Under the pieces are notes generated by a model. It was not told the DNA's origin and did no database searches. It saw only the letters and a program-made list of their open reading frames with translations. The position numbers and the translations under genes are program-made. This document shows, in pieces, positions 1 to 64,000 of a DNA stretch of 64,000 nt. How positions within the stretch are numbered: the first letter of the stretch is position 1; each line of letters begins with the position of its first letter. The stretch comes from Paraspadella gotoi. Its lineage: Eukaryota; Animalia; Chaetognatha. The stretch is from the NCBI GenBank assembly GCA_051294375.1, contig CM119264.1:26910340-26974339 (forward strand), read 5' to 3'.

Positions 1-396
1 AAAGATCATTTTCTTTGTCCGTTACAGTCCAACGTATTTTCGGAATATTTTGAAACAGATTTGAATTTTTTTTCCCCAAAAATAAAAATAATGTCGAAAC
101 TACCTGCTCGCCTTCGGGAAACTAATAATTATGCGTCGATATTGAAATTTTGGGCGTTTTAAAGTAAAATATTTTACATTTTATTATTGAAAGTTTAAAA
201 TTTTTAGGCGTATTTTTTTTTTAATTAGATTTTATACTCTAAATCTTTAATCACACTGTATTATTTATAATCCTGCAGTTACAAGTTTTTTTAAATTAAA
301 GCCCTAATCTTTTACTGAAATTTCAAGTAAGTTTAAAAATTAACATCAAACAATCGCATAAGAGAAAAATGCTCTAATGGTAATATTTTATAACTT

Positions 397-851
397 TGTC
401 GCCTGATGTGTTGTGGGCGGAAAGTGCATCACCAGGTTGAGGCATGTCGCCTGAAAGTGTTGTTGTTGCTGTTGTGTTCGGAAGACGGGCTCACCAATGA
501 AGAGACAGTAATTATTGATAAGTGTTAATGACAGAACCGTTCAATATAAGCAGTAAGGCGTAGTGAAAGTTACATACAAAAATTCTAAATATCAATTATG
601 AACAACATACCATCAGTAAACTTTAATTTGTAAAAAAAAATTAATTTTATGTTCAATTTTTGCAGTAGGCTATATTTATATATAGTACTACTCCTATAAC
701 ACCATGTTACAGGCGGGTTAAGCGCCCCGTCCCTCTTAACTGCTAGGCGACCACCGGGCTAGAACCCCGGACCTTTGGGTTGGGAGGCGAATGATTTGCC
801 TCCAGCACCAATGGCCGCTGATGAACGGTTGGTGGATTTTAGTCTACCATA
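397..851 (-). mobile_element. Family-1 tRNA/twister repeat copy with P4 replaced by a hAT-MITE end fragment (554-693)
   Basis: Reverse complement of 694-851 matches 60720-60880, and that of 397-554 matches 60471-60632. Confidence 0.8.
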
Positions 852-1789
852 AATCATGTTTTAATAATACCCCGTGTCCGTTTGCGAGTGACATTAAAAA
901 AATCTTTACTATACTTTAAATATATAATAAATTTAATTCATAAGTTTATCATTAGTTGGAGAACTACTTCACGTCTTTTATGTATAAGTTTCATTAGCCT
1001 AATGATTAGGTGTTTAATTTTTTTACTATTCTTAGTTTAATTTTTTATCTAACTCAGTAAAATTGGTGAAAAAAGACCATTTAGACGTGTTCTTGATTGA
1101 ATTTTTTAAAAAAACTTTATATTATTAGAAATCCTTATTAATGGTAATTATTGGGAATTATTATAATGTTGAGTAACTGAATAATGAATTTTTATTTATT
1201 TGTATTTGTTTGTATTATTTAATTGTAAACTTAAGTTTTCATTATACAATTTGTCCAATTGGCGATCCCGGAGTTGAATTCGCTCTGGAGGCTTATGGGA
1301 AAACAAAGAGAAAGAAGAGGAAAAAATAAAGTTCGTTTCTTTACGGAAAAGAAAATTTAAGACAGTAATAATAATGATATTAAAAACGTTTTTAAGCTTT
1401 ACGAGCTAAGGATTTCTTTTTAATTCTTTAAAAAATTTAATTATAATATTTTTTTTATTGTTTTTGATAGATATTTACAAAATAAGTTTTTATTTGTGAT
1501 AACCACGATCATTTAATAATTCGGATATGTTTTGGTTCTTGTTTTTTGATCCTTCATCAACCAGTTTTAATAATAATAATAAATATTTAGATATTAACTT
1601 TGAGAGATAGAGAGGCAATTTTAACTTTGATATTTCTCACTCTCTCCGAATTATTAAATGACCATTGTAATCATAAATAAAAACTGTTACTTTATAAATA
1701 TTATTATTATATTTTTTATAAATTTATTAATATTTAAATATTCTTTTTTGAAATGTTAAATTGTATACTTAAACCAAAACTTAATTCTA

Positions 1790-1915
1790 ATTTACCCTTA
1801 ACTTACCCCTCACCCAAACTTACCCCTAACTTACCCTTACCCCTAACTTACCCCTACCCCTAACTTACCCTTACCCCTACCCCTAACTTACCCCTAACCC
1901 TACCTTACCCCTAAT
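1790..1915. repeat. Telomere-like degenerate (CTTACCCCTAA)n tract
   Basis: Repeated TTACCCCTAAC/TTACCC units. Confidence 0.8.
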
Positions 1916-2412
1916 TTATTTTTAACCTTAATTTATTTTTTTAGTTAATTTATACTTATTTTTAATTTATTCTTTATTATAATTTATTGTAATTTTAATT
2001 TTTACCCAAATATATATTGGTTGTACCAATTTCATATAACAAAAATATTTTAAAAAAATTATGATATCTGAATTCTTTTATTTTTTTTCCCCAAAATGTT
2101 ATCCTCTTCCGTTCCATTTCATTCCTCTTCTTTTTTCCGTTAATTTTTTAGGAAAAACCTTGCTCTTCGTTTTCCTGTAGGCCTCCATAAGGCATTGATC
2201 TCCAGGAATGCCTTCCCGGATAATTCTTAATTTAATGGTGTAAATAAATTTTAAAATTTTTTATAAATTAATAAATAATTAATTTATATTAATTTTTTTT
2301 AAAGATTTAGTTTTTTAATAAAGATGAAACTAGATGACCATTGAAGAAAGGTTGTTTTACATAAGTTAATATCAAATTAATCTTATGAAATTTAAATATA
2401 ATAAACGTCCAG

Positions 2413-2982
2413 TAAGGCGTAGTAAAATTTTTAAATTCAACTTTAATTAAAATTCTAAAAGTGAGGAACGAACAACATTATACTGATGAACATTTATGTA
2501 TAAAAAAAATTATAATAAATTTTACAATTTATGCAGTAGGCCATATTTATATTAGTACTAATCCAATAGATGTTAAAATTTTAAAACAGTTTTTTTAAAG
2601 ATTTTGTTTTGCATATTTGGATTCGTCATAAAAAGTTGATAAAAAGAAATATAATTCTTTTTGAAAAATTCCTTCATTAAGTGGGTCAAAAATTCGAAAA
2701 AACTATATTTTAAATGGAAAATTATTTTTTTATATATTAAATATAGTTTTTTAAAATTTTTAACCCACTTAATAAAAGAATTTTTAAAAATGATTTATAT
2801 TTTCTTTTATCAACTTTTGACGAGGAATTCAAATCTGCAATCAAAATTAAAAAAAGCTTATTTTAAATTTTTTTGATTTTATAAGGATAGTACTTTATAT
2901 AAATATATGTTAATGTTTACTGATAGTATGTTGTTCATAATTGACATTTAGAATTTTCGTATGTAACTTTCACTACGCCTTA
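2413..2982. mobile_element. hAT-type fold-back MITE
   Basis: TIR TAAGGCGTAGT/ACTACGCCTTA, exact 8-bp TSD ACGTCCAG (2405-12, 2983-90), internally palindromic. Related pieces at 554-693, about 59390-59650 and 60930-61190. Confidence 0.85.
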
Positions 2983-3253
2983 ACGTCCAGTACTTTGCTA
3001 TAGAATTAGAATGAGGAAAGAAAATTTTAAAAAATATATATCCAATGAGAAATGGTACGCATTTATTTGGTGTCACTCTCGAACGGACACGGGGTATTAA
3101 TTCTTATTATGAACCAAATGAATTCGATTACCTTAATAATTTGACTAGATAAGGGGTGATGGTTTAATTTTTTTTTTCACTTTAGCCATAATATAATAAG
3201 TCTCCTTTCCCACATTCAGCTCCGTATGTCGATGCGTCGCGGCCTTAAGTAGG

Positions 3254-6245
3254 ATGAGCAGTTTGATCTCCGGACCCTTCAACTCTCGGGGGTCCCGGCA
3301 GGCGTCTCCCAGTCTCCCTTCAATGAGCACTGGAGGCGTCGGCGGAGGCGGCGTCGTCGGAGGAGACGCTTTGCCCTCAGCGACCATAACCCCGGCGGCG
3401 ACAACTACAACTTACCAAGCGGAGGATTTCCTCAACATCCCCAACGACATGGCGCAGATGTTGGAGGCGGAGATGAACGAGATTCTCCACGGCGGCGGAC
3501 TCGGCTCCGCCTTCGGCCCGCCGGGCTCTCAATTAGACGCGGATTCGACGGCGCCGTTTTTCATGCGTCTCGATACTCCGGGGCCGGACGAACTCCCGAG
3601 TCTCGACTCCTTCGATCCGCTCAACTTCGGCGTCAACCTCGAGTCGGACTTCGAGGGCAAATACGCGAGCCTTCTGTCCGGCGAGGCGCCCAACCTCTCT
3701 TCGGACACATTCTGCGGGAGGATGTCTTCGAGCGTGGTCGTCGATCGAGCCACTCTCACGACATCTCCCTTTTCTTCGTTTCTCTTCGACTCCAACTCTC
3801 AGCCCGGCAGCGTCGGAAGCACCGGAAGCGGGATCAACAGGAATCCCATACTCATGGTGGACCCGCAGACGGGGATTCCCAATCAGCCGATGGTGCCGAC
3901 GACGGTCTCGCAAAACGACGACAACGATTCTTCAAAACTCTGGTCGGAAACGACGACGACCAGGACCGTGAGTTCGTCGTCGCTCTCGTTCGCCACCAGA
4001 CCCTCAATCGCCGCCCCTCACTTGCCTTTCCCTGCGCCGGCGACGCAATCGGGAGCGGTTGCCGCCGCCGCTTCCCAGTGTGACCGCGACGTGCACATGA
4101 TGTCGCCGCCACCGACTAAACCATTTGTCAAGAGCGAGGCCACTTTCGCCGGCGAGAATTCCAAGTCTTCCGAGGCTCGGGTGGCTCAATCCGCCGCCGC
4201 CCAAAATGTCCCCGTCAAATCCGAGGAGAGTTCTCAAGTTTGGAGTCAACTCCAAACCATTTTGCTCAGCGGCACCAACGGCCCGATCTCGAGCAGCCTG
4301 CTGCAGCAATTGCAGCCGCTGCTGTCGCAACAAAAATCCAAGAATATAATCGTCCAGGCAAAGGCGTTGACGCCGACCTCGTCGTCCGAGTCAGCGACTC
4401 GCGCCACCCCGCCCGCCGCCAACGGCCCCACGAGCTTTCAAACCGTGCAGATTCTCAAGTCGGGCGCGCCCGGCTCCGTCAACGGCACCAAGACCGTCGT
4501 CTTTCGCGGGGGAGATGTCCCCAAAGCCCCCGCCTCCGTCGGCACTCCCCAGGGCGCCTTTAGCACGCCGACCACGATGGCCGCGGCTCCTACGACGCCC
4601 TTCGGAACCGCAGTCTCGTCCGCCGCGCAAGGTGCTAATCGGAACGGCGCCGCGTTATCGTCCTCCGCCGCCTCCTACCCTAACCTCAGCTCCCCCTCGG
4701 AGGCGCGGAGCGGATGCAGCGTATCGTCGGAAAACTCGGACGAGGATTCGCAGGAAGTTGGCCACACGGACGGAGAATCGGACAATCCCTTTCCCAAGCC
4801 AGTCTACTCGTACAGTTGCCTTATCGCGCTCGCCCTCAAGAATAGCAAGACTGGAAGTTTGCCCGTCAGCGACATTTACAATTTTATGACGTGAGTAAAG
4901 CGAGAAATAAATATTAAATTTGAACAATCAATATAAAATTATTCATTCATACAATAAACAAGCTATCTTCCCCCTGACTTTAATCAGGCTATGGTACTTT
5001 AATAGATAAAAATATAATAATAATATAATAATAATAAGCTCTCAATCAAGTGATTTAAGTGATATAATAATTTTTAATCGTTTCCATTGAATTAAATGAC
5101 CTCTCCCTTAATTATGTATCGGGGTATACAAAATACAAGGTTCTAAATATTATGAAATTAATAATGCCAATATAAAATTAATCATTCATTCATTCATTAA
5201 ATAGGTTCTCATGCCCCTGAGTTTGGACGGTCTATTTGATTCACATTCGAGTAAAGTTTACTCCGTACTAATAATAATAAATGTTTAAATTTAAAAAAAA
5301 AAGTCCCCATCTATTCACAACCCTTTATATCGTTCAATTCAGCGATAACTTTCCTTACTTCCGTACCGCTCCCGACGGATGGAAGAACTCTGTACGACAC
5401 AACCTCTCTCTCAACAAATGCTTCGAGAAAATAGAGAAACCCGGAGCCAACGGCCAAGGGTCACGGAAAGGATGCCATTGGTCGCTCAATCCGCTCAAGT
5501 TGGAGAAGATGGAGGACGAGATCATCAAGTGGCGAAAAAAGGATCCTCAGGGCGTGCTCAGGAGCATGTCTTATCCCGGTAAGGAAATGTGATAGTTCAC
5601 AGAAGCCGTGAGCTGTTAGTAGATGTCTTTTCACTTTTGTTGAGCCTTTGTAGCCTACACCCGTTAAGCTTTTTTCGTCGAATTTATTGCAATGTAGATA
5701 AGCAGCGTTGGGGGTCGGGTTTTTTTTTAAAGATAGTTTTCTTCCAACTGTTACAGTTGGTTACCTCTTGAAATAAAACTTTACTATCGCAACTTAACCT
5801 CTCTCCTTTCGTGTCTCCCCACCGTTCCACAGAAAAACTGGAATCGATCGAGCGCGGAACCATCACGTCCTCGAACTACTCCGAATTCTCTCACCTTCGC
5901 GATCCCCGTCTTTTGTTCGAAACTCATTCCGACGAACCCGAGTCCCAGTCAGTCCCGTCGCAAGTTCCCAGCGTCTCCTATCCCGCCAAACAAATGGTAA
6001 AGATGTCCGATCTCGGCACCGCCCTGCAAAAGGACGCCATCAAAAAGGATCGCGACATTTCCACCATCGACGTCTCGGTCCGCCACGAAGTCCCGCCCAC
6101 CCAGTTGACAACGACGGGAAATATCTTGGCCTCGCTGAGCGGAATCGCCGGCGGCTCCAACTCCATTAAGTTTTCCTTTTCTCCCGGAACGAATCGCGGA
6201 AAGTCTTTGTCCCACTTGACGTCCATCCTTTCCAATCAGACTTAG
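3254..6245 (+). CDS. FoxN1/4: Forkhead box transcription factor, FoxN1/4 class (761 aa predicted); exons 3254-4890, 5343-5578, 5833-6245
   Basis: The forkhead domain [33 protein letters not shown]|[32 protein letters not shown]...[10 protein letters not shown]...RSMSYP|EKLE is characteristic of FoxN1/N4. GT-AG introns 4891-5342 (phase 2) and 5579-5832 (phase 1) join in frame; total 2286 nt. The frame is open back to a splice acceptor at 3219, so an upstream exon is possible. AATAAA at 7026-7031. Confidence 0.93.
4920..5270 (-). mobile_element. Degenerate family-2 repeat (partial tandem) in FoxN intron 1
   Basis: The reverse complement shares AAAGTCAGGGG..AGATAGCTT.TTTATT.....TGAATG..TAATTTTATATTG and spacer words (CCTTGTATTTTG, TAAGGGAG.GGTC) with 44500-44710. 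Confidence 0.7.
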
Positions 6246-7289
6246 CCTCCAGTTTTTTGTGTTTCACCCTGGTGTGATGCAGTTATTTTGTTTTTTAGAC
6301 GTCGAGAAAAGGGGCAGTTGATTTCCTGGTTGATTGGCTGAAATTGTTATTTTGAAAACTTCTTCCGCTACAGGAGGTCGTCTAAATTTTCTGGAGATTA
6401 GTTAACAAACCCATGCATTTGAGGAGTCTTTGAAGTATGTGTGCAGAAGGAATTAAATACGCGTGTGTTTTGTGGTTTTCGTTTGGTTAAATTAATTCTG
6501 AAAATGTTCTACTTCGGACCGTAGTACTTAAACGTACGTTATTGCTACTAATTATTTGCTAACATTTGCACATAAAACGATTATTTTTTACAAAAAATAA
6601 TACGCGACGGAAAAAAAAAATTATTTCAGGGTTTTTTAAAGCTTAGCTATTTAGGTACGTTTGTTGTGAAAACTGCTTCTGCTATTGCAGTGACTTAACG
6701 TAGAGGAATTTGCCTTCCCTACTGATTGTGTGCTCATTCATTTTCTTTTTACACGATTTTAAAAAAGTTACTCTTCATTGCTGTGGTTTGAAGTTTTATA
6801 GAATTGCCTTCAATGTATATCATTGTGTAAATCATGTGACCTGGCCTCTAAGAGGCTACATTTTAGTATGGGTTACAACGGATTGTTTTAAATTACTTAA
6901 TTTGTTATTTTTAAATTAAATTGTTACGATATTGACTAGATTTATTTTATTTTTTGTATCTTTAGAAATTAGAATATTTAGAATTATTTTTGAGTATTTA
7001 CTATTTATTATCTAGTGATAGTCAAAATAAATAGTTGAATATCTATGTAATTCGAGATTTGTATAGACTATGCGAGCTGAAAATAATTCGGTTCGTTTCA
7101 CATTAAGCCGCTTATGCCTATAATTTTAAACAAAACATTTAAATTTAATGTTACGAAAAATAATAAAATTTTAAAAAAACACCGAATCCAAGGAGTTTTT
7201 TCTCGGAGCCAAGGAAGCTCGCAAGTCGCAACCAACGAAAAGCTCATGCAAGTCTTTGCGTCGATCAATAAAAACCCCGCCGCTCTTAT

Positions 7290-7570
7290 TGTTCCTTTAT
7301 ACATGGCGTCTTCGTTAAAAAAAAACGAAAACTCTCGCCAATTGCCAATAATCCTTATTAGATTGAGACTTGTCGGGAAGAAGGTCCTCCCCCATCCCCC
7401 TTAAAGAAACCGCCCTCCCGCTTTCATCATGCGCCACCAAGCGACGCAAGCGGAAATTCATCAGAATCCGGAATCGCGGAGCAGACGCAACCTTCATTAG
7501 GTCGCGGGCCCGCCCCCCACCTCATTTCCGCCCTCCAATTGATTGGCTTCCGGTCGGACGTTCGGATCCC
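7290..7570. promoter_or_regulatory. GC-rich promoter/enhancer-like island downstream of FoxN
   Basis: CCAAT/ATTGG pair, TTCCGG and GC-box-like motifs; no associated gene identified. Confidence 0.3.
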
Positions 7571-10194
7571 TTTTTTGAGGGGGGGATGAATATGGGCATC
7601 TCATTCCTAATACTTTTTGTAGTACATTTTTTTCAACATTAATCGTTTGTTAGTAACGACCGCTAGGAGAGAAGTCGCATCAGTGGTCAAACGAAGCTTT
7701 ATCTGACGCCGCTGAGGGCCTAGCGTTTGGCCCGATTCTGCTCCAGACTCCGGAGCGACAAGTCTTAACTCTTTTTAAATCCCCTGGAGGGCGCGGCATC
7801 GGAGGCGACGCGGCGCTGCCGCTTTCCGCCGGCGCTGCGGGGCTCGAGATGCAGAATCGCTGAATTTGCAAGTTTGACTCCGAAGATGAGTTGGTGCCAG
7901 TCGAGAGAGAAGAGGACCAGAGAGAGAGAGAAAAAAAAATTGCTCCTCCACTTTCTCGCTCTTTTTTTTTCTCGTAACTATGGTACAGAAAAAAATCCTA
8001 AGCCCATTGCTAGTTGCCATTCTTCCGACGAAATTATTCTACAACACAGATGACAAGAAAATAGTATATTTACTGAGTCTCTTAAATAGTTTTTTGTTAT
8101 TTCTTATCTGGAATTAATTAATTATATTTGATAGTTAATAATCAATCCCGAGTCATTGTTTACAAGTTTACTATCAGCTGTTCACTTTTTTTATTTGATT
8201 TAAAAAGACCAAAGCTGCATTAATATCGTCTAACGAAATATTCTTATTTACTATATGCACAAGACGTATCAAAGGTTTATTATTATTCAGAATAAGTCAA
8301 AATTCAAAGTTAAAATTCGGCGCTCAATGTTAGAAAAAGCGCTAAGAATTGAACGGCAATTATGTTTTACGAACTTTCACATAATTAAATCTCATAAATT
8401 AAAGGTTTAGACGACCTCGACAAAGGTCATCTTTGCTTCCTCGATGGGTTTTACTCATTTATGACGAAACTTTTTTTTCTTTTTCCCATTTTTCCAATAA
8501 CTTTCCCTTCTCGATCTTTCCACCCATCGATCCGATGAACCTTCTCCTCTTGGGGAAACCAATTGAGCAAATCTTTGCTTTATTCATATTTCGTCCCTCT
8601 CTCCTCCGGAAACAGTCGATCCCAAAAATTTCCGTCTAATTCACATCCTCTCTTTCTCTCCTCCCTTCTACCCCCATCGCAAAAAAAAAAAAAAAAAAAT
8701 GAAAGAAGAATTTCGCGAAGTGACGCTATTTTGGATCCGTTGGGTTTTTGGACCGGAAGCCTGGAGCCGGACCCGGCCTCGCTTCCGTTTTATCTCGGGA
8801 GGCGATTGATGGCCCGACGCCCGCGGAGGCGACGGCTCGAATCCTCGTGGAGGCGTTTGGTGTCGTGGGGGGGGGAATGGGGCGGAGCGAATGGTGTAGC
8901 TGGGGCTCCAGGCGCCTGGTCGAACGACGTGCCTGGTGGAAAGCGGCGCGGAAAGGCGCGTGGCTGGGAGAAGCAAATTAAGAATCGGTTCTCCAGTTCG
9001 GTGAGAGAGAGTGAGAGAGAGAGACTGACTCAGAGAGAGAAAGGGAGAAACAGGAATGAGGCAAATTAAGCAAATAACGATGGAGAAAAATTGGTAGGAA
9101 GCTGTGGTTCGATTGGATTGGGCGAGGGAGAGAAATGTTGGTCGATGGTGAAGGAATGACGGGGAATGGACTTGCATATTTATAAGCTCACGACAATTAT
9201 CACACTATAATTGTATGTAAAGTTCTCCTCGGCGAAATTGAGATTTAATTATTAATAATTGTTACTATTGGTACATATTTCAGTGTACGTACATTGCACT
9301 AATGATAATATCTCTTTCTTGACTCAACGTGGACGAACCCCTCTCGAAATATTTCCGTATAAATCTACGAATAAATTCCTAAAAACTAAAAATAGGCGAA
9401 ACTGCGAAAACGAAACTCGTGTTTCGACGGAGCCTCGTTCCGGTTTTTTAACCATTTAGCGCTGACATCGAGTCGTTTCCAACCTCCATTGCTTTTATTA
9501 TATTATCATAGGCCTGTCTGTTTTTTAGTGGGGTTTCGTTACGCCCGGAATCTTCGCGTCCGCTACGACGCCAATGTGCTACCATCAACATAAATCGCTC
9601 CCCAATCAGCATTTTTCTCCATCCTCTTTTTTTCTTTCGGCGAGAGGCTTTGGAGAGAAAAGGCCGGGAAATAGGTGGCCGGACATAAGAAATTCAGTTT
9701 TGTTTATAAATATCTAATTAAATCTTAAAAGTTTTGTTAAACAAAATTTAATGTTTCATTCTATACAAGGTTAGGAGAGAGTTTTGGTTTTTTTTAAATC
9801 GACCGTTTGCCTCAATGCCTTCAAACTTATAATAATAATTAATATAAAAGTCATCTGTCATATATCTATCATTAAGTTTGAAGTCTAAAACTACCTGAGA
9901 CTCCTTCGGTCCTCGAGAGACGTCAATGAAGGAAGTCCCCAGAGCGTCAAGCTTTTTTTCCGGTTGAGAAGCGACGCTGGCGCTGCGCCGCCGGACGCGC
10001 AGTTGAGACTTGACACGTCAGCACCCGAGCGTCTCCCTCGGTTCCTCGAATCCTTCCGCGCACGCAACGCGGTTCTTATTTTTTCATGAAAAAAAAAGAG
10101 TGTTATAATATTGTTTGCGATTTACAAGTTTAGGTTAATTTGACATTGTGGTATAATCCTTTCTTTTCGTTGTGTAATAATTATTAGAAAAGTT

Positions 10195-10580
10195 TGAAAT
10201 GAATTTTCAACAACGATTTTATTTTTAATAAAAAACGGACATGTTTCGGCTTAACTACAAGCCTTCATCAGCATTAAAAAAGTTAGTGAATTTTGAAACA
10301 AATTATGTGCATAAAGAAAGAGTGAGAGAGAGAGAGAGAGAGAGAGAGGGCAAAGTTTCCAACACAGAGTTGAGAAGGGATAGTGGTCAATTGTGAGGAC
10401 AGATTTAAGGTGAAACAAATAGAGCCAGTTTGTGAAAAGAAATTGAAATGGTGAGAGAGAGAGAGAGAGAGAAGGAGAGAGAGAGAGTGAGAGAACTTGA
10501 AAAATAATACATTGTGCAATGTACAACAAAGATAAATATTGTTTAAAACTTAATGATCAGTGTTAACAATTAACTACTGT
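10195..10580 (-). mobile_element. Penelope-like element pseudo-LTR / 3' fragment
   Basis: Contains the hammerhead; reverse complement of 10435-10580 matches the PLE 3' region at 63850-63995 (GTTGTACATTGCACA...CT-rich). Confidence 0.75.
10234..10275 (-). ncRNA. Minimal type-I hammerhead ribozyme (PLE-type)
   Basis: Reverse complement: AATG-CTGATGA-AGGCTT-GTAGTT-AAGCC-GAAA-CATG-TC-CGTT. Intact core, stem I AAUG/CGUU, palindromic ACATGT helix III, GUC triplet. Confidence 0.88.
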
Positions 10581-10663
10581 GAATAAATAATAAATAATTT
10601 TGATATTGTTACGTACGATTTCAACAGATCTACCTTGCCTCCGGACTCGTGGTTACTGAAGGA

Positions 10664-10725
10664 CTCTCTTACCAGACAATCACAATAGCAGGATCCCGCA
10701 AGCTTTCAATCTTGACTCTCTTAGT
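10664..10725 (-). mobile_element. Family-2 repeat fragment ending just before the ribozyme core
   Basis: Reverse complement GAGAGTCAAGATTGAAAGCTTGCGGGATCCTGCTATTGTGATTGTCTGGTAAGAG matches 44751-44804. Confidence 0.7.
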
Positions 10726-10728
10726 TGA

Positions 10729-10799
<71 letters not shown>

Positions 10800-12184
10800 G
10801 GTATGGAAAGATCTCTTCGATCAAGTTGCACACTTAATCCTCAAGTCCTACCTTTCCTTTTCCGGAGGCCAAAAGGGGGGGGGGCTTTCGAATCCTCGTT
10901 TTTCTTCCTTCACCGCGAATCAAGAACTAATTTAATTTTTCCTTTTTTCGTTTTGCTTCCGACTCACCGAGCGTCAAAGACGCGTCGCTTTTTCGGAGTC
11001 GAAATGAAAGATGATCCAATTATCTCCTAGACAAATGGCGGGCGGAGTGGGATTTTATTTTTATTTCTTTCTCTTTCTTTTTATTTTTAGATTAATTTTC
11101 AATGATTGTAGCGATGGTAACTATGTCGACTGGCATTACGCTATTACCGATTAGTTATTTGGGACAAGAGTGGGCTTTTATGGTAGTGACAATGCATACT
11201 TACCATTCTACCTAGAATAACAAGCACCAAGTTCAATCACGAAGCGAAGAGGAAAGTCAAAAAAAGGAAAACTGCAAAAATGGCAGATTGTAAAATGGTG
11301 ACGCCTTCGGCCGAGGGCGAATGACTCCACGAATGGCGTTGACGCGTGACGCAGTTCGGTTAACATCCAAAAAGGACATATCACCTAACGGTTAATGGTT
11401 AATAAAGGGCGAGAAAATCACGGTATTAGAATTCGGAACGCGAAACGAAAAGAATCTATCGGAGGGAGACTCAAGATTCTCGTTCGAATTTATTGTTTGA
11501 AAATTTAAGGTTATCAACCTCAACTAAAAATTTTAAACATTTTATGGGGATCGGGAAAATTAAGATATTCGCTGCACACAGTGCCCACTGCCCAGTCTTT
11601 TTTAAAGCGGATCAATTTACGACTCCACTTCCTTTTATTCTACCGTTAAACAAGCGCCATCTTTATCGCGCGAAAAAATCTCTATTACTTAACGTACGCC
11701 CTTTCGTGCCGCTTCTCTTTCGCAATAAAACAAAACAACAACAACGATAGATTCTCGGGAAACTACGACGCAGTAGAAAAAAAAAAACTCTGGATGTCGG
11801 CCAGAATTCGGATCGACCTTCATCCACGGGCGATGACCTTTTGGAGTAGGTCATCCTCGATGGAGATCCGAGGGTCATCCCAGCCAGCATGTAATCATTT
11901 TGTCTCGTTGGGTTACCGAGCGTGGGTTGGGTTTGTGTGCGGTTTTTTTCGAGACTCGCTCTCTGTCGGAGTCTCTTTTTTATATATATCGCCGTTGGTT
12001 TCTTTCCCCCCCCCCTTTTTTTTTCCTCCTTTCGAACAAATTTGTTTCTTTATTATAATTTTGCTTTAATTATTGTTATCCATTTATCTCCCAGCTTTAT
12101 TTCTTTCAAGTCTCCACTCTCCAATGAACTTTCATTTTTTCCTCTCATTATTAATATTCCTTATAATTTTCACCTCTTTTCTTC

Positions 12185-12915
12185 TCAACCAATATCATCC
12201 TCCTTGCCTCCCTTTCTTTTTTTCCTCTTTCCTCCTCAGCCAATTCCACATTCCTTTCCTCCCTTTCCTTTTTTCCTCTTTCCTCCTCAGCCAATTCCCA
12301 ATTCCACCTTCCTTTCCTCCCTTTCCTTTTTTTCTCTTTCCTCCTTAGCCGATTCCATCTTCCTTTCCTCCCTTTCCTTTTTTCCTCTTTCCTCCTCAGC
12401 CAATTCCATCTTCATTGTCTCCCTTTCATTTTTTCATCTTTTCTCCTTAGCCGATTCCACCTTCCTTTCCTCCCTTTCCTCCCTTTCCTTTTTTCCTCTT
12501 TCCTCCTTAGCCGATTCCACCTTCCTTTCCGCCCTTTCCTTTTTTCCTCTTTCCTCCTCAGCCAATTCCATCTTCCTTGTCTCCCTTTCATTTTTTCATC
12601 TTTCCTCCTCAGCCAATTCCATCTTGCTTGCCTCCCTTTCCTTTTTTCCTCTTTCCTCTTTATCCAATTACATCTTGCTTGACTCCTTTTCCTTTTTTCA
12701 TCTTTCCTCCTTAGCTTATTCCATCTTCATTGCCTCCCTTTCCTTTTTCCTCTTTCCTCCTCAACCAATTCCACCTTCCTTGCTTCTCTTTCCTTTTTTC
12801 ATCTTTCCTCCTCAGCCAATTCCATCTTCTTTGCCTCCCTTTCCTTTTTTCCTCTTTTCTCCTCAGCCAATTCCATCTTCCTTGCCCCCCTTTCCTTTTT
12901 TCCTCCTTCCCCGCT
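12185..12915. repeat. Polypyrimidine minisatellite, about 51-bp unit
   Basis: TCCTCCTCAGCCAATTCCATCTT recurs about every 51 nt. Confidence 0.9.
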
Positions 12916-15900
12916 GACCACTTTTTTCGTGGGTTTCGGAGAAGGATGAAGATGAGGAGGAGAGTAACCAAAATAAAAAACCCGCAGTAAGAATCGCGTG
13001 CGACCTTTTTTCGTCGTCTCGTCAAAGAATCCTCTCCCTTACCCCACTCCCTTAATTTTTATCGACCCACCCACACCCCCCACGCTTTTTTTTCGCACTG
13101 CCGTACTCTTTGGTTCAGAGACGCACGGGTCTTGCCTTCGGGGTAATGACCAAACGTAGAATCGAGAAAGACGAAAACAAAACAAGTGAGTAGAGACTCT
13201 GGAGTCTCTGGCCTGTCGGCTCTGAGAAAACTGGGGGATTGTTTACGTCTGAAAAAAAGAAACGGAGCACGTGATTGATGTCACCGTATGAGATCGCGAC
13301 GTCCAAAGATTAGAATAGAGAATAGAGATTCGCTCTCATATCGTACAGGATGGACCCGTTTACTAAATTTCTTCATGACTATGAATATGAACAGGCTATG
13401 CCAATGGCACCTTTTTTAAAAACATTTATTGATTATCGCCTTTCTTTAACGGTTTTTTTATACGATAAGTAATTAAAATTACCCCACTCTATCAATCTAT
13501 TTTGTTTTTTATCAATTCGTCGCGCTGTAAATCCCACTTCAAATGCTTCAATCCCATTAACGAGTTCGTTCCCTCGATTTTTCTCTCTCATCATAATTTG
13601 TTATTTTGTTTATCCCAACTACGACCGCTGCCCGCAAGAGGGTCTCGAATCTAATGGCTTTTGTCGCCGCGATATAGCTTTTGGTTAATTGGTTGGCGAA
13701 AGCGCAGCCAATGTAGTAGTTTGTTTGCCGAATTAAAAAAAAATAGATGTTCGAGTACTGAAGGAAAAGAAAGATAAGGAAAGGAAGTAAATTGAAAGGG
13801 GAGAGAAAAAAAAAGAAAGGAAGAAGAGGAAAGGAAAGGATGCGGGACAAAGAAGACTCGATAAAGGACAATCTTTGTCAATAGACTTTCTCTTTAAATT
13901 CACAATCTTCTGCGCCTGTGGAGTCGAAATTCAAATTTAACCGTTCGTTTTTAATTAGTAGAATGAGATGAAACATAATTTATTCATTTCCTCGTCATTC
14001 TCCGCCCTGTTGAATCCGCCTCAACTTTCAACCGAGATCTTCTCATCCGGAATCGTCATCCGGGGACCGATCGCTTCATCCGGGGACCGATCGCTTCTTT
14101 CTTCCACCATCAGGACCTCGAAAACCCAGCTCCCTAACCGACCCCAGCCGTCGCCCCTCTCTCCAGCCAACTCCAGTTGAAATCGTTTTCCACCACGGCA
14201 ATACATTAAGATTTTTTTTTTCAAATGCCGCAAAAGAATTCAAACTCGCTTGATATGAGTAACGTGTTATTAATTAAATTATTATTTATTAATTTTCTAC
14301 CGATATGCGATACTTTTCGAGCACGGTTCAATTCTTTAGTGGCATTTGAAAAAAATCTTGCTGTATGGAGTTCCCTCCCTTTTCCAATTTCCAGCCGCCG
14401 TGCTCTTTGCCCGCCCTCCTAAAAAAGAACAACAATTATTAGTCATTCATTGCCGCCGCTTAATTGATCATTGTACCCTCCGCTCAATTGATGTACCCCC
14501 GAGTCTCTTCGCCAATGCATCCATTCTGTTCGATAAACTTGATACCTTTTCGGTTTGCCCCGAACAGTCAAGGCTCTTTTCTCACTTGCAAAAGCCCCTT
14601 CAAGGGCCCCTTCAAGGGCCCCTTCAAGGGCCTTCACCAAACCTTCGTTTCTCTTTCCAACTCAAGAAATCGAAACGGCTTTTTAAATTTAATGAAGATC
14701 GCTCTTTCTCGAATTTCCAACGAGAATTTAACGCCCAATTTTCTATTTTCCTCCAGTATTTTTACTTTTTCTCTTTTCTCTTTTCCTCTCTCTTTCTCTT
14801 TCTCTTTTTCGGTCCCATTGAACGCGGAGCGAACGACGAACGACGACGACGACGACGACGACGAGAATGAAGAGACGACGATAAGAAATATCCCAGATCC
14901 CATTGCCTCTATCCATCACTTGGTTGGAGGCGTCGTCGTCGTCGTCTTTTTCTCGTCGTCTTCGTCGTCGTCGGCGTCCTTTTCTCGTCGTCGTCGTCGT
15001 CGTCGTCGTCGGCGAGCGTCCCATCTCAGGCGCGTCCTCGTCCGGCTCGAGAGAACTTATCGAGTGCGTCGCTTTTTTTCCTTCCAAGAGCGTCAATTGA
15101 TACCGTTGCTTTGGTATAAGTTATTAGTTTTCTTTTGGAAGCTACGAAGTTTGTAGTATAGTAAATTATGAGTCCTTAATTGCGTTCTATTGGCGTCTGG
15201 CGCTAATGTTATTCAATTATGATATAGATGCATTTATTGCGACATTTAATTATGATAAAAGTGACATAAGTCTTATTTGAATAAAAAATGGATAAGTTAC
15301 ACCCCACTAATGAGTACGCATATTGTAATAAAATAATGTAGTAGGACGGGTTTTTATGTTTCACACAGGGATCACTCTTATCAATAGCGGTAGAAAAGAT
15401 TGAAAAGTGATAATACAACGAAGAAAAAACAGATAATATTATGTGTACGTACATTGGCTATCTTTCAAATATTATTCTCGCTAGATATACAACTATTTAA
15501 TATAAATATAAATCTGTCTGTTCTTTGAATTATATGTATATTATATGTGAATTTGATCGATGGAATTCATGATTTTCGCAGTACATTTGCATAGTAATAA
15601 ATATACTTATTTTAAAAAAATAGTCTGTTTTTAATATAACTGAACAAATTGCCTATAATTCCTGATATCGCTACTTTTTTCCAATAGATTCCTATCCTTT
15701 TCCCTATATTGGGTCTTAGATTTTTTAACGTTATTGTCTCTTGAATTTGCATAACGGATATATATAAGATGCTATACTATTTAACCTCCTAGTATTTCTC
15801 GTAGCAGACGTTTTAAGCCTTTATTTCCCAGTTTGTAGAAACTATGTTAAACAAATAATTAAAGATACGATAATAGTGACTTATTATATTACGTACATAA

Positions 15901-16660
15901 TTGATTTTACACAGAGAGCGAGCTTTCTCGCATCTTCCATAACCAGACAAGACATATTTAGGTCAGGGAAAATCGACAGGCTCCCCTGCATTTTGAAATC
16001 TCTAGAAATACATACCTCTTCCCAATACTCTGTTCTCTTTCTATTCCTACATATGAGTCCCATCTCTTACGTACCTCTCGCAACATCACCTCATTCCGCG
16101 CGTACTGACCATATTGGTCTACTTTGTTCGTTATTCTATCAAAATTTCGAGTATTCATTTGCCGCTGTGTCCTCTATAAAGAAATAAATCTAATTATAAT
16201 TGCCCGTCTACCGAATTGTACTCACACGATTGGATGAGAATATTATGAACCCGGAAGGCTATCTCTAGACGTCTGCTCCTCGGCTCTCTCCCGTTCTCTC
16301 TCTCCCCTCCTCACGCGCATCTCTCTTCTCTTCTTCGCGCTCTCGTCTCTCTCTCTTTCTCTTTCTCTCAGTCCTTCCCATCTTCTTGCTTCTCCTTGCG
16401 GTCGTTCCTCTCAGTGTCCTTCGCGCCTCTCGTCTTTCTTCCATCTCCTTTCTTCTCTTATCTCTTTACTCTTTTTTTTTCTCTTCTCTTTCTCTCTCTC
16501 CTTTTTTCTCCTTCTGGCATCAATGTCCGAGGCGTCGACCTCGATGTCCAAGGCGTTGCTTTTCGTTTGTCTTGCGGCCTCTCTCTCAATTAAGTCGTCG
16601 CTGATCGCAGACCGCGGTTGTACTATTGGCCAGAGGAGAAGGGAGTTCGATCATGCGAAG

Positions 16661-17299
16661 NNNNNNNNNNNNNNNNNNNNNNNNNNNNNNNNNNNNNNNN
16701 NNNNNNNNNNNNNNNNNNNNNNNNNNNNNNNNNNNNNNNNNNNNNNNNNNNNNNNNNNNNNNNNNNNNNNNNNNNNNNNNNNNNNNNNNNNNNNNNNNNN
16801 NNNNNNNNNAGAGAGAGAGAGATTTTTGTTCTTTCTCGTGCTGCTCAATGGAATCGTCAATACTGCCATTGTTAAAATTTTCTTCATAGAAGCGAATAAA
16901 AAACAAGGTCAATAAAAAAATTTCTGACAAGAATATAAACCGAACAATTTGTAAAGAAAATAAAAGAAGGTTTGTTTTCATCTTGTTGCAGATTCAAAAC
17001 ATATTTTGTTCTTTCGGTTTTATTCTTCCCATATTTCTTTCGCTTAATCCAACTTTGTCTTTCTCGCCCAAATCTCTTTCCTCAATTTTGATTCCCGCTT
17101 CTTATGTCATTCGTCTTGCTCTCGCTCTCTCTCTCTTTTCTCTCTCTCNNNNNNNNNNNNNNNNNNNNNNNNNNNNNNNNNNNNNNNNNNNNNNNNNNNN
17201 NNNNNNNNNNNNNNNNNNNNNNNNNNNNNNNNNNNNNNNNNNNNNNNNNNNNNNNNNNNNNNNNNNNNNNNNNNNNNNNNNNNNNNNNNNNNNNNNNNN

Positions 17300-17331
<32 letters not shown>

Positions 17332-19948
17332 ACTATCTACTTCTCTCTCATTCGCTCTCTATCTCCTAAATGGGTTAACAACGAAACTAATGAAATAAAA
17401 ACATTTTTAGCCGGGAATAAATAAATCCAAACTGACGTATCATCAATGTTACTCTACATATATTCTCTTCGCAAATTAGCATTCCTCTCTTTTTCTTTAC
17501 TGTCTGAATCCTGTTTTATCCTCTCATTTTTTTCTTTTCTTCCATCTCACCATCTCTCAATTCCATCCTCTCATTTTTTACCTTTTCTTCTATCTCACCA
17601 TCTCTCAATTCCATCCTCTATTTTTTTTCTTTTTTTCCATCTCACCATCTCTCAATTCCATCCTCTCATTTGTTCTCTTTTCTTCCATCTCACCATCTCT
17701 CGATTCCATCCTCTCATTTGTTCTCTTTTCCTCCATCTCTCCATCTCTCCATCTCTCAATTCCATCCTCTCATTTGTTCTCTTTTCTTCCATCTCACCAT
17801 CTCTCAATTCCATCCTCTCATTTGTTCTCTTTTCTTCCATCTCACCATCTCTCAATTCCATCCTGCCTTTCTTTCTTTTTCTCTATGCTAATTCGAGTAA
17901 AGTAATCGGATCTAACGTAATGAATTAAATTCAACTCGATCTTGTCTCCATCTCTGCTTCTTAATCTTTTTCTTCTTCCTTTTCTTTCTTTTTTTTTAAT
18001 TTCGTTTCTCGTTCTTCGCTTTCTGTTTTCATCTTCTGTTTTCGATCTTCATGTCATAAACATGAAGATGGACGTGAGAGATCTTATTGTCATGTGATTG
18101 ACATGGTAACGTTGAAATAATCTACGATAGTTAATGATAAGTGATGTGCTGTGTTGATAGTGATGAAAGGGCCGAAATGATTTTTGACTACATGTTGCAA
18201 TTGCTTCCACCACAAACACGATTGATGACAAAATTATCGATTCGACCGACGCCGATTGTGTCGATGCGACCGCCGACTCGGCCGACTCCGCCGACGCCGC
18301 CGACTCCTCCGACGCAACCCCGAGATGTTTTCAACGCCGACCGCGTGATTTTTCGACGTCGCTCGTCCAAAACAAACGACAACAACGACAACGCTGTCCC
18401 GAGAACAGAGAGAGGAAAAAAAAANNNNNNNNNNNNNNNNNNNNNNNNNNNNNNNNNNNNNNNNNNNNNNNNNNNNNNNNNNNNNNNNNNNNNNNNNNNN
18501 NNNNNNNNNNNNNNNNNNNNNNNNNNNNAGTCGGCATGTTGGGTGAAAATATTATTATGAGCTTCCTGGAAAACAGAATCATCTCCGTTGAGTGTTGAGA
18601 GGAAAAAAATAGTGGGGGAAGCTCACAGGGCGTTAATCGTTCCGTTGTGCTTGGTTCCTTGCTTGCTTTTAAAGCTGGCTCGGATTTCAATTACACAACT
18701 TGGCCGTATGTAGCGAAAGTCGAGTTGCTTTTTTGTTTCTCGTTTTGTTTTCCTTTTTTCCCGCGCGATATANNNNNNNNNNNNNNNNNNNNNNNNNNNN
18801 NNNNNNNNNNNNNNNNNNNNNNNNNNNNNNNNNNNNNNNNNNNNNNNNNNNNNNNNNNNNNNNNNNNNNNNNNNNNNNNNNNNNNNNNNNNNNNNNNNNN
18901 NNNNNNNNNNNNNNNNNNNNNNNNNNNNNNNNNNNNNNNNNNNNNNNNNNNNNNNNNNNNNNNNNNNNNNNNNNNNNNNNNNNNNNNNNNNNNNNNNNNN
19001 NNNNNNNNNNNNNNNNNNNNNNNNNNNNNNNNNNNNNNNNTTTTTTGATAAATCGCGTCACAGAGAGATTAACATTATTTGCGCGATTAAAAGATGACGA
19101 CCGAGACGATAATCCGAGCGCGCGACGAAAGCGCATAAGTGTGACGGAACTGCATGCGTGCGACTCACGCGCATGCGCTTGAGCGCAGAGTCTTCGTCGA
19201 GGATCGCGACCAAGTTTTTTTTCTCTTCGTCCCGCGGAGTTCGTTCACCCGACTCTCTTTCTTTTTTTTCTTTTCGCGTTTTTTTTTTTTTTTTTTTAAG
19301 AAAGCGTCCCGTTCGCCGGTTTAGTTTGAGAATTGGAGAACTGAGTCTTTCTATAAATTTTCTTCTAGTTAGTTTCTGTCGTATTGTATCTTCTAGTAGT
19401 AAAATTCCGTTCAGTCAGTCGTTGAATAAGTTTTAAAGTTCGTTTTACAAATTGTTAAGTTCGAAAAGTCTTTCATTGAATTCCTATTTTTTGCAATCAT
19501 AGTCAATTAGGTGGATGGCGTTTTAAAAATAAATTAATATTTTTGCTTGTCCTTTTATTGTCTACCCGATATCGAAACCGTTCTCCCTCCAATAATTCTC
19601 GCACTACGCGATGTTTTTACCGCTAAACGATTTGTTTATGTTTTGTTCCCTCCACCAGAGTCCACCCCTGTTGTCGGTAATGATTTACTCTCTCTTCCGC
19701 GACCATCAATAATTGTTCCTTTTGTTTTGCGCTTTTCAAAAAAAATGTGTTTTTCTCCCTCTTCTCTTTTTCCCGCGAGTAATAATTTCGTCATTTAATA
19801 CAACGCAATATTTTCTCATCAAATTTATTTTTTCTGTTTTTCATTTTCTTCTTCTTTTTCTCTCTGAGTTTCCATCCATGGAATTCCGCGCGTCCCGCAG
19901 TGTAAAGCACCATGATTAGGACGCCAACCTCGGAGGCTCTTGTTTTAC

Positions 19949-20008
<60 letters not shown>

Positions 20009-21522
20009 CTCGTTTCAGCGTCATTACGCCCTTTCAGACACAACAGTGGAGTGAGATAGACGCTAATTTATTATAGAGAAATCTGAAGTGTGCGTGTGAC
20101 TGTTTTCGTATGTGTATATGAACGTGTATGTTACTGTGTTCGACCGTGCCTTTATCGACATGCATTTGTGTCGATAATAGAAAAAGGGAGACTATGCACC
20201 ATTNNNNNNNNNNNNNNNNNNNNNNNNNNNNNNNNNNNNNNNNNNNNNNNNNNNNNNNNNNNNNNNNNNNNNNNNNNNNNNNNNNNNNNNNNNNNNNNNN
20301 NNNNNNNNNNNNNNNNNNNNNNNNNNNNNNNNNNNNNNNNNNNNNNNNNNNNNNNNNNNNNNNNNNNNNNNNNNNNNNNNNNNNNNNNNNNNNNNNNNNN
20401 NNNNNNNNNNNNNNNNNNNNNNNNNNNNNNNNNNNNNNNNNNNNNNNNNNNNNNNNNNNNTTTTTTTTCTGGAGGGTCGACGAAGTTCGACCAGATTTGG
20501 TGTCGTTTCGTCAAACTCTGACGTTTCTTTATTCTCTCGGTGTCATTTCGTATATATTTTGGGTCGTTTTGTTTCGCTTCTTGCAATGTCTACGCATTGT
20601 GTAATCACGTGGCGCCGTTGTCCAAATAGACTCCCTTTCTGTTGGCCTGAATCGTTTGAAAATGACTCGGGTCGAAAGGGCTATTAGTTTTTTTTAACTT
20701 GGATCATTTTTAACTAACAATGACTTTTGGTCGATTATTTAATTGTGATGGACACGTATCGGGACAACTACATGTTAAACAATGACCGGAACCAAAACTA
20801 ATAAAAAAAAAAGAAAAAATAAGTAAACAAAAATATATAACATAACAAAATTGCGAGAAAAAAAATTAGGAATTTACGAAAAATGCAATAAAAACGATAA
20901 TATTAAGAACCCACCTCCCTCTCGTCCTTTGGCTGATTAACAANNNNNNNNNNNNNNNNNNNNNNNNNNNNNNNNNNNNNNNNNNNNNNNNNNNNNNNNN
21001 NNNNNNNNNNNNNNNNNNNNNNNNNNNNNNNNNNNNNNNNNNNNNNNNNNNNNNNNNNNNNNNNNNNNNNNNNNNNNNNNNNNNNNNNNNNNNNNNNNNN
21101 NNNNNNNNNNNNNNNNNNNNNNNNNNNNNNNNNNNNNNNNNNNNNNNNNNNNNNNNNNNNNNNNNNNNNNNNNNNNNNNNNNNNNNNNNNNNTCGGCTTA
21201 CGCGATCGTCTCTCTCTCCCTCTTTGACGAGGCCCTCTATCGGGCGGAATCGTCACCCTGAAATAATCTCATCGACAGAAACGTGGATTTTTTTTTGTCT
21301 TTCGCGCGGCGGNNNNNNNNNNNNNNNNNNNNNNNNNNNNNNNNNNNNNNNNNNNNNNNNNNNNNNNNNNNNNNNNNNNNNNNNNNNNNNNNNNNNNNNN
21401 NNNNNNNNNNNNNNNNNNNNNNNNNNNNNNNNNNNNNNNNNNNNNNNNNNNNNNNNNNNNNNNNNNNNNNNNNNNNNNNNNNNNNNNNNNNNNNNNNNNN
21501 NNNNNNNNNNNNNNNNNNNNNN
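16661..21522. other. Cluster of seven assembly gaps (N-runs); other gaps at 29377, 49719 and 57754
   Basis: N-runs mostly abut microsatellites or homopolymers. Confidence 0.98.
17515..17880. repeat. Polypyrimidine minisatellite, about 48-bp unit
   Basis: CCATCTCTCAATTCCATCCTCTCATTTGTTCTC recurs about every 48 nt. Confidence 0.9.
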
Positions 21523-21732
21523 AGAGAGTTAGAAAAAAGAAATGGACGGAATGCGAATGAAGGAATACGCAATGACCCGTTGGGTGGCGCTGTTAGCTTT
21601 GTCTTTGTCCTTGTTGTCGTTGTCGTCGTTTGTATTCCTCCATTCTAATAGCAACCTTTCTTTCAGCGACCTCTCATTTTACGTCTTATCTAGTAACGTC
21701 TTCTCTATCTTTCAACCTCTTCCCCATAATAT

Positions 21733-21780
<48 letters not shown>

Positions 21781-21829
21781 ATTCTCAGTATTTTCTATTC
21801 ATTGTCTTATCTATCAACGTCCTTTCACC

Positions 21830-24800
21830 AAATTCCCTACAGACTCAGTACAAAGTAAATAGCGAAGGTCGACCAACTGCAATCGCCATCATCAATGGTG
21901 CAGGAAGCAACTTAATTAAAGCGAAGGCTTTGTTGCGTTTAACGGCAGATACAAGTAATCGATACAACAACAACATTCTACACTCAACTGTTATTACTGA
22001 TAAACTGATAGTAAATGTAAATGTAATAATAATAATCCTCAACCTGCCAAACCGCGCTCAAGGATCCCGTCTCCAACGAAGAGACCCGTCCTTCCGTCCC
22101 GCGGGCAAAGAAAAAATTCCGGAACTGAGAAAGAGGGTTACGGAGTTTGAGCCGAACAAAAGCCGGTGAGGTGTCGGATATAATTTTAAAGAGATATATT
22201 CTTTAATTAAATAACTGAAACGCAGCTAAATAGAAGACAAAAACATCAAATTAGATATTAGATCCCCTAGGCTGTCTCCCCTTTATAGATAAATTTCAAG
22301 TAAGCAACATTTACGTTTGAATGGGACGACGAAATCTAATGAGATTCTTAATGATTTTAATAATTGCGAAAAAAGATTTACAATCTTAAAAGCATTAAAA
22401 TTCCTAGATGGACTTCAAAAATAGGTCTTGACGGAACTTTCTCACGAATTTGTGTTATTCCGATGGCAAGCTTCGACGGTACGGAATGACTGCATATATA
22501 AAAAAATCTAACATCGATCGTTTCAGATTGCAATGTATCATAATGCTTGCAAATCCCATGTCGTTCCGCTCCAACATGCAAAACAGTTTTAATTGAAAAT
22601 CAGGAGGACCATGGGGACAGTATTCCAAAATTGAACTAACAGCGTGCCACGATTAGCACTCAGACTGAAGATTTAATTGTTAGAGAGTCAGGCGAAAACA
22701 TTTGACCAGGAAAAAAAAAAAATTTAATGTTTACTGATCTATGACAATATTACGTGGATAAATGATCTGGGTACTATGGTTTCAAATCTTTTGAAAATTT
22801 TAGACTAAAAGAAAATCCGTTCCCTTCTAATATTTCAGTATAGGCCGTCACGTTCCGGTCACCGAAGCCCGGCGGATTCGCAAAGGTCGTGGCATTGAAG
22901 CCGCGACACAGAATATTCAGAACCTATTTCACTTGGGGCCTCCAGCATTGGTTTAAAATTGCCTGAAGCTGATTGGCCAACGAACATATCAATATCTCAG
23001 AATCATTTCTAAAAGTTAAGTGAAAAATCCGAATCACAACCTCACTCAAAAAGCTGGAAAATTATCGTCTCTCAATTTCGTCCACACTCACTACCAGTAC
23101 CTTGTGAAACCTCAAGCATCGCTGCATACTTCAATCCCGAATGACCGACAAAGATGCACAGGTCCGAAAATCCGCTCCTGATTGGCCCTCCGACCCCGCG
23201 ACATTGGAAAAGACATTTCCTCCTGCCTGACCTGCAAGAAGAACTCATTACAGGTTGTGACCTTTATTGGCGCATACACACGAAAACATAATTCATCTCT
23301 GATCCAAATTTAATTTTTACATTTTCACAGCATTTTATTCCCTGTTGAATTAATATATCTGGGAGCAACACAAAGAATACTCCCATCACTTGGATGTTGT
23401 AATTAATTTCGATGATGTCAATGGTGCTTAAAAGACGGAAAAAGTGAAACTTTTCCTTAAAAGGGTAAGAGAATAAGTTATGTTATGAAGCAATTATTCA
23501 ATTCAAAAATTATTTGAAATCGTAAAAGGAATAACCCCCGCTCACTTAAATATAAAATAAAATTACAGCTGAAAACTTAAAATCAGCCAAACTTAATAAT
23601 TAAATCTGTTAATTAAGACATTTTTTCAAAGAAATGACGGAACTTTTTAAACTTGGAGTCTTTTCTCCTGACTCTTCACAATGAAAATTAAGAACAAAAA
23701 TTCTAATATTGTTTCATTAGTCCCCATATTCTGACAATTGGCTGTTTAAGTAACAGGACGAGACTATGAAATAGTAATACTCTTGATTAATGAATCTAAA
23801 TTCCCTCCTATACTTCCTAAAAGGATGAAGTTGTACAATCTTTAATACGTTAATGAACATTATCATTATTTCATGCGGAACTCCTGGGCGCCACCCTTTC
23901 ATTCTTTAAAAAAAAACAATTTTCTCATTTTAGGAGACGATCCTGATGTGGCAATTGTTATCATAATGTTATCTGTCAAAGAATTCAAAGCCCACAATTT
24001 CAAAAGATGGCAAGATTATCCACGTCGCGAATTGAAATCGACTATTTCCATTTCTACACTAGCGCCTGGAGTGGTTTGACCGTACAAAGTAAAACAAGCA
24101 GGTAGAGGCACAATTCAAAAATATAATTTACCTCTTTTACATGTTTAAACGAGGGTATTGCATTGAAATCTTAACCGTGATATGAAGTCAGCCGCTGTAT
24201 CATGCTATCATGCGTTTTAAAAATCATTTCCTGGTTTAAAAAATATGTATCAGATAATGGTACTAACTTCGTTGTGCTGATAGAGAAATAAAACGCGAAT
24301 TTCACCTCATTCAGAATGACGAAAAGTTTGGGGCGAAGAGATCGCGAAGCACCAAATCTCCTGGACCTTTGGCCCTCCTCTGCGTCTGCATTGGGGGGAG
24401 TCTGGGGAACGCCGCCGTAGGAATGACAAAAAAGCATCTCAAAGCAGCTTTACCAAGTGATTAGATATTGATACATTTTCTACTAATCTTGGCTGAAATA
24501 TCAGGCAATTCTTAATCGCCGTCCTCTCACTTATTTCAAGGATATAATGCACCAGAGGTTCTTTCTCCTTTAAACCCTGTTATACCTTATTTACATGCTT
24601 CATCTGCAGTTATATAATTCCTATTCTCCTTCGAAGTACAACCACTACGTGCCTCTTGGGAAATGCGTAAGGAAATCATTGAAAAATTTCTGGCGTCGCT
24701 GGTCGTACCGAAATACGTAACTTCACTGCAGAAGCGATGTAAATGGTTTTCTTCTCAGACTCTTTAATCCGCTGGACGTGTTGTTATTACTTATGGACCC

Positions 24801-27800
24801 TATCAATGGCTCGCGAAACAGGGGTGGAAATTTAGGTGTGATAACTGAAGTCTGGGTGATGGCATCACCCACACGCGAAGACGATACCGTGGGAAACTCG
24901 CCAACAAAAAAACACTTGCGTCGTCACCTAAAATCTTTAATCCCTTAGAACTCGATCCCTGAATTTGAATTCTTATTGCACACATCTACTTCTCTTGAAA
25001 TGCGCGTATTTTTATTGCATAACCATTAAAATTTTAAATTCAGATCAGTCCAAAATTACCGTCTAAATCCTTGAAAATGTCGACATATGAACGACATGGA
25101 ATACTTTATGCGACGATTCTACCGTACCTCTCGTCATTTGGAAACGGAAAACCCAATGTGAAACTTTTGGATCTCCGACGGGAAACGCATCAGTACCCGA
25201 CTCCTAAATCAATTCTCAAGTCTCCAAAAACGAGTTCAAAACTCCTGTGCCGGACATTTTGACGCCCACCAAAGTCTCCTCTCTAATGTACCCCACAAAG
25301 CTGACATATCGTCGTCCTCGCCAAATTCTTCTCCACGCCTAAGATGGCACTTTGACACAACTTACCGAATTCTCACTCAAACAAATCCGTCCACCTTTTC
25401 ATCAAGGTTAGATCCCTATTGTTTGTTAACTTAACTTTATAATAATATTATTTTGTTAAATCATTTAGAATGACTCAGAAGATTTCGTAACCTGTCATCC
25501 GAATTTGACTCGGACAAAAACACGCTCATTCAATCCAACGTCAAAACTAGCAGTCGTGAAAAAGCACGGTCTACAACAACAACAAACTTACTTCAACCGA
25601 TATGCCGGCCAATTTGATGACATAGGTGATATTTTTTTTAACATAATAAGTTGCTTACAAGAAACTCAATGAAATTTAATCTTAAAAATAAAACCTTTAA
25701 CATCATTAATTTTAAATCATCTGTTACTAAGGCAAACTGCCAGACACGAAACGGATAGAGCAGAGACGTCGCATGAAGCGCTGTACCGAGCTGATTATTC
25801 CGCGGAGAGTTTCGGGAAAGGGCGCGTTAAGACGCAAGAAAGAAGTTCGTTTCCTGTTGCTCGCTTGGAAGAGGAAGCAGCAACTTCTCGTAAAGACTGA
25901 TTTCTTTTTACTGACAATTTCATTCTTTCCGCTTAATCTCAAATTCGCGAGCATATTTTTCCCAACTATTTGTTACCAGAAGCATCTTTTAACGCTTTCT
26001 TCTCTGTTCAAGCCGACAAAGCACCACCGGTGCCACAAGTTCTGATCAATTTTTTTGTCGCGTATGTTCGCGAACTTTAAACTGTTTTTTCGAACCTGCC
26101 TTTAAAAACTGTTTTGCGGTCATAGTCCTAATTATTGACTGTGATAAAAATATCACACCTTATTTCAGAGAAACCTATAAATAAATTCAAGATGGGTGAC
26201 GTCGAACTGATCGATGACCTTGGAATATCATCTGGCGGACGAGGACAGCTCTCATTATATGACGATTACTCAGTCTCCCGAGTCCCTGACGCTCGAGGTC
26301 TGTCAAGATGCCTCAATGGTTTCAATTAACAGATATTACACATTACAAATTTGAGATAAAACTTAGTAATATTTTTCTCAGTTTTGGGTCTAACATTTGG
26401 AGTCAATTCCCCTCATTTGATATTGGAAATATGATTGGAAAGGAAAACATCATCTGAAGGACTGAGGAGGTAAAATAAATTTGAATATAAGCTTGTTAAT
26501 AATCTTTAAAATAATCACATAAAAATAAAAAAAATAAAAAAATATAATAATTCTATACTCAGGCGATGCTACTGAAAAGCGACGCATCTACAAAGATAAC
26601 CAAGCTCATCCAACACCGAAGAAATGTCATGAAGAGACGCCATCGCTTGCTTTCACTTGATAACGAAAAAACGTCTCTGCCAGCAACAGAAGGATTGCAA
26701 TTCTTGAAGAACCTTTTCTGCTCAGCAGACTGACGTCGGCCGACGATGACAACGCGCGTACAACTCGAAACAAACCCTGCCCATGATGGCGTAACCGCGG
26801 TTTCAGATTCCCATTTTAAAGTCCGCGATGGGAGAGATGACTCCATTCCGTTGATCGTCGGAGGTCCCGACGAAAATTTACTTTCAAGCCCGGCATAAAC
26901 TAAACTCCATCTCAAAAGAAATCGCGAGGGCATCCTACGAGGTGGAAACGAGTATCGCGATGCAATCCGGGTATGACTCCCGAACAGTTTGACAAATATC
27001 TTTACGATACGTTTGGCTGGAGAAAATGTCCACTTGCCTCCTAAATCGCGACTTTCAAAATCCAATTGCGAAACTTTTCCTTACAAATCCTTACATCCTT
27101 ATCTTACCCTACGTCCAATCCGACTGGTCATCCCGTATCCTCACGTTATGTGCCTTCTCAAAAAAACAAATCTAAACCAAGTCAACGTTCATTTTCAAAA
27201 AAACATTTCAAACCTCATGACTGTCGAAAATCGCGCGCACGTCGAATGGAAGCGTACAGAGAACAACGAAACTTCATGTCGATCTGAAAACGAAAGATTG
27301 AGGAAAGAGAAAAAAGACTCGAAGTTACGTTCTTGAAGAAAAAGAAAGGGAAAAAGCTGAACTCTTGAAATGACCACGAATACGAAAAGAACAAGTTGAT
27401 TTTGAAACATCAGAGGGAAATAGAACGGAATTGGAAAAAGAAACTTAATCCCTCAGTGTGAAGACAAACGGGAGTCCTCAAGAGTTGCCTCTAAAATCTT
27501 ACAAAACAAAGGCACTCGTCCAGCTGCGTCCACGAACTTTACCCGCCAAATCTCAAATCACCTCTTTCGCCCAATATCCGCTAATCAGCTACTATCCACG
27601 TTGCCTCTAAACGCGGAAGGCTATGGTGAACAACAAACTCTTCCTCGCTCTTAATCCGATGCGCGGCGCTCGCAATAAAGCGGTCCAAATGTATGGACGA
27701 CATAACACAATAAGTTCCGACCGAACCTTTATAAAGGTAGAAAATTTTGAATTCTGCCGCCTTTGGTTGCATTGTTCTTTTAAAGCCATCAAATATTTCC

Positions 27801-28878
27801 GCGGCCCCGTGCCACTTGATTATAAATATTTCTTACGTCATCAACGTAAATTTTTCTCCATTGACAAGGGGCGTAGATCACGCGCGCAGAAAAACAATTT
27901 TATTGCCATTCAGGCAAGTGTATTGGATAAATAATGATATTGAACCTGGTATGCAGTTGCTTTATCACCAAATAAATGAAGTTCAAAACACACCGGGGTC
28001 TATTTTTTAATTATATTACAAAAACGTCACAATCTGATTCATACATTAAATATTAAAGAAATATCAAAAGTATTAGTTCAGCCTAAGTCTTTAGTATGTT
28101 TAGATGACGTAATCTTCAAGAACCAAAAACGATATATTCCAGTTTGCCCTGATGCTGAACAGTTGCAGTCCAAGTCGCAGAGCATGCTTACGAAAAAGGT
28201 GTGAACCTAGAAATACAATAGATAGCTAGCTGTTAGTTTAAATGTTCACTGGTCTAGTTAGTCAGCTGATAGTGTATGATGTAAATATTGATACTGTGCT
28301 ATTATTTTACTGTTGCAAAATTATTTATTTCGGGAAGCCCCTCGGAAGGTTTCACTAGATAATCGAGGTCGAATGGGCGGGGTGTTAAAAAACCTTTCAC
28401 GGCGCTTCCCGAAACCTCATTAACGATGTTAAGTTATTGGTATTATCTCAATTTCCCTCGATCTCCTCTACGTTATAAATATGATTCTCAAATTCCTCCG
28501 CGCTCCTTCGATCGCGCTCGCGTGCCTCTTCCTCTTCCTCCTCCTTCTCCATATTCTCCTCTTCTTCCTCCCCTTTCCTCCGCGGACGCTGTCGTGCCTC
28601 CATGGCATCAGTTTTCTGCTTTCCTCTCGATTCGCACCTCCGTTCTCGATTATTATTTTTAGTGTTTATTGGTACCTTGGAATCCGAGGGTCATACAAGT
28701 AGGTTATTAAATAGTTAGTAAATATTTAATCGAATTCTTACTGTTTATAATAAATAGCTTAGCTAATTATTATAAATTGCTCGATTGCTAGTTATTGATT
28801 AATCGTTTTTACTTCAGGGCTTTTCAACCTATCTCATCGCTTTTTTGTCTTTTACTCTACTACATTTAATACAATACA
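21830..28878 (+). mobile_element. Decayed BEL/Pao LTR retrotransposon (5' end missing): pol remnants about 22150-24962, accessory region 25077-28200, 3' LTR
   Basis: Frameshifted motifs: SIPKLELxA (~22620), FTDS..L.WI (~22730), HVPG..PAD..RG (~22850), SDNGTNFV (~24250), GGVWER.VG (~24395), AILNRRPLT (~24505), FWRRW..EYVTSLQKRCKW (~24690), LIPLELDP* (ends 24962). Confidence 0.85.
28383..28878 (+). repeat. 3' LTR of the BEL/Pao element
   Basis: Purine-rich PPT GAATGGGCGGGG (28371-82) is followed directly by TGTT. TATA-like TATAAATA at about 28475, AATAAA at about 28749, ends ...ACA (28873 or 28878). No second LTR is available to confirm. Confidence 0.65.
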
Positions 28879-29007
28879 ATGTTAAAAGCATTCCCTCGAC
28901 TTCATTCCTTAGATATTATTCACTTAGAACTCGAAAAGTCTCCACCTCACGGTATTTTCGTGACATCTACTTTGAATACGAGGAGGAAAAGGAGAAAGAC
29001 GTTCTTT

Positions 29008-29054
<47 letters not shown>

Positions 29055-30576
29055 TCTCTCTCTCTTCTCTCTCTCTCTATCTCTCTCTCTCTCTCTCTCT
29101 TTTCTCCTGCTCTGTCTCCCTCTTTTCTCTCTCTCTCCTCCCTATTCTCTCTTCTCTCTTCTCTCTCTCTCTCTCTTCTCTCTTTCTCTCTCTCTTTCTC
29201 TATCTCTCTTTCTCTCTCCTCTCCCTCCCCCCTCTCTCCCCCATTCTTCCCACAAAAGCCCAAACCGCGAAGGTGGAAACGATGGATGGCCCAAAGTGTC
29301 GCCGGCATCGAGCGTCGACGTTGCCGGTGCAAGTTGCCGGTATAACGTCGTCGATACGTGCTTTTTATAAAAGTTTNNNNNNNNNNNNNNNNNNNNNNNN
29401 NTAATTGACTGCGTTGAGTTGACAATTGACGCGTCACCATCGTAGCGTCCCGTCGTGCGACCTAAATTTCTTTCCTTCCCGTCGTCAAAAATTATCGTCG
29501 AATGACGTCGTCGTCGTCGTCGAAATATATGCGACGTCATCGGAAACGGTCGTCGCGTTACCCCGCGGGGAGAGAACGGTGAGAGGGCGTGGCAGATCCC
29601 TCTCCCTCCATCCTCCTCCCCCCCCAAAAAAAGGGGGGGCACCGTTAATGGGGTTGGAATCCGTCGTAAGCCTTTTCGTCTGCTCTTCCTTCCCCCCCCC
29701 CAACCGCTCTACACCCTTTTTTGTCTCTCTCGGTTCTAATTCCCTTCGTCCATCCGCGAAAAGCGAACGGATTAGTCGCCACCTGGGGGGGAAAGACGTG
29801 TGGTTGCGGATCGTGGGTGGGAAATCGTGGATTGTGGGCGGCGTGAATTTTTGGGTGATTTAAAAATTGTGGATTGTGTAGAAATTTTGAAATGATGGAT
29901 TTGGGGGAGTTCTTTAAGAGGGGCGGATTTGGGAATGTGACGGTGATTTAGAAATCGTGGAATAATGGCAGTGTGGGATTGTGGAAGTTTGGAACTCGCG
30001 GATTGTGGGCAGCGTGCATAGACTGGATAGTGGATCCTGGGGATTTAAATATCGTGGATTGTGAGAAGTAAGGTTTTTTATTTTCCATTTCTTTCCTACA
30101 ATTCTGTATTTTGTGACTATTGTTTTCCTTAAAATTTGGCACTTCTGTCTTATCTCCTATTATATGAAAAAATTGAAAGATTTATTATTTTACTATATTA
30201 GACATCATTCTTGTTAAGAAGTCATTTATTGAAAATTTCAAAAATATGTACAACAAGTCTGAACAGAAAGGGTGGAGAGGATTTGTTATGGGATATCAGG
30301 TCATTGGATATTCATTATTATTGAGGGTTAAGATTCAAAAGTAGAATCGTATTTCTGATATATGAAAATCCACGATTTGAAAGTCAAGATTTATTTTATC
30401 GGATATCGACGTCGTCACTTTCGTCGTCGTTTTTCGTCGTCGCTCGCTTTTGGTCAGCGACGCGACTTAATCAATTACAGTCGTCGCGGATTTAATCCGA
30501 AAGTCGGAAATCGTCCCGTCGATCAATGACGTCTCGTCTGATAGCGTCGTTTGCCGTCGTCGGGCTGAGCGTCGGT

Positions 30577-30614
<38 letters not shown>

Positions 30615-32194
30615 AGGAGAGAGAGAGAGAGAGAGAGAGAAGAGAAGAGAGAGAGAGAGAAGAAGAGTGTAGTTGGAGTCTGAGGGCGATTACATTAATG
30701 AGGCGCTTTGATATGGGATAAAAGCAAATCAATAAATGGGATGTTTCTCTTGGGGGACGTGATGACGACAGTCATTGTAATTTGTACGACGACGTATGTT
30801 CGGAAGACTTTTAGCTTATTTGGCTTATTAGCTTTATTGCGCTGTATTGGCTTATTGGCTTATTAGCTTTATGGCTTATTGGCCTTATTGCTCGTCACTC
30901 GCATCATGTGAATTTCTCGAAGAGCAAAAAACGTAGCTTATCTTGTTACACTTTATCGATATTGTTGATGTAACTTTTTTCCTTAGCTACCTCAGTTAAT
31001 TTGATTTATAATTTTATAGGCAAAACTAATGGTTTATTTTGACGTTAATGCGGATTTAGGCTCCGCAGTATAAAACAAATATTTCACCATCATTTATCGA
31101 AATTTCCCCATAACTTTTTGTCGGAGCAAATCGGGAATTTAGATTTAGATTTAGATTAATTAAGAATCAAAAGGTTGTGCTAAAAACAAGATAAGCGTTC
31201 CGAGCGATGGGCACTCGGAGCTCTATCGATCTAAAAAAAAGTTAAAAGGAACCCAAAATGTAAAGTAGCAAAGTGCCACTACTCTAGTGGCAAGTAGTTA
31301 TCGCCCATCGCGACGCCATCGACGGAGTAAATGGCACCGAAATTCGTCTGACGAAGAAAAAAAAAGTGGGCGTGGCGAAAAACGGCGCCTTTTTTTTCGC
31401 CCCGACGCCCACGTGGGGTGAGGATCGGAGGCGGCGATGCGGCGGCGGTGCGGCCACGATTCGCTGCTGCGGGGGTGCTTCGGTGCGAGTCGAACGTGGG
31501 AAGATTGTCTGTAACTAAAGATGATAAATTCGTTAGTAACTTTTAAACGCTGGATTGGTAATTTGAGAAATGAATGGGCGCCTTAAACGAACTGCAAAGT
31601 AAAAAAAAATCGCACTTTGTCGTGGTTATATTTCATACCCCGCTTCTCCTCCAAGAATTGGCGCCACCTGTGGCCCAGGAGGTAGCACCATCTCCTCTCA
31701 ACCGAGAAAACTCGGGTTCGCGCCTTTCTGATTCGCACAAGAAAGTACGACCCACCTGTCGTGACGGACTACAGCCCGTGTGTGCAACGGACGGTGAACT
31801 GCTCGCGGCATCGTCTTCCAGACTGGCATCACAGGCAACCCGGCTGTGATTAACTGAGATTCAGTAAATTCAGCGATTTTGTGAATATTGAAAAAAGTTG
31901 TCAAAAATCTTGCCTTGCTTTTTGGTTTAACAAAATAAATGTAAAAAAGATGTGAAATCACAATAAAACTTCCGGCTAAATTTTAATTTAAATTTAGATT
32001 TTCATGAAATTTGAAAATAAATTCAACGATTGTAGGTGCATTTTTTTTCCAAAATCGCCCTAAATTTCGTCTTTTTTTTTTCCGAGTCTATTTATATTTT
32101 GAGTAAATTAATGTTTTGATTTCTCGGTTATGAGTTATCGGTGGGCGTGAGGTTCGTTTCAGTGGGCGGGACGACCTAATGATTTTGGGTATCA

Positions 32195-32252
<58 letters not shown>

Positions 32253-32399
32253 GGGCGTGGCCCCGCCGCCGGCGCCTTCCATGGGCCCGATGCGAGACTA
32301 AAAATTCGATTTGGTTTCGTAATCGAGACGAAAAAGGCGACGACGACGATGACGACGAAAATGAAACGAGGACCATGCCATGCTGAACGTCAACCACCA

Positions 32400-32650
32400 T
32401 GGCAAACATTGGCCAATATTTTCACCACAGCCGCCATGTGAAACGGCAGCCACGAAGACAAATCGAACCACTTTAAACCAAAGCCAATAAATAAAACGGC
32501 TGCCACCCTGTTAAACCTCTACCATCATGTCAAACCGCGGCCACAATATTAAACCTTTACCGTCATGTCATACCGCTGCCACCATGTTAAATCTCCACCG
32601 TCCGTTCGAACCGCGGCCACCATGTTAAACCTCTGCCGTCATGTCTTACT
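32400..32650. repeat. Degenerate tandem repeat, about 38-bp unit
   Basis: CACCATGTTAAACCTCTACCGTCATGTCAAACCGCGGC-like units. Confidence 0.7.
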
Positions 32651-33355
32651 GAAGCCACTTTGACCCTCTCATTGAATTCAGTTTTTTCCACCCAAAAAAT
32701 GTTTCGCCTCCACGAATCCAGTTTCGCTCCGACGCCAATGGGCGAAGAGAGAGTTCGTCGTCGTCATCCTCATCGTCGTCGTCGTTGTCGTCATCATCAT
32801 CCTATTCTTCATCGTTGTCATCCCAGTCGACACAGAAACAAAGCTGTATTCGCCGATTATTAATGTTATTGTCATTTTTACAATTGTTAGACCCAAAAAC
32901 CTTTGTCATCATTGCCATCGACAGAGTCTTAGCCGTCATCTTCTAAAAAGATCGATTTAATCTCATTTCAGCCAATGAGCAGATTGGGTTCGACTCTACG
33001 CCGTCGCTGACGTCGTCGTCGTTGTCGTCGTCATCTTCGTCGTCATTGGATTTGTTTCTGCGGATTTTTCGCTCCTTCCCCTCCGGCTCATGTTCCAGTG
33101 TCTTCGTAAAAATCCGTGTCAGACTCTCGTTCGAGTTTACTCTCCGTTTTCGAGGTCGTCAACTCTGTTTTTCTTGTTGTTTTCTCCTTTGTTTTGGAAA
33201 ACGTTGGAATACGTCGTCCTTAAAGGGGATTTGGCGTCGTTTTCGTCGTTGTCGTTTTCCTCGTCGTCTTCGTCGTCGTCGTCGTCATATTCGCTGTCGT
33301 TTTCTTTCTCTACACTAACCTTTTACGTTCTTGCTTTCTTTTTCCTCTCTCCCCG

Positions 33356-33731
33356 TTTTTAGTTACGCCGCGAGGACTCGCGGAGAAACTCTATAAGTCA
33401 CTTTTCGGTCGGTCTGTCGGTCCGTCGATATGTCTGCCCATTGGTCAGTCCCACTTACGTTTAAAATACGTATAATTCGCTTTTAGTTGGTTGTTCATTT
33501 GTTTAGACAGAAAAAACCTCAAATCTAAGGGACTGCTATTGCCACCTTCAGGAATTCCTAAAACTAAAGATGAAAGACAGAATTTTGATGCAGTGCATGT
33601 TATAAATACATAAGCAAAAAAGTTATTTAGTCATGTTATGTATATGTCATATCATGTCATGTCACCGAAGGTAAAATACACGTGAAAATAAAGTCACTGC
33701 GGCGCAACACATTGGAATTACCGTTATTGTT
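33356..33731 (+). mobile_element. Helentron-associated non-autonomous element (HINE/DINE-1-like)
   Basis: T-run ends, subterminal IR GTTRCGCCGC/GCGGCGCAAC, hairpin CCGCGAG..CTCGCGG, GTCY microsatellite. Confidence 0.75.
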
Positions 33732-33929
33732 TTTTCATACATATATCCACTCCATCTTTTAATTATTTCCCATCACTCTCTTCTTGTCTCCCTCTTTCCT
33801 TTTTCTATTTTCCTCGGTCTTTCTTTCTTTCTTATTACTTTCCTCCGCATTCTTCTCTGTCACTATTTGTTTTAATTTTTCGTCCCATTATTTTATCAAT
33901 CAAATTCAAAAAATCTTTTCCACTCTTTA

Positions 33930-34480
33930 TCTCCCCTTTTTTTTTCTTTCCTCCCTTTCTTCCACCTCCGAACTCCTAAACTCTCCCCTTTTTTCTTTCC
34001 TCCCTTTTCTTCCACATCCGAACTCCTAAAACTCTCCCTTTTTTTTCTTTCCTCCTTTCTTCCATCCTCCGAATCCTAAAATCTCCCCTTTTTTTTTCTT
34101 TCCTACCTTTCTTCTCTCCGACTCCTAACCCCCTTTTCTAGCCTCCCTTCCACTACTCCTAACTACCCCTTTTTTTTCATTTCCTCCCTTATTCTTCCCA
34201 CCTACCGAACTCCTAACTTCTTCCCCCTTGTTTTTTTTTTCTTTCCTCCCTTATCTTACCACCATCCGACTCCTAAACTCTCCCCTTATTTTTTCTTTCC
34301 TCACTTTCTTCTCCTCCGAAACTCCTAAACTCTTCCCCTTTTTTTCTTTTCCCTTTCTTCCACCTCCGAACTCCTAAACTCTTCCCTTTTTTTCTTTCCT
34401 CCCTTTCTTCCTCCTCCGAACTCCTAACTCTCCCCATTTTTTTCTTTCCTCCCTTTCTTACACCTCCGAAACATAAACTC
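33930..34480. repeat. Polypyrimidine minisatellite, about 50-bp unit
   Basis: CTCCGAACTCCTAAACTCTCCCC recurs about every 50 nt. Confidence 0.88.
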
Positions 34481-34567
34481 TACCGCTTTCGTGGGTTTGC
34501 TGTCCGCGTTCGCCAGAGGAACATTAACTTTTTTTTGCCTCGTTGCTCTGTTTTTTATATAATCGGA

Positions 34568-34603
<36 letters not shown>

Positions 34604-35406
34604 TTCTCTCTCTCTCTCTCTCTCTCTACTCTCTTCTCTCTTACTCTTTTCTGCCTGTCTGTCTCCCTCCCCCTCTTGTTCTCTTTTTCATTTTTCCCCA
34701 AGCTTTTCAGTATCCATTTTCACTCTTGTGCTCCGCCTCGATGCCAGCGTGGGTTTGCTCTCTCCTCCTTCTCCGCCTCTCTCTCGGTCTCTCTCTCTCT
34801 CGTTATCTCTTCACGTCTCTCTCTCTCTCGTCTCTTCTGTCTCTCTCTGTCTGTCTTTTTTCTCTCTCCTACTGTTTCTTTTCTTTCACCAGTTTCTTAA
34901 TCCTTTCCTTCTCGTCTATATTTCCTTTCACACACGTCCTCCTCCTCCCACTGAGTTCTCGTCCTCGCTGCTCTTTCGTCCGCCTCTCTCTCTCTCTCTC
35001 CTCTCTCTTTCTCTCCTCTCTCTCTCTCTCTCTCTACTTCTTTCTCCCTCTCTCTCTCTCTCTCCCCTCTTTTTGTTTTTTTGTTTCAACATTTTTCCAT
35101 AAGAGCCCTCCGTCTCCAGGGCGACCGTCGGCGGAGGCGGTTCAATTCAAATCTTCGTCGCCAAATTGAATTAACCCGCGCGAAAGTAAAACGAAAACAA
35201 AAGACGTCGTTTTCGCTCGTTTTCGATCAACGACGTCGATTGCGCCATCAAAGGCTCTGGAATTGCAGAATCAAGAGAAAATTTCATGCGAATGTTATTG
35301 ACGATTAATTTGGTAAAGAACCATCGAGAGCTTTCGCTCGACTGGACGTAATTTTGCGGACCGTTTCGATAGTATTTATCGTCTGCAGTACATGAAATTG
35401 CTTTCA

Positions 35407-35537
<131 letters not shown>

Positions 35538-35984
35538 CCATCTCCACTCTCTTCCCCTTTTCTCTCCTCACGATCTTTTTCCCTTTGACCTTTTTCTCTT
35601 TGTATCTCCCTCCCCCACCTCCACCGTCTCAGTCCAGTATCCACTTCCCTATCTCCCCTGCCCGACCACTTCTCCACCCCACTCCCCTCTGCCCGTCACT
35701 CTTGACCGACGCCCGATCCATTTCCTCGCCCGTCTCTCGATCGCGACGCCATCTTCGTCGCCGACGCGAAGACGAGGATTTTCGAGTCGCGATTCTCGGG
35801 GCGTGACGTCGTTTCCGGTCTGGCGAGCGGGGGAAGGGGCGTGGAGAGAGAGAGGGGAAAGAGGGAGAGAGGGAGAGGGGGGAGGGGAGAGGGGGAGAAG
35901 GAAGAGAAGGGAGAGGGAAGAGGGAAAAGTGAGAATGGCAGGGCGAGGAAGAAAGGCGAGAGAGAGAGAGAGAGAAAGAGTGAT

Positions 35985-36064
<80 letters not shown>

Positions 36065-37068
36065 AAAGCAAGACGCTCGTCCGCCAGGGTCAAATGGAGG
36101 TCATCGACTTTACGCCGCGAATATCGATTCAGTGAAAGTGAAACGATCTCTCGTGACGACGACGACGACGACGACGACGAAGAAAACGTCGACCTCGGGA
36201 TCTCATTTCTCGTTAATTTCCGAAAAGCGACTCGTCTTGTCTTGTCGAGCCAAGATTTAGCCTCGATCAGAGATTTAAAAACTATCCAGGATTTAGATTT
36301 TTAGTTGAGTGCTTGAATTTAGTTGACACAAGATCTAATCCCGATCTAAGATTTAAAAACGATCCAAGATTTAATTTAGTGAATTAATTTAGTCGAGCCA
36401 AGAATTAGCCTCGAGCTAAGATTTATAAACGATACAAGATAAGTTAGTCTTTTTAAATTTAGTTGAGCCAATATTTTTAGTTGAGTGCTTCAATTTCGCC
36501 GAGTCAATTTTTAGACTCTAATTAAGATTTATTTGTCAGCTAAGATTTTGATTAGAGCTTAAATTTACATATTTCGCTTCATGCTGAGATTTATTTGCGA
36601 CTTAAGATTTACAGACTTATTCCCGAGCAAGATTTATCCTATGCTCAAGTTTAGGCTTAGTCCTAAGCCAAAATTAATCCAAGAGCTAAGAGCTTAATTA
36701 ATATTTTGTAGTCTACAGTAGAATCAAGATTTGGTCTTCATCATAAGCATCATCACTCCATCTAAAGCAAGACCCCGTAATTTCTAATCGTAGAAAGCCA
36801 ACTCAGTTGAGCAGCCGAATCCAAGAAAGCCGGAATGTCTTTTGATGTTTATCAATGATGTTAGCAATGGGTTGTCTTTCGTTTTTTTAATGAGACGTTC
36901 AACAATTGGATAGTTCGTCAGTTAGTCAGTCTGTCTATATCTTTCCACAATAAAAACAACAACAACGACCAGAACTAAATTGAAGCCGAGATTTTTATCG
37001 CCTCCTTAGTCTTTCTTCCCGATTCTCAATGGGAAGAGAAAGATTGGAGGTGGAACGACCCCAACTTT

Positions 37069-37110
<42 letters not shown>

Positions 37111-37211
37111 TTTGTAGTCAAAAATTTTCTTTCTTTTTATTTTCTCTTCGGCCTTTTTCAACAAATGGTGATCTTTTCTTCTTCAATTTTCTTTTTACTG
37201 CATCATAATCT

Positions 37212-37281
<70 letters not shown>

Positions 37282-38721
37282 CTCTTTGTTTCCCCGTTTT
37301 CTTTCTTTGTGTGTATCTCTGACTGTCTCTCTCTCCCCACTTATCAGGTTTGTAAGAGATCTTTTGAAAAAATAGTCCGTCTTCTGGATCATTCACTTTT
37401 TACGGAGTGGATGATAAGAATATCGGATTTGCGAAAGAATTCAAAGAGACTACTTCCGCCGGTTTTGGGTAAGTTCATATCATTTCTGGGGCAAGTAAGT
37501 CGCCTTATAGCGGGAGTTAATCTCTTTTGATATATTTTCTTGTTAAATTATTAATTCTTTTTGTTAGTTTTCCTACACAAAAAATACAAAATATCTGTAG
37601 TTTTTAATATTTAATTTTATGACAAATTCTGTAGTTTCGGTAATATTAAAAAATATGCCCATCAGACTCCCAAATTAACCCTTACCTTTTTGCACAGGAT
37701 TTTCACTCTTCCGCCACTTCTCTTCCCCCTCCCTACTCCCCCGTCGCCTTTTCTGTCTTCGCCCGCGTCTCACGTCGGGACTTCACACGTCCGCGCGAAT
37801 CACAACCCTCACACTTATTGCCTCGCGTTACTTCATCGACGTCGTCGTCGTCGTCATCCGATCCGAGCCAACATCGCTTCTAACGGTCGATCGCCATCGC
37901 CATCACGATCACGACTAAAATCGCAACACATCGAATCGGTGAGTTTATTAGTTTTAACTAAAACGTCCTGTGAACTTGGCAACAAATCACGAGATGGTCA
38001 CTGGTTCCTGTCCTTTAATTATTACCCTTGGTGAAAGGAATAATGCGAGCCTTTCGCATCGTATCCTGTCGTGTCTTTCTAGTTTGAAATTTATTACAAA
38101 TGTCGAAGATTTTGTTTTATCATAGTTTCCTATCCTTAAGTAACGGGGTTAAAAAAAAAGCCTTTTTATTAAGCGGTTATCAAAATGTTTTTTCAAACAA
38201 TGTGAGAGGAAGAAGCAAGAAGGAGATTGCGAAGAAGAAGAGGAAAAAAAAAAGAAAAGGAAGTAGATTGAAGAGGAAGAAGAAATTGAAAAATGGTTTC
38301 GATTCCGAGGGAAAAAGTCACGTGGGTTTTTCTTTAGTCCGCCCTCAACTCTCCTTTTCGCCTTACCAATTTGGTTGCGCTCTCTCTCGCTCTCTCTCGC
38401 TCTCCTTCGCTCTCTCTCTCTCTCTCTCTCTCTTGTGGCCACCTCCAAAAAACCGACATAAAAATGAAAAATTTTAATATCTATGACTTTAAAATTTATG
38501 GGTGAGAAGCTATGGTTTATTTTTTATTTTTTACTTAATTAATTTTCTTACTACTTCAATTCTTGAAATAATTAATTCAAGTTTTATTACGTACCACCGA
38601 CTCAGATACGTACCACCGACTCAAATACTCGACAGCAGTTTAAAACGATGATCATTTTAAATCAAAGTCATCTATTTTTAAACTAATGCAGACAAGAGTT
38701 AACAAGATTTCAGTTTTACGA

Positions 38722-38865
38722 AATAGCGGAAAGGTATAAGTTTTTTTTATTGTCAACAACGATAATTTAATTTATTGTCCAATTTTACATTATAATCGAA
38801 ACATGTCCAAATTCAATTAAATTATCGTTGTTGACAATAAAAAAATCTTATACCTTTCCGCTATT
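38722..38865. mobile_element. 144-bp hairpin MITE with near-perfect arms of about 50 bp
   Basis: AATAGCGGAAAGGTATAAG..TTTTTTATTGTCAACAACGATAATTTAATT and its reverse complement at 38816-38865; TA at both ends. Confidence 0.85.
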
Positions 38866-38985
38866 CTCAAACGCAACGAAACGAAAGAAAATTACACAAA
38901 GTTTTACGAAAAAAAAAAATCCTGGAATGGTTTTTATTCGTTCCCTTCGATGTTCATTTGTTTCGCCGATTTTCTAGTTTAAACT

Positions 38986-41900
38986 TTAGCCGCCACACGA
39001 TTCTGTTTTCGCTGCGAGGATTTCGTTGACGGAAGCGGTGGTTCCGACGAAGACGGCGAAGACGCTGAAGACGAGAAGTAGGGCGTCCAACCAGAGACGC
39101 CAGTTCAAACGCCCTGCTTCTTCGGGTCTTTGGGGAAGGGCGGGAGGAAGGGGAAATACGTATTTAAAAAAACGAGGCAGGGTAAAGTCATCGCCGAATT
39201 GTGAATTATTGTGACACCTTGGAATCCTACGTAACAAATCGATGACGATGGGGATTGTCACGGACAAAGGGCAACCGATGAGAATTCCAACCAGCGAGAT
39301 GAAGGGGCCTGATTTTGAGAATGCAAAAGACGTTTCAGTTTTACGAATTGGAAAAATATTTACCCAATCATTAGTAATTTATGAAATAACAAGGAACGGT
39401 TATTCCAAGGTGTTGCGCGACGCGGCGCGGCGCCAGTAGTCGCTTAGATTTGATTTTTAACAAATGGGCAATAATCTATAAGCAAGTTATAAGCGCTTTT
39501 AACGTAAGTGGGACAGACCGATGGACAGACATACCGACGGACCGACCGACCGACCGACGGACGGACATCACTGCCATTACGATTAACTTACACCTTCAAT
39601 CACAACCAAAACGATTCACGTTGAGTTCGATCGTCTTCGGGACAACTCACCGATGTGCGGAAAAGCGGCGGCGATGACAGCGGAGCAGACGACGACGACG
39701 ACTCTGAGGCCGAAGTCGCAGAGATCGAGGTGGCGATCGTCGACGATCCACTTCTTGACGCCGCCGAAGACAATCCCGTGAGCGACGAAGAACTGGATGG
39801 CGTAGGAGGAGACCACCGCGCAGGAGAAGATGCCTTTGAGGCTGAAGGAGGAAGTAGGCAAGAAAGTTATAAAGAATTAGCAAACTCTTTTGTGGGAATT
39901 TTAAATAAATTTCTGGGGTTTATAAATACGTTTTTTGATACAAAATGAACTTTTACGATATGTACAGTGACTTATAAACGATTTCCGCATAGCTTGGCCG
40001 GGTTGAGGGTCCAAGCAAGGCAAAAAAAACCGTGTCTAAATGATTTTGTGAATTAGGTTTAAAAACAAACCCAAACAATCATTCATAAACTTACGACGAA
40101 ACATTTTATACAATTAGAGGTTTATGGATCTAATTACTACCAATTATGTTACTATGGCAATGGGGGGGGTCATGTGTGATGCCTGGGGTGTGAGGCATCT
40201 CCCAACAGCTGGCGCTCAGGGCTTTGGACGAGCTGAGATTCACCAAGCTATGCGGAAGGCGAATTTAGGATTCGCCATATTACATATATTGCTCTGCAGC
40301 AAAGAGAGGCCTAAATATAGTCGAACATTTCCTACAAATAAATAATAGGGCTGCGCATCGTTCGAATCGAAGTTCCGATCAAGTTCCTTTATATTTCACT
40401 TCTTTTCAAAACTGCATAGTCAAGGCCAATATAAATTATATCAATATGGGTGAGTTTCGAAAGCTTGGCGTCTTGGGAAGCCAACGGAGGTAGAGCGCGA
40501 TCGAAATTCCCATTTTATCATGCCCAAAAATGGTATTTAAATGAACTGGTCAGACCGTTTTTTCCCTTTTCCAAAAAACCTGCTTGATTTTTGTAAAATA
40601 GAACAAATCATACATATCAGTACGGTTTCGGATAGCTTATTGTCTTCTCTACTAGGTAAAAAAAAGAAAAGTTTAATTCTTGCAATCTTGAATGCCTGAT
40701 AAAGCAATCAAATGAACTGGTTTTTTAGGTGAAAACTGCATAGTCAAGCCTTCAATTTTTTTTTTGTTCTAAGACCATCGAAAGAAACTGTATTGTTTTT
40801 TACTATCTGTTTCAGGTAGAGCGCGGGGGTAAATTTAGAGAGTTTATATTAAATTTAGAGCAAATAGAAAGGATATCAAGTTTTTGCACCTAAAAGCTTT
40901 TTTAAGCGCGTTCCGGTCTGTATTGAGGACATCAATTAAAATTAAGCATTGATCATGCGCGATCCGGGCCAGATAAATACCATATTTCAACATGGCTTTA
41001 CCGTATTTTTTACGTTTTAGAACGCAGTCTGTATGAAATTTTTGAATTTCACGCCTGTGATATTGGCGTTCTCGGCGTCGTTTGTCCCTTGTTAGTCTCT
41101 TTATCTTATCTCTTGAAGAGACATTAATTTTGTTATGTGATAGTGACAAACCGTTCAATAAAATCTTAAAAGCAATGGATCGAGCTTACTTTTAATGATA
41201 ACCAAATATTGATGCGATGATAATCAAATATTGATGCGAAGATAACCGAAGGATTGATGCGATGATAACAAATGATGTATGCGATGATAGTCATTCATTG
41301 ATGCGATGATAATCATTCATTGATGCGATGATAGTCCTTCATTGATCGGATGATAATCATTCATTGATGCGATGATAGTCATTCATTGACGTGACGTGAC
41401 TTTGAAAAAAGTATGCATATTTTAAAAAAGTATGCATACTTCAAAAAGTATGCATACTTTTTTCAAAGTATGCATACTTTTTTGAAGTATGCATACTTTT
41501 TTAAATATGCATTCTTTTTGAAGTATGCATACTTTTTTCAAATATGCATACTTTTTTTCAAAGTATGATACTTTTTTCAAAGTTGCATACTTTTTTCAAA
41601 GTTTGCATACTTTTTCAAAGTTGCATACTTTTTTGAAGTATGCATACTTTTTTAAAATATGCATACTTTTTCAAAATATGCATACTTTTTTCAAAGTATG
41701 CATACTTTTTTGAAGTATGCATACTTTTTTTAAAAATAGCATACTTTTTTAAAATATGCATACTTTTTTTAAAGTATGCATACTTTTTTAAAATATGCAT
41801 ACTTTTTTCAAAGTATGCATACTTTTTTGAAGTATGCATACTTTTTTAAAATATGCATACTTTTTTCAAATTATGCATACTTTTTTCAAAGTTTGCATAC

Positions 41901-44334
41901 TTTTTTCAAATATGCATACTTTTTTGAAGTATGCATACTTTTTTTAAAATATGCATACTTTTTTCAAAGTATGCATACTTTTTTCAAAGTATGCATACTT
42001 TTTTCAAATATGCATATTTTTTCAACTTGCATATCTTTTTCAACTTGCATATCTTTTAACTTGCATATCTTTTTCAACTTGCATATCTTTTTCAACTTGC
42101 ATATCTTTTTCACTTGCATATCTTTTTTCAACTTGCATACTTTTTAACTGATTACCGCTAAATTATCTTAGTCAAATCCGACATTGTTTGCTCAAACTTG
42201 TTCTATAATAAGCCGGATTCAGATATGACAATTTTAGATATTAAACTATCGTCTATTATTTTTAATTTTTTATTCATTGATCAATTTATTACACATTAAT
42301 CATATATCTTTTAATTATAGTTTTATTGCTATCATTTAAATCTGTTATCATAAATTAAAATGATTCAAAAATGAAAAATTAATCGTTAAGTGACAATAGT
42401 GAATTCTTAATTAGTTAGTTTAATAGTAGTTTTGCTGGTGAGATCAGTCAATATACTTTCAATTTATTACTTCTTTGGCTCTCTTGTCTTTTCCTTTTTT
42501 ATTCTGTTATAATTATGTTATTTTTGTGATGAATTTTGTAAGGATTCCTTTTTTTCCGGGCTTCGCTTATTCTATTTTCTCTTATGAGGCCGGTTCGCGC
42601 ATAATCGCTATATCGGTTTAAAGCTTAGTACTATAGTACAGTAGTTCAAATCCTTATTGGATCAAACCGAGTTCGATTTTAAGCGAAAGTTGATCGATTT
42701 GAAGCGCGATTTTCGCGACTGTTTTTTATTGCCATAACTTTTGAACGGATTATCCGATTTTATAAAATTTTGCATATAGATAGTATTTTAAATTCCCTAT
42801 CGATCGGTACCAAATTTATTTAAAATACCACCAATAGTTAGAAACGATGCACATCCCCATATATAATTCGAGGATTACAATGATTTATTGAGTTATAAAA
42901 TACCTATCATTAATCAGCCCTTTCGGCAAATTGAGAGTGATTGCTCGCAGCGAGTCTCGCCCGAATCTCAAGTAGCCAAAGAAAGCGAAGGAAAGTAGAG
43001 ATGTGGCGCTCAACGTGATTCCGACGTTGGTGACGCCGAAAGGGGACGTCATCTCTTCGGGCAGCGCCATTTTGTTTTCCAAAGGCAAGACGACGACGGA
43101 ACCTTGGCAAAAAAAATTATAAGAGCTTGTTTGAATATGTTTAGAATAGATTTTGGTATTTTTTGACTTTTCTGTGCGTTTGGTTTTTTTAAGTTTTCTA
43201 AACAGAAACTAATTTAAAACTTAGTCTTGAGATCATAATCAAACATCTATCAGTGTTTAAACGTTCTTAACAGTAATTTATACAAGGCTTTTAAAATTAA
43301 GCATTTTCCCCACACATTCAAATATCAAACCACAATCATTTACCCTCGAAAGAAAAAATGAGCGTCGCAAAGAAGACTGGGTACTTAATCGGATCTGGAG
43401 CAACCATGTCCAATTCGCTCATCGGCAGAAAGTCTTGCAGCAAGAAAGCGAAGATGATGGTTGATGCAAGGAGTTGAACGGCGATGCCGACGCAAGATAC
43501 GATCGCTAACAGTTCCACGTTGCGGACAAAGATGACCAAGATGATCAGAGGGAAGGTCAGGGAAATGTAAACCTGCACAGGCCAGGTGCAGTCGATAATT
43601 TCTCGAATGTTTTCGCCTGAAAAAGCACGTCTCAAGAATTATCTACTTTCAAATTAAAACTAAATAATAAAAAAAAAAACATCTTTCCTTACCAATAAAT
43701 ATAAAGTAAAAAATGAGAATCGACCATTGTTGCAGCAAAATCAGAGAGTTTAACATTTTGTGGGCAAATTTAGCGAATGGTGCACAGAAATTAGGACCGT
43801 AAGCAAATGCAAACTGGAACGTGTCCCCATAGTCTAGAGAGCCTCGTTCGGTTAATGCACAAAAAAACCTAAAAAAGAAAATATTTATACTTAATTGCAA
43901 ATCGCGTTAATATTTATGGATTATTCAAAATTTCACCTCGAGGCAGACACCAAGCAGTGCAAGCAGTAAATCAGCAGCAGGGAGTAGAGCGGAATCATCG
44001 CCCCGGCGACGAGCAGTCCGACGCGGGCGACGGCTGCGGGCAACGCCAACGTCGCGGGGCCGACGAAACATTTGACGAAATGCGCCAGGGTAGCGTGAGT
44101 GGAGATTCTGTCGGGCGGAGACGAAGTCGACGCCGATTCTCTCAAAGGATGGGCGTGGCGCGACTCTTCCGCCGAAATAGCATCGATCACGTCCAAGCCT
44201 AACAAACGTCTCGTCTCTGCTGCGACGTTAGAACTTTTTTCGCCGTTGAGGCCGACGTCGGGGACGCTGCCGCCGCAGCTGCCGCCACCGCTTCCGCCGC
44301 TGTCGCCGCTGCCGCCGCTGCTAGCGTTTTTCAT
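38986..44334 (-). CDS. Proton-coupled amino acid transporter, SLC36/PAT-like (Aa_trans family), 519 aa predicted; exons 44334-43937, 43868-43693, 43616-43344, 43102-42904, 39841-39651, 39308-38986
   Basis: Motifs TLAHFVKCFVGPATLALPAA, SLDYGDT, FFATLIFSFEGSVVVLPLENKM, FGYLRFG...ITLNLP, YAIQFFV and FISLVG match SLC36. All five introns are GT-AG and phase-consistent; exons sum to 1560 nt ending in TAA. Confidence 0.92.
39388..39570 (-). mobile_element. Truncated HINE/DINE-like element in SLC36 intron 5
   Basis: Same terminus AACAAGGAACGGTTATTCCAAGGTGTTGCG and GACCGAC repeats as the 49135 copy. Confidence 0.7.
41195..41390. repeat. Tandem repeat of about 21-22 bp (TGATGCGATGATAATCATTCAT)
   Basis: About nine visible units. 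Confidence 0.9.
41400..42147. repeat. Minisatellite of about 19-20 bp with palindromic core AAAGTATGCATACTTT
   Basis: More than 30 visible units; drifts to CAACTTGCATATCTTTT at the 3' end. Confidence 0.92.
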
Positions 44335-44464
44335 TTTTCAACACCCACCTTCTTTTTAAAATTTTAGACAATGTTTTTTTAGTTGAATAAAACATAAAAC
44401 ATAAAATAGAATATAAACCATAACATAAAGCTTGCGGAAAGCTTGCAGGGACCCGCTATGTCAT

Positions 44465-44527
44465 TATCTTGTAAGAGTGATGGAGGCCATAAACCACCAA
44501 AGCCTGTCCAAAGTCAGGGGCGAGATA
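44465..44527 (+). ncRNA. Twister ribozyme, type-P5 permutation, no P3 (repeat family 2, copy A)
   Basis: P5 TATCTTGT/GCGAGATA; P2' GAGT; GA; T1' TGG; AGGCCA; TAA at 44490-92; P2 ACC; T2 AC; CAAAG; P4 CCTG/CAGG closing T-CCA-AA-GT. Confidence 0.78.
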
Positions 44528-44791
44528 GCTTATTTATTAAATGAATGGATAATTTTTATATTGGTTGTACCAATTTCATAAATTTTAGCTCCTTGTATTT
44601 TGATGCTGGACGGAGTACAATATAAATATATATACGATCTAATACTTAAGGGAGTGGTCTTTTCATACAATTGAAACATTCTTTAAAATATTATACCACT
44701 TCATTGATAGGGAAGCCACTTACTCTTGGAGTGAATAAACGAGACTGTGAGAGAGTCTTGATTGAAAGCTTGCAGGGACCTGCTATGTCAT

Positions 44792-44854
44792 TATCTTGTA
44801 AGAGTGATGGAGGCCTTAAACCACCAAAGCCTGTCCAAAGTCAGGGGCAATATA
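44792..44854 (+). ncRNA. Twister ribozyme, type-P5 permutation, no P3 (repeat family 2, copy B)
   Basis: Same layout as copy A, with palindromic P1 AGGCCT (44811-16) and TAA at 44817-19. The P5 3' strand GCAATATA has one mismatch. Confidence 0.78.
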
Positions 44855-45116
44855 GCTTATTTATTAAATGAATGGATAATTGTTATATTGGTTGTACCAA
44901 TTTAATAAAAAGTAAAATGTTTAAAAAAGCATTTCGGAAGAAAAATACAGTCGCCAAAAGTAGATTACATAATTTCAAATAATTTAAAACATTTGACGGA
45001 AAGAAACTCGTATTAAAAACTTTTTCGAAGGTCTATGTCGTAAGCTGTCTCTAGTTGATTTCAAATATCTACGTGGAACATTCGACCGAGATTTACTTTT
45101 TGTTTAATGAGATCTG

Positions 45117-45188
<72 letters not shown>

Positions 45189-46198
45189 TGGGAACAAAAG
45201 TTGAACAACAAGCGAATTCAAATCTTGTTAACGACGGCGTTCTTCTTGTGACAAACAAGCGCTGTTCGGGGTCGAGCGCTTTATCGAAGATAGGCGCTCC
45301 AACGAAGAGAACCCTCTTCGCTTTTCTCATTCGCTAAAAATGAGCAAAAGAAATCCAGGAGACGCGAGAATTCCACGATTTGCATAAAAGAAGAATGAAA
45401 AGAGGAAAACCGTCGGGATTTCGGAACCGACGTCGTCTGAAAATCTAGATGAACGCGAGAGACGAGAGACGCGACCCTGCAGTGATTGAGGAGATAATGG
45501 AGCAGAAGGGAGACTAGAGACACGACAGACGCGAGCCGAGATAAAAGAGAGACGAGAGAGCAGACGCGTCGTCGGCCCCTGAGGTGACCGGCCCCGACGT
45601 GGACCGACATCGACCCGACGAGAATGCGTAACGCGGACGCGATATTTAGTCGAGAATGGCCCGACAATAGGAAAACCGGCCCGACAATGGGACATACCGG
45701 CTCTGCCCTCTGGAGGTTAAACGTTTGAAGAAAGAAAGAAAAAAGAAATACAGAAATAACGGGAAGGTCGCTAGAGGAGAATGGGGGGGCGGAAGAATGA
45801 GCGAGATAGAAGAAGAAAAGAAGAAATAGACTATTTAATAGTGGAAAAAGGAAAAGCGAAAGGCGAGGAAATAAAATGAAAATAGGTGAAAAATAGGGAG
45901 AAAAGAAAGTAATGTTCGCGCGAGAAATTAAGAAAAGGAAAAAAGAAAAAAATGTTGGTAAAAGATCAGGAGATATTAACGCAATGTATCAGAACTCCGT
46001 GACCGGAAAGATATAGGGTTTAACCTTGAAAAGGTTAAATTATTAGCGTCTTATTAAACACTAGACTCCACGAAACGGAAAAATTTCGGCGTAGTAGAAT
46101 AAAAGTTTTTTGAAATTAATTAGAAAAGCTTCGTTATCTTTTAATCAGTTGCTCTATTACTAAAAAGCAGAGCCAAACATTTTCCAAACGTTTTTTTA

Positions 46199-46577
46199 AA
46201 CAAGAACGGTAATTCAAATGTGTTGCTCCGTAGTGACTGCGATATCACGTGTATTTCTTGTGACATGACTACATGACTACAATAACTTTCTTAGCTCATG
46301 TATTTCTGACACGCACTGCATCGGAATTTTGTTTTTTATTCTTTATAGTTTTAGGATTTCCTGAAGGCGGCGATAGCAGTCCCTAAGATTTAAAGTTTTT
46401 TCCTGTCTTGACAAATGTGTAACCAACTATATGCAAGTTATGAGCATTTTGAATGTAATTAGGACAGACCAATGGACAGACATACCGACCGTCGGACTGA
46501 CCGATGGACCGACCGACGGACCAACCAAAAAGTGACTTATAGATCTGCTCCACAAGTACTCAGGACACAACTAAAAA
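46199..46577 (-). mobile_element. HINE/DINE-like element
   Basis: Reverse complement is colinear with 33356-33731. Confidence 0.75.
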
Positions 46578-46611
46578 TGAAAATTTCTAGGAATGATTTT
46601 CTTTTTGTTCA

Positions 46612-46894
46612 TTTTTGTTGCACCACGAGTACTCGCAGAGTAACTCTATAAGTCACTTTTCGGTCAGTCGGTCCTTTGGTATGTCTGTCCGTCAGTCTGT
46701 TCCACTTTAAAAAGGAAAAACCTTCAAATCAAAATTCCGATGCAGTGCTTGTCATAAATACACGGCTCAGAGAGTTATGGTAGTCAATTAGTCATGTCAT
46801 GTCACATCGTCATGTCATATAATGTCATGTCACAAGAGATACATGTGATAAGGCAGTCGCTGCGGCGCAACACATTTGAATTACCGTTCTTGTT
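46612..46894 (+). mobile_element. HINE/DINE-like element, inverted relative to the adjacent copy
   Basis: CGAGTACTCG hairpin, CTCTATAAGTCAC, GTCY repeats, GCGGCGCAACACATTTGAATTACCGTTCTTGTT end. Confidence 0.75.
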
Positions 46895-48284
46895 TTTATA
46901 ATATCCATTACTTTTTCGCGGCCATGTCCAATGGCATTGTCCATTGTCCAATGTTCATTTTTTAAATCTCTGTAGCTTGGTCCTCCGTGTTCATTTCGCT
47001 GTCATTGTAAACCGCATGTTCTGTCACGGACGTTTTTTCACCATGGAGACCCGAGGCAAGAGGGGAGGGACGGGGGGGGGCGGCAGTCGGAAAGAGTTGG
47101 AAAGGTTTATCGAAGCGAGACGCCACAGCCTCATCCTCTTTGCATCCATAACTCAAGTAGGTGACGTCGTTGGGGCCTCGCTTACGAGGCTCACCCCTCA
47201 CCGCTCACCACTCACTGCCCAGCCATAAAAAATAACACCCTTCACCGCTCACCGATCGTCCGTTAGAACTCATCCATTAACCCTCACCCTCCCGGTTGAT
47301 CGTCATTGTCGCAGCTCTTTATTCTTAACTCACCCTTGAACCTACCTTAACCCTAAACCCTAAACAAAACGCGCGATACATTCACTAAGACTTGCGCGGG
47401 TTGGATGGCGTTGTAATTACTTGGAACCTAAGTTTGCTAGCGTTTTGGGTGGCATTTCGGCGTTGAGAATGGAATTGAAACAATTAACTCACCCAGTAAT
47501 TCATATTATATATATATTATCGACCAAATTCTCATTTGCATTTTATAATATTTTGCTCACGATATGCTTTTTCTTTGAACATCTTTAGATTTTAACTATT
47601 ATCACGTTTAAAGTTTTGTTGTTCTCTTTTTACAAAGATTTTAATAAAAACTGCCATTTCTTTTTGTGGGGTGTTAAAATTCAATTATTGATATTAATTT
47701 AATGCAGTGAATTCCAGTTCGATGGTTAATTGGTTATGTACTTCGCTCGAAAGGGAAGCTCGCAATACCGCAACTAAAAATAAAATATGCAATTGTATTT
47801 GAAGAAGAAAATTTTTGAGTACTTCACTCCTGGAGTACATCGACGATAAAATGAAAAAACGCCGGTGCGTTTGAAACCCGATTCCTCGAAAGCGCGTCTG
47901 CGGCGTCTCTCCACGTCATCTAAAACGCGCCGCCAGTTCGACGGCGCCGGTGCCAAAGAGCGCCCGCGGTTTTGATGCGCTCGTCAAACGGGTCTATTGG
48001 TGTTGATGGGGTCGCGCGCAGCTTCATGGTGCCCAGGATGTGCCAGGCCGTTGTTAGATAATCGAGACAAAGAGGTTTGAGAGATAGAGATAGAATAGAG
48101 AGAGAAAGAAAGAGAGAGAGAGAGTGTGTGAGTGAGAGAGACAGAGTGTAGAGAGAATAATGAGATAATGATATAACTACTGAGCGACGTCATCGCCAGT
48201 AAAAATTCTACGCAGTACATAGAAGTAAAAAAAAAATTCAACGATATACAATTGATCGCATTTACAACGCGTTCACTCTCTCTC

Positions 48285-48356
<72 letters not shown>

Positions 48357-49134
48357 CTCTTTTTCACGTTGGTGGATTTCGTCATTGGAAACTCCCTCTC
48401 TGCTGCGATAAAATGAAACGATAACAAAAGGGTGTTGCTCTGGTTGAGATAGAGACATAGAGAGAGAGAGAGGAAGAGAGAGAGAGAGAGACTGAGAGAA
48501 GAGAGATAGAGACGTAGATGACCGAGAGATGAGGAGGAGAAGAGATCGCTAAGGCAAATCATGAAGCGAGAAAAAAAGATGGTGAGAGCGGATAGGAGAG
48601 AGAAGAGAGAGATCAGAGACAACGGGGATGGTAACGAGGGCAGGTTTGATTGGGAACGGGAACGCTTTTCATGGACTTCTGGCCATCTGCTATTCAGAGC
48701 TGTGTGGCCTCTCGCGGTGCGAGCGCGTACCGACTCGTTCTCTTCTCTCTGCTCTCTCTCTACTGATCCTCTCTACTCTCTCCTCTCTCTCTCTCTCTCT
48801 CTCTTTCTTCTCGATCTGCCGCCGCCGTCGCCGAAGAAAAGGATTCTTTATCAGACGTTAACTGGAAGAACGGGAGGAGAAAGAAAGAAAGAGAGAAAAA
48901 GTTAAGAAAAAAGAAAAAAGGAGAAAAAAGTATAAAAAGTAATAAAAAAAAGGAGATTAGGAAGTTTAAGAAGAATGTACGGAGAAGAGGGTTTAAATAG
49001 ATTCAAACAATAAATAAATTCGAAAACTTTCGAAAAAAAAAATACTAGAAATATACGTGAAGTTGAACGGCAAATTCCAACTCCCTAAACGATCCATAGA
49101 AGAATGCAAGGAAAAAAAAATGGAAGATGGAAAA

Positions 49135-49552
49135 AACAAGGAACGGTTATTCCAAGGTGTTGCGCCGCATTACTCTTCTTTTTACTTATCATATCATTTA
49201 TTCCTTTTAGTTTATAAGATTTCTTTGTTAGACATGATGTATTAACCTTTCTTTTTTGTTGTTAGTTTTAAGTTTTAAAGTTTTAATGATTTTTTACAAC
49301 AAATAATAATAAAAACAAATTTATTATAAAACTTTGTTTTTTCTACTAAAATTTTTTTAAAAACAAAAGGCGGCGCCAGTAGTCACTTAGATTTGATTTT
49401 TAACAAATGAGCAACAAACTATAGACAAGTTATAAGTATATAAACGTAATTGGGACAGAGCGATGGTCAGATATACCGACAGACCGAGCGACCGACCGAC
49501 CGAAATATGACTTATAGAGTTGCTCCGCGAGTACTCGCGGCGCAACTAAAAA
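49135..49552 (-). mobile_element. HINE/DINE-like element
   Basis: Both termini present; perfect palindrome CCGCGAGTACTCGCGG (49525-40). Confidence 0.75.
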
Positions 49553-50305
49553 TGGAATGAGCCATAGAGACAAGGAGAGGAGAAAAAAGCACAGAGTGGC
49601 CATAATTTCCAAGTAAAAACCTCCTACGAGCCACCGAAACATTTTTTTGAGCGGAGGGGAAGGGATGGGGAGAAAAGGTAGGAGGGGACGGGGAAAGAAG
49701 GGAAGGGGACGGGGAGAANNNNNNNNNNNNNNNNNNNNNNNNNNNNNNNNNNNNNNNNNNNNNNNNNNNNNNNNNNNNNNNNNNNNNNNNNNNNNNNNNN
49801 NNNNNNNNNNNNNNNNNNNNNNNNNNNNNNNNNNNNNNNNNNNNNNNNNNNNNNNNNNNNNNNNNNNNNNNNNNNNNNNNNNNNNNNNNNNNNNNNNNNN
49901 NNNNNNNNNNNACGGGAAAGGGGAAAGGAACAAGAGGTCAGAGAACTAAAGGGGCAAGGAACAAGAGTCGAAAAAAGATAGAAAAAGGATAGAAACCAAA
50001 AAAAAGTGGAGGGAAGGGATTTTAAAGAAATAGATCGGGACCCGCGGATTCGCGAAGACGAAGCTTCTCCGAATATCAGTTAAACCCGGTTTTTTCTTTG
50101 GCACCGAAGTTCGTCGGCCGACGGGACGAGAGGTGGGAATCAGGGGGGCGTAAGGGGGGGGGGGAACGGTGTAACGACCGCGTTGTTTTTTTTCGAGAGG
50201 TGCTCGCTCTGTCTCTGTCTCTGTTCTATATCCGCTCTCTGTCTCTCTCTGGTGTGTGTATGTGTTTCTTTTTCTTTCTACTTATATGTCTTTCTCTCTC
50301 TTCGT

Positions 50306-50390
<85 letters not shown>

Positions 50391-50598
50391 CGGGCCACTA
50401 ACACTGTCGATACGAAAGCTCATTTTTTAAATTGCCCCGTTTTTTTTCTCCAAAAGACTCAAATATTATTCATTCATTTCCGGCAAATGAAGATCCGCCT
50501 AAGCGCTCGGTTTTCCGGCAATGGCCCCATTAAACCGAGAAATGTCTCATTTTCCGTCTCGTCTGATCTGCGAATCTTGAGCTGAATGAGAAAGAGAG

Positions 50599-50667
<69 letters not shown>

Positions 50668-50732
50668 AGAGAGAGAGCGAGAGATCGGAAAAAACTTAAA
50701 TTGATAAAAGAGATTGGATGGCTATCTCCCCC

Positions 50733-50781
<49 letters not shown>

Positions 50782-51107
50782 GGCTGGACTCATCAAGTCA
50801 TCAACTCTTTTATCTCACTAGACTTTTTCTTTTCGGTCGCCGATTCCAGTTGACCAGATCCAATGTCCCCCTTTAACCCTTTATCCCTTTAACCCTTTAA
50901 CCCTTTATCCCTTTAACCCTTTAACCCTTTAACTTTTAAACTCTTCGAAAAGTTTCTGGATGTTTCTCGACACCCCTTCCCTAACGCCAAGCCATACATG
51001 TGTAAGATCACATCACATTCTTATCACATTCAGCACTCCTTCCCTAAGTCGTCACGATTCCTTCACTCTCTCAATTTAACTTTTCACAGCACCCACTTTC
51101 CACTTTC

Positions 51108-51232
51108 CACTCTCCCACCCATTCCAACATCCCCTTCCACAATCCCACCCATTCCAACACCCCCTTCCACAATCCCACCCATTCCAACATCCCCTTCCAC
51201 AATCCCACCCATTCCAACACCCCTTCCACCCC
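51108..51232. repeat. 30-bp tandem repeat, four copies
   Basis: CCCACCCATTCCAACAYCCCCTTCCACAAT units. Confidence 0.9.
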
Positions 51233-51299
51233 CCACGCGTCAAATTCTTCTTTACTCCCCCAGGGGAATCTTCTGTCAAAGCGATTTTATCAGTTTCTC

Positions 51300-51560
51300 G
51301 AGGTCCCTTGACCGTTGAAGACACGAGACTTGGCGGCGAGAACTGAGCCGCCGCTGCCCCCCTCCACGGCGCCGTCGCGGCCTCCTGCGGCACTCCGCTG
51401 CCGCTGCCGATTCCACCGGGAGACGTCACGCGCAGTCCCGGTCCAATCGCGGCCGCCGGGTCTTCGTTTCGTCTTCGTTTATCGAGAGGCGATTTCGTTC
51501 GATGTTGACGAAGTTAGTTCTGCGCAGTGCGCAGGCGCGTGACTCTTAGCGGAACACTGA
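51300..51560. promoter_or_regulatory. GC-rich promoter-like island
   Basis: GACGTCA (CRE-like), CCAAT and TGCGCAGTGCGCAGGCGC (NRF1-like) motifs in an AT-rich background. Confidence 0.35.
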
Positions 51561-51969
51561 CAACGATGATTTTTAAACACGCAGCGAAACTATTTTGATC
51601 GATTAGTTTAAAATTTGTAGTAAGCCACAACGTTTCTCAGAAGTTTGGAAATCTTAAAATCGTTTCGCTAAGGATGAGGAATTAAATAAAAATAAAAATA
51701 AAAATTTTAGACGCAAAAAGTTGGAGGCCCCTTCGTAGTTTAGAGAGTGACTTTCAAGTTGCCAGATCAAAAAATTATCGAAACTGAGTAATAATTGTAT
51801 AAGAAATCCACCTTCGGCCGGGAACATGATACAGCAAACAAATTTGGGAATTAAGGAGCGAAGTTAAAAATAGTCTTGGATTCCTTATACTGTTATGAAC
51901 GCCCTAACTATCAAAACTGCATAATATTACTTTAATACTAACTTCTCCCTCTAAGGACACATATTTGTC

Positions 51970-52308
51970 TCAGAAACGCGTCAAACAAATATCGAAATCC
52001 GCGCATCTCTTGCGCCTCTTCTGCGAAATTACGCGACCCCCGACAAAAACTCTTTTCTCTCCCTTTCGGAAACGCGACCCCCGAGGCTCTTTGTCCTCGT
52101 CAGCGAATTTGAGCTCGGGAATTTCGGAGGCGCGGAAAAAATTTGCGTCTTCGGCATCGTCTTCGTCAGCATCGTCGTCGTTGCTTTCGTCGGCATGGTC
52201 ATCTTCGTCGTCGCTATCGTCGTCGTCGGCTGATTTGTGCGTCAGCGTTCTTTTGATTGTCATCGGCGTCAATGTGGTTATGGACTCCGTCAATATCTCA
52301 ACTGTCAT
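51970..52308 (-). CDS. Hypothetical 112-aa protein with an Asp/Glu tract and a basic NLS-like segment (QKRRKR)
   Basis: ATG-initiated, GC-rich ORF with composition like the FoxN exons and a GC-rich upstream region. No recognised domain. Confidence 0.4.
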   Translation of the reverse strand: MTVEILTESITTLTPMTIKRTLTHKSADDDDSDDEDDHADESNDDDADEDDAEDANFFRASEIPELKFADEDKEPRGSRFRKGEKRVFVGGRVISQKRRKRCADFDICLTRF

Positions 52309-53564
52309 TCTTGTCTGGTCTATTGTCTACCTTCTCCCTTCTCTCTGTCTTCTTAGTTCTTATCTTATCAACCGATGAGCCTTTCCTTCGAACAAACTCC
52401 AAAATTGGTTTCGCTAAGTCAGCGTAGCGCAAACTTTGCGTAGCGTCAACACCATGCCGCGACAACGCCACGCGCTGCGACGCGCCCTCTCTGACGCTTG
52501 GATCGTTAAACCAGATTTTTTCGGAGATCGCCGGGCAAGTGGCAGGGCGGTCGCACTCTCGCTGTCCGTTATGAATACTTTAACAAAACAAGGATTTAAA
52601 AGTCTGCCTGCATTATTACTAAAAATAAAACAAAAAATTGACGGTATTTCCCTCATTTTTGGTTTAAATACAAATTCTCCAATAGACGGTAAAAAATCGC
52701 AAAAATCCCTCGCTTTTTTTTTTCAGAAAGACCGTAAAGAATCGCATCCCAACATAAACTCCTGCGCGAAGAGACAATAAAAATTGGTCGCGGTTTGCCA
52801 GACGAGCAGTTTTCCCCGCACGCTGTAAAAAAACAAAAACAAAAAAAAAAACAGAATATATTTACGTCCGCAATTTTTCTAAAGGGAGGCGCTGTATATA
52901 TTTTACTGGGGATAGAGATAAAATGGTTTGCGAGGTTCTAATCGTAAAATATAGTTTACTTACAAAGCATCATAATAAGCAGTTTTATATTTTTTTGTCA
53001 CTAGATGTTGTTCACTTATAATCTCACTAAAAAGTTCAAACCCACATATAAATATTTATCTTTTGCCGAGTTATTGTTCCGAGATCGTGTTCAAACTTTT
53101 CGTAAATTGTTTGTCGCTAAATGCACCCAGGATCACGATAAAAATTTTCGTCAGCCCTCTTCCAATCCAATCGGGTAAGCCCTCCTTGCCCTCCATGCCC
53201 TCCGTGCCTGGCCCTCCTTTTCAACAGGTCCTGCCCGCTTTATCGATCGTCATATCATGATCTGCTTGCTTATTTCGAACACTCTATATTGAACGCTTAC
53301 CCTATCCTTTCATTTGTGCATATTATCTACCAGTCCTCATCTACCTGCCCTATTCTTTGCCAACCCCCTTTGCCCCCTTCTAGTCTGCTTGCCCTGCCAT
53401 CCCCTGCCCGCCTTGCCCTGCCCTGCCTCGGGAGACTTCATATTTTAAGAGAAGTCGACCTAGTCATCAGTTTTTTCTGTTTTTTTTATTTTCTCTTCTC
53501 CACGATTTTTCTCTCTTGGAGGCGACATGAATAAGTTAAAAGAGTCCGACAAAGAAGAAAGAGA

Positions 53565-53611
<47 letters not shown>

Positions 53612-54339
53612 TAATGAACGCTCGGTCGAGCTTTCTTTCTTCATTTTCCCCCTCTCCTTTTGAACTGAACAACGATTATAATAAAGGCAGAAAATTGAAA
53701 GACAGTTAAAATTAAAATAATAATTAGGAACTAGATTGCCAAAATTTCCTTTTATTCCCGTATTCTGGTGAGAAAAGTTTCAAAATTGAGTTTGAATTCA
53801 TTCACATTTACAGAAGATTAGCGAATGAAGAGTTAATAAAAATTCGTTTAAAGATGAATTGCAAATAACAATGAAATACTGAGGGTCCTTAGAAATCATT
53901 TACATATTGCTTAACAATGAATTATGTCCGATCCATTCAACTACTTTATTGATAGTATCATAGTAGTATTCAATAACCTTAATCAAGTATGCACATACTT
54001 TTTGTTTAAAATATTTGTAAGCGGATCGACTTTTTCACATAATATTTAAAATTCGAGGAAAATTAAAGGAAATAAAAGAATCAAAAGACATGATGATGAT
54101 GATGATAATGGTGATGAAAGACGGGGATGGTCGCGTGGCCCAATGACAGAACGGAAGTCTTTCAAACTTTTTTCGTCGAGCAAACAAGTGTGCGTCAGGA
54201 TGACACATTCGCTGTCCTTCTTACTGCTGCGGGCTGCTGCTGTATCCTGATCAGCAGTTTCTGCCGCGAGCGGCGGCGTCCCGGAGGAAAAAAGGCTCCC
54301 AGCGCCATCGACGGAGAATCGACGGAGGAACGAGAACTA

Positions 54340-54525
54340 ATGACCGGAAATGGCGGAGGCGTTGTTGAGGCGGCGCCGCTGAGGACGGGGGTCAAAGGCG
54401 GACAAACGGGGCCGCGTTAGACGCCGCCGACGCCGCCCGCCGCAGCCGCGTGCCGACGCCGACAGGCGGGAGGTTTGAATGATTGATTCGACAAAATGGC
54501 GGAACCGAAAGGCAAATGGCGGAGG
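54340..54525. promoter_or_regulatory. GC-rich promoter-like island with CDE/CHR-like and YY1-like motifs
   Basis: GGCGG-(4 nt)-TTTGAA at 54465-54479; three AAATGGCGG motifs (about 54348, 54495, 54514). Confidence 0.4.
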
Positions 54526-55980
54526 GCGGGAATGGGGAAGGGGGGGCAGAGGTGGGGAATGTCGGGAGTAAAAGAATTAAAAAGGGGGGAGAGGCTGGAG
54601 AAAGAATGAAGGGAGAGAGGGGAAATAAAAAGTACGAAAAAAAATGTGTTTATGGAAAAACGAATATTTTGGTAAAACGCGCGAAGCCGTAAAAACTTCC
54701 GAAGGGTTGACGAGTCCTTTCTTCGTTGAGAGACGCGTGTTTTTGGAGAGGTAGGGGGGAATTTTAAAAGTGGTATGAATTGTGAAAGGAATTAGCGAAT
54801 TCTTGAGTTTCACTTAAAATCATTGACACAAAAGATCGAGATTAAATAGTAGTTAGTCCTATCAGCCTAGAGATTACCTCGCTATCCCCCTTTACTTTTA
54901 TAACGATTATATCGTTTTCGTCTTTTTAGTTTCTTAATTTATTCTTCATGCCATGCCATGCCTCGACCCCCTCTGGCTTTGGTTTTCTTCTCTATAATCG
55001 ACCAGTCAAAGAATTTAATTTCAAACGGTTAATCCTGAATACCGATCCATTATATTGACCAACAATAATCTTTTGTAAATATTGGATTTATATTTCAATA
55101 TTTACGACTTTAGAATTATAGTCGGGCAAGAGAGAGGAGAAGAGAAGGAGGACCGGTAGAGGTCGCCTTGTTTCGGTGGCCCAGCGTTTATATTTTCATA
55201 GTTGCCCGCTTTGCCTTCTTTCCAAGTTCGCGACTTACCGTTGGTTTCGGAGATGGTCGATTCAATCGCCGGATTGACTTTTGAAAATTTGCAAATTACT
55301 CGTTTCACTATTTACTATTTTTATATTTTATGAAGGATTTAGTATTTAATCTATATTATTTAAACAAATATATGTTGCTTTCTTTCTTAAAATTCTTAAA
55401 TTTGTGTTAGAACCGAGGTCTCGGTCGATGCACCTAAAAAACGACCCGGCGAGATGCTTCGGTCGTCCAGACTTGCTTCAACTTGCTTGAGCGGATCGAC
55501 GACCAAATAGTTTTTTTGTTTTTTTTTGAGTTTATAAAGAGTTTTAAAAGGGTACTTTAATTAAATGATCAAAGAATATAGATATTCAAACAAACAAACA
55601 AACAGTAATTACCAAAATCATTATTTAAACAGTAACGAACGACGTAAGCACGAATGATGAAATGATCCCAAACGATAAGTACTTGTGACGAAGTCAAGTC
55701 CAAACTCGATTCACGATTCACGATTCACGAGACTTCGGTTCTAACACTTGGCCCAGCCGATTCATTTTTTTAAACTTCTTTAATTAGTAGAAGTCAGATT
55801 TCTTCGTCAATTATCAACTATCGGCATTTTGACGAATTCAATCCAGTTATATAGAGACGCCGAATATTGTCTAAAACAGGTTTAGTGCTGAGTCTGCAAA
55901 ACGCGTTTTTTCTCTTCGGATTCTCAGTTGGCTCTTTTTCGCTTTTCTTCGGTATTTCTTTATTTACAGTTTCGGTCAAA

Positions 55981-57550
55981 ATGTCATCAGAAATGGTGGC
56001 CGATGTTTCCCGCGTCCCTTTGGAGAGGGAGTTTTCGACGAGAGCTTGGAAGATGATGTCGTCGTCGCTAGAAAATTCGATGATGAAGCCTTTTGAGCGG
56101 GTGATTGACTTTGGTTGTGGCGCAGGAGAAACGACCTATAAACTCGCTGATTGGATTCGAGATCTTAATCACAAACGTGGGCTAGAATGGTGAGCTCAAA
56201 CTAGAATAAATTTGTCTTAGCAGATTTAAAACAAATGCGTTTCCATCGTGTAGCCTTATTTTAAAATTGTCATCATGGCATCGCGAAAATATATTTATAA
56301 ATAGGGAGAAGGAGGCGGGGAGAGCAGGTAGGGAGAAGAGGAGGGGGGAGGAACGAGAGAAGGAAGGAGGATGGAAGGAGGGGAGTAAGTAGTAAGAGGA
56401 GAGAAGGAGAGAGAAGAGAGGAGAGGGGAGAGAGGGAGGAGGATGGGGGAGAGGAAGAGAGAGACTAGTGGGAGTATAGGAGAGAAAGAGGGAGCAGTAT
56501 AGGGAAGAGATAAAAAAGGGAAGAGACGAGAAGGAGGAGTAGAGAAGAGGAGGAGAGAGGGCAAGATAGAGAGGAGAGAGGGGGGGGAGACGCGAGAAGG
56601 AGATAGGGAGAGAGGATGAAGGAGAGGTAGAATACGACGGAGAGTAGGAAGAGAAAAAGACATAGAGGGGAAGGGATGTGAGCAAGAGAAAGAGGACGGG
56701 AAGGAGGAGAGTAGGAGAGAGGGAGGGGGAGAGAGGAGAAGGAGAAGAAGGGAAGGGGCGAGAGAGGAAGAGAATAGAAACGTAGAGAGGCGCAGGAGGA
56801 GAACGGGTAGAGAGGAGTGAGTAGAGGAAAGAGAGGGGCGAAGGATAAAGGGAGAGAGGAGATGAAAGGGAGAGAAGGAGGAGAGAGATAGCGAGGGAGA
56901 AAGAGAAAGAGGAGGGAGAAGGAAAGGAGATAGTAAGCAAGGGGAGAGAGATATAGAAAGAGTAGGAAGAAGAAGGAGGAGAGAGAGGGAGCGCGCAGAA
57001 GAGAAAGAGAGACGGAAGAGGAGGAAAAGAAAAGAGACGAGAGAGGAGGGAATAGAGACGAGATAGATAGGGAGCAGAGTAAGAGGGAGGGGAAGGAGGG
57101 CAGAGAAGAACAGGGAGGAAGGAGAAAAAGGAGGAAAGAGAAGAGGAAGGACGAGATAGAGGAGGAAAGAATAGAAGGCAAAATTTGGTGGTGGGGGCTA
57201 ATCTTAATGTCTTTTTATTATCAGTCCAAAACTCATCTATACTGGCTTTGATATTTCCGCCGGTAAATCAACTTTATTTGCCAAACATACTTTACGGATA
57301 TCGACAAAGATTCGGAAGTCGAAAATTTGAAATTCAAAACTTGGACATGTGAATCGATCGACACTCTGACCCAAAGTGGGAATCAGCCTATCGACCTTGT
57401 GAGAGTAGGTATTCTTGGCCGTTTCATCTATGGGCCTGGAAGATCAGAACCACAAGTTTTGAGATAATATTCTTAACTGTTAAAACCCGGTGGACGTGAT
57501 ATTTTGGCATTTATATGGTCAAACGGATTTGCTGGGTGTTCCAGGGAAGG
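55981..57550 (+). CDS. Class I SAM-dependent methyltransferase, JHAMT-like; exon 55981-56189 and a second exon from 57225 containing frameshifts (sequencing error or pseudogene)
   Basis: Motif I VIDFGCGAG; donor TG|GTGAGC at 56190; acceptor TATCAG| at 57224 gives in-frame CPKLIYTGFDIS (motif II). The downstream LLKPGG (about 57477-57495) is reachable only through indels. The 3' end is not resolved. Confidence 0.7.
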
Positions 57551-57859
57551 TACTGTCAAAAATAAAGGCTTTTTGTCACAATAATCGAAAATCCTAATAA
57601 AACCGTATTTTGATTCTTATTAAACTAAGCAAATACACGGAGCTTGAAAGAAAAATCCTACCTGAAAATGGTCTAAACACTTACGCCATGACACTTGCGT
57701 ACGCAGAGGAATTTAAAAATATAAATTTCAATTTTTTCTGTAACAAAAAGGCANNNNNNNNNNNNNNNNNNNNNNNNNNNNNNNNNNNNNNNNNNNNNNN
57801 NNNNNNNNNNNNNNNNNNNNNNNNNNNNNNNNNNNNNNNNNNNNNNNNNNNNNAAAGAG

Positions 57860-58950
57860 AGAGAATCAGAGGTCAGATCTGAGGACAAGGTGAAGTGAGG
57901 GAAGGGAAGGAGAGTCAGTAAAATGTGAAAATTTTGGTGAAAAGCGAGAAGAGAGAGAAAGAAGAGAGAGAGAGAGAAGAGAAAAAAAAAATAAATACAT
58001 TTGGTACTGTAGCAGACCAGTGAAAAAGTAAATAAACTAAAAGTAAATAACAAAAGATTAATAATAATTGATTGTGAAAATTGAATAGATTTGAAAATAA
58101 TGAAAAACATGAAGAATTGAAATATAAAATGAAGAATAAAGTATGAGGGGATAGATAAGATAATGGTAAGGGAAAATAAGGTAGAAAGCAGCTCAAAAAT
58201 GAGCTAGGCCCCCTCCTGGCGCAGGCAAATGAAGGGCGTTAACAATGAGCTCGGGGTCATTGGCTTGGTTAATGGGTTGAGAGGATATTGTGGTGGAGTG
58301 GGAGAGGTTGGGATCCTGGCAAGGATCCTGCTGGAAATATGCGCAAACGCGCCCCCTTTCTTTTCTCCTTTTTCTTTCTCCCTTTTTCTTTTTTTATTCT
58401 TTTCACTTGAATATCTCTCTGACGCTGATAAGCCTGCCGAGAGCCATCCTCTCACCTGACGGTGAGCCGCGCGGTTGTCTGTTCTGGCCTGTTTTCAGAT
58501 ACAGGAGATACTGACTCCCCTCAACTCCTGCGACACTGGCTGAGCCCTCCAGCTCGTGGGCTGAAGGGTCAGGAGTTCGAAATCTACAGCTGTCGCTTTG
58601 GCGGCGCTCCAGTACGAGGAGAGTCGTACAAGTTGCTGTAGGGTTGGGAGAGGCATTGGAACCGTCATTGCCTGCTAGGAGGTCTCCGCCTGACCCATTG
58701 AGTGGGGAAGGGGAACTCCAGCGCGTGGCGGTGAGGTGGCGTTGGGGTGGCTCACACCACAGTTTTGATTAAAGAAAATCAAAGCTTATGAAGGGAGTTC
58801 GAAAATGCGATCCCTCCATCACGGTTCAAAAAGGGCTCGAGCGCTTTGAATGTAAATCGCCTCTTCAGAAGCCAGTCTTTGGTCATGGGAACAAGCAAAA
58901 GACAGTCAGTCTTCCTCTCTAAACAGATGGCCCATATTCGTCGCATGTCA
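57860..58950 (-). mobile_element. Penelope-like element 3' fragment (GIY-YIG endonuclease C-terminus plus 3' UTR)
   Basis: Reverse complement of about 58810-58870 encodes EAIYI...EPFLNRDGG (with one indel), the typical PLE endonuclease tail. 58190-58290 is related to 61755-61860. Confidence 0.75.
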
Positions 58951-59654
58951 AAAGCATATATAATAATATTAATTTAGCGAATTAACGTCATGGTTCGGAA
59001 CATTTTAAGGCAAAAAAATATTTTAACACAATTAAAATTTGGAATTCGGTCGCTACCGCTAACTTGAAGCAATCGCTTTAGCCTGTCAAAAGTTTTATTT
59101 TATTTTTTTAAATATCTCTAAAGATACAATCCCTAAGATTAGCCAGTGTTTTGAAAGAAACAGTAATAATGTTATAAAGTTAATGACAGAAATACGTTCA
59201 ATATAAGTCAAAGCAGTAGAGTAAAAAAATAAAATTGAGAAAATTAGAAATTTAGGCATATAAACATAAAAATAAAAAACCAATTAAAATACTTTCATAA
59301 ATTCATATTTTTAAATTTTAATACACTCGTGGCACCAGTGTAGCTATATTTAATATAAATAACTAATTATAATAATAACTAAAATTTTGAAAAATGCAAA
59401 TTTTTAAAATTTTAAGATCCAGGATTTGGATCCCTTGCTTAAAGTTGATATAAGAAAGTATAATTCTTTTTTTAAAATAGAATTCTTATCATAAGTTGTT
59501 AAAAATGTAAAAAATATATTTAAAAAAGGCGCCATTTTTAATTTCGGCAGTGCTTAAAAATATAGTTTTTTATAAATTTTAATCTCATAATGACATAATT
59601 TTTCGAAAAAGAATTATATTTTCATTTATCACTTTGGAACAGGATGAACACCGT

Positions 59655-59810
59655 TTACAAGGCGGTTAAGCGCACCCATTTCCTCTTCAACTGGCGAGGC
59701 GACCCCAAGGCTAAAACGCCGCGGACCTTTGAATTGGGAAACGAATGACTTACCTCCTGGCGTAACAATGGCCGCCTGATGAAGCAGTTGAATGATTTTA
59801 GTCCACCAAT
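59655..59810 (-). mobile_element. Degenerate, truncated family-1 repeat copy
   Basis: Colinear similarity to 705-850 (gcggttaagcg...ggacctttg..ttggga...caatggccgc.tgatgaa...ttttagtc). Confidence 0.65.
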
Positions 59811-60397
59811 TTTATTTTTATCATTAATGTCAAAAGCAATACAGGCTCTTTGTTTAAACATGTTAAAATTCAGAACGGCAGAATTAATCTCGGCCTATAA
59901 TTATAAACATATAATTTTCATCAAAAAACTAAAGTAAGCAACGATATTGTTTGGATTTAAGAGGCTTTAAGCACAAAAACTGTTAATCAATGGAAAATGG
60001 GCGAAAAGAGTTTTAAATTAACAAAATAATATGTGAAAAATATTGGCATATTAGGGCACTTAAAATCGTTATTAGCAATACAGTAAAGTAACGACGTTGA
60101 TAATTGAATTTATTATACAAAAGAAGATAATTCGCTGGCATACTAGGGTAGATAACTTGCATATGTACTGTGTAGTAGGGTTGAAGTGAAAGTTTTGAAT
60201 CAAAATTTAAAGCAGTTATATTTTGAAACTATCTTAATTAGGAATACTAAATCTGTAGTTATTTTTTTTTTTTATAAAATATAGTAACCCAGTCAACTTT
60301 TTAGTATAAATTATGTTACCCTTATGCCATTGGTGCCAGAGGCAAGTCAATCACCTCCCAACCCAAAGGCCGAGGGTTCTAGCCCGGTGGCCCGCCT

Positions 60398-60476
60398 AGC
60401 AGTTAAGAGGGACGGGGAGGCTTAACACCGCCTGTAACACAGTGTACAGCCTGATCCGAAAAGCTCAGGGACTGCT
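60398..60476 (+). ncRNA. Twister ribozyme, type-P5 permutation (repeat family 1, copy A)
   Basis: P5 AGCAGTT/GACTGCT; P2' GAGG; GA; T1' CGG; short P1; TAA at 60423-25 (predicted cleavage U/A); T2 GC; P3 hairpin CTGTAACAC...GTGTACAG; P4 CCTGA/TCAGG closing T-CCG-AA(AA)-GC. P2 pairing is imperfect in this copy. Confidence 0.78.
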
Positions 60477-60827
60477 TATATTGAACGGTTCCTGTCACTA
60501 ACCATAACAATAATCCTGTCTCTTCATTTGGTGAGCCCGGACTTACGAACACAACAGCACAACAACACTATTCAAGGCGACATGCCTCAACCTGGCGATG
60601 CACTTTCCGGCCAAAACACATCAGGCAACATGCCTCAACTAAGGTAACAACTTTCCACCAACAACAACAATTCACTGAAAGACGCAACAGACTTCTCCCT
60701 CCGGGAGGAGGGGAATGTATGGTGACTTAAAATCCACCAACCGTTCATCAGCCGGCCATTGGTGGCTGGAGCAAGTCATTCGGCCTCCCAACCCAAAAGG
60801 TCCGGGTTCTAGCCCAGGTGGCCGCTT

Positions 60828-60903
60828 GCAGTTAAGAGGGACGGGCGCTTAACCCGCCTGTAACAAGGTGTTTACAGCCTTATCCGAAGCTCAGGGGACT
60901 GCT
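60828..60903 (+). ncRNA. Twister ribozyme, type-P5 permutation (repeat family 1, copy B)
   Basis: GCAGTT-AA-GAGG-GA-CGG-GCGCT-TAA(60850-52)-CCC-GC-CTGTAAC..GTTTACAG-CCTTA-TCCGAAGC-TCAGG-GGACTGC; one mismatch in P4. Confidence 0.78.
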
Positions 60904-61253
60904 TATATTATATTATTATATTATAATAATGCCAAAATTTCAAAATAAGTTTTTTTGAAATTTTGACTCCTCATAAAAAGTTGATAACGTACATATCTTT
61001 TTTAAAAATTAAGTATTAAGTAGGTTAAAATTGTTAAAAACTAATATTTTATTTGAAAATAATAACATTAAGTATCATCAAACATATTTTTTTTTAATAT
61101 TTTTGACAAACTTAATGAAAGAATGTTAAAAAAGAATTAATACTTTCTTTATCAAATTTTTGAAACAAATTCAAAATCTGGTTTTTGTAATTTTAAATTT
61201 TATTAAACAAAGTTGAAATTTTATTTTTGTAAACGAATTTTATTGTTACAATG

Positions 61254-61298
61254 AGCAGACATGTTATCGGCTCAACAGTACGAGCCTTCACAGCGCAT
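61254..61298 (-). ncRNA. Degenerate inverted copy of the 62699 hammerhead
   Basis: Reverse complement GCG-CTGTGA-AGGCTC-GTACTGTT-GAGCC-GATAA-CATG-TC-TGC. Flanks 61200-61320 match 62677-62795 in inverted orientation. Confidence 0.7.
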
Positions 61299-62558
61299 GA
61301 GTTGCTGAAGTTGATACATGTTTTTTTAAAGTTAAAGAAAGAGAGAGAGAGAGAGAGAGAGGTTAAGGTTCCAAAACAAAGAATGAGGTAATTAACATTT
61401 GAGAAGCACATACATAGATAAAGATAATGGAAACTTGTCTAATAACAATTGAAAAATAAATTAATTTTTTTTTGCCGTGTGGCAACCATGACACCGTCCG
61501 AATCTCTGGCAGGCATCTCAGGCCTCTTTCTGTGAGTCTGGCGTCGTCCCAAACCGACGGCTGCAGGAAGATGAAGAGGATTCAACCATCCCTTGTCACT
61601 AAAATGGCAAGAGTGGATACCCGCCCGCCTACCGTCAGGTAGTAAGAGGGCCGCCGGCAGGCGTCACAGGCCAGAGGGATAATAAAGGGTGGGCCTTGGG
61701 TTTGTTTCGCTCAGGGAGCATACCTGACCCAAGGCCAACACGAAGATCAAAGTCCCATTTATCCTCTCAACCCATAACGCGCCAATGACCCGGCCTGTCA
61801 GGCAAACCTCTCCTTCATAAAGACCGGGGGTCTCAGCTAATTTTTGAGCCTCTTTCTAATTCATTATATTTCACTACAATCTTTTACTTATTCTATCCCT
61901 CTAAAATCTCATATTTGCAACTTCTCAATTTCAATTTTTCAACATATTCAATTTCAAAAAAATTATTTATTTCAATTTGTTATTAGAAGTTTCCATTATC
62001 TTATATCTATGTTGTACATTTGCTCAAATGTAAATTATTATTTTCTCATCTCTCTCATCTTCTCTCATCTCTCTCTCTATCTCACCAATTTTCAATATCT
62101 TTCAAAACTTATCAATACTAGGGCCACTTCTAAAAATCTGTCCCTCACCACTGATACACTGGTCCTTACCAAATTCTTGTTGGAAAGCTTTATACCCTCT
62201 CTCTAGCTTTCTCTCTCTCTCTCATCATCTCTCATTTCCTTTAACCTAATAAACTTTTTTGTTTACATTACAAAAAATGTAAAAGATTTTCTCTTTCCCT
62301 GTCTCTCTCTCATCTCTCTCTGCTCATCCATTTCAAATTTCAACCAACTTATTTCTTTACCCCCTGGATCTTACCTCACACTGTCCTCATATCCTGACCA
62401 CATGTCGTTTGCTCAATTCTTTGTTGAAAAACTCCCTCTTTTTCTGTCTCATCTCTCTCTCTCTCTCTCATCTCCTCTCTCTCTCATCTACCTCTCTCTC
62501 TCATCTCTCTCTCTCTCTTATCTCTAAACCTATTTGATAAAGAGTAAGAATTATTGAT

Positions 62559-62615
62559 TGTCAATACTGATGAAAGACTCTAAAATTCATGCAAGAGTCG
62601 AAACATGTATTAACA
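62559..62615 (+). ncRNA. Hammerhead ribozyme motif (PLE pseudo-LTR), possibly degenerate at the cleavage site
   Basis: TGTCAATA-CTGATGA-AAGACTC-(14 nt)-GAGTC-GAAA-CATG-TATTAACA. Confidence 0.72.
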
Positions 62616-62698
62616 ATAAAACAATTCCGTTGATAAAAACAAATAAATTGTTTTTTCTCCTAAACTAAAAACTATGGTATCAACTTCAGCAACTCATA

Positions 62699-62745
62699 AT
62701 GCGCTGATGAAGGCTCGTACTGTGAGCCGAAACAATGTCCTGCTC
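62699..62745 (+). ncRNA. Hammerhead ribozyme motif (PLE pseudo-LTR)
   Basis: GCG-CTGATGA-AGGCTC-GTACTGT-GAGCC-GAAA-CAATG-TC-CTGC. Confidence 0.82.
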
Positions 62746-63260
62746 TTGTAACAATAAAAAATTCGATGTGCAAAAATAAAATCAAACTTTGTTAATCTCT
62801 CAAACAACTAAAAAGAAAGGATAATTACCATGAATTTTTATTTAGAAATTTTAGCCTATTTATTCTTATTATTATATATAAATATACATAGCTTACTGGT
62901 CACTACTAATATATAAAATTAAAAATTAAATATCCCAAAGTATTTTTATTAGTTATCTTCATAATCTACTATATGCTAAATTTTAATTTTACAAAATTTT
63001 CTTATTTCCACATCACTCTCCGGCGTAGATAGAAGCGGAGGAGGTAGGAGCAGAAGGGCAATGATCGGGGCAAAGGCCACTTCCCGAGTTGTTTTTCTTC
63101 GAATTTGTCCAATCGATCCAATCGAGATTCCACAAGTTTGTTCCTGACATATATAAGTCGAAAACACGTCCAAAATGATAGCGGAGAATTTAGTCGATCC
63201 GAAGATCTGAAACTCTCTCTCTCTCACCAACTTATATATGTGAAAATTGTCATTAATCAA

Positions 63261-63304
63261 ACGCTGATGAAGACTCGAAAATGTAAGAGTCGAAACATAT
63301 CCGT
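63261..63304 (+). ncRNA. Hammerhead ribozyme motif (PLE pseudo-LTR)
   Basis: ACG-CTGATGA-AGACTC-GAAAATGTAA-GAGTC-GAAA-CATA-TC-CGT. Confidence 0.8.
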
Positions 63305-63469
63305 CACTGAATGTTTAATAAAAATCGTAAAACTAATAAAAACTTTCGTTTTTTGAACTGCGCTAGTTTCAAATTGAATGGTTTTTGGTCTTTTCTTGCC
63401 ATGAGGAAAAAAAGGAAAAATCGGTTAATGATTTAATTTATTTACACCTTTGATGAAAAAAAAAGGCCA

Positions 63470-64000
63470 CACCGATCAGTACATACCCTTCGACTCTCGT
63501 GCTCCCTTGTCCCACAAGCTCGTCACGGTCAGAGCCCTTACCAGGAGAGCTCAGCTGATTCCGTCGACCCCCGAGCTTCGGGCCGCCGAGCTTGAGCAGT
63601 GAGCTTGAGCACGTCAAAAGAGCCTTGGCGATCAATGGCTACCCTCTGTGGGCCTTCGAGAAGGCTAGGTATCGGCCGCGCCTGGCTGATGGCAGTGGCC
63701 AACCAGGGGCTTCCCAAGTAACCGCTGACGCAGTTTCTTCCTTCGCCCCCCAGGATGAAGAAAGAGGGCTTGCTGCTGAAGAGCCGACCGCGCCCACCAC
63801 AGCGCAAACGCAAGATAAGCAGAAGCGCCCTCCTTTTCACTTAATTTATTATTAGCTAATTGTTAAAATCACCACTAATCAGTTTTAAAAACCTATATTT
63901 TAGTTGTACATTGCACAAATGTATCATTTATATTTTTTTGCTCTCTCTCCCTCTCTCTCTCTCTGACCATATTCACTTCCTTTCAAAACTCACTGAATCT
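63470..64000 (+). mobile_element. Penelope-like element fragment (RT C-terminal region plus 3' UTR)
   Basis: ORF 63592-63855 contains ELEHVKRALAINGYPLWAF, the EL..L...L..NGYP motif that follows the PLE RT core. Confidence 0.8.

Follow-up and report, generated by a model that had tools for sequence, protein, structure and literature searches.

The window, by which we mean the whole 64,000-nt stretch of Paraspadella gotoi DNA that was analyzed, has an animal-like gene setting that includes a forkhead gene, split by introns and most similar to FoxN1. On its minus strand lies an Aa_trans amino-acid transporter gene (matched frames 43936-44337, 42888-43208, and 39619-39876), whose first matched frame starts about 100 nt from a 473-nt insertion and is oriented head to head with it; a promoter region shared with this gene could transcribe the inserted element. 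The insertion is composed of a 146-nt repeat, a 181-nt single part, and the 146-nt repeat again (Table 1). A decayed second insertion of the same 327-nt family lies in the window, as do copies of another family, with a longer unit, which we call family 1, the 327-nt family being family 2. Also present are a 19-nt palindromic satellite at 41408-42145 and a repeat family dispersed in either orientation (33353-33732, 39427-39561, 46198-46897, and 49367-49555). A bacterial promoter scan of the window stayed at chance level, the model being bacterial and irrelevant to an animal host.

Table 1. Features of the 327-nt family, of family 1, and of the metagenomic contig L001. Coordinates refer to the window except for L001, where they refer to the contig.
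Feature	Coordinates	Strand	Basis or remarks
Whole insertion	44437..44909	+	473 nt, 1.45 units of the 327-nt monomer
Direct repeats	44437-44582 and 44764-44909		146 nt each, 95.9% identical, offset 327, 6 differences
Twister copy 1, type-P5 order	44465..44527	+	Parsing and Rfam Twister-P5, 22.0 bits
Copy 1, 5' half	P5 5' 44465-71; P2 3' 44475-78; GA 44479-80; T1 3' 44481-83
Copy 1, middle	linker AGGCCA 44484-89; UAA 44490-92; P2 5' 44493-95; T2 44496-97
Copy 1, 3' half	P3-less junction 44498-502; P4 44503-06; T1 5' 44508-10; T2 3' 44513-14
Copy 1, end	P4 3' 44515-18; P5 3' 44521-27
Twister copy 2	44792..44854	+	Layout of copy 1 shifted by 327; Rfam Twister-P5, 25.8 bits
Predicted scissile U/A bond 1	44490..44491	+	Homology to twister consensus (PMC8501958, available text)
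Predicted scissile U/A bond 2	44817/44818	+	Homology to twister consensus
Self-complementary hexamer AGGCCT replacing the P1 hairpin	44811..44816	+	Family majority
Predicted unit RNA between both cut sites	44491..44817	+	327 nt, 35% GC
Family-wide 3' terminus	44906..44909 (44579-44582 in copy 1)	+	Contig loose ends in X1, X5, and X9; end of the decayed copy
Decayed second insertion of the 327-nt family	4909..5233	-	Antisense in an intron of the FoxN-like forkhead gene
Family 1	60326-60909 (approximate)	+	427-nt unit, twister with P3, partial-tandem layout
Family 1	397-854	-	427-nt unit, interrupted inside P3 by other sequence
L001 twister	385-446	-	Contig of 1097 nt; P3-less type P5; Rfam P5, 24.2 bits

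A first-pass annotation of this locus had described a tandem repeat with TAA sites 327 nt apart. The TAA triplets are found at 44490 and 44817 and the direct repeats are real, but they form a partial tandem rather than a full array, and the repeat extends to 44909, beyond the end at 44907 given there. Because only 1.45 units are present, the 327-nt repeat is unlisted by TRF in the window. Relative to the predicted cuts, the insertion begins 53 nt upstream of the first site and ends about 92 nt past the second, and in run X1 the depth drops to flank level beyond these limits. The decayed copy, read from 5233 to 4909, starts about 10 nt after a cut site and stops at the family's 3' terminus. Directly before this end, at 44887-44902, is a small hairpin (6 bp, 3-nt loop) that the decayed copy lacks. 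No target-site duplication of 10 nt or longer adjoins the insertion. The predicted unit RNA gave no Pfam match in the single frame scanned, and no reverse transcriptase or endonuclease match was found by Pfam among 141 window frames (140 of the 472 open stretches of at least 55 amino acids, chosen by complexity, plus one).

Both repeats hold what parses as a complete type-P5 twister fold, and both are predicted to self-cleave. The elements run in the order P5-P2-GA-T1-P1-UAA-P2-T2-P4-P5, with the ends inside P5, as in type P5 (RF02684), and both copies carry UAA at the predicted cut site and G-A before T1, as the twister class has them. The pseudoknots T1 (CCA/TGG, 3 bp) and T2 (AC/GT, 2 bp) are complementary in both copies, P4 comprises 4 bp (CCTG/CAGG) in both, and P2 has two Watson-Crick pairs together with either a bulge or a C-A mismatch. 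Copy 2 has one private P5 mismatch, at 44851, where the family majority base restores the pair. A descriptor demanding T1, T2, P2, and P4 pairing matched only these two copies in the window and nothing in 30 block-shuffled windows. The element series and the type-P5 fold proposed in the first-pass annotation are thus borne out, every named element parsing in order at both sites, with Rfam matches to the P5 model that lie below its cutoff: both scores (Table 1) fall short of the gathering score of 37.6 bits, largely because the model expects a long P1, as seen in the alignment, and the P1 hairpin is missing. An Rfam scan of the whole window returned nothing at or above gathering and no hammerhead family.

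As a yardstick, type-P5 twisters were collected from viral contigs with two patterns, both of which fix T1 as CCC/GGG. Sorted by the 3' side of T2, the loci found number 109 for GC and 119 for GU; the distinct cores numbered 107 and 150, of which 94 and 122 were well formed (13/107 and 28/150 were dropped), for a total of 216. Helix pairs were counted by parsing each core and not from MAFFT alignments, where the cores were out of register. With GC on the 3' side, the 5' side was GC in 90 cores, AC in 1, and otherwise in 3; with GU, it was AC in 103, GC in 17, and otherwise in 2, an association between the two sides (Fisher p ~1e-40) in which related phages are not independent observations. Although reviews refer to the T2 pair as a "conserved GC" (PMC5408937, in its available text) and the AC/GU pair at this locus had been taken for a departure, AC/GU is a standard natural variant in type P5: 104 of the 216 have AC on the 5' side of T2. 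The absence of P3, also pointed out earlier, is real but no oddity, as 180 of the 216 phage twisters lack it too. The phage contigs L147-L265 often hold several type-P5 twisters within a few kilobases, up to 5 in 2.4 kb (L167), and in them AC/GU is as frequent as GC/GC.

The partial-tandem layout is common to both repeat families. Each of the three ribozymes of family 1 in the window carries damage; the helices originally assigned to that family (T1 CCG/CGG, T2 GC/GC, and P2 CCC/GAGG) are correct for the copy at 60836, and the paired changes claimed against them are likewise present, the helices differing on both sides. The description of the 327-nt repeats as a sequence-unrelated, independent family fits the bodies, whose best local score of 15 is reached by 89% of 300 shuffles, but not the ribozymes, which have in common the P4 strands, the junction that precedes P2, two G ahead of P5, and the tail that follows P5. 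Judging by these shared parts, common descent of the two ribozymes seems the likelier explanation, probably as sister lineages. Given such homology, what the two-sided substitutions of T1, T2, and P2 indicate is compensation, not independent origin.

The most unusual trait of the element, one absent from the first-pass annotation, is its palindromic six-base P1. In copy 1 the hexamer ends in A (44489) and the end pair is lost. The linker between T1 and UAA is at least 14 nt long and forms a hairpin in all 216 well-formed phage twisters, and none of the 240 short-linker matches in viral contigs (scans of 8/64 and 63/64 parts) or of the 34 pattern matches in prokaryote genomes passed all pairings. 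A 6-nt linker permits either a single pair with a 4-nt loop, at a cost of +5.6 kcal/mol, or a P1 shared between copies, for which the hexamer self-duplex gains -9.1 kcal/mol. Family-1 linkers are the six-base GGCGCT, self-complementary with G-U ends, in one of the three copies and 5 and 7 nt long in the others.

With the idea of a palindrome recorded beforehand, a metagenome scan was run that allowed 4 to 8 free linker bases and forced most core bases. It gave three matches, of which only one, L001, passes all pairings, and its linker, CAATTG, is a perfect palindrome. The other two, L002 and L003, were rejected, having neither P4 nor an Rfam match. A 123-nt terminal overlap in L001 implies a 974-nt circle or tandem unit, making it a candidate viroid-like circle or tandem repeat; Rfam found no second ribozyme in it, and four of its five listed open reading frames had no Pfam match. 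Its P4 and P5 sequences differ from those of the 327-nt family, with double changes in P2, T2, P4, and P5, and L001 is a third, unrelated lineage. The three hexamers have different centers (GC, CG, and AU) and each is self-complementary, where a random hexamer would be a Watson-Crick palindrome 1.6% of the time, or 5.3% if G-U pairs are counted. The evidence for palindromes comes from no more than three lineages, two of them from one genome and probably related. Should P1 amount to just two pairs, the self-complementarity left to account for would be that of the central two bases.

Sequencing runs from three studies of one organism yielded 26,193 (X1), 4,423 (X5), and 1,459 (X9) contigs that align to the element. 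Run X1 also spans the flanks and may be the source of the window; X5 and X9 are without flank coverage. Among the listed contigs, 604 (X1), 139 (X5), and 93 (X9) have loose ends at 44579-44582, 89 to 92 nt after the predicted cut in all three studies. Because these ends run into unrelated flanks (agreement, 0.37 to 0.48), the family consists of hundreds of insertions at least, and the ratio of element depth to flank depth suggests a copy number in the thousands, the summed depth itself not being a copy number. A minority G-to-A variant (~14 to 17% of X1 depth) converts a U-G pair to U-A; in P2, 11% of X1 depth departs from the unpaired A. At 44522 (A in 97 to 100% of depth in X1, X5, and X9) and at 44851 (G in 93 to 99%), the majority bases make P5 fully Watson-Crick, so that both window copies are privately damaged versions of a better-paired source. 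The 19 listed core variants, each at 1 to 3% of depth and mostly transitions (C>T and G>A), reflect one dominant source and neutral decay; variants so scattered give little power for covariation among the family's own copies, and within-family covariation was rejected as a test of structure.

Runs X10, X12, X13, and X16 each contributed 1 or 2 contigs of depth 2 to 6, close to the window sequence, and in these runs no diverged homologues of the family were found. A sequence-only family profile matched known copies only, and the family pattern had no matches in viral contigs. In one contig of run X16 (depth 2), a family-1-like tail is fused to family-2 sequence inside the ribozyme, at 44836; a template switch, a nested insertion, or an assembly error is possible.

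We consider it probable that the 327-nt repeat, a high-copy non-coding dispersed repeat, is a non-autonomous retrozyme-like retroelement with a predicted type-P5 twister in place of the hammerhead, moving by the following steps. A head-to-tail transcript would be cut at the two U/A sites 327 nt apart, and the unit RNA would, as for retrozymes, probably be circularized by a host ligase. A borrowed reverse transcriptase, most likely of the Penelope type by analogy with known animal retrozymes (bioRxiv 10.64898/2026.07.22.740005), would start about 90 nt downstream of the cut and continue for more than one turn, giving the fixed 3' ends and placing the 5' end of this copy 53 nt ahead of a cut site. 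Such a cycle has been modeled for hammerhead retrozymes (PMC7761336 and PMC7229834, as far as the available texts go), and the available text of PMC4209133 describes palindromic helix III and dimers in hammerheads of Penelope-like elements (PLEs) and tandem repeats.

In the same scheme, the hexamers of two tandem copies would pair into one shared P1, producing a strand-swapped double twister, a nested structure in which the 5' half of each ribozyme pairs with the other's 3' half. For the window sequence, the strand-swapped form comes to -72.9 kcal/mol against -59.3 kcal/mol for two monomers, in energies that leave pseudoknots and three-dimensional geometry out of account. The unconstrained tandem fold, at -96.5 kcal/mol, is neither ribozyme form, with a hexamer pairing probability of 0.13, and the circular fold of the monomer is not beyond shuffles (z -1.6). 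On this analysis the strand-swapped step itself is plausible but somewhat doubtful, and we place modest weight on it because monomers may cut without a dimer. In the minimum-energy fold, positions 44500-44615, the first part of the unit RNA, fold into a long hairpin in which the twister's 3' half is buried; in this model, the hairpin would stop a finished circle from cutting again. More tentative still is a wider reading, in which these are twister-based animal retrozymes, mobilized like Penelope-dependent hammerhead retrozymes, whose palindromic P1 produces a strand-swapped double twister, so that the dimer design of the double hammerhead was reached independently and is common to unrelated circles such as L001.

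Alternatively, each ribozyme in such a retroelement may cut as a monomer, with one or two P1 pairs closing a tiny loop and the palindromy incidental or used for other pairing. Twisters can dispense with P1, whose deletion costs little in the work accessible to us (PMC5408937 and PMC11662667), so a monomer could make do with a single pair around a four-base loop; co-transcriptional folding would favor local folds, and two of the three family-1 copies are without a six-base palindrome. We nonetheless find a monomer unlikely as the whole explanation, since it must account for three different self-complementary centers, that of L001 included, for the preference of the energies for the self-duplex over the one-pair hairpin (-9.1 against +5.6 kcal/mol), and for a short linker seen in none of the 216 phage twisters.

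Other explanations change the nature of the element itself. The repeat may derive from an autonomous element with twister ends, Penelope-like or of another non-LTR kind, either as its terminal repeat or as a remnant left by internal deletion, and may spread as linear, partial-tandem RNA with no circle involved. This would suit the partial-tandem layout with its fixed 3' end, the sharing between families 1 and 2 of a ribozyme end but not a body, and the derivation of animal retrozymes from PLE pseudo-LTRs reported in the accessible part of a preprint (bioRxiv 10.64898/2026.07.22.740005); it is improbable, however, in view of the 141 window frames with no reverse transcriptase or endonuclease match and of PLE ribozymes that, where PMC7761336 and PMC4209133 could be consulted, are described as hammerheads. 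Last, the twister may be a decayed relic that no longer cuts, in a repeat that spreads by another route, such as SINE-like or DNA-level amplification. Rfam scores under gathering, an imperfect P2, and core variants that resemble unselected decay after insertion could all be read this way. Against this, neither window copy is as well paired as the family majority, double changes separate the lineages in four helices, and the twisters tested in the available part of PMC11662667 tolerate P2 imperfections, which leaves a dead ribozyme very improbable.

The hammerhead is both the defining feature of animal retrozymes and the motif used to search for them. A twister version, if true, would mean that the retrozyme cycle needs self-cleavage but not a given ribozyme, and that twister families escape both hammerhead pipelines and the Rfam cutoff. 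A natural twister that pairs with its neighbor through a palindromic P1 would, if true, be a new folding mode of a much-studied ribozyme, with relevance to the circular-RNA expression tools built on tandem twisters that are mentioned in PMC7229834 (available text). The fixed 3' end offers a handle for finding the mobilizing enzyme. The literature searched contained no description of a tandem twister retrozyme or of a P1-mediated twister dimer, and the available portions of PMC6765202, PMC10085705, and PMC5680766 have nothing on tandem twisters; Roth et al. 2014 and the CHiTA supplement (PMC11662667) may list short-P1 type-P5 sequences. As documented in the accessible parts of the respective sources, twisters occur in many animals (PMC11662667) and at the 5' termini of RTE elements (PMC8501958); they are also known from viroid-like circles (bioRxiv 10.1101/2022.07.19.500677, PMC12542633, and PMC8216279) and from tandem pairs of ribozymes in totiviruses (PMC13725137).

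Among known systems, the predicted ribozyme itself is close to the type-P5 twisters (RF02684), the class of Roth et al. 2014 as cited in the available texts of PMC5408937 and PMC6765202. It shares with them the strand order, the UAA and GA catalytic positions, and T1, T2, P2, and P4; it differs in its six-base palindromic P1 in place of a 14- to 30-nt hairpin, its P2 bulge or mismatch, its T1 of CCA/UGG, its sub-gathering score, and its location in an animal dispersed repeat. The twisters of Perere-3, an RTE element of Schistosoma mansoni (T-variant; Liu et al. 2021, PMC8501958), are likewise weak-P1 twisters in an animal retroelement. In the available text, however, each element, a coding LINE, has a single such twister with an open P1 at its 5' end, beside a target-site duplication. 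The 327-nt element is type P5, tandem, and non-coding; its 3' end is fixed, no duplication of 10 nt or longer adjoins it, and the window frames scanned gave no reverse transcriptase. Twister viroid-like circular RNAs (bioRxiv 10.1101/2022.07.19.500677 and PMC12542633) are also small non-coding twister units, and L001 resembles these, but in the accessible parts of those papers they are mostly type P1 and not described as genomic dispersed repeats; there is mention of one circle that bears a single twister-P5.

The hammerheads with a minimal or palindromic helix III (Cervera and de la Pena 2014, PMC4209133, available text) offer a parallel to the hexamer: the helix adjoining the cleavage site is reduced to a short palindrome, which permits a dimeric active form. 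They are another ribozyme class, one in which helix III is indispensable; as P1 can be lost from twisters, a dimer may help here rather than be required. PLEs share with the 327-nt element the direct terminal repeats, the partial-tandem layout, and a ribozyme in each repeat, which here is not a hammerhead; they differ in having an open reading frame for a telomerase-like reverse transcriptase and a GIY-YIG endonuclease between the repeats, where the present element has 181 nt.

Similar in anatomy are the metazoan non-LTR retrozymes, as characterized in the available texts of Cervera and de la Pena 2020 (PMC7229834) and bioRxiv 10.64898/2026.07.22.740005. Like them, the element is a non-coding head-to-tail repeat at high copy number with one self-cleaving motif, here predicted, per unit, and at 327 nt, 35% GC, and 1.45 units it lies within their monomer range of 150 to 450 nt and their GC content below 50%. 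Metazoan retrozymes have been shown to form circles, which for the 327-nt family are predicted, and they are defined by a type I hammerhead, where this element has a twister, a word absent from the available text of the 2026 preprint (Li, Clavereau and Pollet). With the hammerhead missing, the 327-nt element is not a member as defined; by ribozyme class it is outside the retrozyme definition, yet on its anatomy it works like one.

What the first reader, a model, noticed from the sequence alone, without database searches (positions are those of the whole stretch)
44808..44820. P1 of both twister families is reduced to a self-complementary hexamer: possible dimeric twister
Seen: between T1' and TAA there are only 5-7 nt: AGGCCT (44811-16), AGGCCA (44484-89), GGCGCT (reverse complement of 721-726), GCGCT (60845-49) and GGAGGCT (60416-22). 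These are too short for a stable hairpin, but AGGCCT and GGCGCU are palindromic and can pair with a second copy. Established: minimal PLE and satellite hammerheads solve the same problem with a palindromic helix III and cleave as dimers; the ACATGT hammerheads in this window are of that type. Inference: two tandem twisters may pair P1 with each other, so only multimeric transcripts are processed. Twisters lacking P1 can also be active, so dimerisation may not be required.
Basis: inference. Interest (0 to 1): 0.82.

Follow-up and report, generated by a model that had tools for sequence, protein, structure and literature searches.

The report
Twister ribozymes that pair to cut
Two very common repeats in this animal's DNA, likely leftovers of jumping genes, carry a twister-type RNA fold whose first helix is replaced by a six-letter stretch able to pair with its own copy, so they are predicted to cut themselves best when two copies join up, a trick so far described for a different self-cutting RNA; cutting itself is untested.

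Summary
Confirmed and strengthened. The window (animal DNA) holds two repeat families with a type-P5 twister-like core whose P1 helix is replaced by a 5-7 nt linker (4 descriptor hits; 1 hit in 30 shuffles). A third, unrelated example, found with the linker left free (3-25 nt), sits in a circular-looking metagenome contig and has CAAUUG. In published Naiad retroelement consensi, reported to lack hammerheads, I read twister folds in 7 of 53 tails; all 7 have palindromes at P1. Across 10 families the central four bases, which cannot pair within one strand, are always self-complementary, in 7 different sequences. Best reading: in tandem transcripts two copies swap strands and share a 6-bp P1, which boosts cleavage and releases unit-length RNA, as dimeric hammerheads do. 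Against: P1 is dispensable in open-ended twisters, a 6-nt tether is long enough for a monomer, P2 has only 3 pairs, Rfam scores are sub-threshold, and no cleavage or expression data exist. Not found in the searched literature. New variant of a known ribozyme class.

The parts
44782..44856 (+). Family 1 twister-like fold, copy B (majority type). P5 44782-89/44846-56; P2 G44802,G44804,T44805 (A44803 bulged) with 44820-22; catalytic-position G44806, A44807; T1' 44808-10 with 44835-37; T2 44823-24 with 44840-41; P4 44830-33/44842-45; predicted cut between U44817 and A44818
44811..44816 (+). P1 position of copy B: perfect palindrome AGGCCT, family majority
44455..44529 (+). Family 1 copy A, 327 bp upstream of B (head-to-tail pair); linker AGGCCA 44484-89; predicted cut 44490/44491
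44530..44781 (+). Spacer of the family 1 tandem unit between the two twisters; its parts recur in other copies
   Evidence: self-BLAST; loose ends
4912..5228 (-). Two decayed family 1 fragments (3' half of the twister plus tail), also arranged one behind the other, inside the intron of the forkhead gene
60399..60476 (+). Family 2 twister-like fold with P3, copy F (several extra bases; linker GGAGGCT 60416-22, not palindromic)
60827..60902 (+). Family 2 copy G, 429 bp after F; linker GCGCT 60845-49 lacks one G of the majority GGCGCT; L4 60883-90; predicted cut 60850/60851
698..745 (-). Family 2 copy E, 5' half only (interrupted after P3); majority-type linker GGCGCT at 726-721
746..818 (-). tRNA-like head in front of the family 2 twister (7-bp acceptor-like stem, box-B-like GGTTCTAGCCC at 766 minus; also at 60375 and 60805); likely an RNA polymerase III promoter as in SINEs
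   Evidence: (weak tRNA-like match, E 9.6); ARAGORN finds no tRNA gene; box B consensus is recalled

Best explanation
These repeats carry a type-P5 twister-like RNA fold whose P1 helix is replaced by one self-complementary hexamer, and they likely cleave most efficiently as strand-swapped dimers. Shown: the fold's core motifs and pseudoknot pairings, the hexamers, their majority status, the tandem layout. Inferred: in a transcript running through two copies, the hexamer of copy 1 pairs with that of copy 2 to give one 6-bp P1 shared by two cores placed back to back; the outer core uses the 5' half of copy 1 with the 3' half of copy 2, and the inner core is an ordinary type-P1 twister whose P5 is closed by the spacer. 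Cutting at U^A in both copies would free a unit-length RNA (about 327 or 429 nt) with 5'-OH and cyclic-phosphate ends, the usual substrate for circularisation or reverse transcription by a Penelope-like element acting in trans. A lone copy or a ligated monomer circle would cut slowly, which would spare host transcripts and circles. The repeats are likely non-autonomous relatives of Naiad-type Penelope-like elements; family 2 has in addition a tRNA-like head.
For: Core covariation between families: T1 UGG/CCA versus CGG/CCG, T2 AC/GU versus GC/GC, P2 A-U versus C-G. Majority linkers are palindromic in both families; the central dinucleotide differs (GC versus CG), a change that only pairing between two strands explains. 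L001, the only structurally valid hit of 3 in a metagenome scan with the linker free at 3-25 nt, has a 6-nt palindrome of another sequence, CAAUUG, in a contig with a 123-nt terminal repeat. Control: 2 of 64 chance pattern matches with 6-nt linkers are self-complementary. Published Naiad consensi (PMC8557442 File S5, read by eye): twister folds in 7 of 53 tails viewed (Mley, 1_Movir, Mgal, Bpla, Mphi, Scon, Mmer), 7 of 7 with a perfect 6-12 nt palindrome right after T1' and a second perfect or one-mismatch palindrome before the cut site; the bivalve ones share the AAG-N-GN-GA lead-in, and Mgal also T2 AC/GU and P4 CCUG/CAGG, with family 1. Over 10 families the central tetramer is self-complementary in 10, in 7 different sequences (1 in 16 each by chance). 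Energy, nested pairs only: for window 44455-44860 the swapped dimer is -20.5 kcal/mol against -14.0 for two monomers, and -12.7 without the P1 pairs; homodimer linker pairing probability 0.65 for B, 0.80 for L001, 0.96 (inner four) for the E fragment, but 0.01, 0 and 0 for the odd copies A, G, F; a 1-bp hairpin in the hexamer costs +4.1 to +5.8. Precedent: hammerheads with a 1-bp stem and palindromic tetraloop cleave 6% as monomers and much better as dimers (PMC7229834 passage; PMC6765202 passage).
Against: P1 is dispensable: P1-less twisters cleave at almost wild-type rate (PMC5408937 passages) and P1 imperfections did not lower cleavage among about 1,900 natural twisters (PMC11662667 section 32), although that study covered type-P1 permutations only. 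Six nucleotides can span a helix end, so a monomer is sterically possible (inference). P2 has 3 pairs and a bulge instead of 4 pairs, which the review says may disturb the active site. Rfam scores are below threshold for family 1 and absent for family 2. The free minimum-energy fold of the tandem (-101.8) is neither active form and the swapped P1 has probability 0.24 (pseudoknots are not scored). Genomic copies lose hexamer bases at the same rate as core bases, so selection is visible only between families. Neither tandem pair in the window has two majority-type linkers. Both P5 twisters of phage contig L092 also contain palindromic stretches inside ordinary P1 hairpins (2 of 4 phage P5 examples), so palindromes in long GC-rich linkers are not rare. 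The ten families are related, not independent; the Naiad set was read by eye and has a different, two-palindrome geometry. No RT or GIY-YIG match in 79 translated pieces of the window, so the Naiad link rests on RNA similarity.
Confidence: 0.67

Rival explanations
1. Monomer-active P1-less twister: the hexamer is a shrunken hairpin or plain tether, each copy cuts alone, and palindromy is a leftover.
For: P1 dispensability; S. mansoni variants lacking P1 exist and some cleave (PMC8501958); outer pairs of a palindrome are also what a shrinking hairpin leaves.
Against: A hairpin remnant does not explain self-complementary central tetramers in 10 of 10 families in 7 sequences; all five monomer minimum-energy folds bury the L1/T1' strand in non-twister pairings.
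Confidence: 0.14
2. The palindrome does join two RNAs, but for another step of retrotransposition (template pairing or jumping, packaging with the RT), while cleavage works equally well in monomers.
For: Palindromy is conserved; the Naiad two-palindrome linker would join two RNAs without strand swap; other Naiad tails without a twister also show paired palindromes (by eye).
Against: The palindrome sits exactly at P1, abutting T1 and the cut site, in every case; with one hexamer, pairing two RNAs necessarily rebuilds P1 for both cores.
Confidence: 0.13
3. The elements are not functional ribozymes (decayed or chance resemblance).
For: Sub-threshold Rfam scores; 3-bp bulged P2; no listed holder is on record as RNA, so expression is unknown.
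Against: Compensatory changes in T1, T2 and P2 between families; 4 hits against 1 in 30 shuffles; intact core in the majority of thousands of contig pieces; a gathering-level phage P5 twister also lacks one P2 base (L113).
Confidence: 0.06

Closest known systems
Type-P5 twister ribozyme (Rfam RF02684; Roth et al. 2014, not read; reviewed in PMC5408937)
   Same: Order of strands, U^AA cut site, GA before T1', 3-bp T1, 2-bp T2, U-N3-AA-N2 loop L4, G-C-closed P4, open P5; optional P3 in family 2.
   Different: No intramolecular P1 hairpin (6 nt instead of about 20; phage examples L092 and L113 have 20-23 nt hairpins); P2 of 3 pairs with a bulge; non-consensus T1 and T2 sequences; below the Rfam threshold; predicted to act as a dimer.
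Dimeric minimal type I hammerheads of Penelope-like elements and amphibian satellite/retrozymes (PMC7229834, PMC6765202, PMC7761336 passages; Lunse et al. 2017 not held)
   Same: [quoted passage not shown]
   Different: Different ribozyme class and catalytic core; the shared helix is P1, not helix III.
Naiad Penelope-like retroelements (PMC8557442)
   Same: 7 of 53 published tails viewed carry a P5 twister fold with palindromes at P1 and the same lead-in and, in mussels, the same T2 and P4 as family 1; partial tandem layout.
   Different: The paper reports no canonical hammerhead and never mentions twister; Naiad linkers have two palindromes over 20-23 nt; no Naiad ORF lies in this window.
S. 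mansoni twister T-variants at the 5' end of Perere-3 LINEs (PMC8501958) and mini-twister
   Same: Retroelement-linked twisters with weak or missing P1.
   Different: Those are type-P1 with an open P1 whose 5' strand comes from the target site; no palindrome or dimer is reported (0 mentions of dimer).
Schistosome SM-alpha hammerhead SINE (PMC6765202 passage)
   Same: Family 2 has a tRNA-like, likely Pol III head upstream of a ribozyme in tandem units, so cleavage would leave the promoter at the 3' end of the unit.
   Different: Twister instead of hammerhead; Pol III transcription untested here.

Membership tests
Twister, type P5 (RF02684) | U^AA cut site and GA (general-base G) in L1 | tested here: met
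   all five window copies and L001
Twister, type P5 (RF02684) | Pseudoknot T1 (3 WC pairs) and T2 (2 WC pairs) | tested here: met
   UGG/CCA and AC/GU in family 1, CGG/CCG and GC/GC in family 2, with compensatory changes; E is truncated before L4
Twister, type P5 (RF02684) | P4 closing an 8-nt L4 (U-N3-AA-N2) | tested here: met
   A, B, G; copy F has two extra A
Twister, type P5 (RF02684) | P2 of four WC pairs | tested here: not met
   3 pairs with one bulged base in both families and L001; P2 imperfections are reported as tolerated in type-P1 twisters
Twister, type P5 (RF02684) | P1 as an intramolecular hairpin | tested here: not met
   no hairpin predicted in any linker; forced 1-bp hairpin costs +4.1 to +5.8 kcal/mol; Rfam aligns it with a zero-length loop
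Twister, type P5 (RF02684) | Rfam gathering score 37.6 bits | tested here: not met
   25.8 and 22.0, L001 24.2, family 2 no hit. Filed therefore as a twister-class variant, not as a canonical P5 member
Twister, type P5 (RF02684) | Site-specific self-cleavage | not testable with these tools
   only contigs were laid; they cannot show RNA ends
Dimer-type ribozyme (as minimal hammerheads) | Palindromic minimal helix beside the cut site, kept across families | tested here: met
Dimer-type ribozyme (as minimal hammerheads) | Tandem copies in one transcript unit | tested here: met
   A-B 327 bp, F-G 429 bp, and a decayed pair at 4912-5228; co-transcription itself untested
Dimer-type ribozyme (as minimal hammerheads) | Faster cleavage as dimer than as monomer | not testable with these tools
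   only nested-pair energies were computed
Naiad Penelope-like element | ORF with N-terminal GIY-YIG and RT | tested here: not met
   0 of 79 translated pieces match RT or GIY-YIG in Pfam (motif scan); no whole genome is held, so an autonomous partner could not be sought. Not filed as Naiad; only a likely non-autonomous relative
Naiad Penelope-like element | Pseudo-LTR / partial tandem structure | tested here: inconclusive
   head-to-tail partial pairs are present, element ends not defined
tRNA-derived SINE (family 2) | tRNA-like head with box A and box B | tested here: inconclusive
   acceptor-like stem and box-B-like motif in 3 of 3 copies (consensus recalled); ARAGORN 0 genes; Rfam tRNA-like match E 9.6

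The most novel reading that the evidence does not exclude
A widespread, overlooked subclass of obligate-dimer twister ribozymes is the processing ribozyme of Naiad-type Penelope-like elements and their non-autonomous tandem repeats (and of some circular RNAs): a palindromic P1 makes the enzyme active only in multimers and silent in monomers and circles, the same switch that hammerheads evolved independently, and this window shows its smallest form, one shared six-base-pair helix in a strand-swapped dimer.
Probability: 0.35. Interest if true: 0.86.

Novelty: new variant of a known kind. Interest (0 to 1): 0.72.

Why it matters
No natural dimer-dependent twister turned up in eight topic searches, and P1 is usually treated as dispensable. 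If the palindrome gates cleavage, two unrelated ribozyme classes have converged on the same multimer-only switch in the same kind of host element. It would also explain part of a stated puzzle, that Naiads lack hammerheads (PMC8557442): 7 of 53 published tails viewed carry this twister fold instead. These motifs score below the Rfam threshold, so they are likely missed systematically. A 75-nt RNA and two hexamer swaps test the idea directly, and a concentration- or partner-dependent twister would be a useful part for RNA logic and circular-RNA production.

Tried and rejected
No whole genome is held, so copies could not be listed one by one; contig laying was used instead. Sequencing-run search: no RNA holder listed; X9 is only guessed to be RNA, so nothing is claimed on expression. 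X10 and X12 (other organisms) gave 3 and 1 near-identical contigs, taken as possible carry-over and not counted as relatives; X18 and X19 gave no family 2 piece, which is no proof of absence. Summed contig depth was not used as copy number. Metagenome scan: 2 of 3 hits (L002, L003) have no P4 and were rejected. The GGGTTCTAGCCC hairpin in family 2 was first read as a twister L4 and rejected in favour of a tRNA T-arm/box B. A CTGTGA...GAAAGCTT stretch upstream of copy B was considered as a hammerhead and rejected (broken core, no helix II in register). The MAFFT alignment A1 misplaces L4 between families, so no alignment-based pair count was run; model R1 (sequence only) found no further full copy in the window. 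L001 shows no second ribozyme by simple motif scan and no strongly rod-like fold (-298.7 against shuffle mean -281.6, sd 9.7, 12 shuffles). Motif searches in the Naiad supplement for fixed L4 strings found only 3 of the 7 folds, so tails were read by eye. Rfam microRNA hits are microsatellite artefacts. The organism was not identified beyond animal.

Full report
Setting. The window is animal genomic DNA: a FoxN-type forkhead gene split by a GT-starting intron at 3200-5589 and an amino-acid-transporter gene on the minus strand at about 39600-44335 (Pfam; the FoxN label is recalled from the domain sequence), many microsatellites and ten N runs. No whole genome is held.

Observation. A descriptor requiring GA-T1', UAA, P2, T2, P4 and the L4 loop finds exactly copies A, B, F and G and 1 hit in 30 block-shuffled windows (a looser version also listed AT-rich junk). 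Copy E stops after P3. Rfam gives Twister-P5 hits of 25.8 and 22.0 bits on B and A (threshold 37.6) and nothing on family 2. The two families differ by compensatory changes in T1 (UGG/CCA, CGG/CCG), T2 (AC/GU, GC/GC) and P2 (A-U, C-G) and share an unusual P2 of three pairs with one bulged base. Both are high-copy repeats: 14,273 and 587 contig pieces of run X1 were laid on them (X1 may be the source sample). Both occur as head-to-tail pairs (327 and 429 bp), and a decayed family 1 pair lies at 4912-5228. Family 2 has a tRNA-like head just upstream of the twister.

Which linker is real. In family 1 the window's AGGCCT is the majority; the two linker variants among the 40 of 71 rows shown are 2.3% and 2.6%, like core positions (2.4-3.0%), that is ordinary decay. 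In family 2 an extra G is present in 88% (X1) and 99% (X9) of depth over copy G, giving GGCGCT as in copy E. So two palindromic hexamers stand, with different centres (GC and CG); AGGCCA, GCGCT and GGAGGCT are odd copies.

Independent cases. A metagenome scan with the core fixed and the linker free at 3-25 nt gave 3 hits; only L001 has P4 and P5, and its linker is CAATTG, in a 1097-nt contig whose ends repeat over 123 nt (a 974-nt circle or collapsed tandem; Rfam 24.2 bits). A qualifying hexamer arises by chance at 0.023; among chance pattern matches with 6-nt linkers 2 of 64 qualified. Three of three would be 1.3e-5 if independent, but the three are homologues, so this overstates it. Earlier AI notes of this scan pointed to Naiad elements. 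I tested that lead in the published Naiad consensi (PMC8557442, File S5), reading by eye the last 400-490 nt of 53 of 54 sequences: 7 hold a P5 twister fold (a ctenophore, a box jellyfish, three mussels, two clams). All 7 have a perfect palindrome right after T1' (centres CGCG, GTAC, CTAG, GCGC, TGCA, GCGC, GCGC) and a second perfect or one-mismatch palindrome before the cut site; the two do not pair with each other. Naiad_Mphi has a mismatch in T1, and three have C or G in place of the U at the cut site. With the window's GGCC and GCGC and L001's AATT, the central four bases are self-complementary in 10 of 10 families in 7 sequences. Those bases cannot pair within one strand, so hairpin ancestry does not explain them. 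Counter-example: both P5 twisters of phage contig L092 have palindromic stretches within ordinary 20-22 nt P1 hairpins (2 of 4 phage examples). Five collection scans of viruses and prokaryotes gave no short-linker P5 twister (checked).

Mechanism. With one hexamer, pairing two copies puts T1' of one next to UAA of the other at each end of a 6-bp helix, so the dimer must be strand-swapped. In a tandem transcript this is a nested structure whose inner core is a standard type-P1 twister. For window 44455-44860, counting nested pairs only, it scores -20.5 kcal/mol against -14.0 for two monomers and -12.7 without the P1 pairs; with the rest allowed to fold, -74.0 against -64.7; the unconstrained minimum (-101.8) is neither, and the swapped P1 has probability 0.24. 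In homodimer ensembles the linkers pair with probability 0.65 (B), 0.80 (L001, whose minimum-energy dimer has P5, P2, P1 and P4 in the swapped arrangement, P2 one register off) and 0.96 for the inner four bases of fragment E, but 0.01, 0 and 0 for A, G and F; none of the five monomer minimum-energy folds is twister-like. The program ignores pseudoknots, so these numbers only show feasibility. Cleavage at both U^A sites would release a unit-length RNA, as in animal retrozymes (PMC7229834 passages); in family 2 the tRNA-like head would end up at the 3' end of the unit, as described for the schistosome hammerhead SINE (PMC6765202 passage). All of this is inference.

Against. P1 is dispensable in the mini-twister (PMC5408937 passages) and P1 imperfections did not reduce cleavage in the high-throughput survey (PMC11662667 section 32 part 1), but that survey covered type-P1 permutations only, where P1 has free ends; S. 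mansoni variants show some dependence on P1 (PMC8501958). A 6-nt tether could close a monomer. The hammerhead precedent is enhancement (6% monomer cleavage, much more as dimer) rather than an absolute need, so I put enhancement at 0.67 and an obligate dimer at 0.35. No cleavage or expression was observed; no RT lies in the window (0 of 79 pieces), so descent from Naiad-type elements is inferred from the shared RNA subtype and tandem layout.

Classification and novelty. It works like a twister and like a dimeric hammerhead, but fails three canonical P5 criteria (intramolecular P1, 4-bp P2, Rfam threshold), so it is filed as a new variant. Searches for a dimeric or palindromic twister, or a twister in Penelope-like elements or SINEs, returned no paper describing one (two searches served other questions); the library lacks most subscription journals, and unpublished work on truncated twisters in RTE elements is mentioned in PMC7761336. 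What I saw of each paper: PMC8557442 passages and supplement parts; PMC11662667 abstract, passages, sections 32 (first part) and 35, supplement unreadable; PMC8501958 one part of the text and passages; passages only of PMC7761336, PMC5408937, PMC6765202, PMC13725137, PMC5680766, PMC7229834, PMC13445480, PMC12542633, PMC10162972 (supplement list only), PMC10085705 and bioRxiv 10.64898/2026.09.16.752053 and 10.64898/2026.07.22.740005, none reporting a dimeric twister in the passages shown; Roth 2014, Kosutic 2015 and Lunse 2017 were not read. Within this scan the dimer idea has been raised before for Naiads; those notes are leads, not support. New here are the single-hexamer form, its majority status, L001 and the check in published consensi.

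Verdict. Observation confirmed; interpretation supported by comparative evidence, untested biochemically. Interest 0.72.

Noticed in passing
window 62567+, 62704+, 63264+, 10271-, about 61245-61320 minus, 38795+: Minimal type I hammerheads of several repeat families; helix III ACATGT in 62567 and 10271, variants in 62704 and 63264, degenerate or partial in the last two.
   Followed up: partly
window 746-818 minus, about 60326-60398 and 60755-60826: tRNA-like head with box-B-like motif in front of the family 2 twister; a twister-bearing SINE-like tandem unit of about 429 bp was not found in the searched papers.
   Followed up: partly
L001:1-1097: Contig with a 123-nt terminal repeat (974-nt circle or collapsed tandem), one short-linker twister, no ORF over 123 aa, no second ribozyme seen.
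   Followed up: partly
PMC8557442 File S5, tails of Naiad_CGi, Sglo, Olur, Tgra, Pmar, 1/2_Skow, 1/2_Pfla, 1/2_Chem: A second conserved structured 3' motif, not a twister by eye, that also carries two short palindromes of varying sequence; possibly another dimerising or self-cleaving RNA.
   Followed up: no
L067:279-378 minus; L092; L113:281-338 and 565-623: Phage contigs with pairs of twisters: two abutting type-P1 twisters in L067, whose junction holds a 6-nt palindrome, and two type-P5 twisters each in L092 and L113.
   Followed up: partly
window 3200-5589 +: FoxN-type forkhead gene; its intron holds two decayed family 1 fragments on the opposite strand.
   Followed up: no
window 39619-44337 minus: Exons of an amino-acid transporter (Aa_trans); the A-B twister pair lies about 120-520 bp beyond its likely start codon, on the opposite strand.
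   Followed up: no
window 44787-44809 and 60831-60853: Competing hairpins that bury the catalytic G-A and T1' (family 1) or the UAA cut site (family 2) in monomers; could add to monomer silence.
   Followed up: partly
window 41408-42145: 19/39-bp tandem satellite built on the palindromic unit around TATGCATA.
   Followed up: no

What the first reader, a model, noticed from the sequence alone, without database searches (positions are those of the whole stretch)
60326..60910. Tandem tRNA-headed repeat with a type-P5 twister ribozyme in each unit (candidate twister retrozyme, 427-nt monomer)
Seen: two head-to-tail copies, each reading P5(AGCAGTT)-AA-GAGG-GA-CGG-short P1-TAA-CCC/CACC-GC-P3 hairpin-P4(CCTGA)-TCCGAAGC-(TCAGG)-P5'(GACTGCT). 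The predicted U/A cleavage sites (60423/4 and 60850/1) are 427 nt apart. Established: this is the twister layout (UAA, GC pseudoknot, loop-4 U-NNN-AA-GC, GA plus T1 partner), and tandem ribozymes releasing unit-length RNA is the logic of metazoan hammerhead retrozymes. Inference: a non-coding retroelement that uses twister rather than hammerhead to make monomeric, possibly circular, RNA.
Basis: partly seen in the sequence, partly recalled or inferred. Interest (0 to 1): 0.92.

Follow-up and report, generated by a model that had tools for sequence, protein, structure and literature searches.

The report
Twister-ribozyme retrozyme with palindromic dimer linker
A very abundant repeat in a probably animal genome carries in each 427-base unit a tRNA look-alike and a sequence with the full layout of a twister self-cutting RNA, so tandem copies would likely cut out unit-length, possibly circular RNAs that are likely copied back into the genome, a role described for hammerhead ribozymes in animal retrozymes.

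Summary
Observation confirmed; activity untested. 60326-60910 is 1.4 head-to-tail units of a 427-bp repeat. Each unit has a tRNA-Gly(CCC)-like head and a type-P5-order twister layout (cut sites 60423/4, 60850/1). A structural descriptor finds just these two sites, and none in 100 shuffled windows. Rfam and a phage-trained model do not call them: P1 is shrunk to a 6-nt linker, P2 is bulged, P3 is added. Public reads show roughly 10^4 copies, whose majority letters restore the canonical core. New here: a second, tRNA-less 327-bp tandem family (44437-44909) has the same ribozyme layout. Its 9 differences over 35 core positions all keep the pairings, both pseudoknots included. In both families the P1 linker is a self-complementary hexamer, like the palindromic helix III of dimer-acting hammerheads, so cleavage may need two units. 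Against a pure retrozyme reading: most copies look short and dispersed, their ends are not at the cut site, and the one RNA run shows no enrichment. Ten literature searches found no twister retrozyme. Earlier scan notes hold only ribozyme-free tRNA tandems in other genomes.

The parts
60326..60910 (+). Family A partial tandem insertion, about 1.4 units of a 427-bp repeat
60326..60397 (+). tRNA-Gly-like head, copy 1 (degenerate; not called by ARAGORN on this strand)
   Evidence: alignment to copy 2
60400..60474 (+). Twister layout 1 (type-P5 order): GA 60411, UAA 60423, loop 4 60455-60464 with two extra A
60424..60850 (+). Predicted 427-nt monomer between the two cut sites; not unusually stable as a circle (z -1.1)
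60482..60490 (+). 9-nt arm complementary to 60739-60747; would close a stem around head plus ribozyme
60476..60752 (+). Non-coding spacer with a 48-nt internal duplication (60575-60666) and two hairpins (about 60693-60711 and 60721-60738). Common ends of dispersed copies map to about 60526 (3') and 60718 (5')
60753..60825 (+). tRNA-Gly(CCC)-like head, copy 2; A and B boxes both deviate from the recalled consensus
   Evidence: ARAGORN -ps95
60829..60901 (+). Twister layout 2: GA 60840, T1 partner 60842-60844, UAA 60850, loop 4 60883-60890
60844..60849 (+). Self-complementary hexamer in place of P1 (overlaps T1 by one base in this copy; separate in copy 3 and in most reads)
60929..60934 (+). Possible 6-bp target-site duplication (also at 60324-60329) after an AT-rich tail; weak
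397..854 (-). Third family A copy: head, 5' half of the ribozyme (U at 720) and part of the spacer; P4/loop 4 replaced by a 143-bp piece of another repeat (555-697)
59632..59808 (-). Decayed family A copy (71% identity); ribozyme core eroded
41114..41163 (-). Short family A fragment
44437..44909 (+). Family B: partial tandem of a 327-bp AT-rich unit (repeated part 96% identical), no tRNA head, twister layout in each unit
44463..44529 (+). Family B twister layout 1, U of UAA at 44490
44790..44856 (+). Family B twister layout 2, U of UAA at 44817; perfectly palindromic hexamer linker

Best explanation
This is a high-copy, non-coding repeat whose units each carry a tRNA-Gly-like head and a twister ribozyme layout; it likely works as a twister-based retrozyme, in which a transcript running through two units is predicted to cut itself at both U/A sites, releasing a 427-nt RNA that would be circularised and likely reverse-transcribed by a helper retrotransposon. 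Shown: the layout, the tandem junction in many copies, the rough copy number, and the second family with pairing-preserving changes. Inferred: (1) transcription, from the tRNA-like head by Pol III or by read-through; (2) cleavage; (3) a two-unit mode, in which the self-complementary linkers of neighbouring units pair to form a 6-bp P1, so that a type-P1-like core closes around the whole monomer and solo copies cut poorly (about even odds within this model); (4) ligation by a host RtcB-type ligase, as proposed for hammerhead retrozymes; (5) copying from an intact-junction template by a Penelope-like reverse transcriptase, giving permuted and partial-tandem insertions.
For: The descriptor hits only the two sites: 0 in 100 shuffled windows, 1 of 20,000 unit shuffles. 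Majority letters in four runs give the canonical loop 4, P4, P3 and a 6-nt linker. Family B: 2 strict-descriptor hits against 2 in 300 shuffled windows. It shares 26 of 35 core positions with family A, and all 9 differences keep pairing: double changes at P2 bp1, T1 and T2, a swapped palindrome centre, and one G.U to A-U. Random placement keeps the twister pairs and invariants in 145-240 of 2,000,000 trials. Linkers form self-duplexes of -8.3 (A) and -9.1 (B) kcal/mol; RNAfold gives no hairpin for the B hexamers or the 10-nt A stretch holding its hexamer. The 15 phage Twister-P5 controls have 15-24-nt linkers, 14 of them hairpins of 6 bp or more. P1 and P2 imperfections are tolerated in natural twisters (PMC11662667 section 32), and T1/T2 accept Watson-Crick swaps (PMC5113685). 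Contigs bridge the spacer-to-head junction (table 8). Element ends lie away from the cut site, so the copied template had an intact ribozyme. Precedent: the axolotl hammerhead with 1 bp plus a palindromic tetraloop cleaves 6% as a monomer and much better as a dimer (PMC7229834 section 15). Penelope-type minimal hammerhead cores occur in the same window.
Against: No Rfam twister hit, although 15 of 20 phage control loci pass the Twister-P5 gathering score. A model trained on 16 phage twisters scores the sites only 8.8 and 6.8 bits (E 2.7 and 7.6). A model of family B does not significantly find family A (8.6 bits, E about 10), so A-B kinship rests on the hand-registered ungapped core. Family B was found with a twister model, which biases it towards intact pairs. 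The palindrome would survive three random substitutions 6-11% of the time, and one of the two B copies has a mismatch at its end. P1 is dispensable in twister, so monomers may cut anyway. Head depth exceeds spacer depth 3-9-fold, so most copies look like short dispersed SINE-like pieces. A and B boxes are imperfect. The monomer is not more structured than shuffles (z -0.9 linear, -1.1 circular). No link to a helper element was shown.
Confidence: 0.6

Rival explanations
1. A tRNA-derived SINE-like element of about 240 bp that carries a real twister but spreads mainly from uncut linear transcripts; tandems arise by template switching or recombination, and circles play no part.
For: Fixed ends near 60718 and 60526 with unrelated AT-rich flanks in many contigs (loose ends at 851/852 and 498, agreement 0.42-0.48; mapped). 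Head-to-spacer depth 3-9. AT tail and possible 6-bp duplication.
Against: The common 5' end lies about 35 nt upstream of the tRNA head. Spacer-to-head junction depth is still 0.2-0.5 of the downstream depth. Family B has the same ribozyme layout and a partial-tandem form without any tRNA head, which points to the ribozyme, not the head, as the shared working part.
Confidence: 0.25
2. The motif descends from a twister (for example the type found at the 5' end of RTE retrotransposons) but is now an inactive relic carried passively.
For: Covariance models fail. P2 is bulged and P1 nearly absent. P3 resembles the Schistosoma twisters of PMC8501958 Table 1 (compared by eye). Individual copies decay freely.
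Against: Catalytic positions and both pseudoknots are intact in the family majority, and differ between the two families only by pairing-preserving changes.
Confidence: 0.12
3. Chance resemblance to a twister in an ordinary repeat.
For: No significant model score. A loosened descriptor gives 22 hits in 150 shuffled windows.
Against: Shuffle rates of the tighter descriptors and two tandem families with the same geometry and compensatory changes.
Confidence: 0.03

Closest known systems
Metazoan non-LTR retrozymes (Cervera and de la Pena 2020, PMC7229834: text part 2, section 15, passages; Li, Clavereau and Pollet, bioRxiv 10.64898/2026.07.22.740005: part 1 of 5, passages)
   Same: Short non-coding tandem units of a few hundred bases, one self-cleaving motif per unit, high copy number, and a weak helix with a palindromic loop next to the core.
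   Different: Those are defined by type I hammerheads and are described as lacking promoters (PMC7761336 passage). Here the ribozyme is twister-like and family A has a tRNA-like head. RNA products were not shown here.
Schistosoma SINE-like hammerhead repeats (as described in PMC6765202 passages; the original 1998 paper and the name Sm-alpha are recalled, not read)
   Same: Pol III-type promoter followed directly by a ribozyme; tandem copies release a monomer with the promoter at its 3' end.
   Different: Hammerhead there, twister layout here. Pol III transcription was not tested here.
Type-P5 twister ribozyme, Rfam RF02684
   Same: Same order of elements and the same conserved UAA, GA, loop-4 U-NNN-AA-GC, T1 and T2 (consensus).
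   Different: The Rfam model has an 8-bp P1 hairpin, a 4-bp P2 and no P3. Here the linker is 6 nt and self-complementary, P2 has a bulged A, and family A has a 20-nt P3; no hit.
Twister variants at the 5' end of Perere-3 (RTE) in Schistosoma mansoni (PMC8501958: text parts 1 and 3 of 9)
   Same: Twister with weak or absent P1 inside a retroelement; similar P3 by eye.
   Different: Type-P1 order at the 5' end of an autonomous LINE, with the insertion boundary at the cut site. Here the order is permuted, the ribozyme is internal, the element is non-coding, and its ends lie away from the cut site.
Penelope-like element minimal hammerheads (PMC4209133, passages)
   Same: Palindromic minimal helix proposed to act as a dimer in tandem arrangements.
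   Different: Different ribozyme class; sits in the terminal repeats of coding elements.

Membership tests
Twister ribozyme class | Conserved L1 UAA and GA, loop 4 U-NNN-AA-GC | tested here: met
   copy 1 has two extra A in loop 4, but 92-99% of read depth has two A
Twister ribozyme class | Pseudoknots T1 and T2 can pair | tested here: met
   Watson-Crick in 4 of 4 complete copies; one pair of each differs compensatorily between families
Twister ribozyme class | Stems P2 and P4 | tested here: met
   P4 4-5 bp (one mismatch in copy 2); P2 3 bp with a bulged A in 3 of 4 complete copies, irregular in copy 1
Twister ribozyme class | Stem P1 | tested here: not met
   6-nt linker, at most 1 bp in cis; 6 bp only if two units pair. 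P1 is reported dispensable (PMC11662667, PMC5408937)
Twister ribozyme class | Site-specific self-cleavage at U/A | not testable with these tools
   needs an in vitro assay
Rfam Twister-P5 (RF02684) | Score at or above 37.6 bits | tested here: not met
   no hit; control 15 of 20 phage loci pass
Metazoan non-LTR retrozyme | Type I hammerhead in each unit | tested here: not met
   hammerhead core scan finds none in either family, either strand; twister layout instead
Metazoan non-LTR retrozyme | Non-coding tandem units of 150-450 bp with two consecutive ribozymes | tested here: met
   427 and 327 bp periods; no ORF of 120 aa or more over either
Metazoan non-LTR retrozyme | Abundant linear and circular unit-length RNA | tested here: inconclusive
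   present in one RNA run held as contigs, at near-background RNA/DNA ratio; library type not on record
tRNA-derived SINE | tRNA-related head with A and B boxes at the 5' end | tested here: inconclusive
   tRNA-Gly fold at relaxed threshold; boxes miss the recalled consensus; common 5' end about 35 nt upstream of the head
tRNA-derived SINE | 3' end shared with a partner LINE; target-site duplications | tested here: inconclusive
   no genome held, so no partner search; one weak 6-bp candidate

The most novel reading that the evidence does not exclude
A class of animal retrozymes built on twister instead of hammerhead, present as at least two families in one genome. The twister has converged on the hammerhead trick: a palindromic stub replaces P1, so two tandem ribozymes swap strands and cut as a double twister, releasing circle-ready monomers while sparing host transcripts that carry solo copies.
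Probability: 0.35. Interest if true: 0.87.

Novelty: new variant of a known kind. Interest (0 to 1): 0.76.

Why it matters
Retrozymes are defined by hammerhead ribozymes, and published screens search only for those (the pipeline of the 2026 preprint). Tandem twisters have made circles in engineered constructs (PMC7229834 passage), and natural eukaryotic twister functions are nearly unknown beyond LINE 5' ends. A natural twister retrozyme would show that the ribozyme class is interchangeable in this lifestyle. It would also give a testable natural dimer-acting twister and reveal a P1-less permuted form that Rfam cannot see, so such elements may be widely missed.

Tried and rejected
Rfam on the window, gathering and E<=10: no twister. 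No genome is held, so there was no genome-wide BLAST or helper search. Pattern scans for relatives: metagenome 0 and 0; prokaryote genomes 0; viral 0 and 3 hits that lack the rest of the motif, read as chance. Phage-trained model R1 and family-B model R2 are not significant on family A; R2 is not significant on the phage twisters either. No RNA holder was on record in the run search. Run X5 proved to be RNA from the same organism: one contig splices the FoxN-like gene, with 1 difference in 1675 nt. Its RNA/DNA ratio at the head (0.021) is close to an intron (0.012) and to neighbouring repeats (0.002-0.017); with contigs and an unknown library this says nothing either way on small circles. MFE folding does not recover the twister fold or show unusual stability. 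An antisense hammerhead in the unit was considered (a CTGATGA on the minus strand) and rejected: no core match. The inverted copy at 59632-59808 was rejected as a Penelope-type inverted arm of this insertion: 71% identity and about 520 bp away. The descriptor hit at 31894 lacks P5 and was read as chance. The host could not be narrowed beyond a eukaryote with a spliced FoxN1/4-like gene. The suspected Penelope RT fragment at 63462-63680 got no Pfam support and its Atlas look-up did not complete.

Full report
Setting. The window is a gapped eukaryotic scaffold (1706 N) with a forkhead gene closest to FoxN1 among solved structures, spliced in an RNA run. It is probably an animal; the lineage was not established. 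No genome is held.

Observation. 60326-60482 repeats at 60755-60909 (82%), so the insertion is about 1.4 units of 427 bp. A type-P5 twister descriptor (P5, P2', GA, T1', linker, UAA, P2, GC, P4, loop 4) hits two places in 64 kb, with U at 60423 and 60850. It hits none in 100 block-wise dinucleotide shuffles of the window and 1 of 20,000 shuffles of the unit; it was written after seeing the motif. ARAGORN calls no tRNA at default and tRNA-Gly(CCC) at 60753-60825 at -ps95. A and B boxes miss the recalled consensus. The + strand has no run of four T from 60326 to 60949, compatible with but not proving Pol III read-through.

Models do not call it. Rfam finds nothing at gathering score and no twister at E<=10. 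As a control I fetched 240 phage loci by twister-like patterns. Of the 243 loci held, 40 passed the pairing filter without P5 and 4 with it. Of 20 of those 40 given to Rfam, 15 passed the Twister-P5 gathering score, 2 hit twister-P1 below it and 3 had no hit. The Rfam model has an 8-bp P1 hairpin, a 4-bp P2 and no P3, and the 15 controls have 15-24-nt linkers. The window motif has a 5-7-nt linker, a bulged P2 and a 20-nt P3, which likely explains the miss. A model from 16 phage sequences scored the sites 8.8 and 6.8 bits, ranks 3 and 7 of 11 hits at E<=10: not significant. Published assays say P1 and P2 imperfections are tolerated, while loop-4 insertions and pseudoknot mismatches hurt (PMC11662667 section 32). 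T1 and T2 accept other Watson-Crick pairs (PMC5113685, whole text).

The family. The window holds a third copy (397-854, minus strand, its P4 replaced by 143 bp of another repeat), a decayed fourth (59632-59808) and a fragment. Nine public runs of one organism hold the repeat; four were laid. The three DNA runs gave 664-2626 contigs on the 751 bp around the finding. Depth at the head over depth at the FoxN exon gives 14,000-21,000, and at the spacer 2,400-4,500; summed contig depth is only a rough guide to copy number. Majority letters repair the oddities of the assembled copies: two A in loop 4 (92-99% of depth), an extra G giving a 6-nt linker (69-99%), a 3-nt P2 strand (42-93%), and an intact P3-P4-loop 4-P5 in loose-end consensuses. 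Contigs bridge the spacer-to-head junction, so tandem or partial-tandem copies are common (table 8; junction depth 0.2-0.5 of downstream depth). Many contigs leave the element into unrelated flanks at places mapping to 60718 and 60526. None of the listed best-supported loose ends is at the cut site, though over 2000 rows were not shown. Inserted copies thus came from a template with an intact ribozyme: a religated circle or an uncut transcript. In the RNA run the RNA/DNA ratio at the head is near that of an intron and other repeats, which is inconclusive.

A second family. The best hit of the phage-trained model (11.5 bits, E 0.68) was at 44804-44845, with a twin at 44478-44518. This is a 327-bp partial tandem (44437-44909), AT-rich, with no tRNA head and with T runs. 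A strict descriptor gives these two sites against 2 hits in 300 shuffled windows; a looser one gives 22 hits in 150 shuffles. Registered without gaps on the core, A and B share 26 of 35 positions. The 9 differences are C-G to A-U at the first P2 pair, G-C to A-U in T1, G-C to A-U in T2, C-G to G-C at the linker centre and G.U to A-U at the linker end. UAA, GA, loop-4 U and AA and the bulged A in P2 are unchanged. Random placement of 9 changes keeps the twister pairs and invariants in 145-240 of 2,000,000 trials. Caveats: B was found by a twister model, and a model of B scores A only 8.6 bits.

Mechanism. Inferred: a transcript spanning two units cuts at both U/A sites. The monomer's ends can re-pair through P5, P2 and T1, which would favour ligation, by a host tRNA ligase if it follows the hammerhead retrozymes (PMC7229834 passages). 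The linker cannot form more than one pair in cis but is self-complementary in both families (duplex -8.3 and -9.1 kcal/mol). Pairing the linkers of two units gives a 6-bp P1 and two cores, one being a type-P1 twister closed around the whole monomer. This mirrors the axolotl hammerhead (one pair plus a palindromic tetraloop; weak as monomer, efficient as dimer) and Penelope hammerheads (PMC4209133 passages). The palindrome evidence is modest: 6-11% by chance, one of two B copies is imperfect, and P1-less twisters can cut (PMC5408937 passage). A Penelope-like helper is suggested by the partial-tandem form, the 2026 preprint, earlier scan notes, and hammerhead cores of that look at 62704, 63264 and 10271. 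No shared sequence with a helper was shown.

Literature. Ten searches listed no paper on a twister-based retrozyme, a twister SINE or a dimer-acting twister. Closest: twisters at RTE 5' ends (PMC8501958 parts 1 and 3; PMC7761336 passage), twister-bearing viroid-like circles in metatranscriptomes (10.1101/2022.07.19.500677, 12 of 16 passages), tandem ribozyme pairs in totiviruses (PMC13725137 passages) and Schistosoma promoter-plus-hammerhead repeats (PMC6765202 passages). Passages of PMC10085705 and PMC5680766 added nothing on this. The library lacks most subscription papers, and I did not see Roth et al. 2014 or any supplements, which could list such elements.

Verdict. The feature is real. 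It is very likely a twister variant and works like a retrozyme at about 0.6. It is not a member of RF02684 by score, nor of hammerhead-defined retrozymes. New variant of a known kind; interest 0.76.

Noticed in passing
window 44437-44909 (+); decayed pieces 4912-5228 (-) and 10629-10721 (-): Second tandem family (327 bp) with the same twister layout, compensatory changes and a palindromic linker, without a tRNA head; folded into this report.
   Followed up: yes
window 62704 (+), 63264 (+), 10271 (-); inverted pair 61206-61325 / 62667-62793; similar motif near 62568: Minimal hammerhead cores (CUGAUGA, stem II, GAAA followed by a short palindrome) of the kind described for Penelope-like terminal repeats, one pair in inverted orientation.
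   Followed up: partly
window 63462-63680 (+): Frameshifted coding fragment resembling the C-terminal part of a Penelope reverse transcriptase (resemblance recalled; no Pfam support).
   Followed up: partly
window 3216-4890, 5343-5577, 5832-6330 (+): Exons of a FoxN1/4-like forkhead gene, confirmed spliced by an RNA contig.
   Followed up: partly
window 555-697 and 2410-2982: A 143-bp piece of another high-copy repeat has replaced P4/loop 4 of the third family A copy; related sequence flanks the tandem at 60921-61180.
   Followed up: partly
window 61690-61750; 58425-58463 / 61631-61669: GC-rich 9-bp stem with a large loop, and an inverted repeat pair, in otherwise AT-rich DNA; no Rfam hit.
   Followed up: no
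window 33353-33734, 39427-39561, 46198-46897, 49367-49557: Another dispersed repeat family with several copies; no twister or hammerhead match.
   Followed up: no
window 41399-42149: 19-bp palindromic minisatellite, 33-37 copies.
   Followed up: no
window 43933-44337 (-): Exon of an amino-acid transporter gene (PF01490) starting about 100 bp from the family B insertion.
   Followed up: no
L010-L238 (viral contigs): Many phage contigs carry type-P5 twisters, some with an added P3 (15 of 20 tested pass Rfam).
   Followed up: partly
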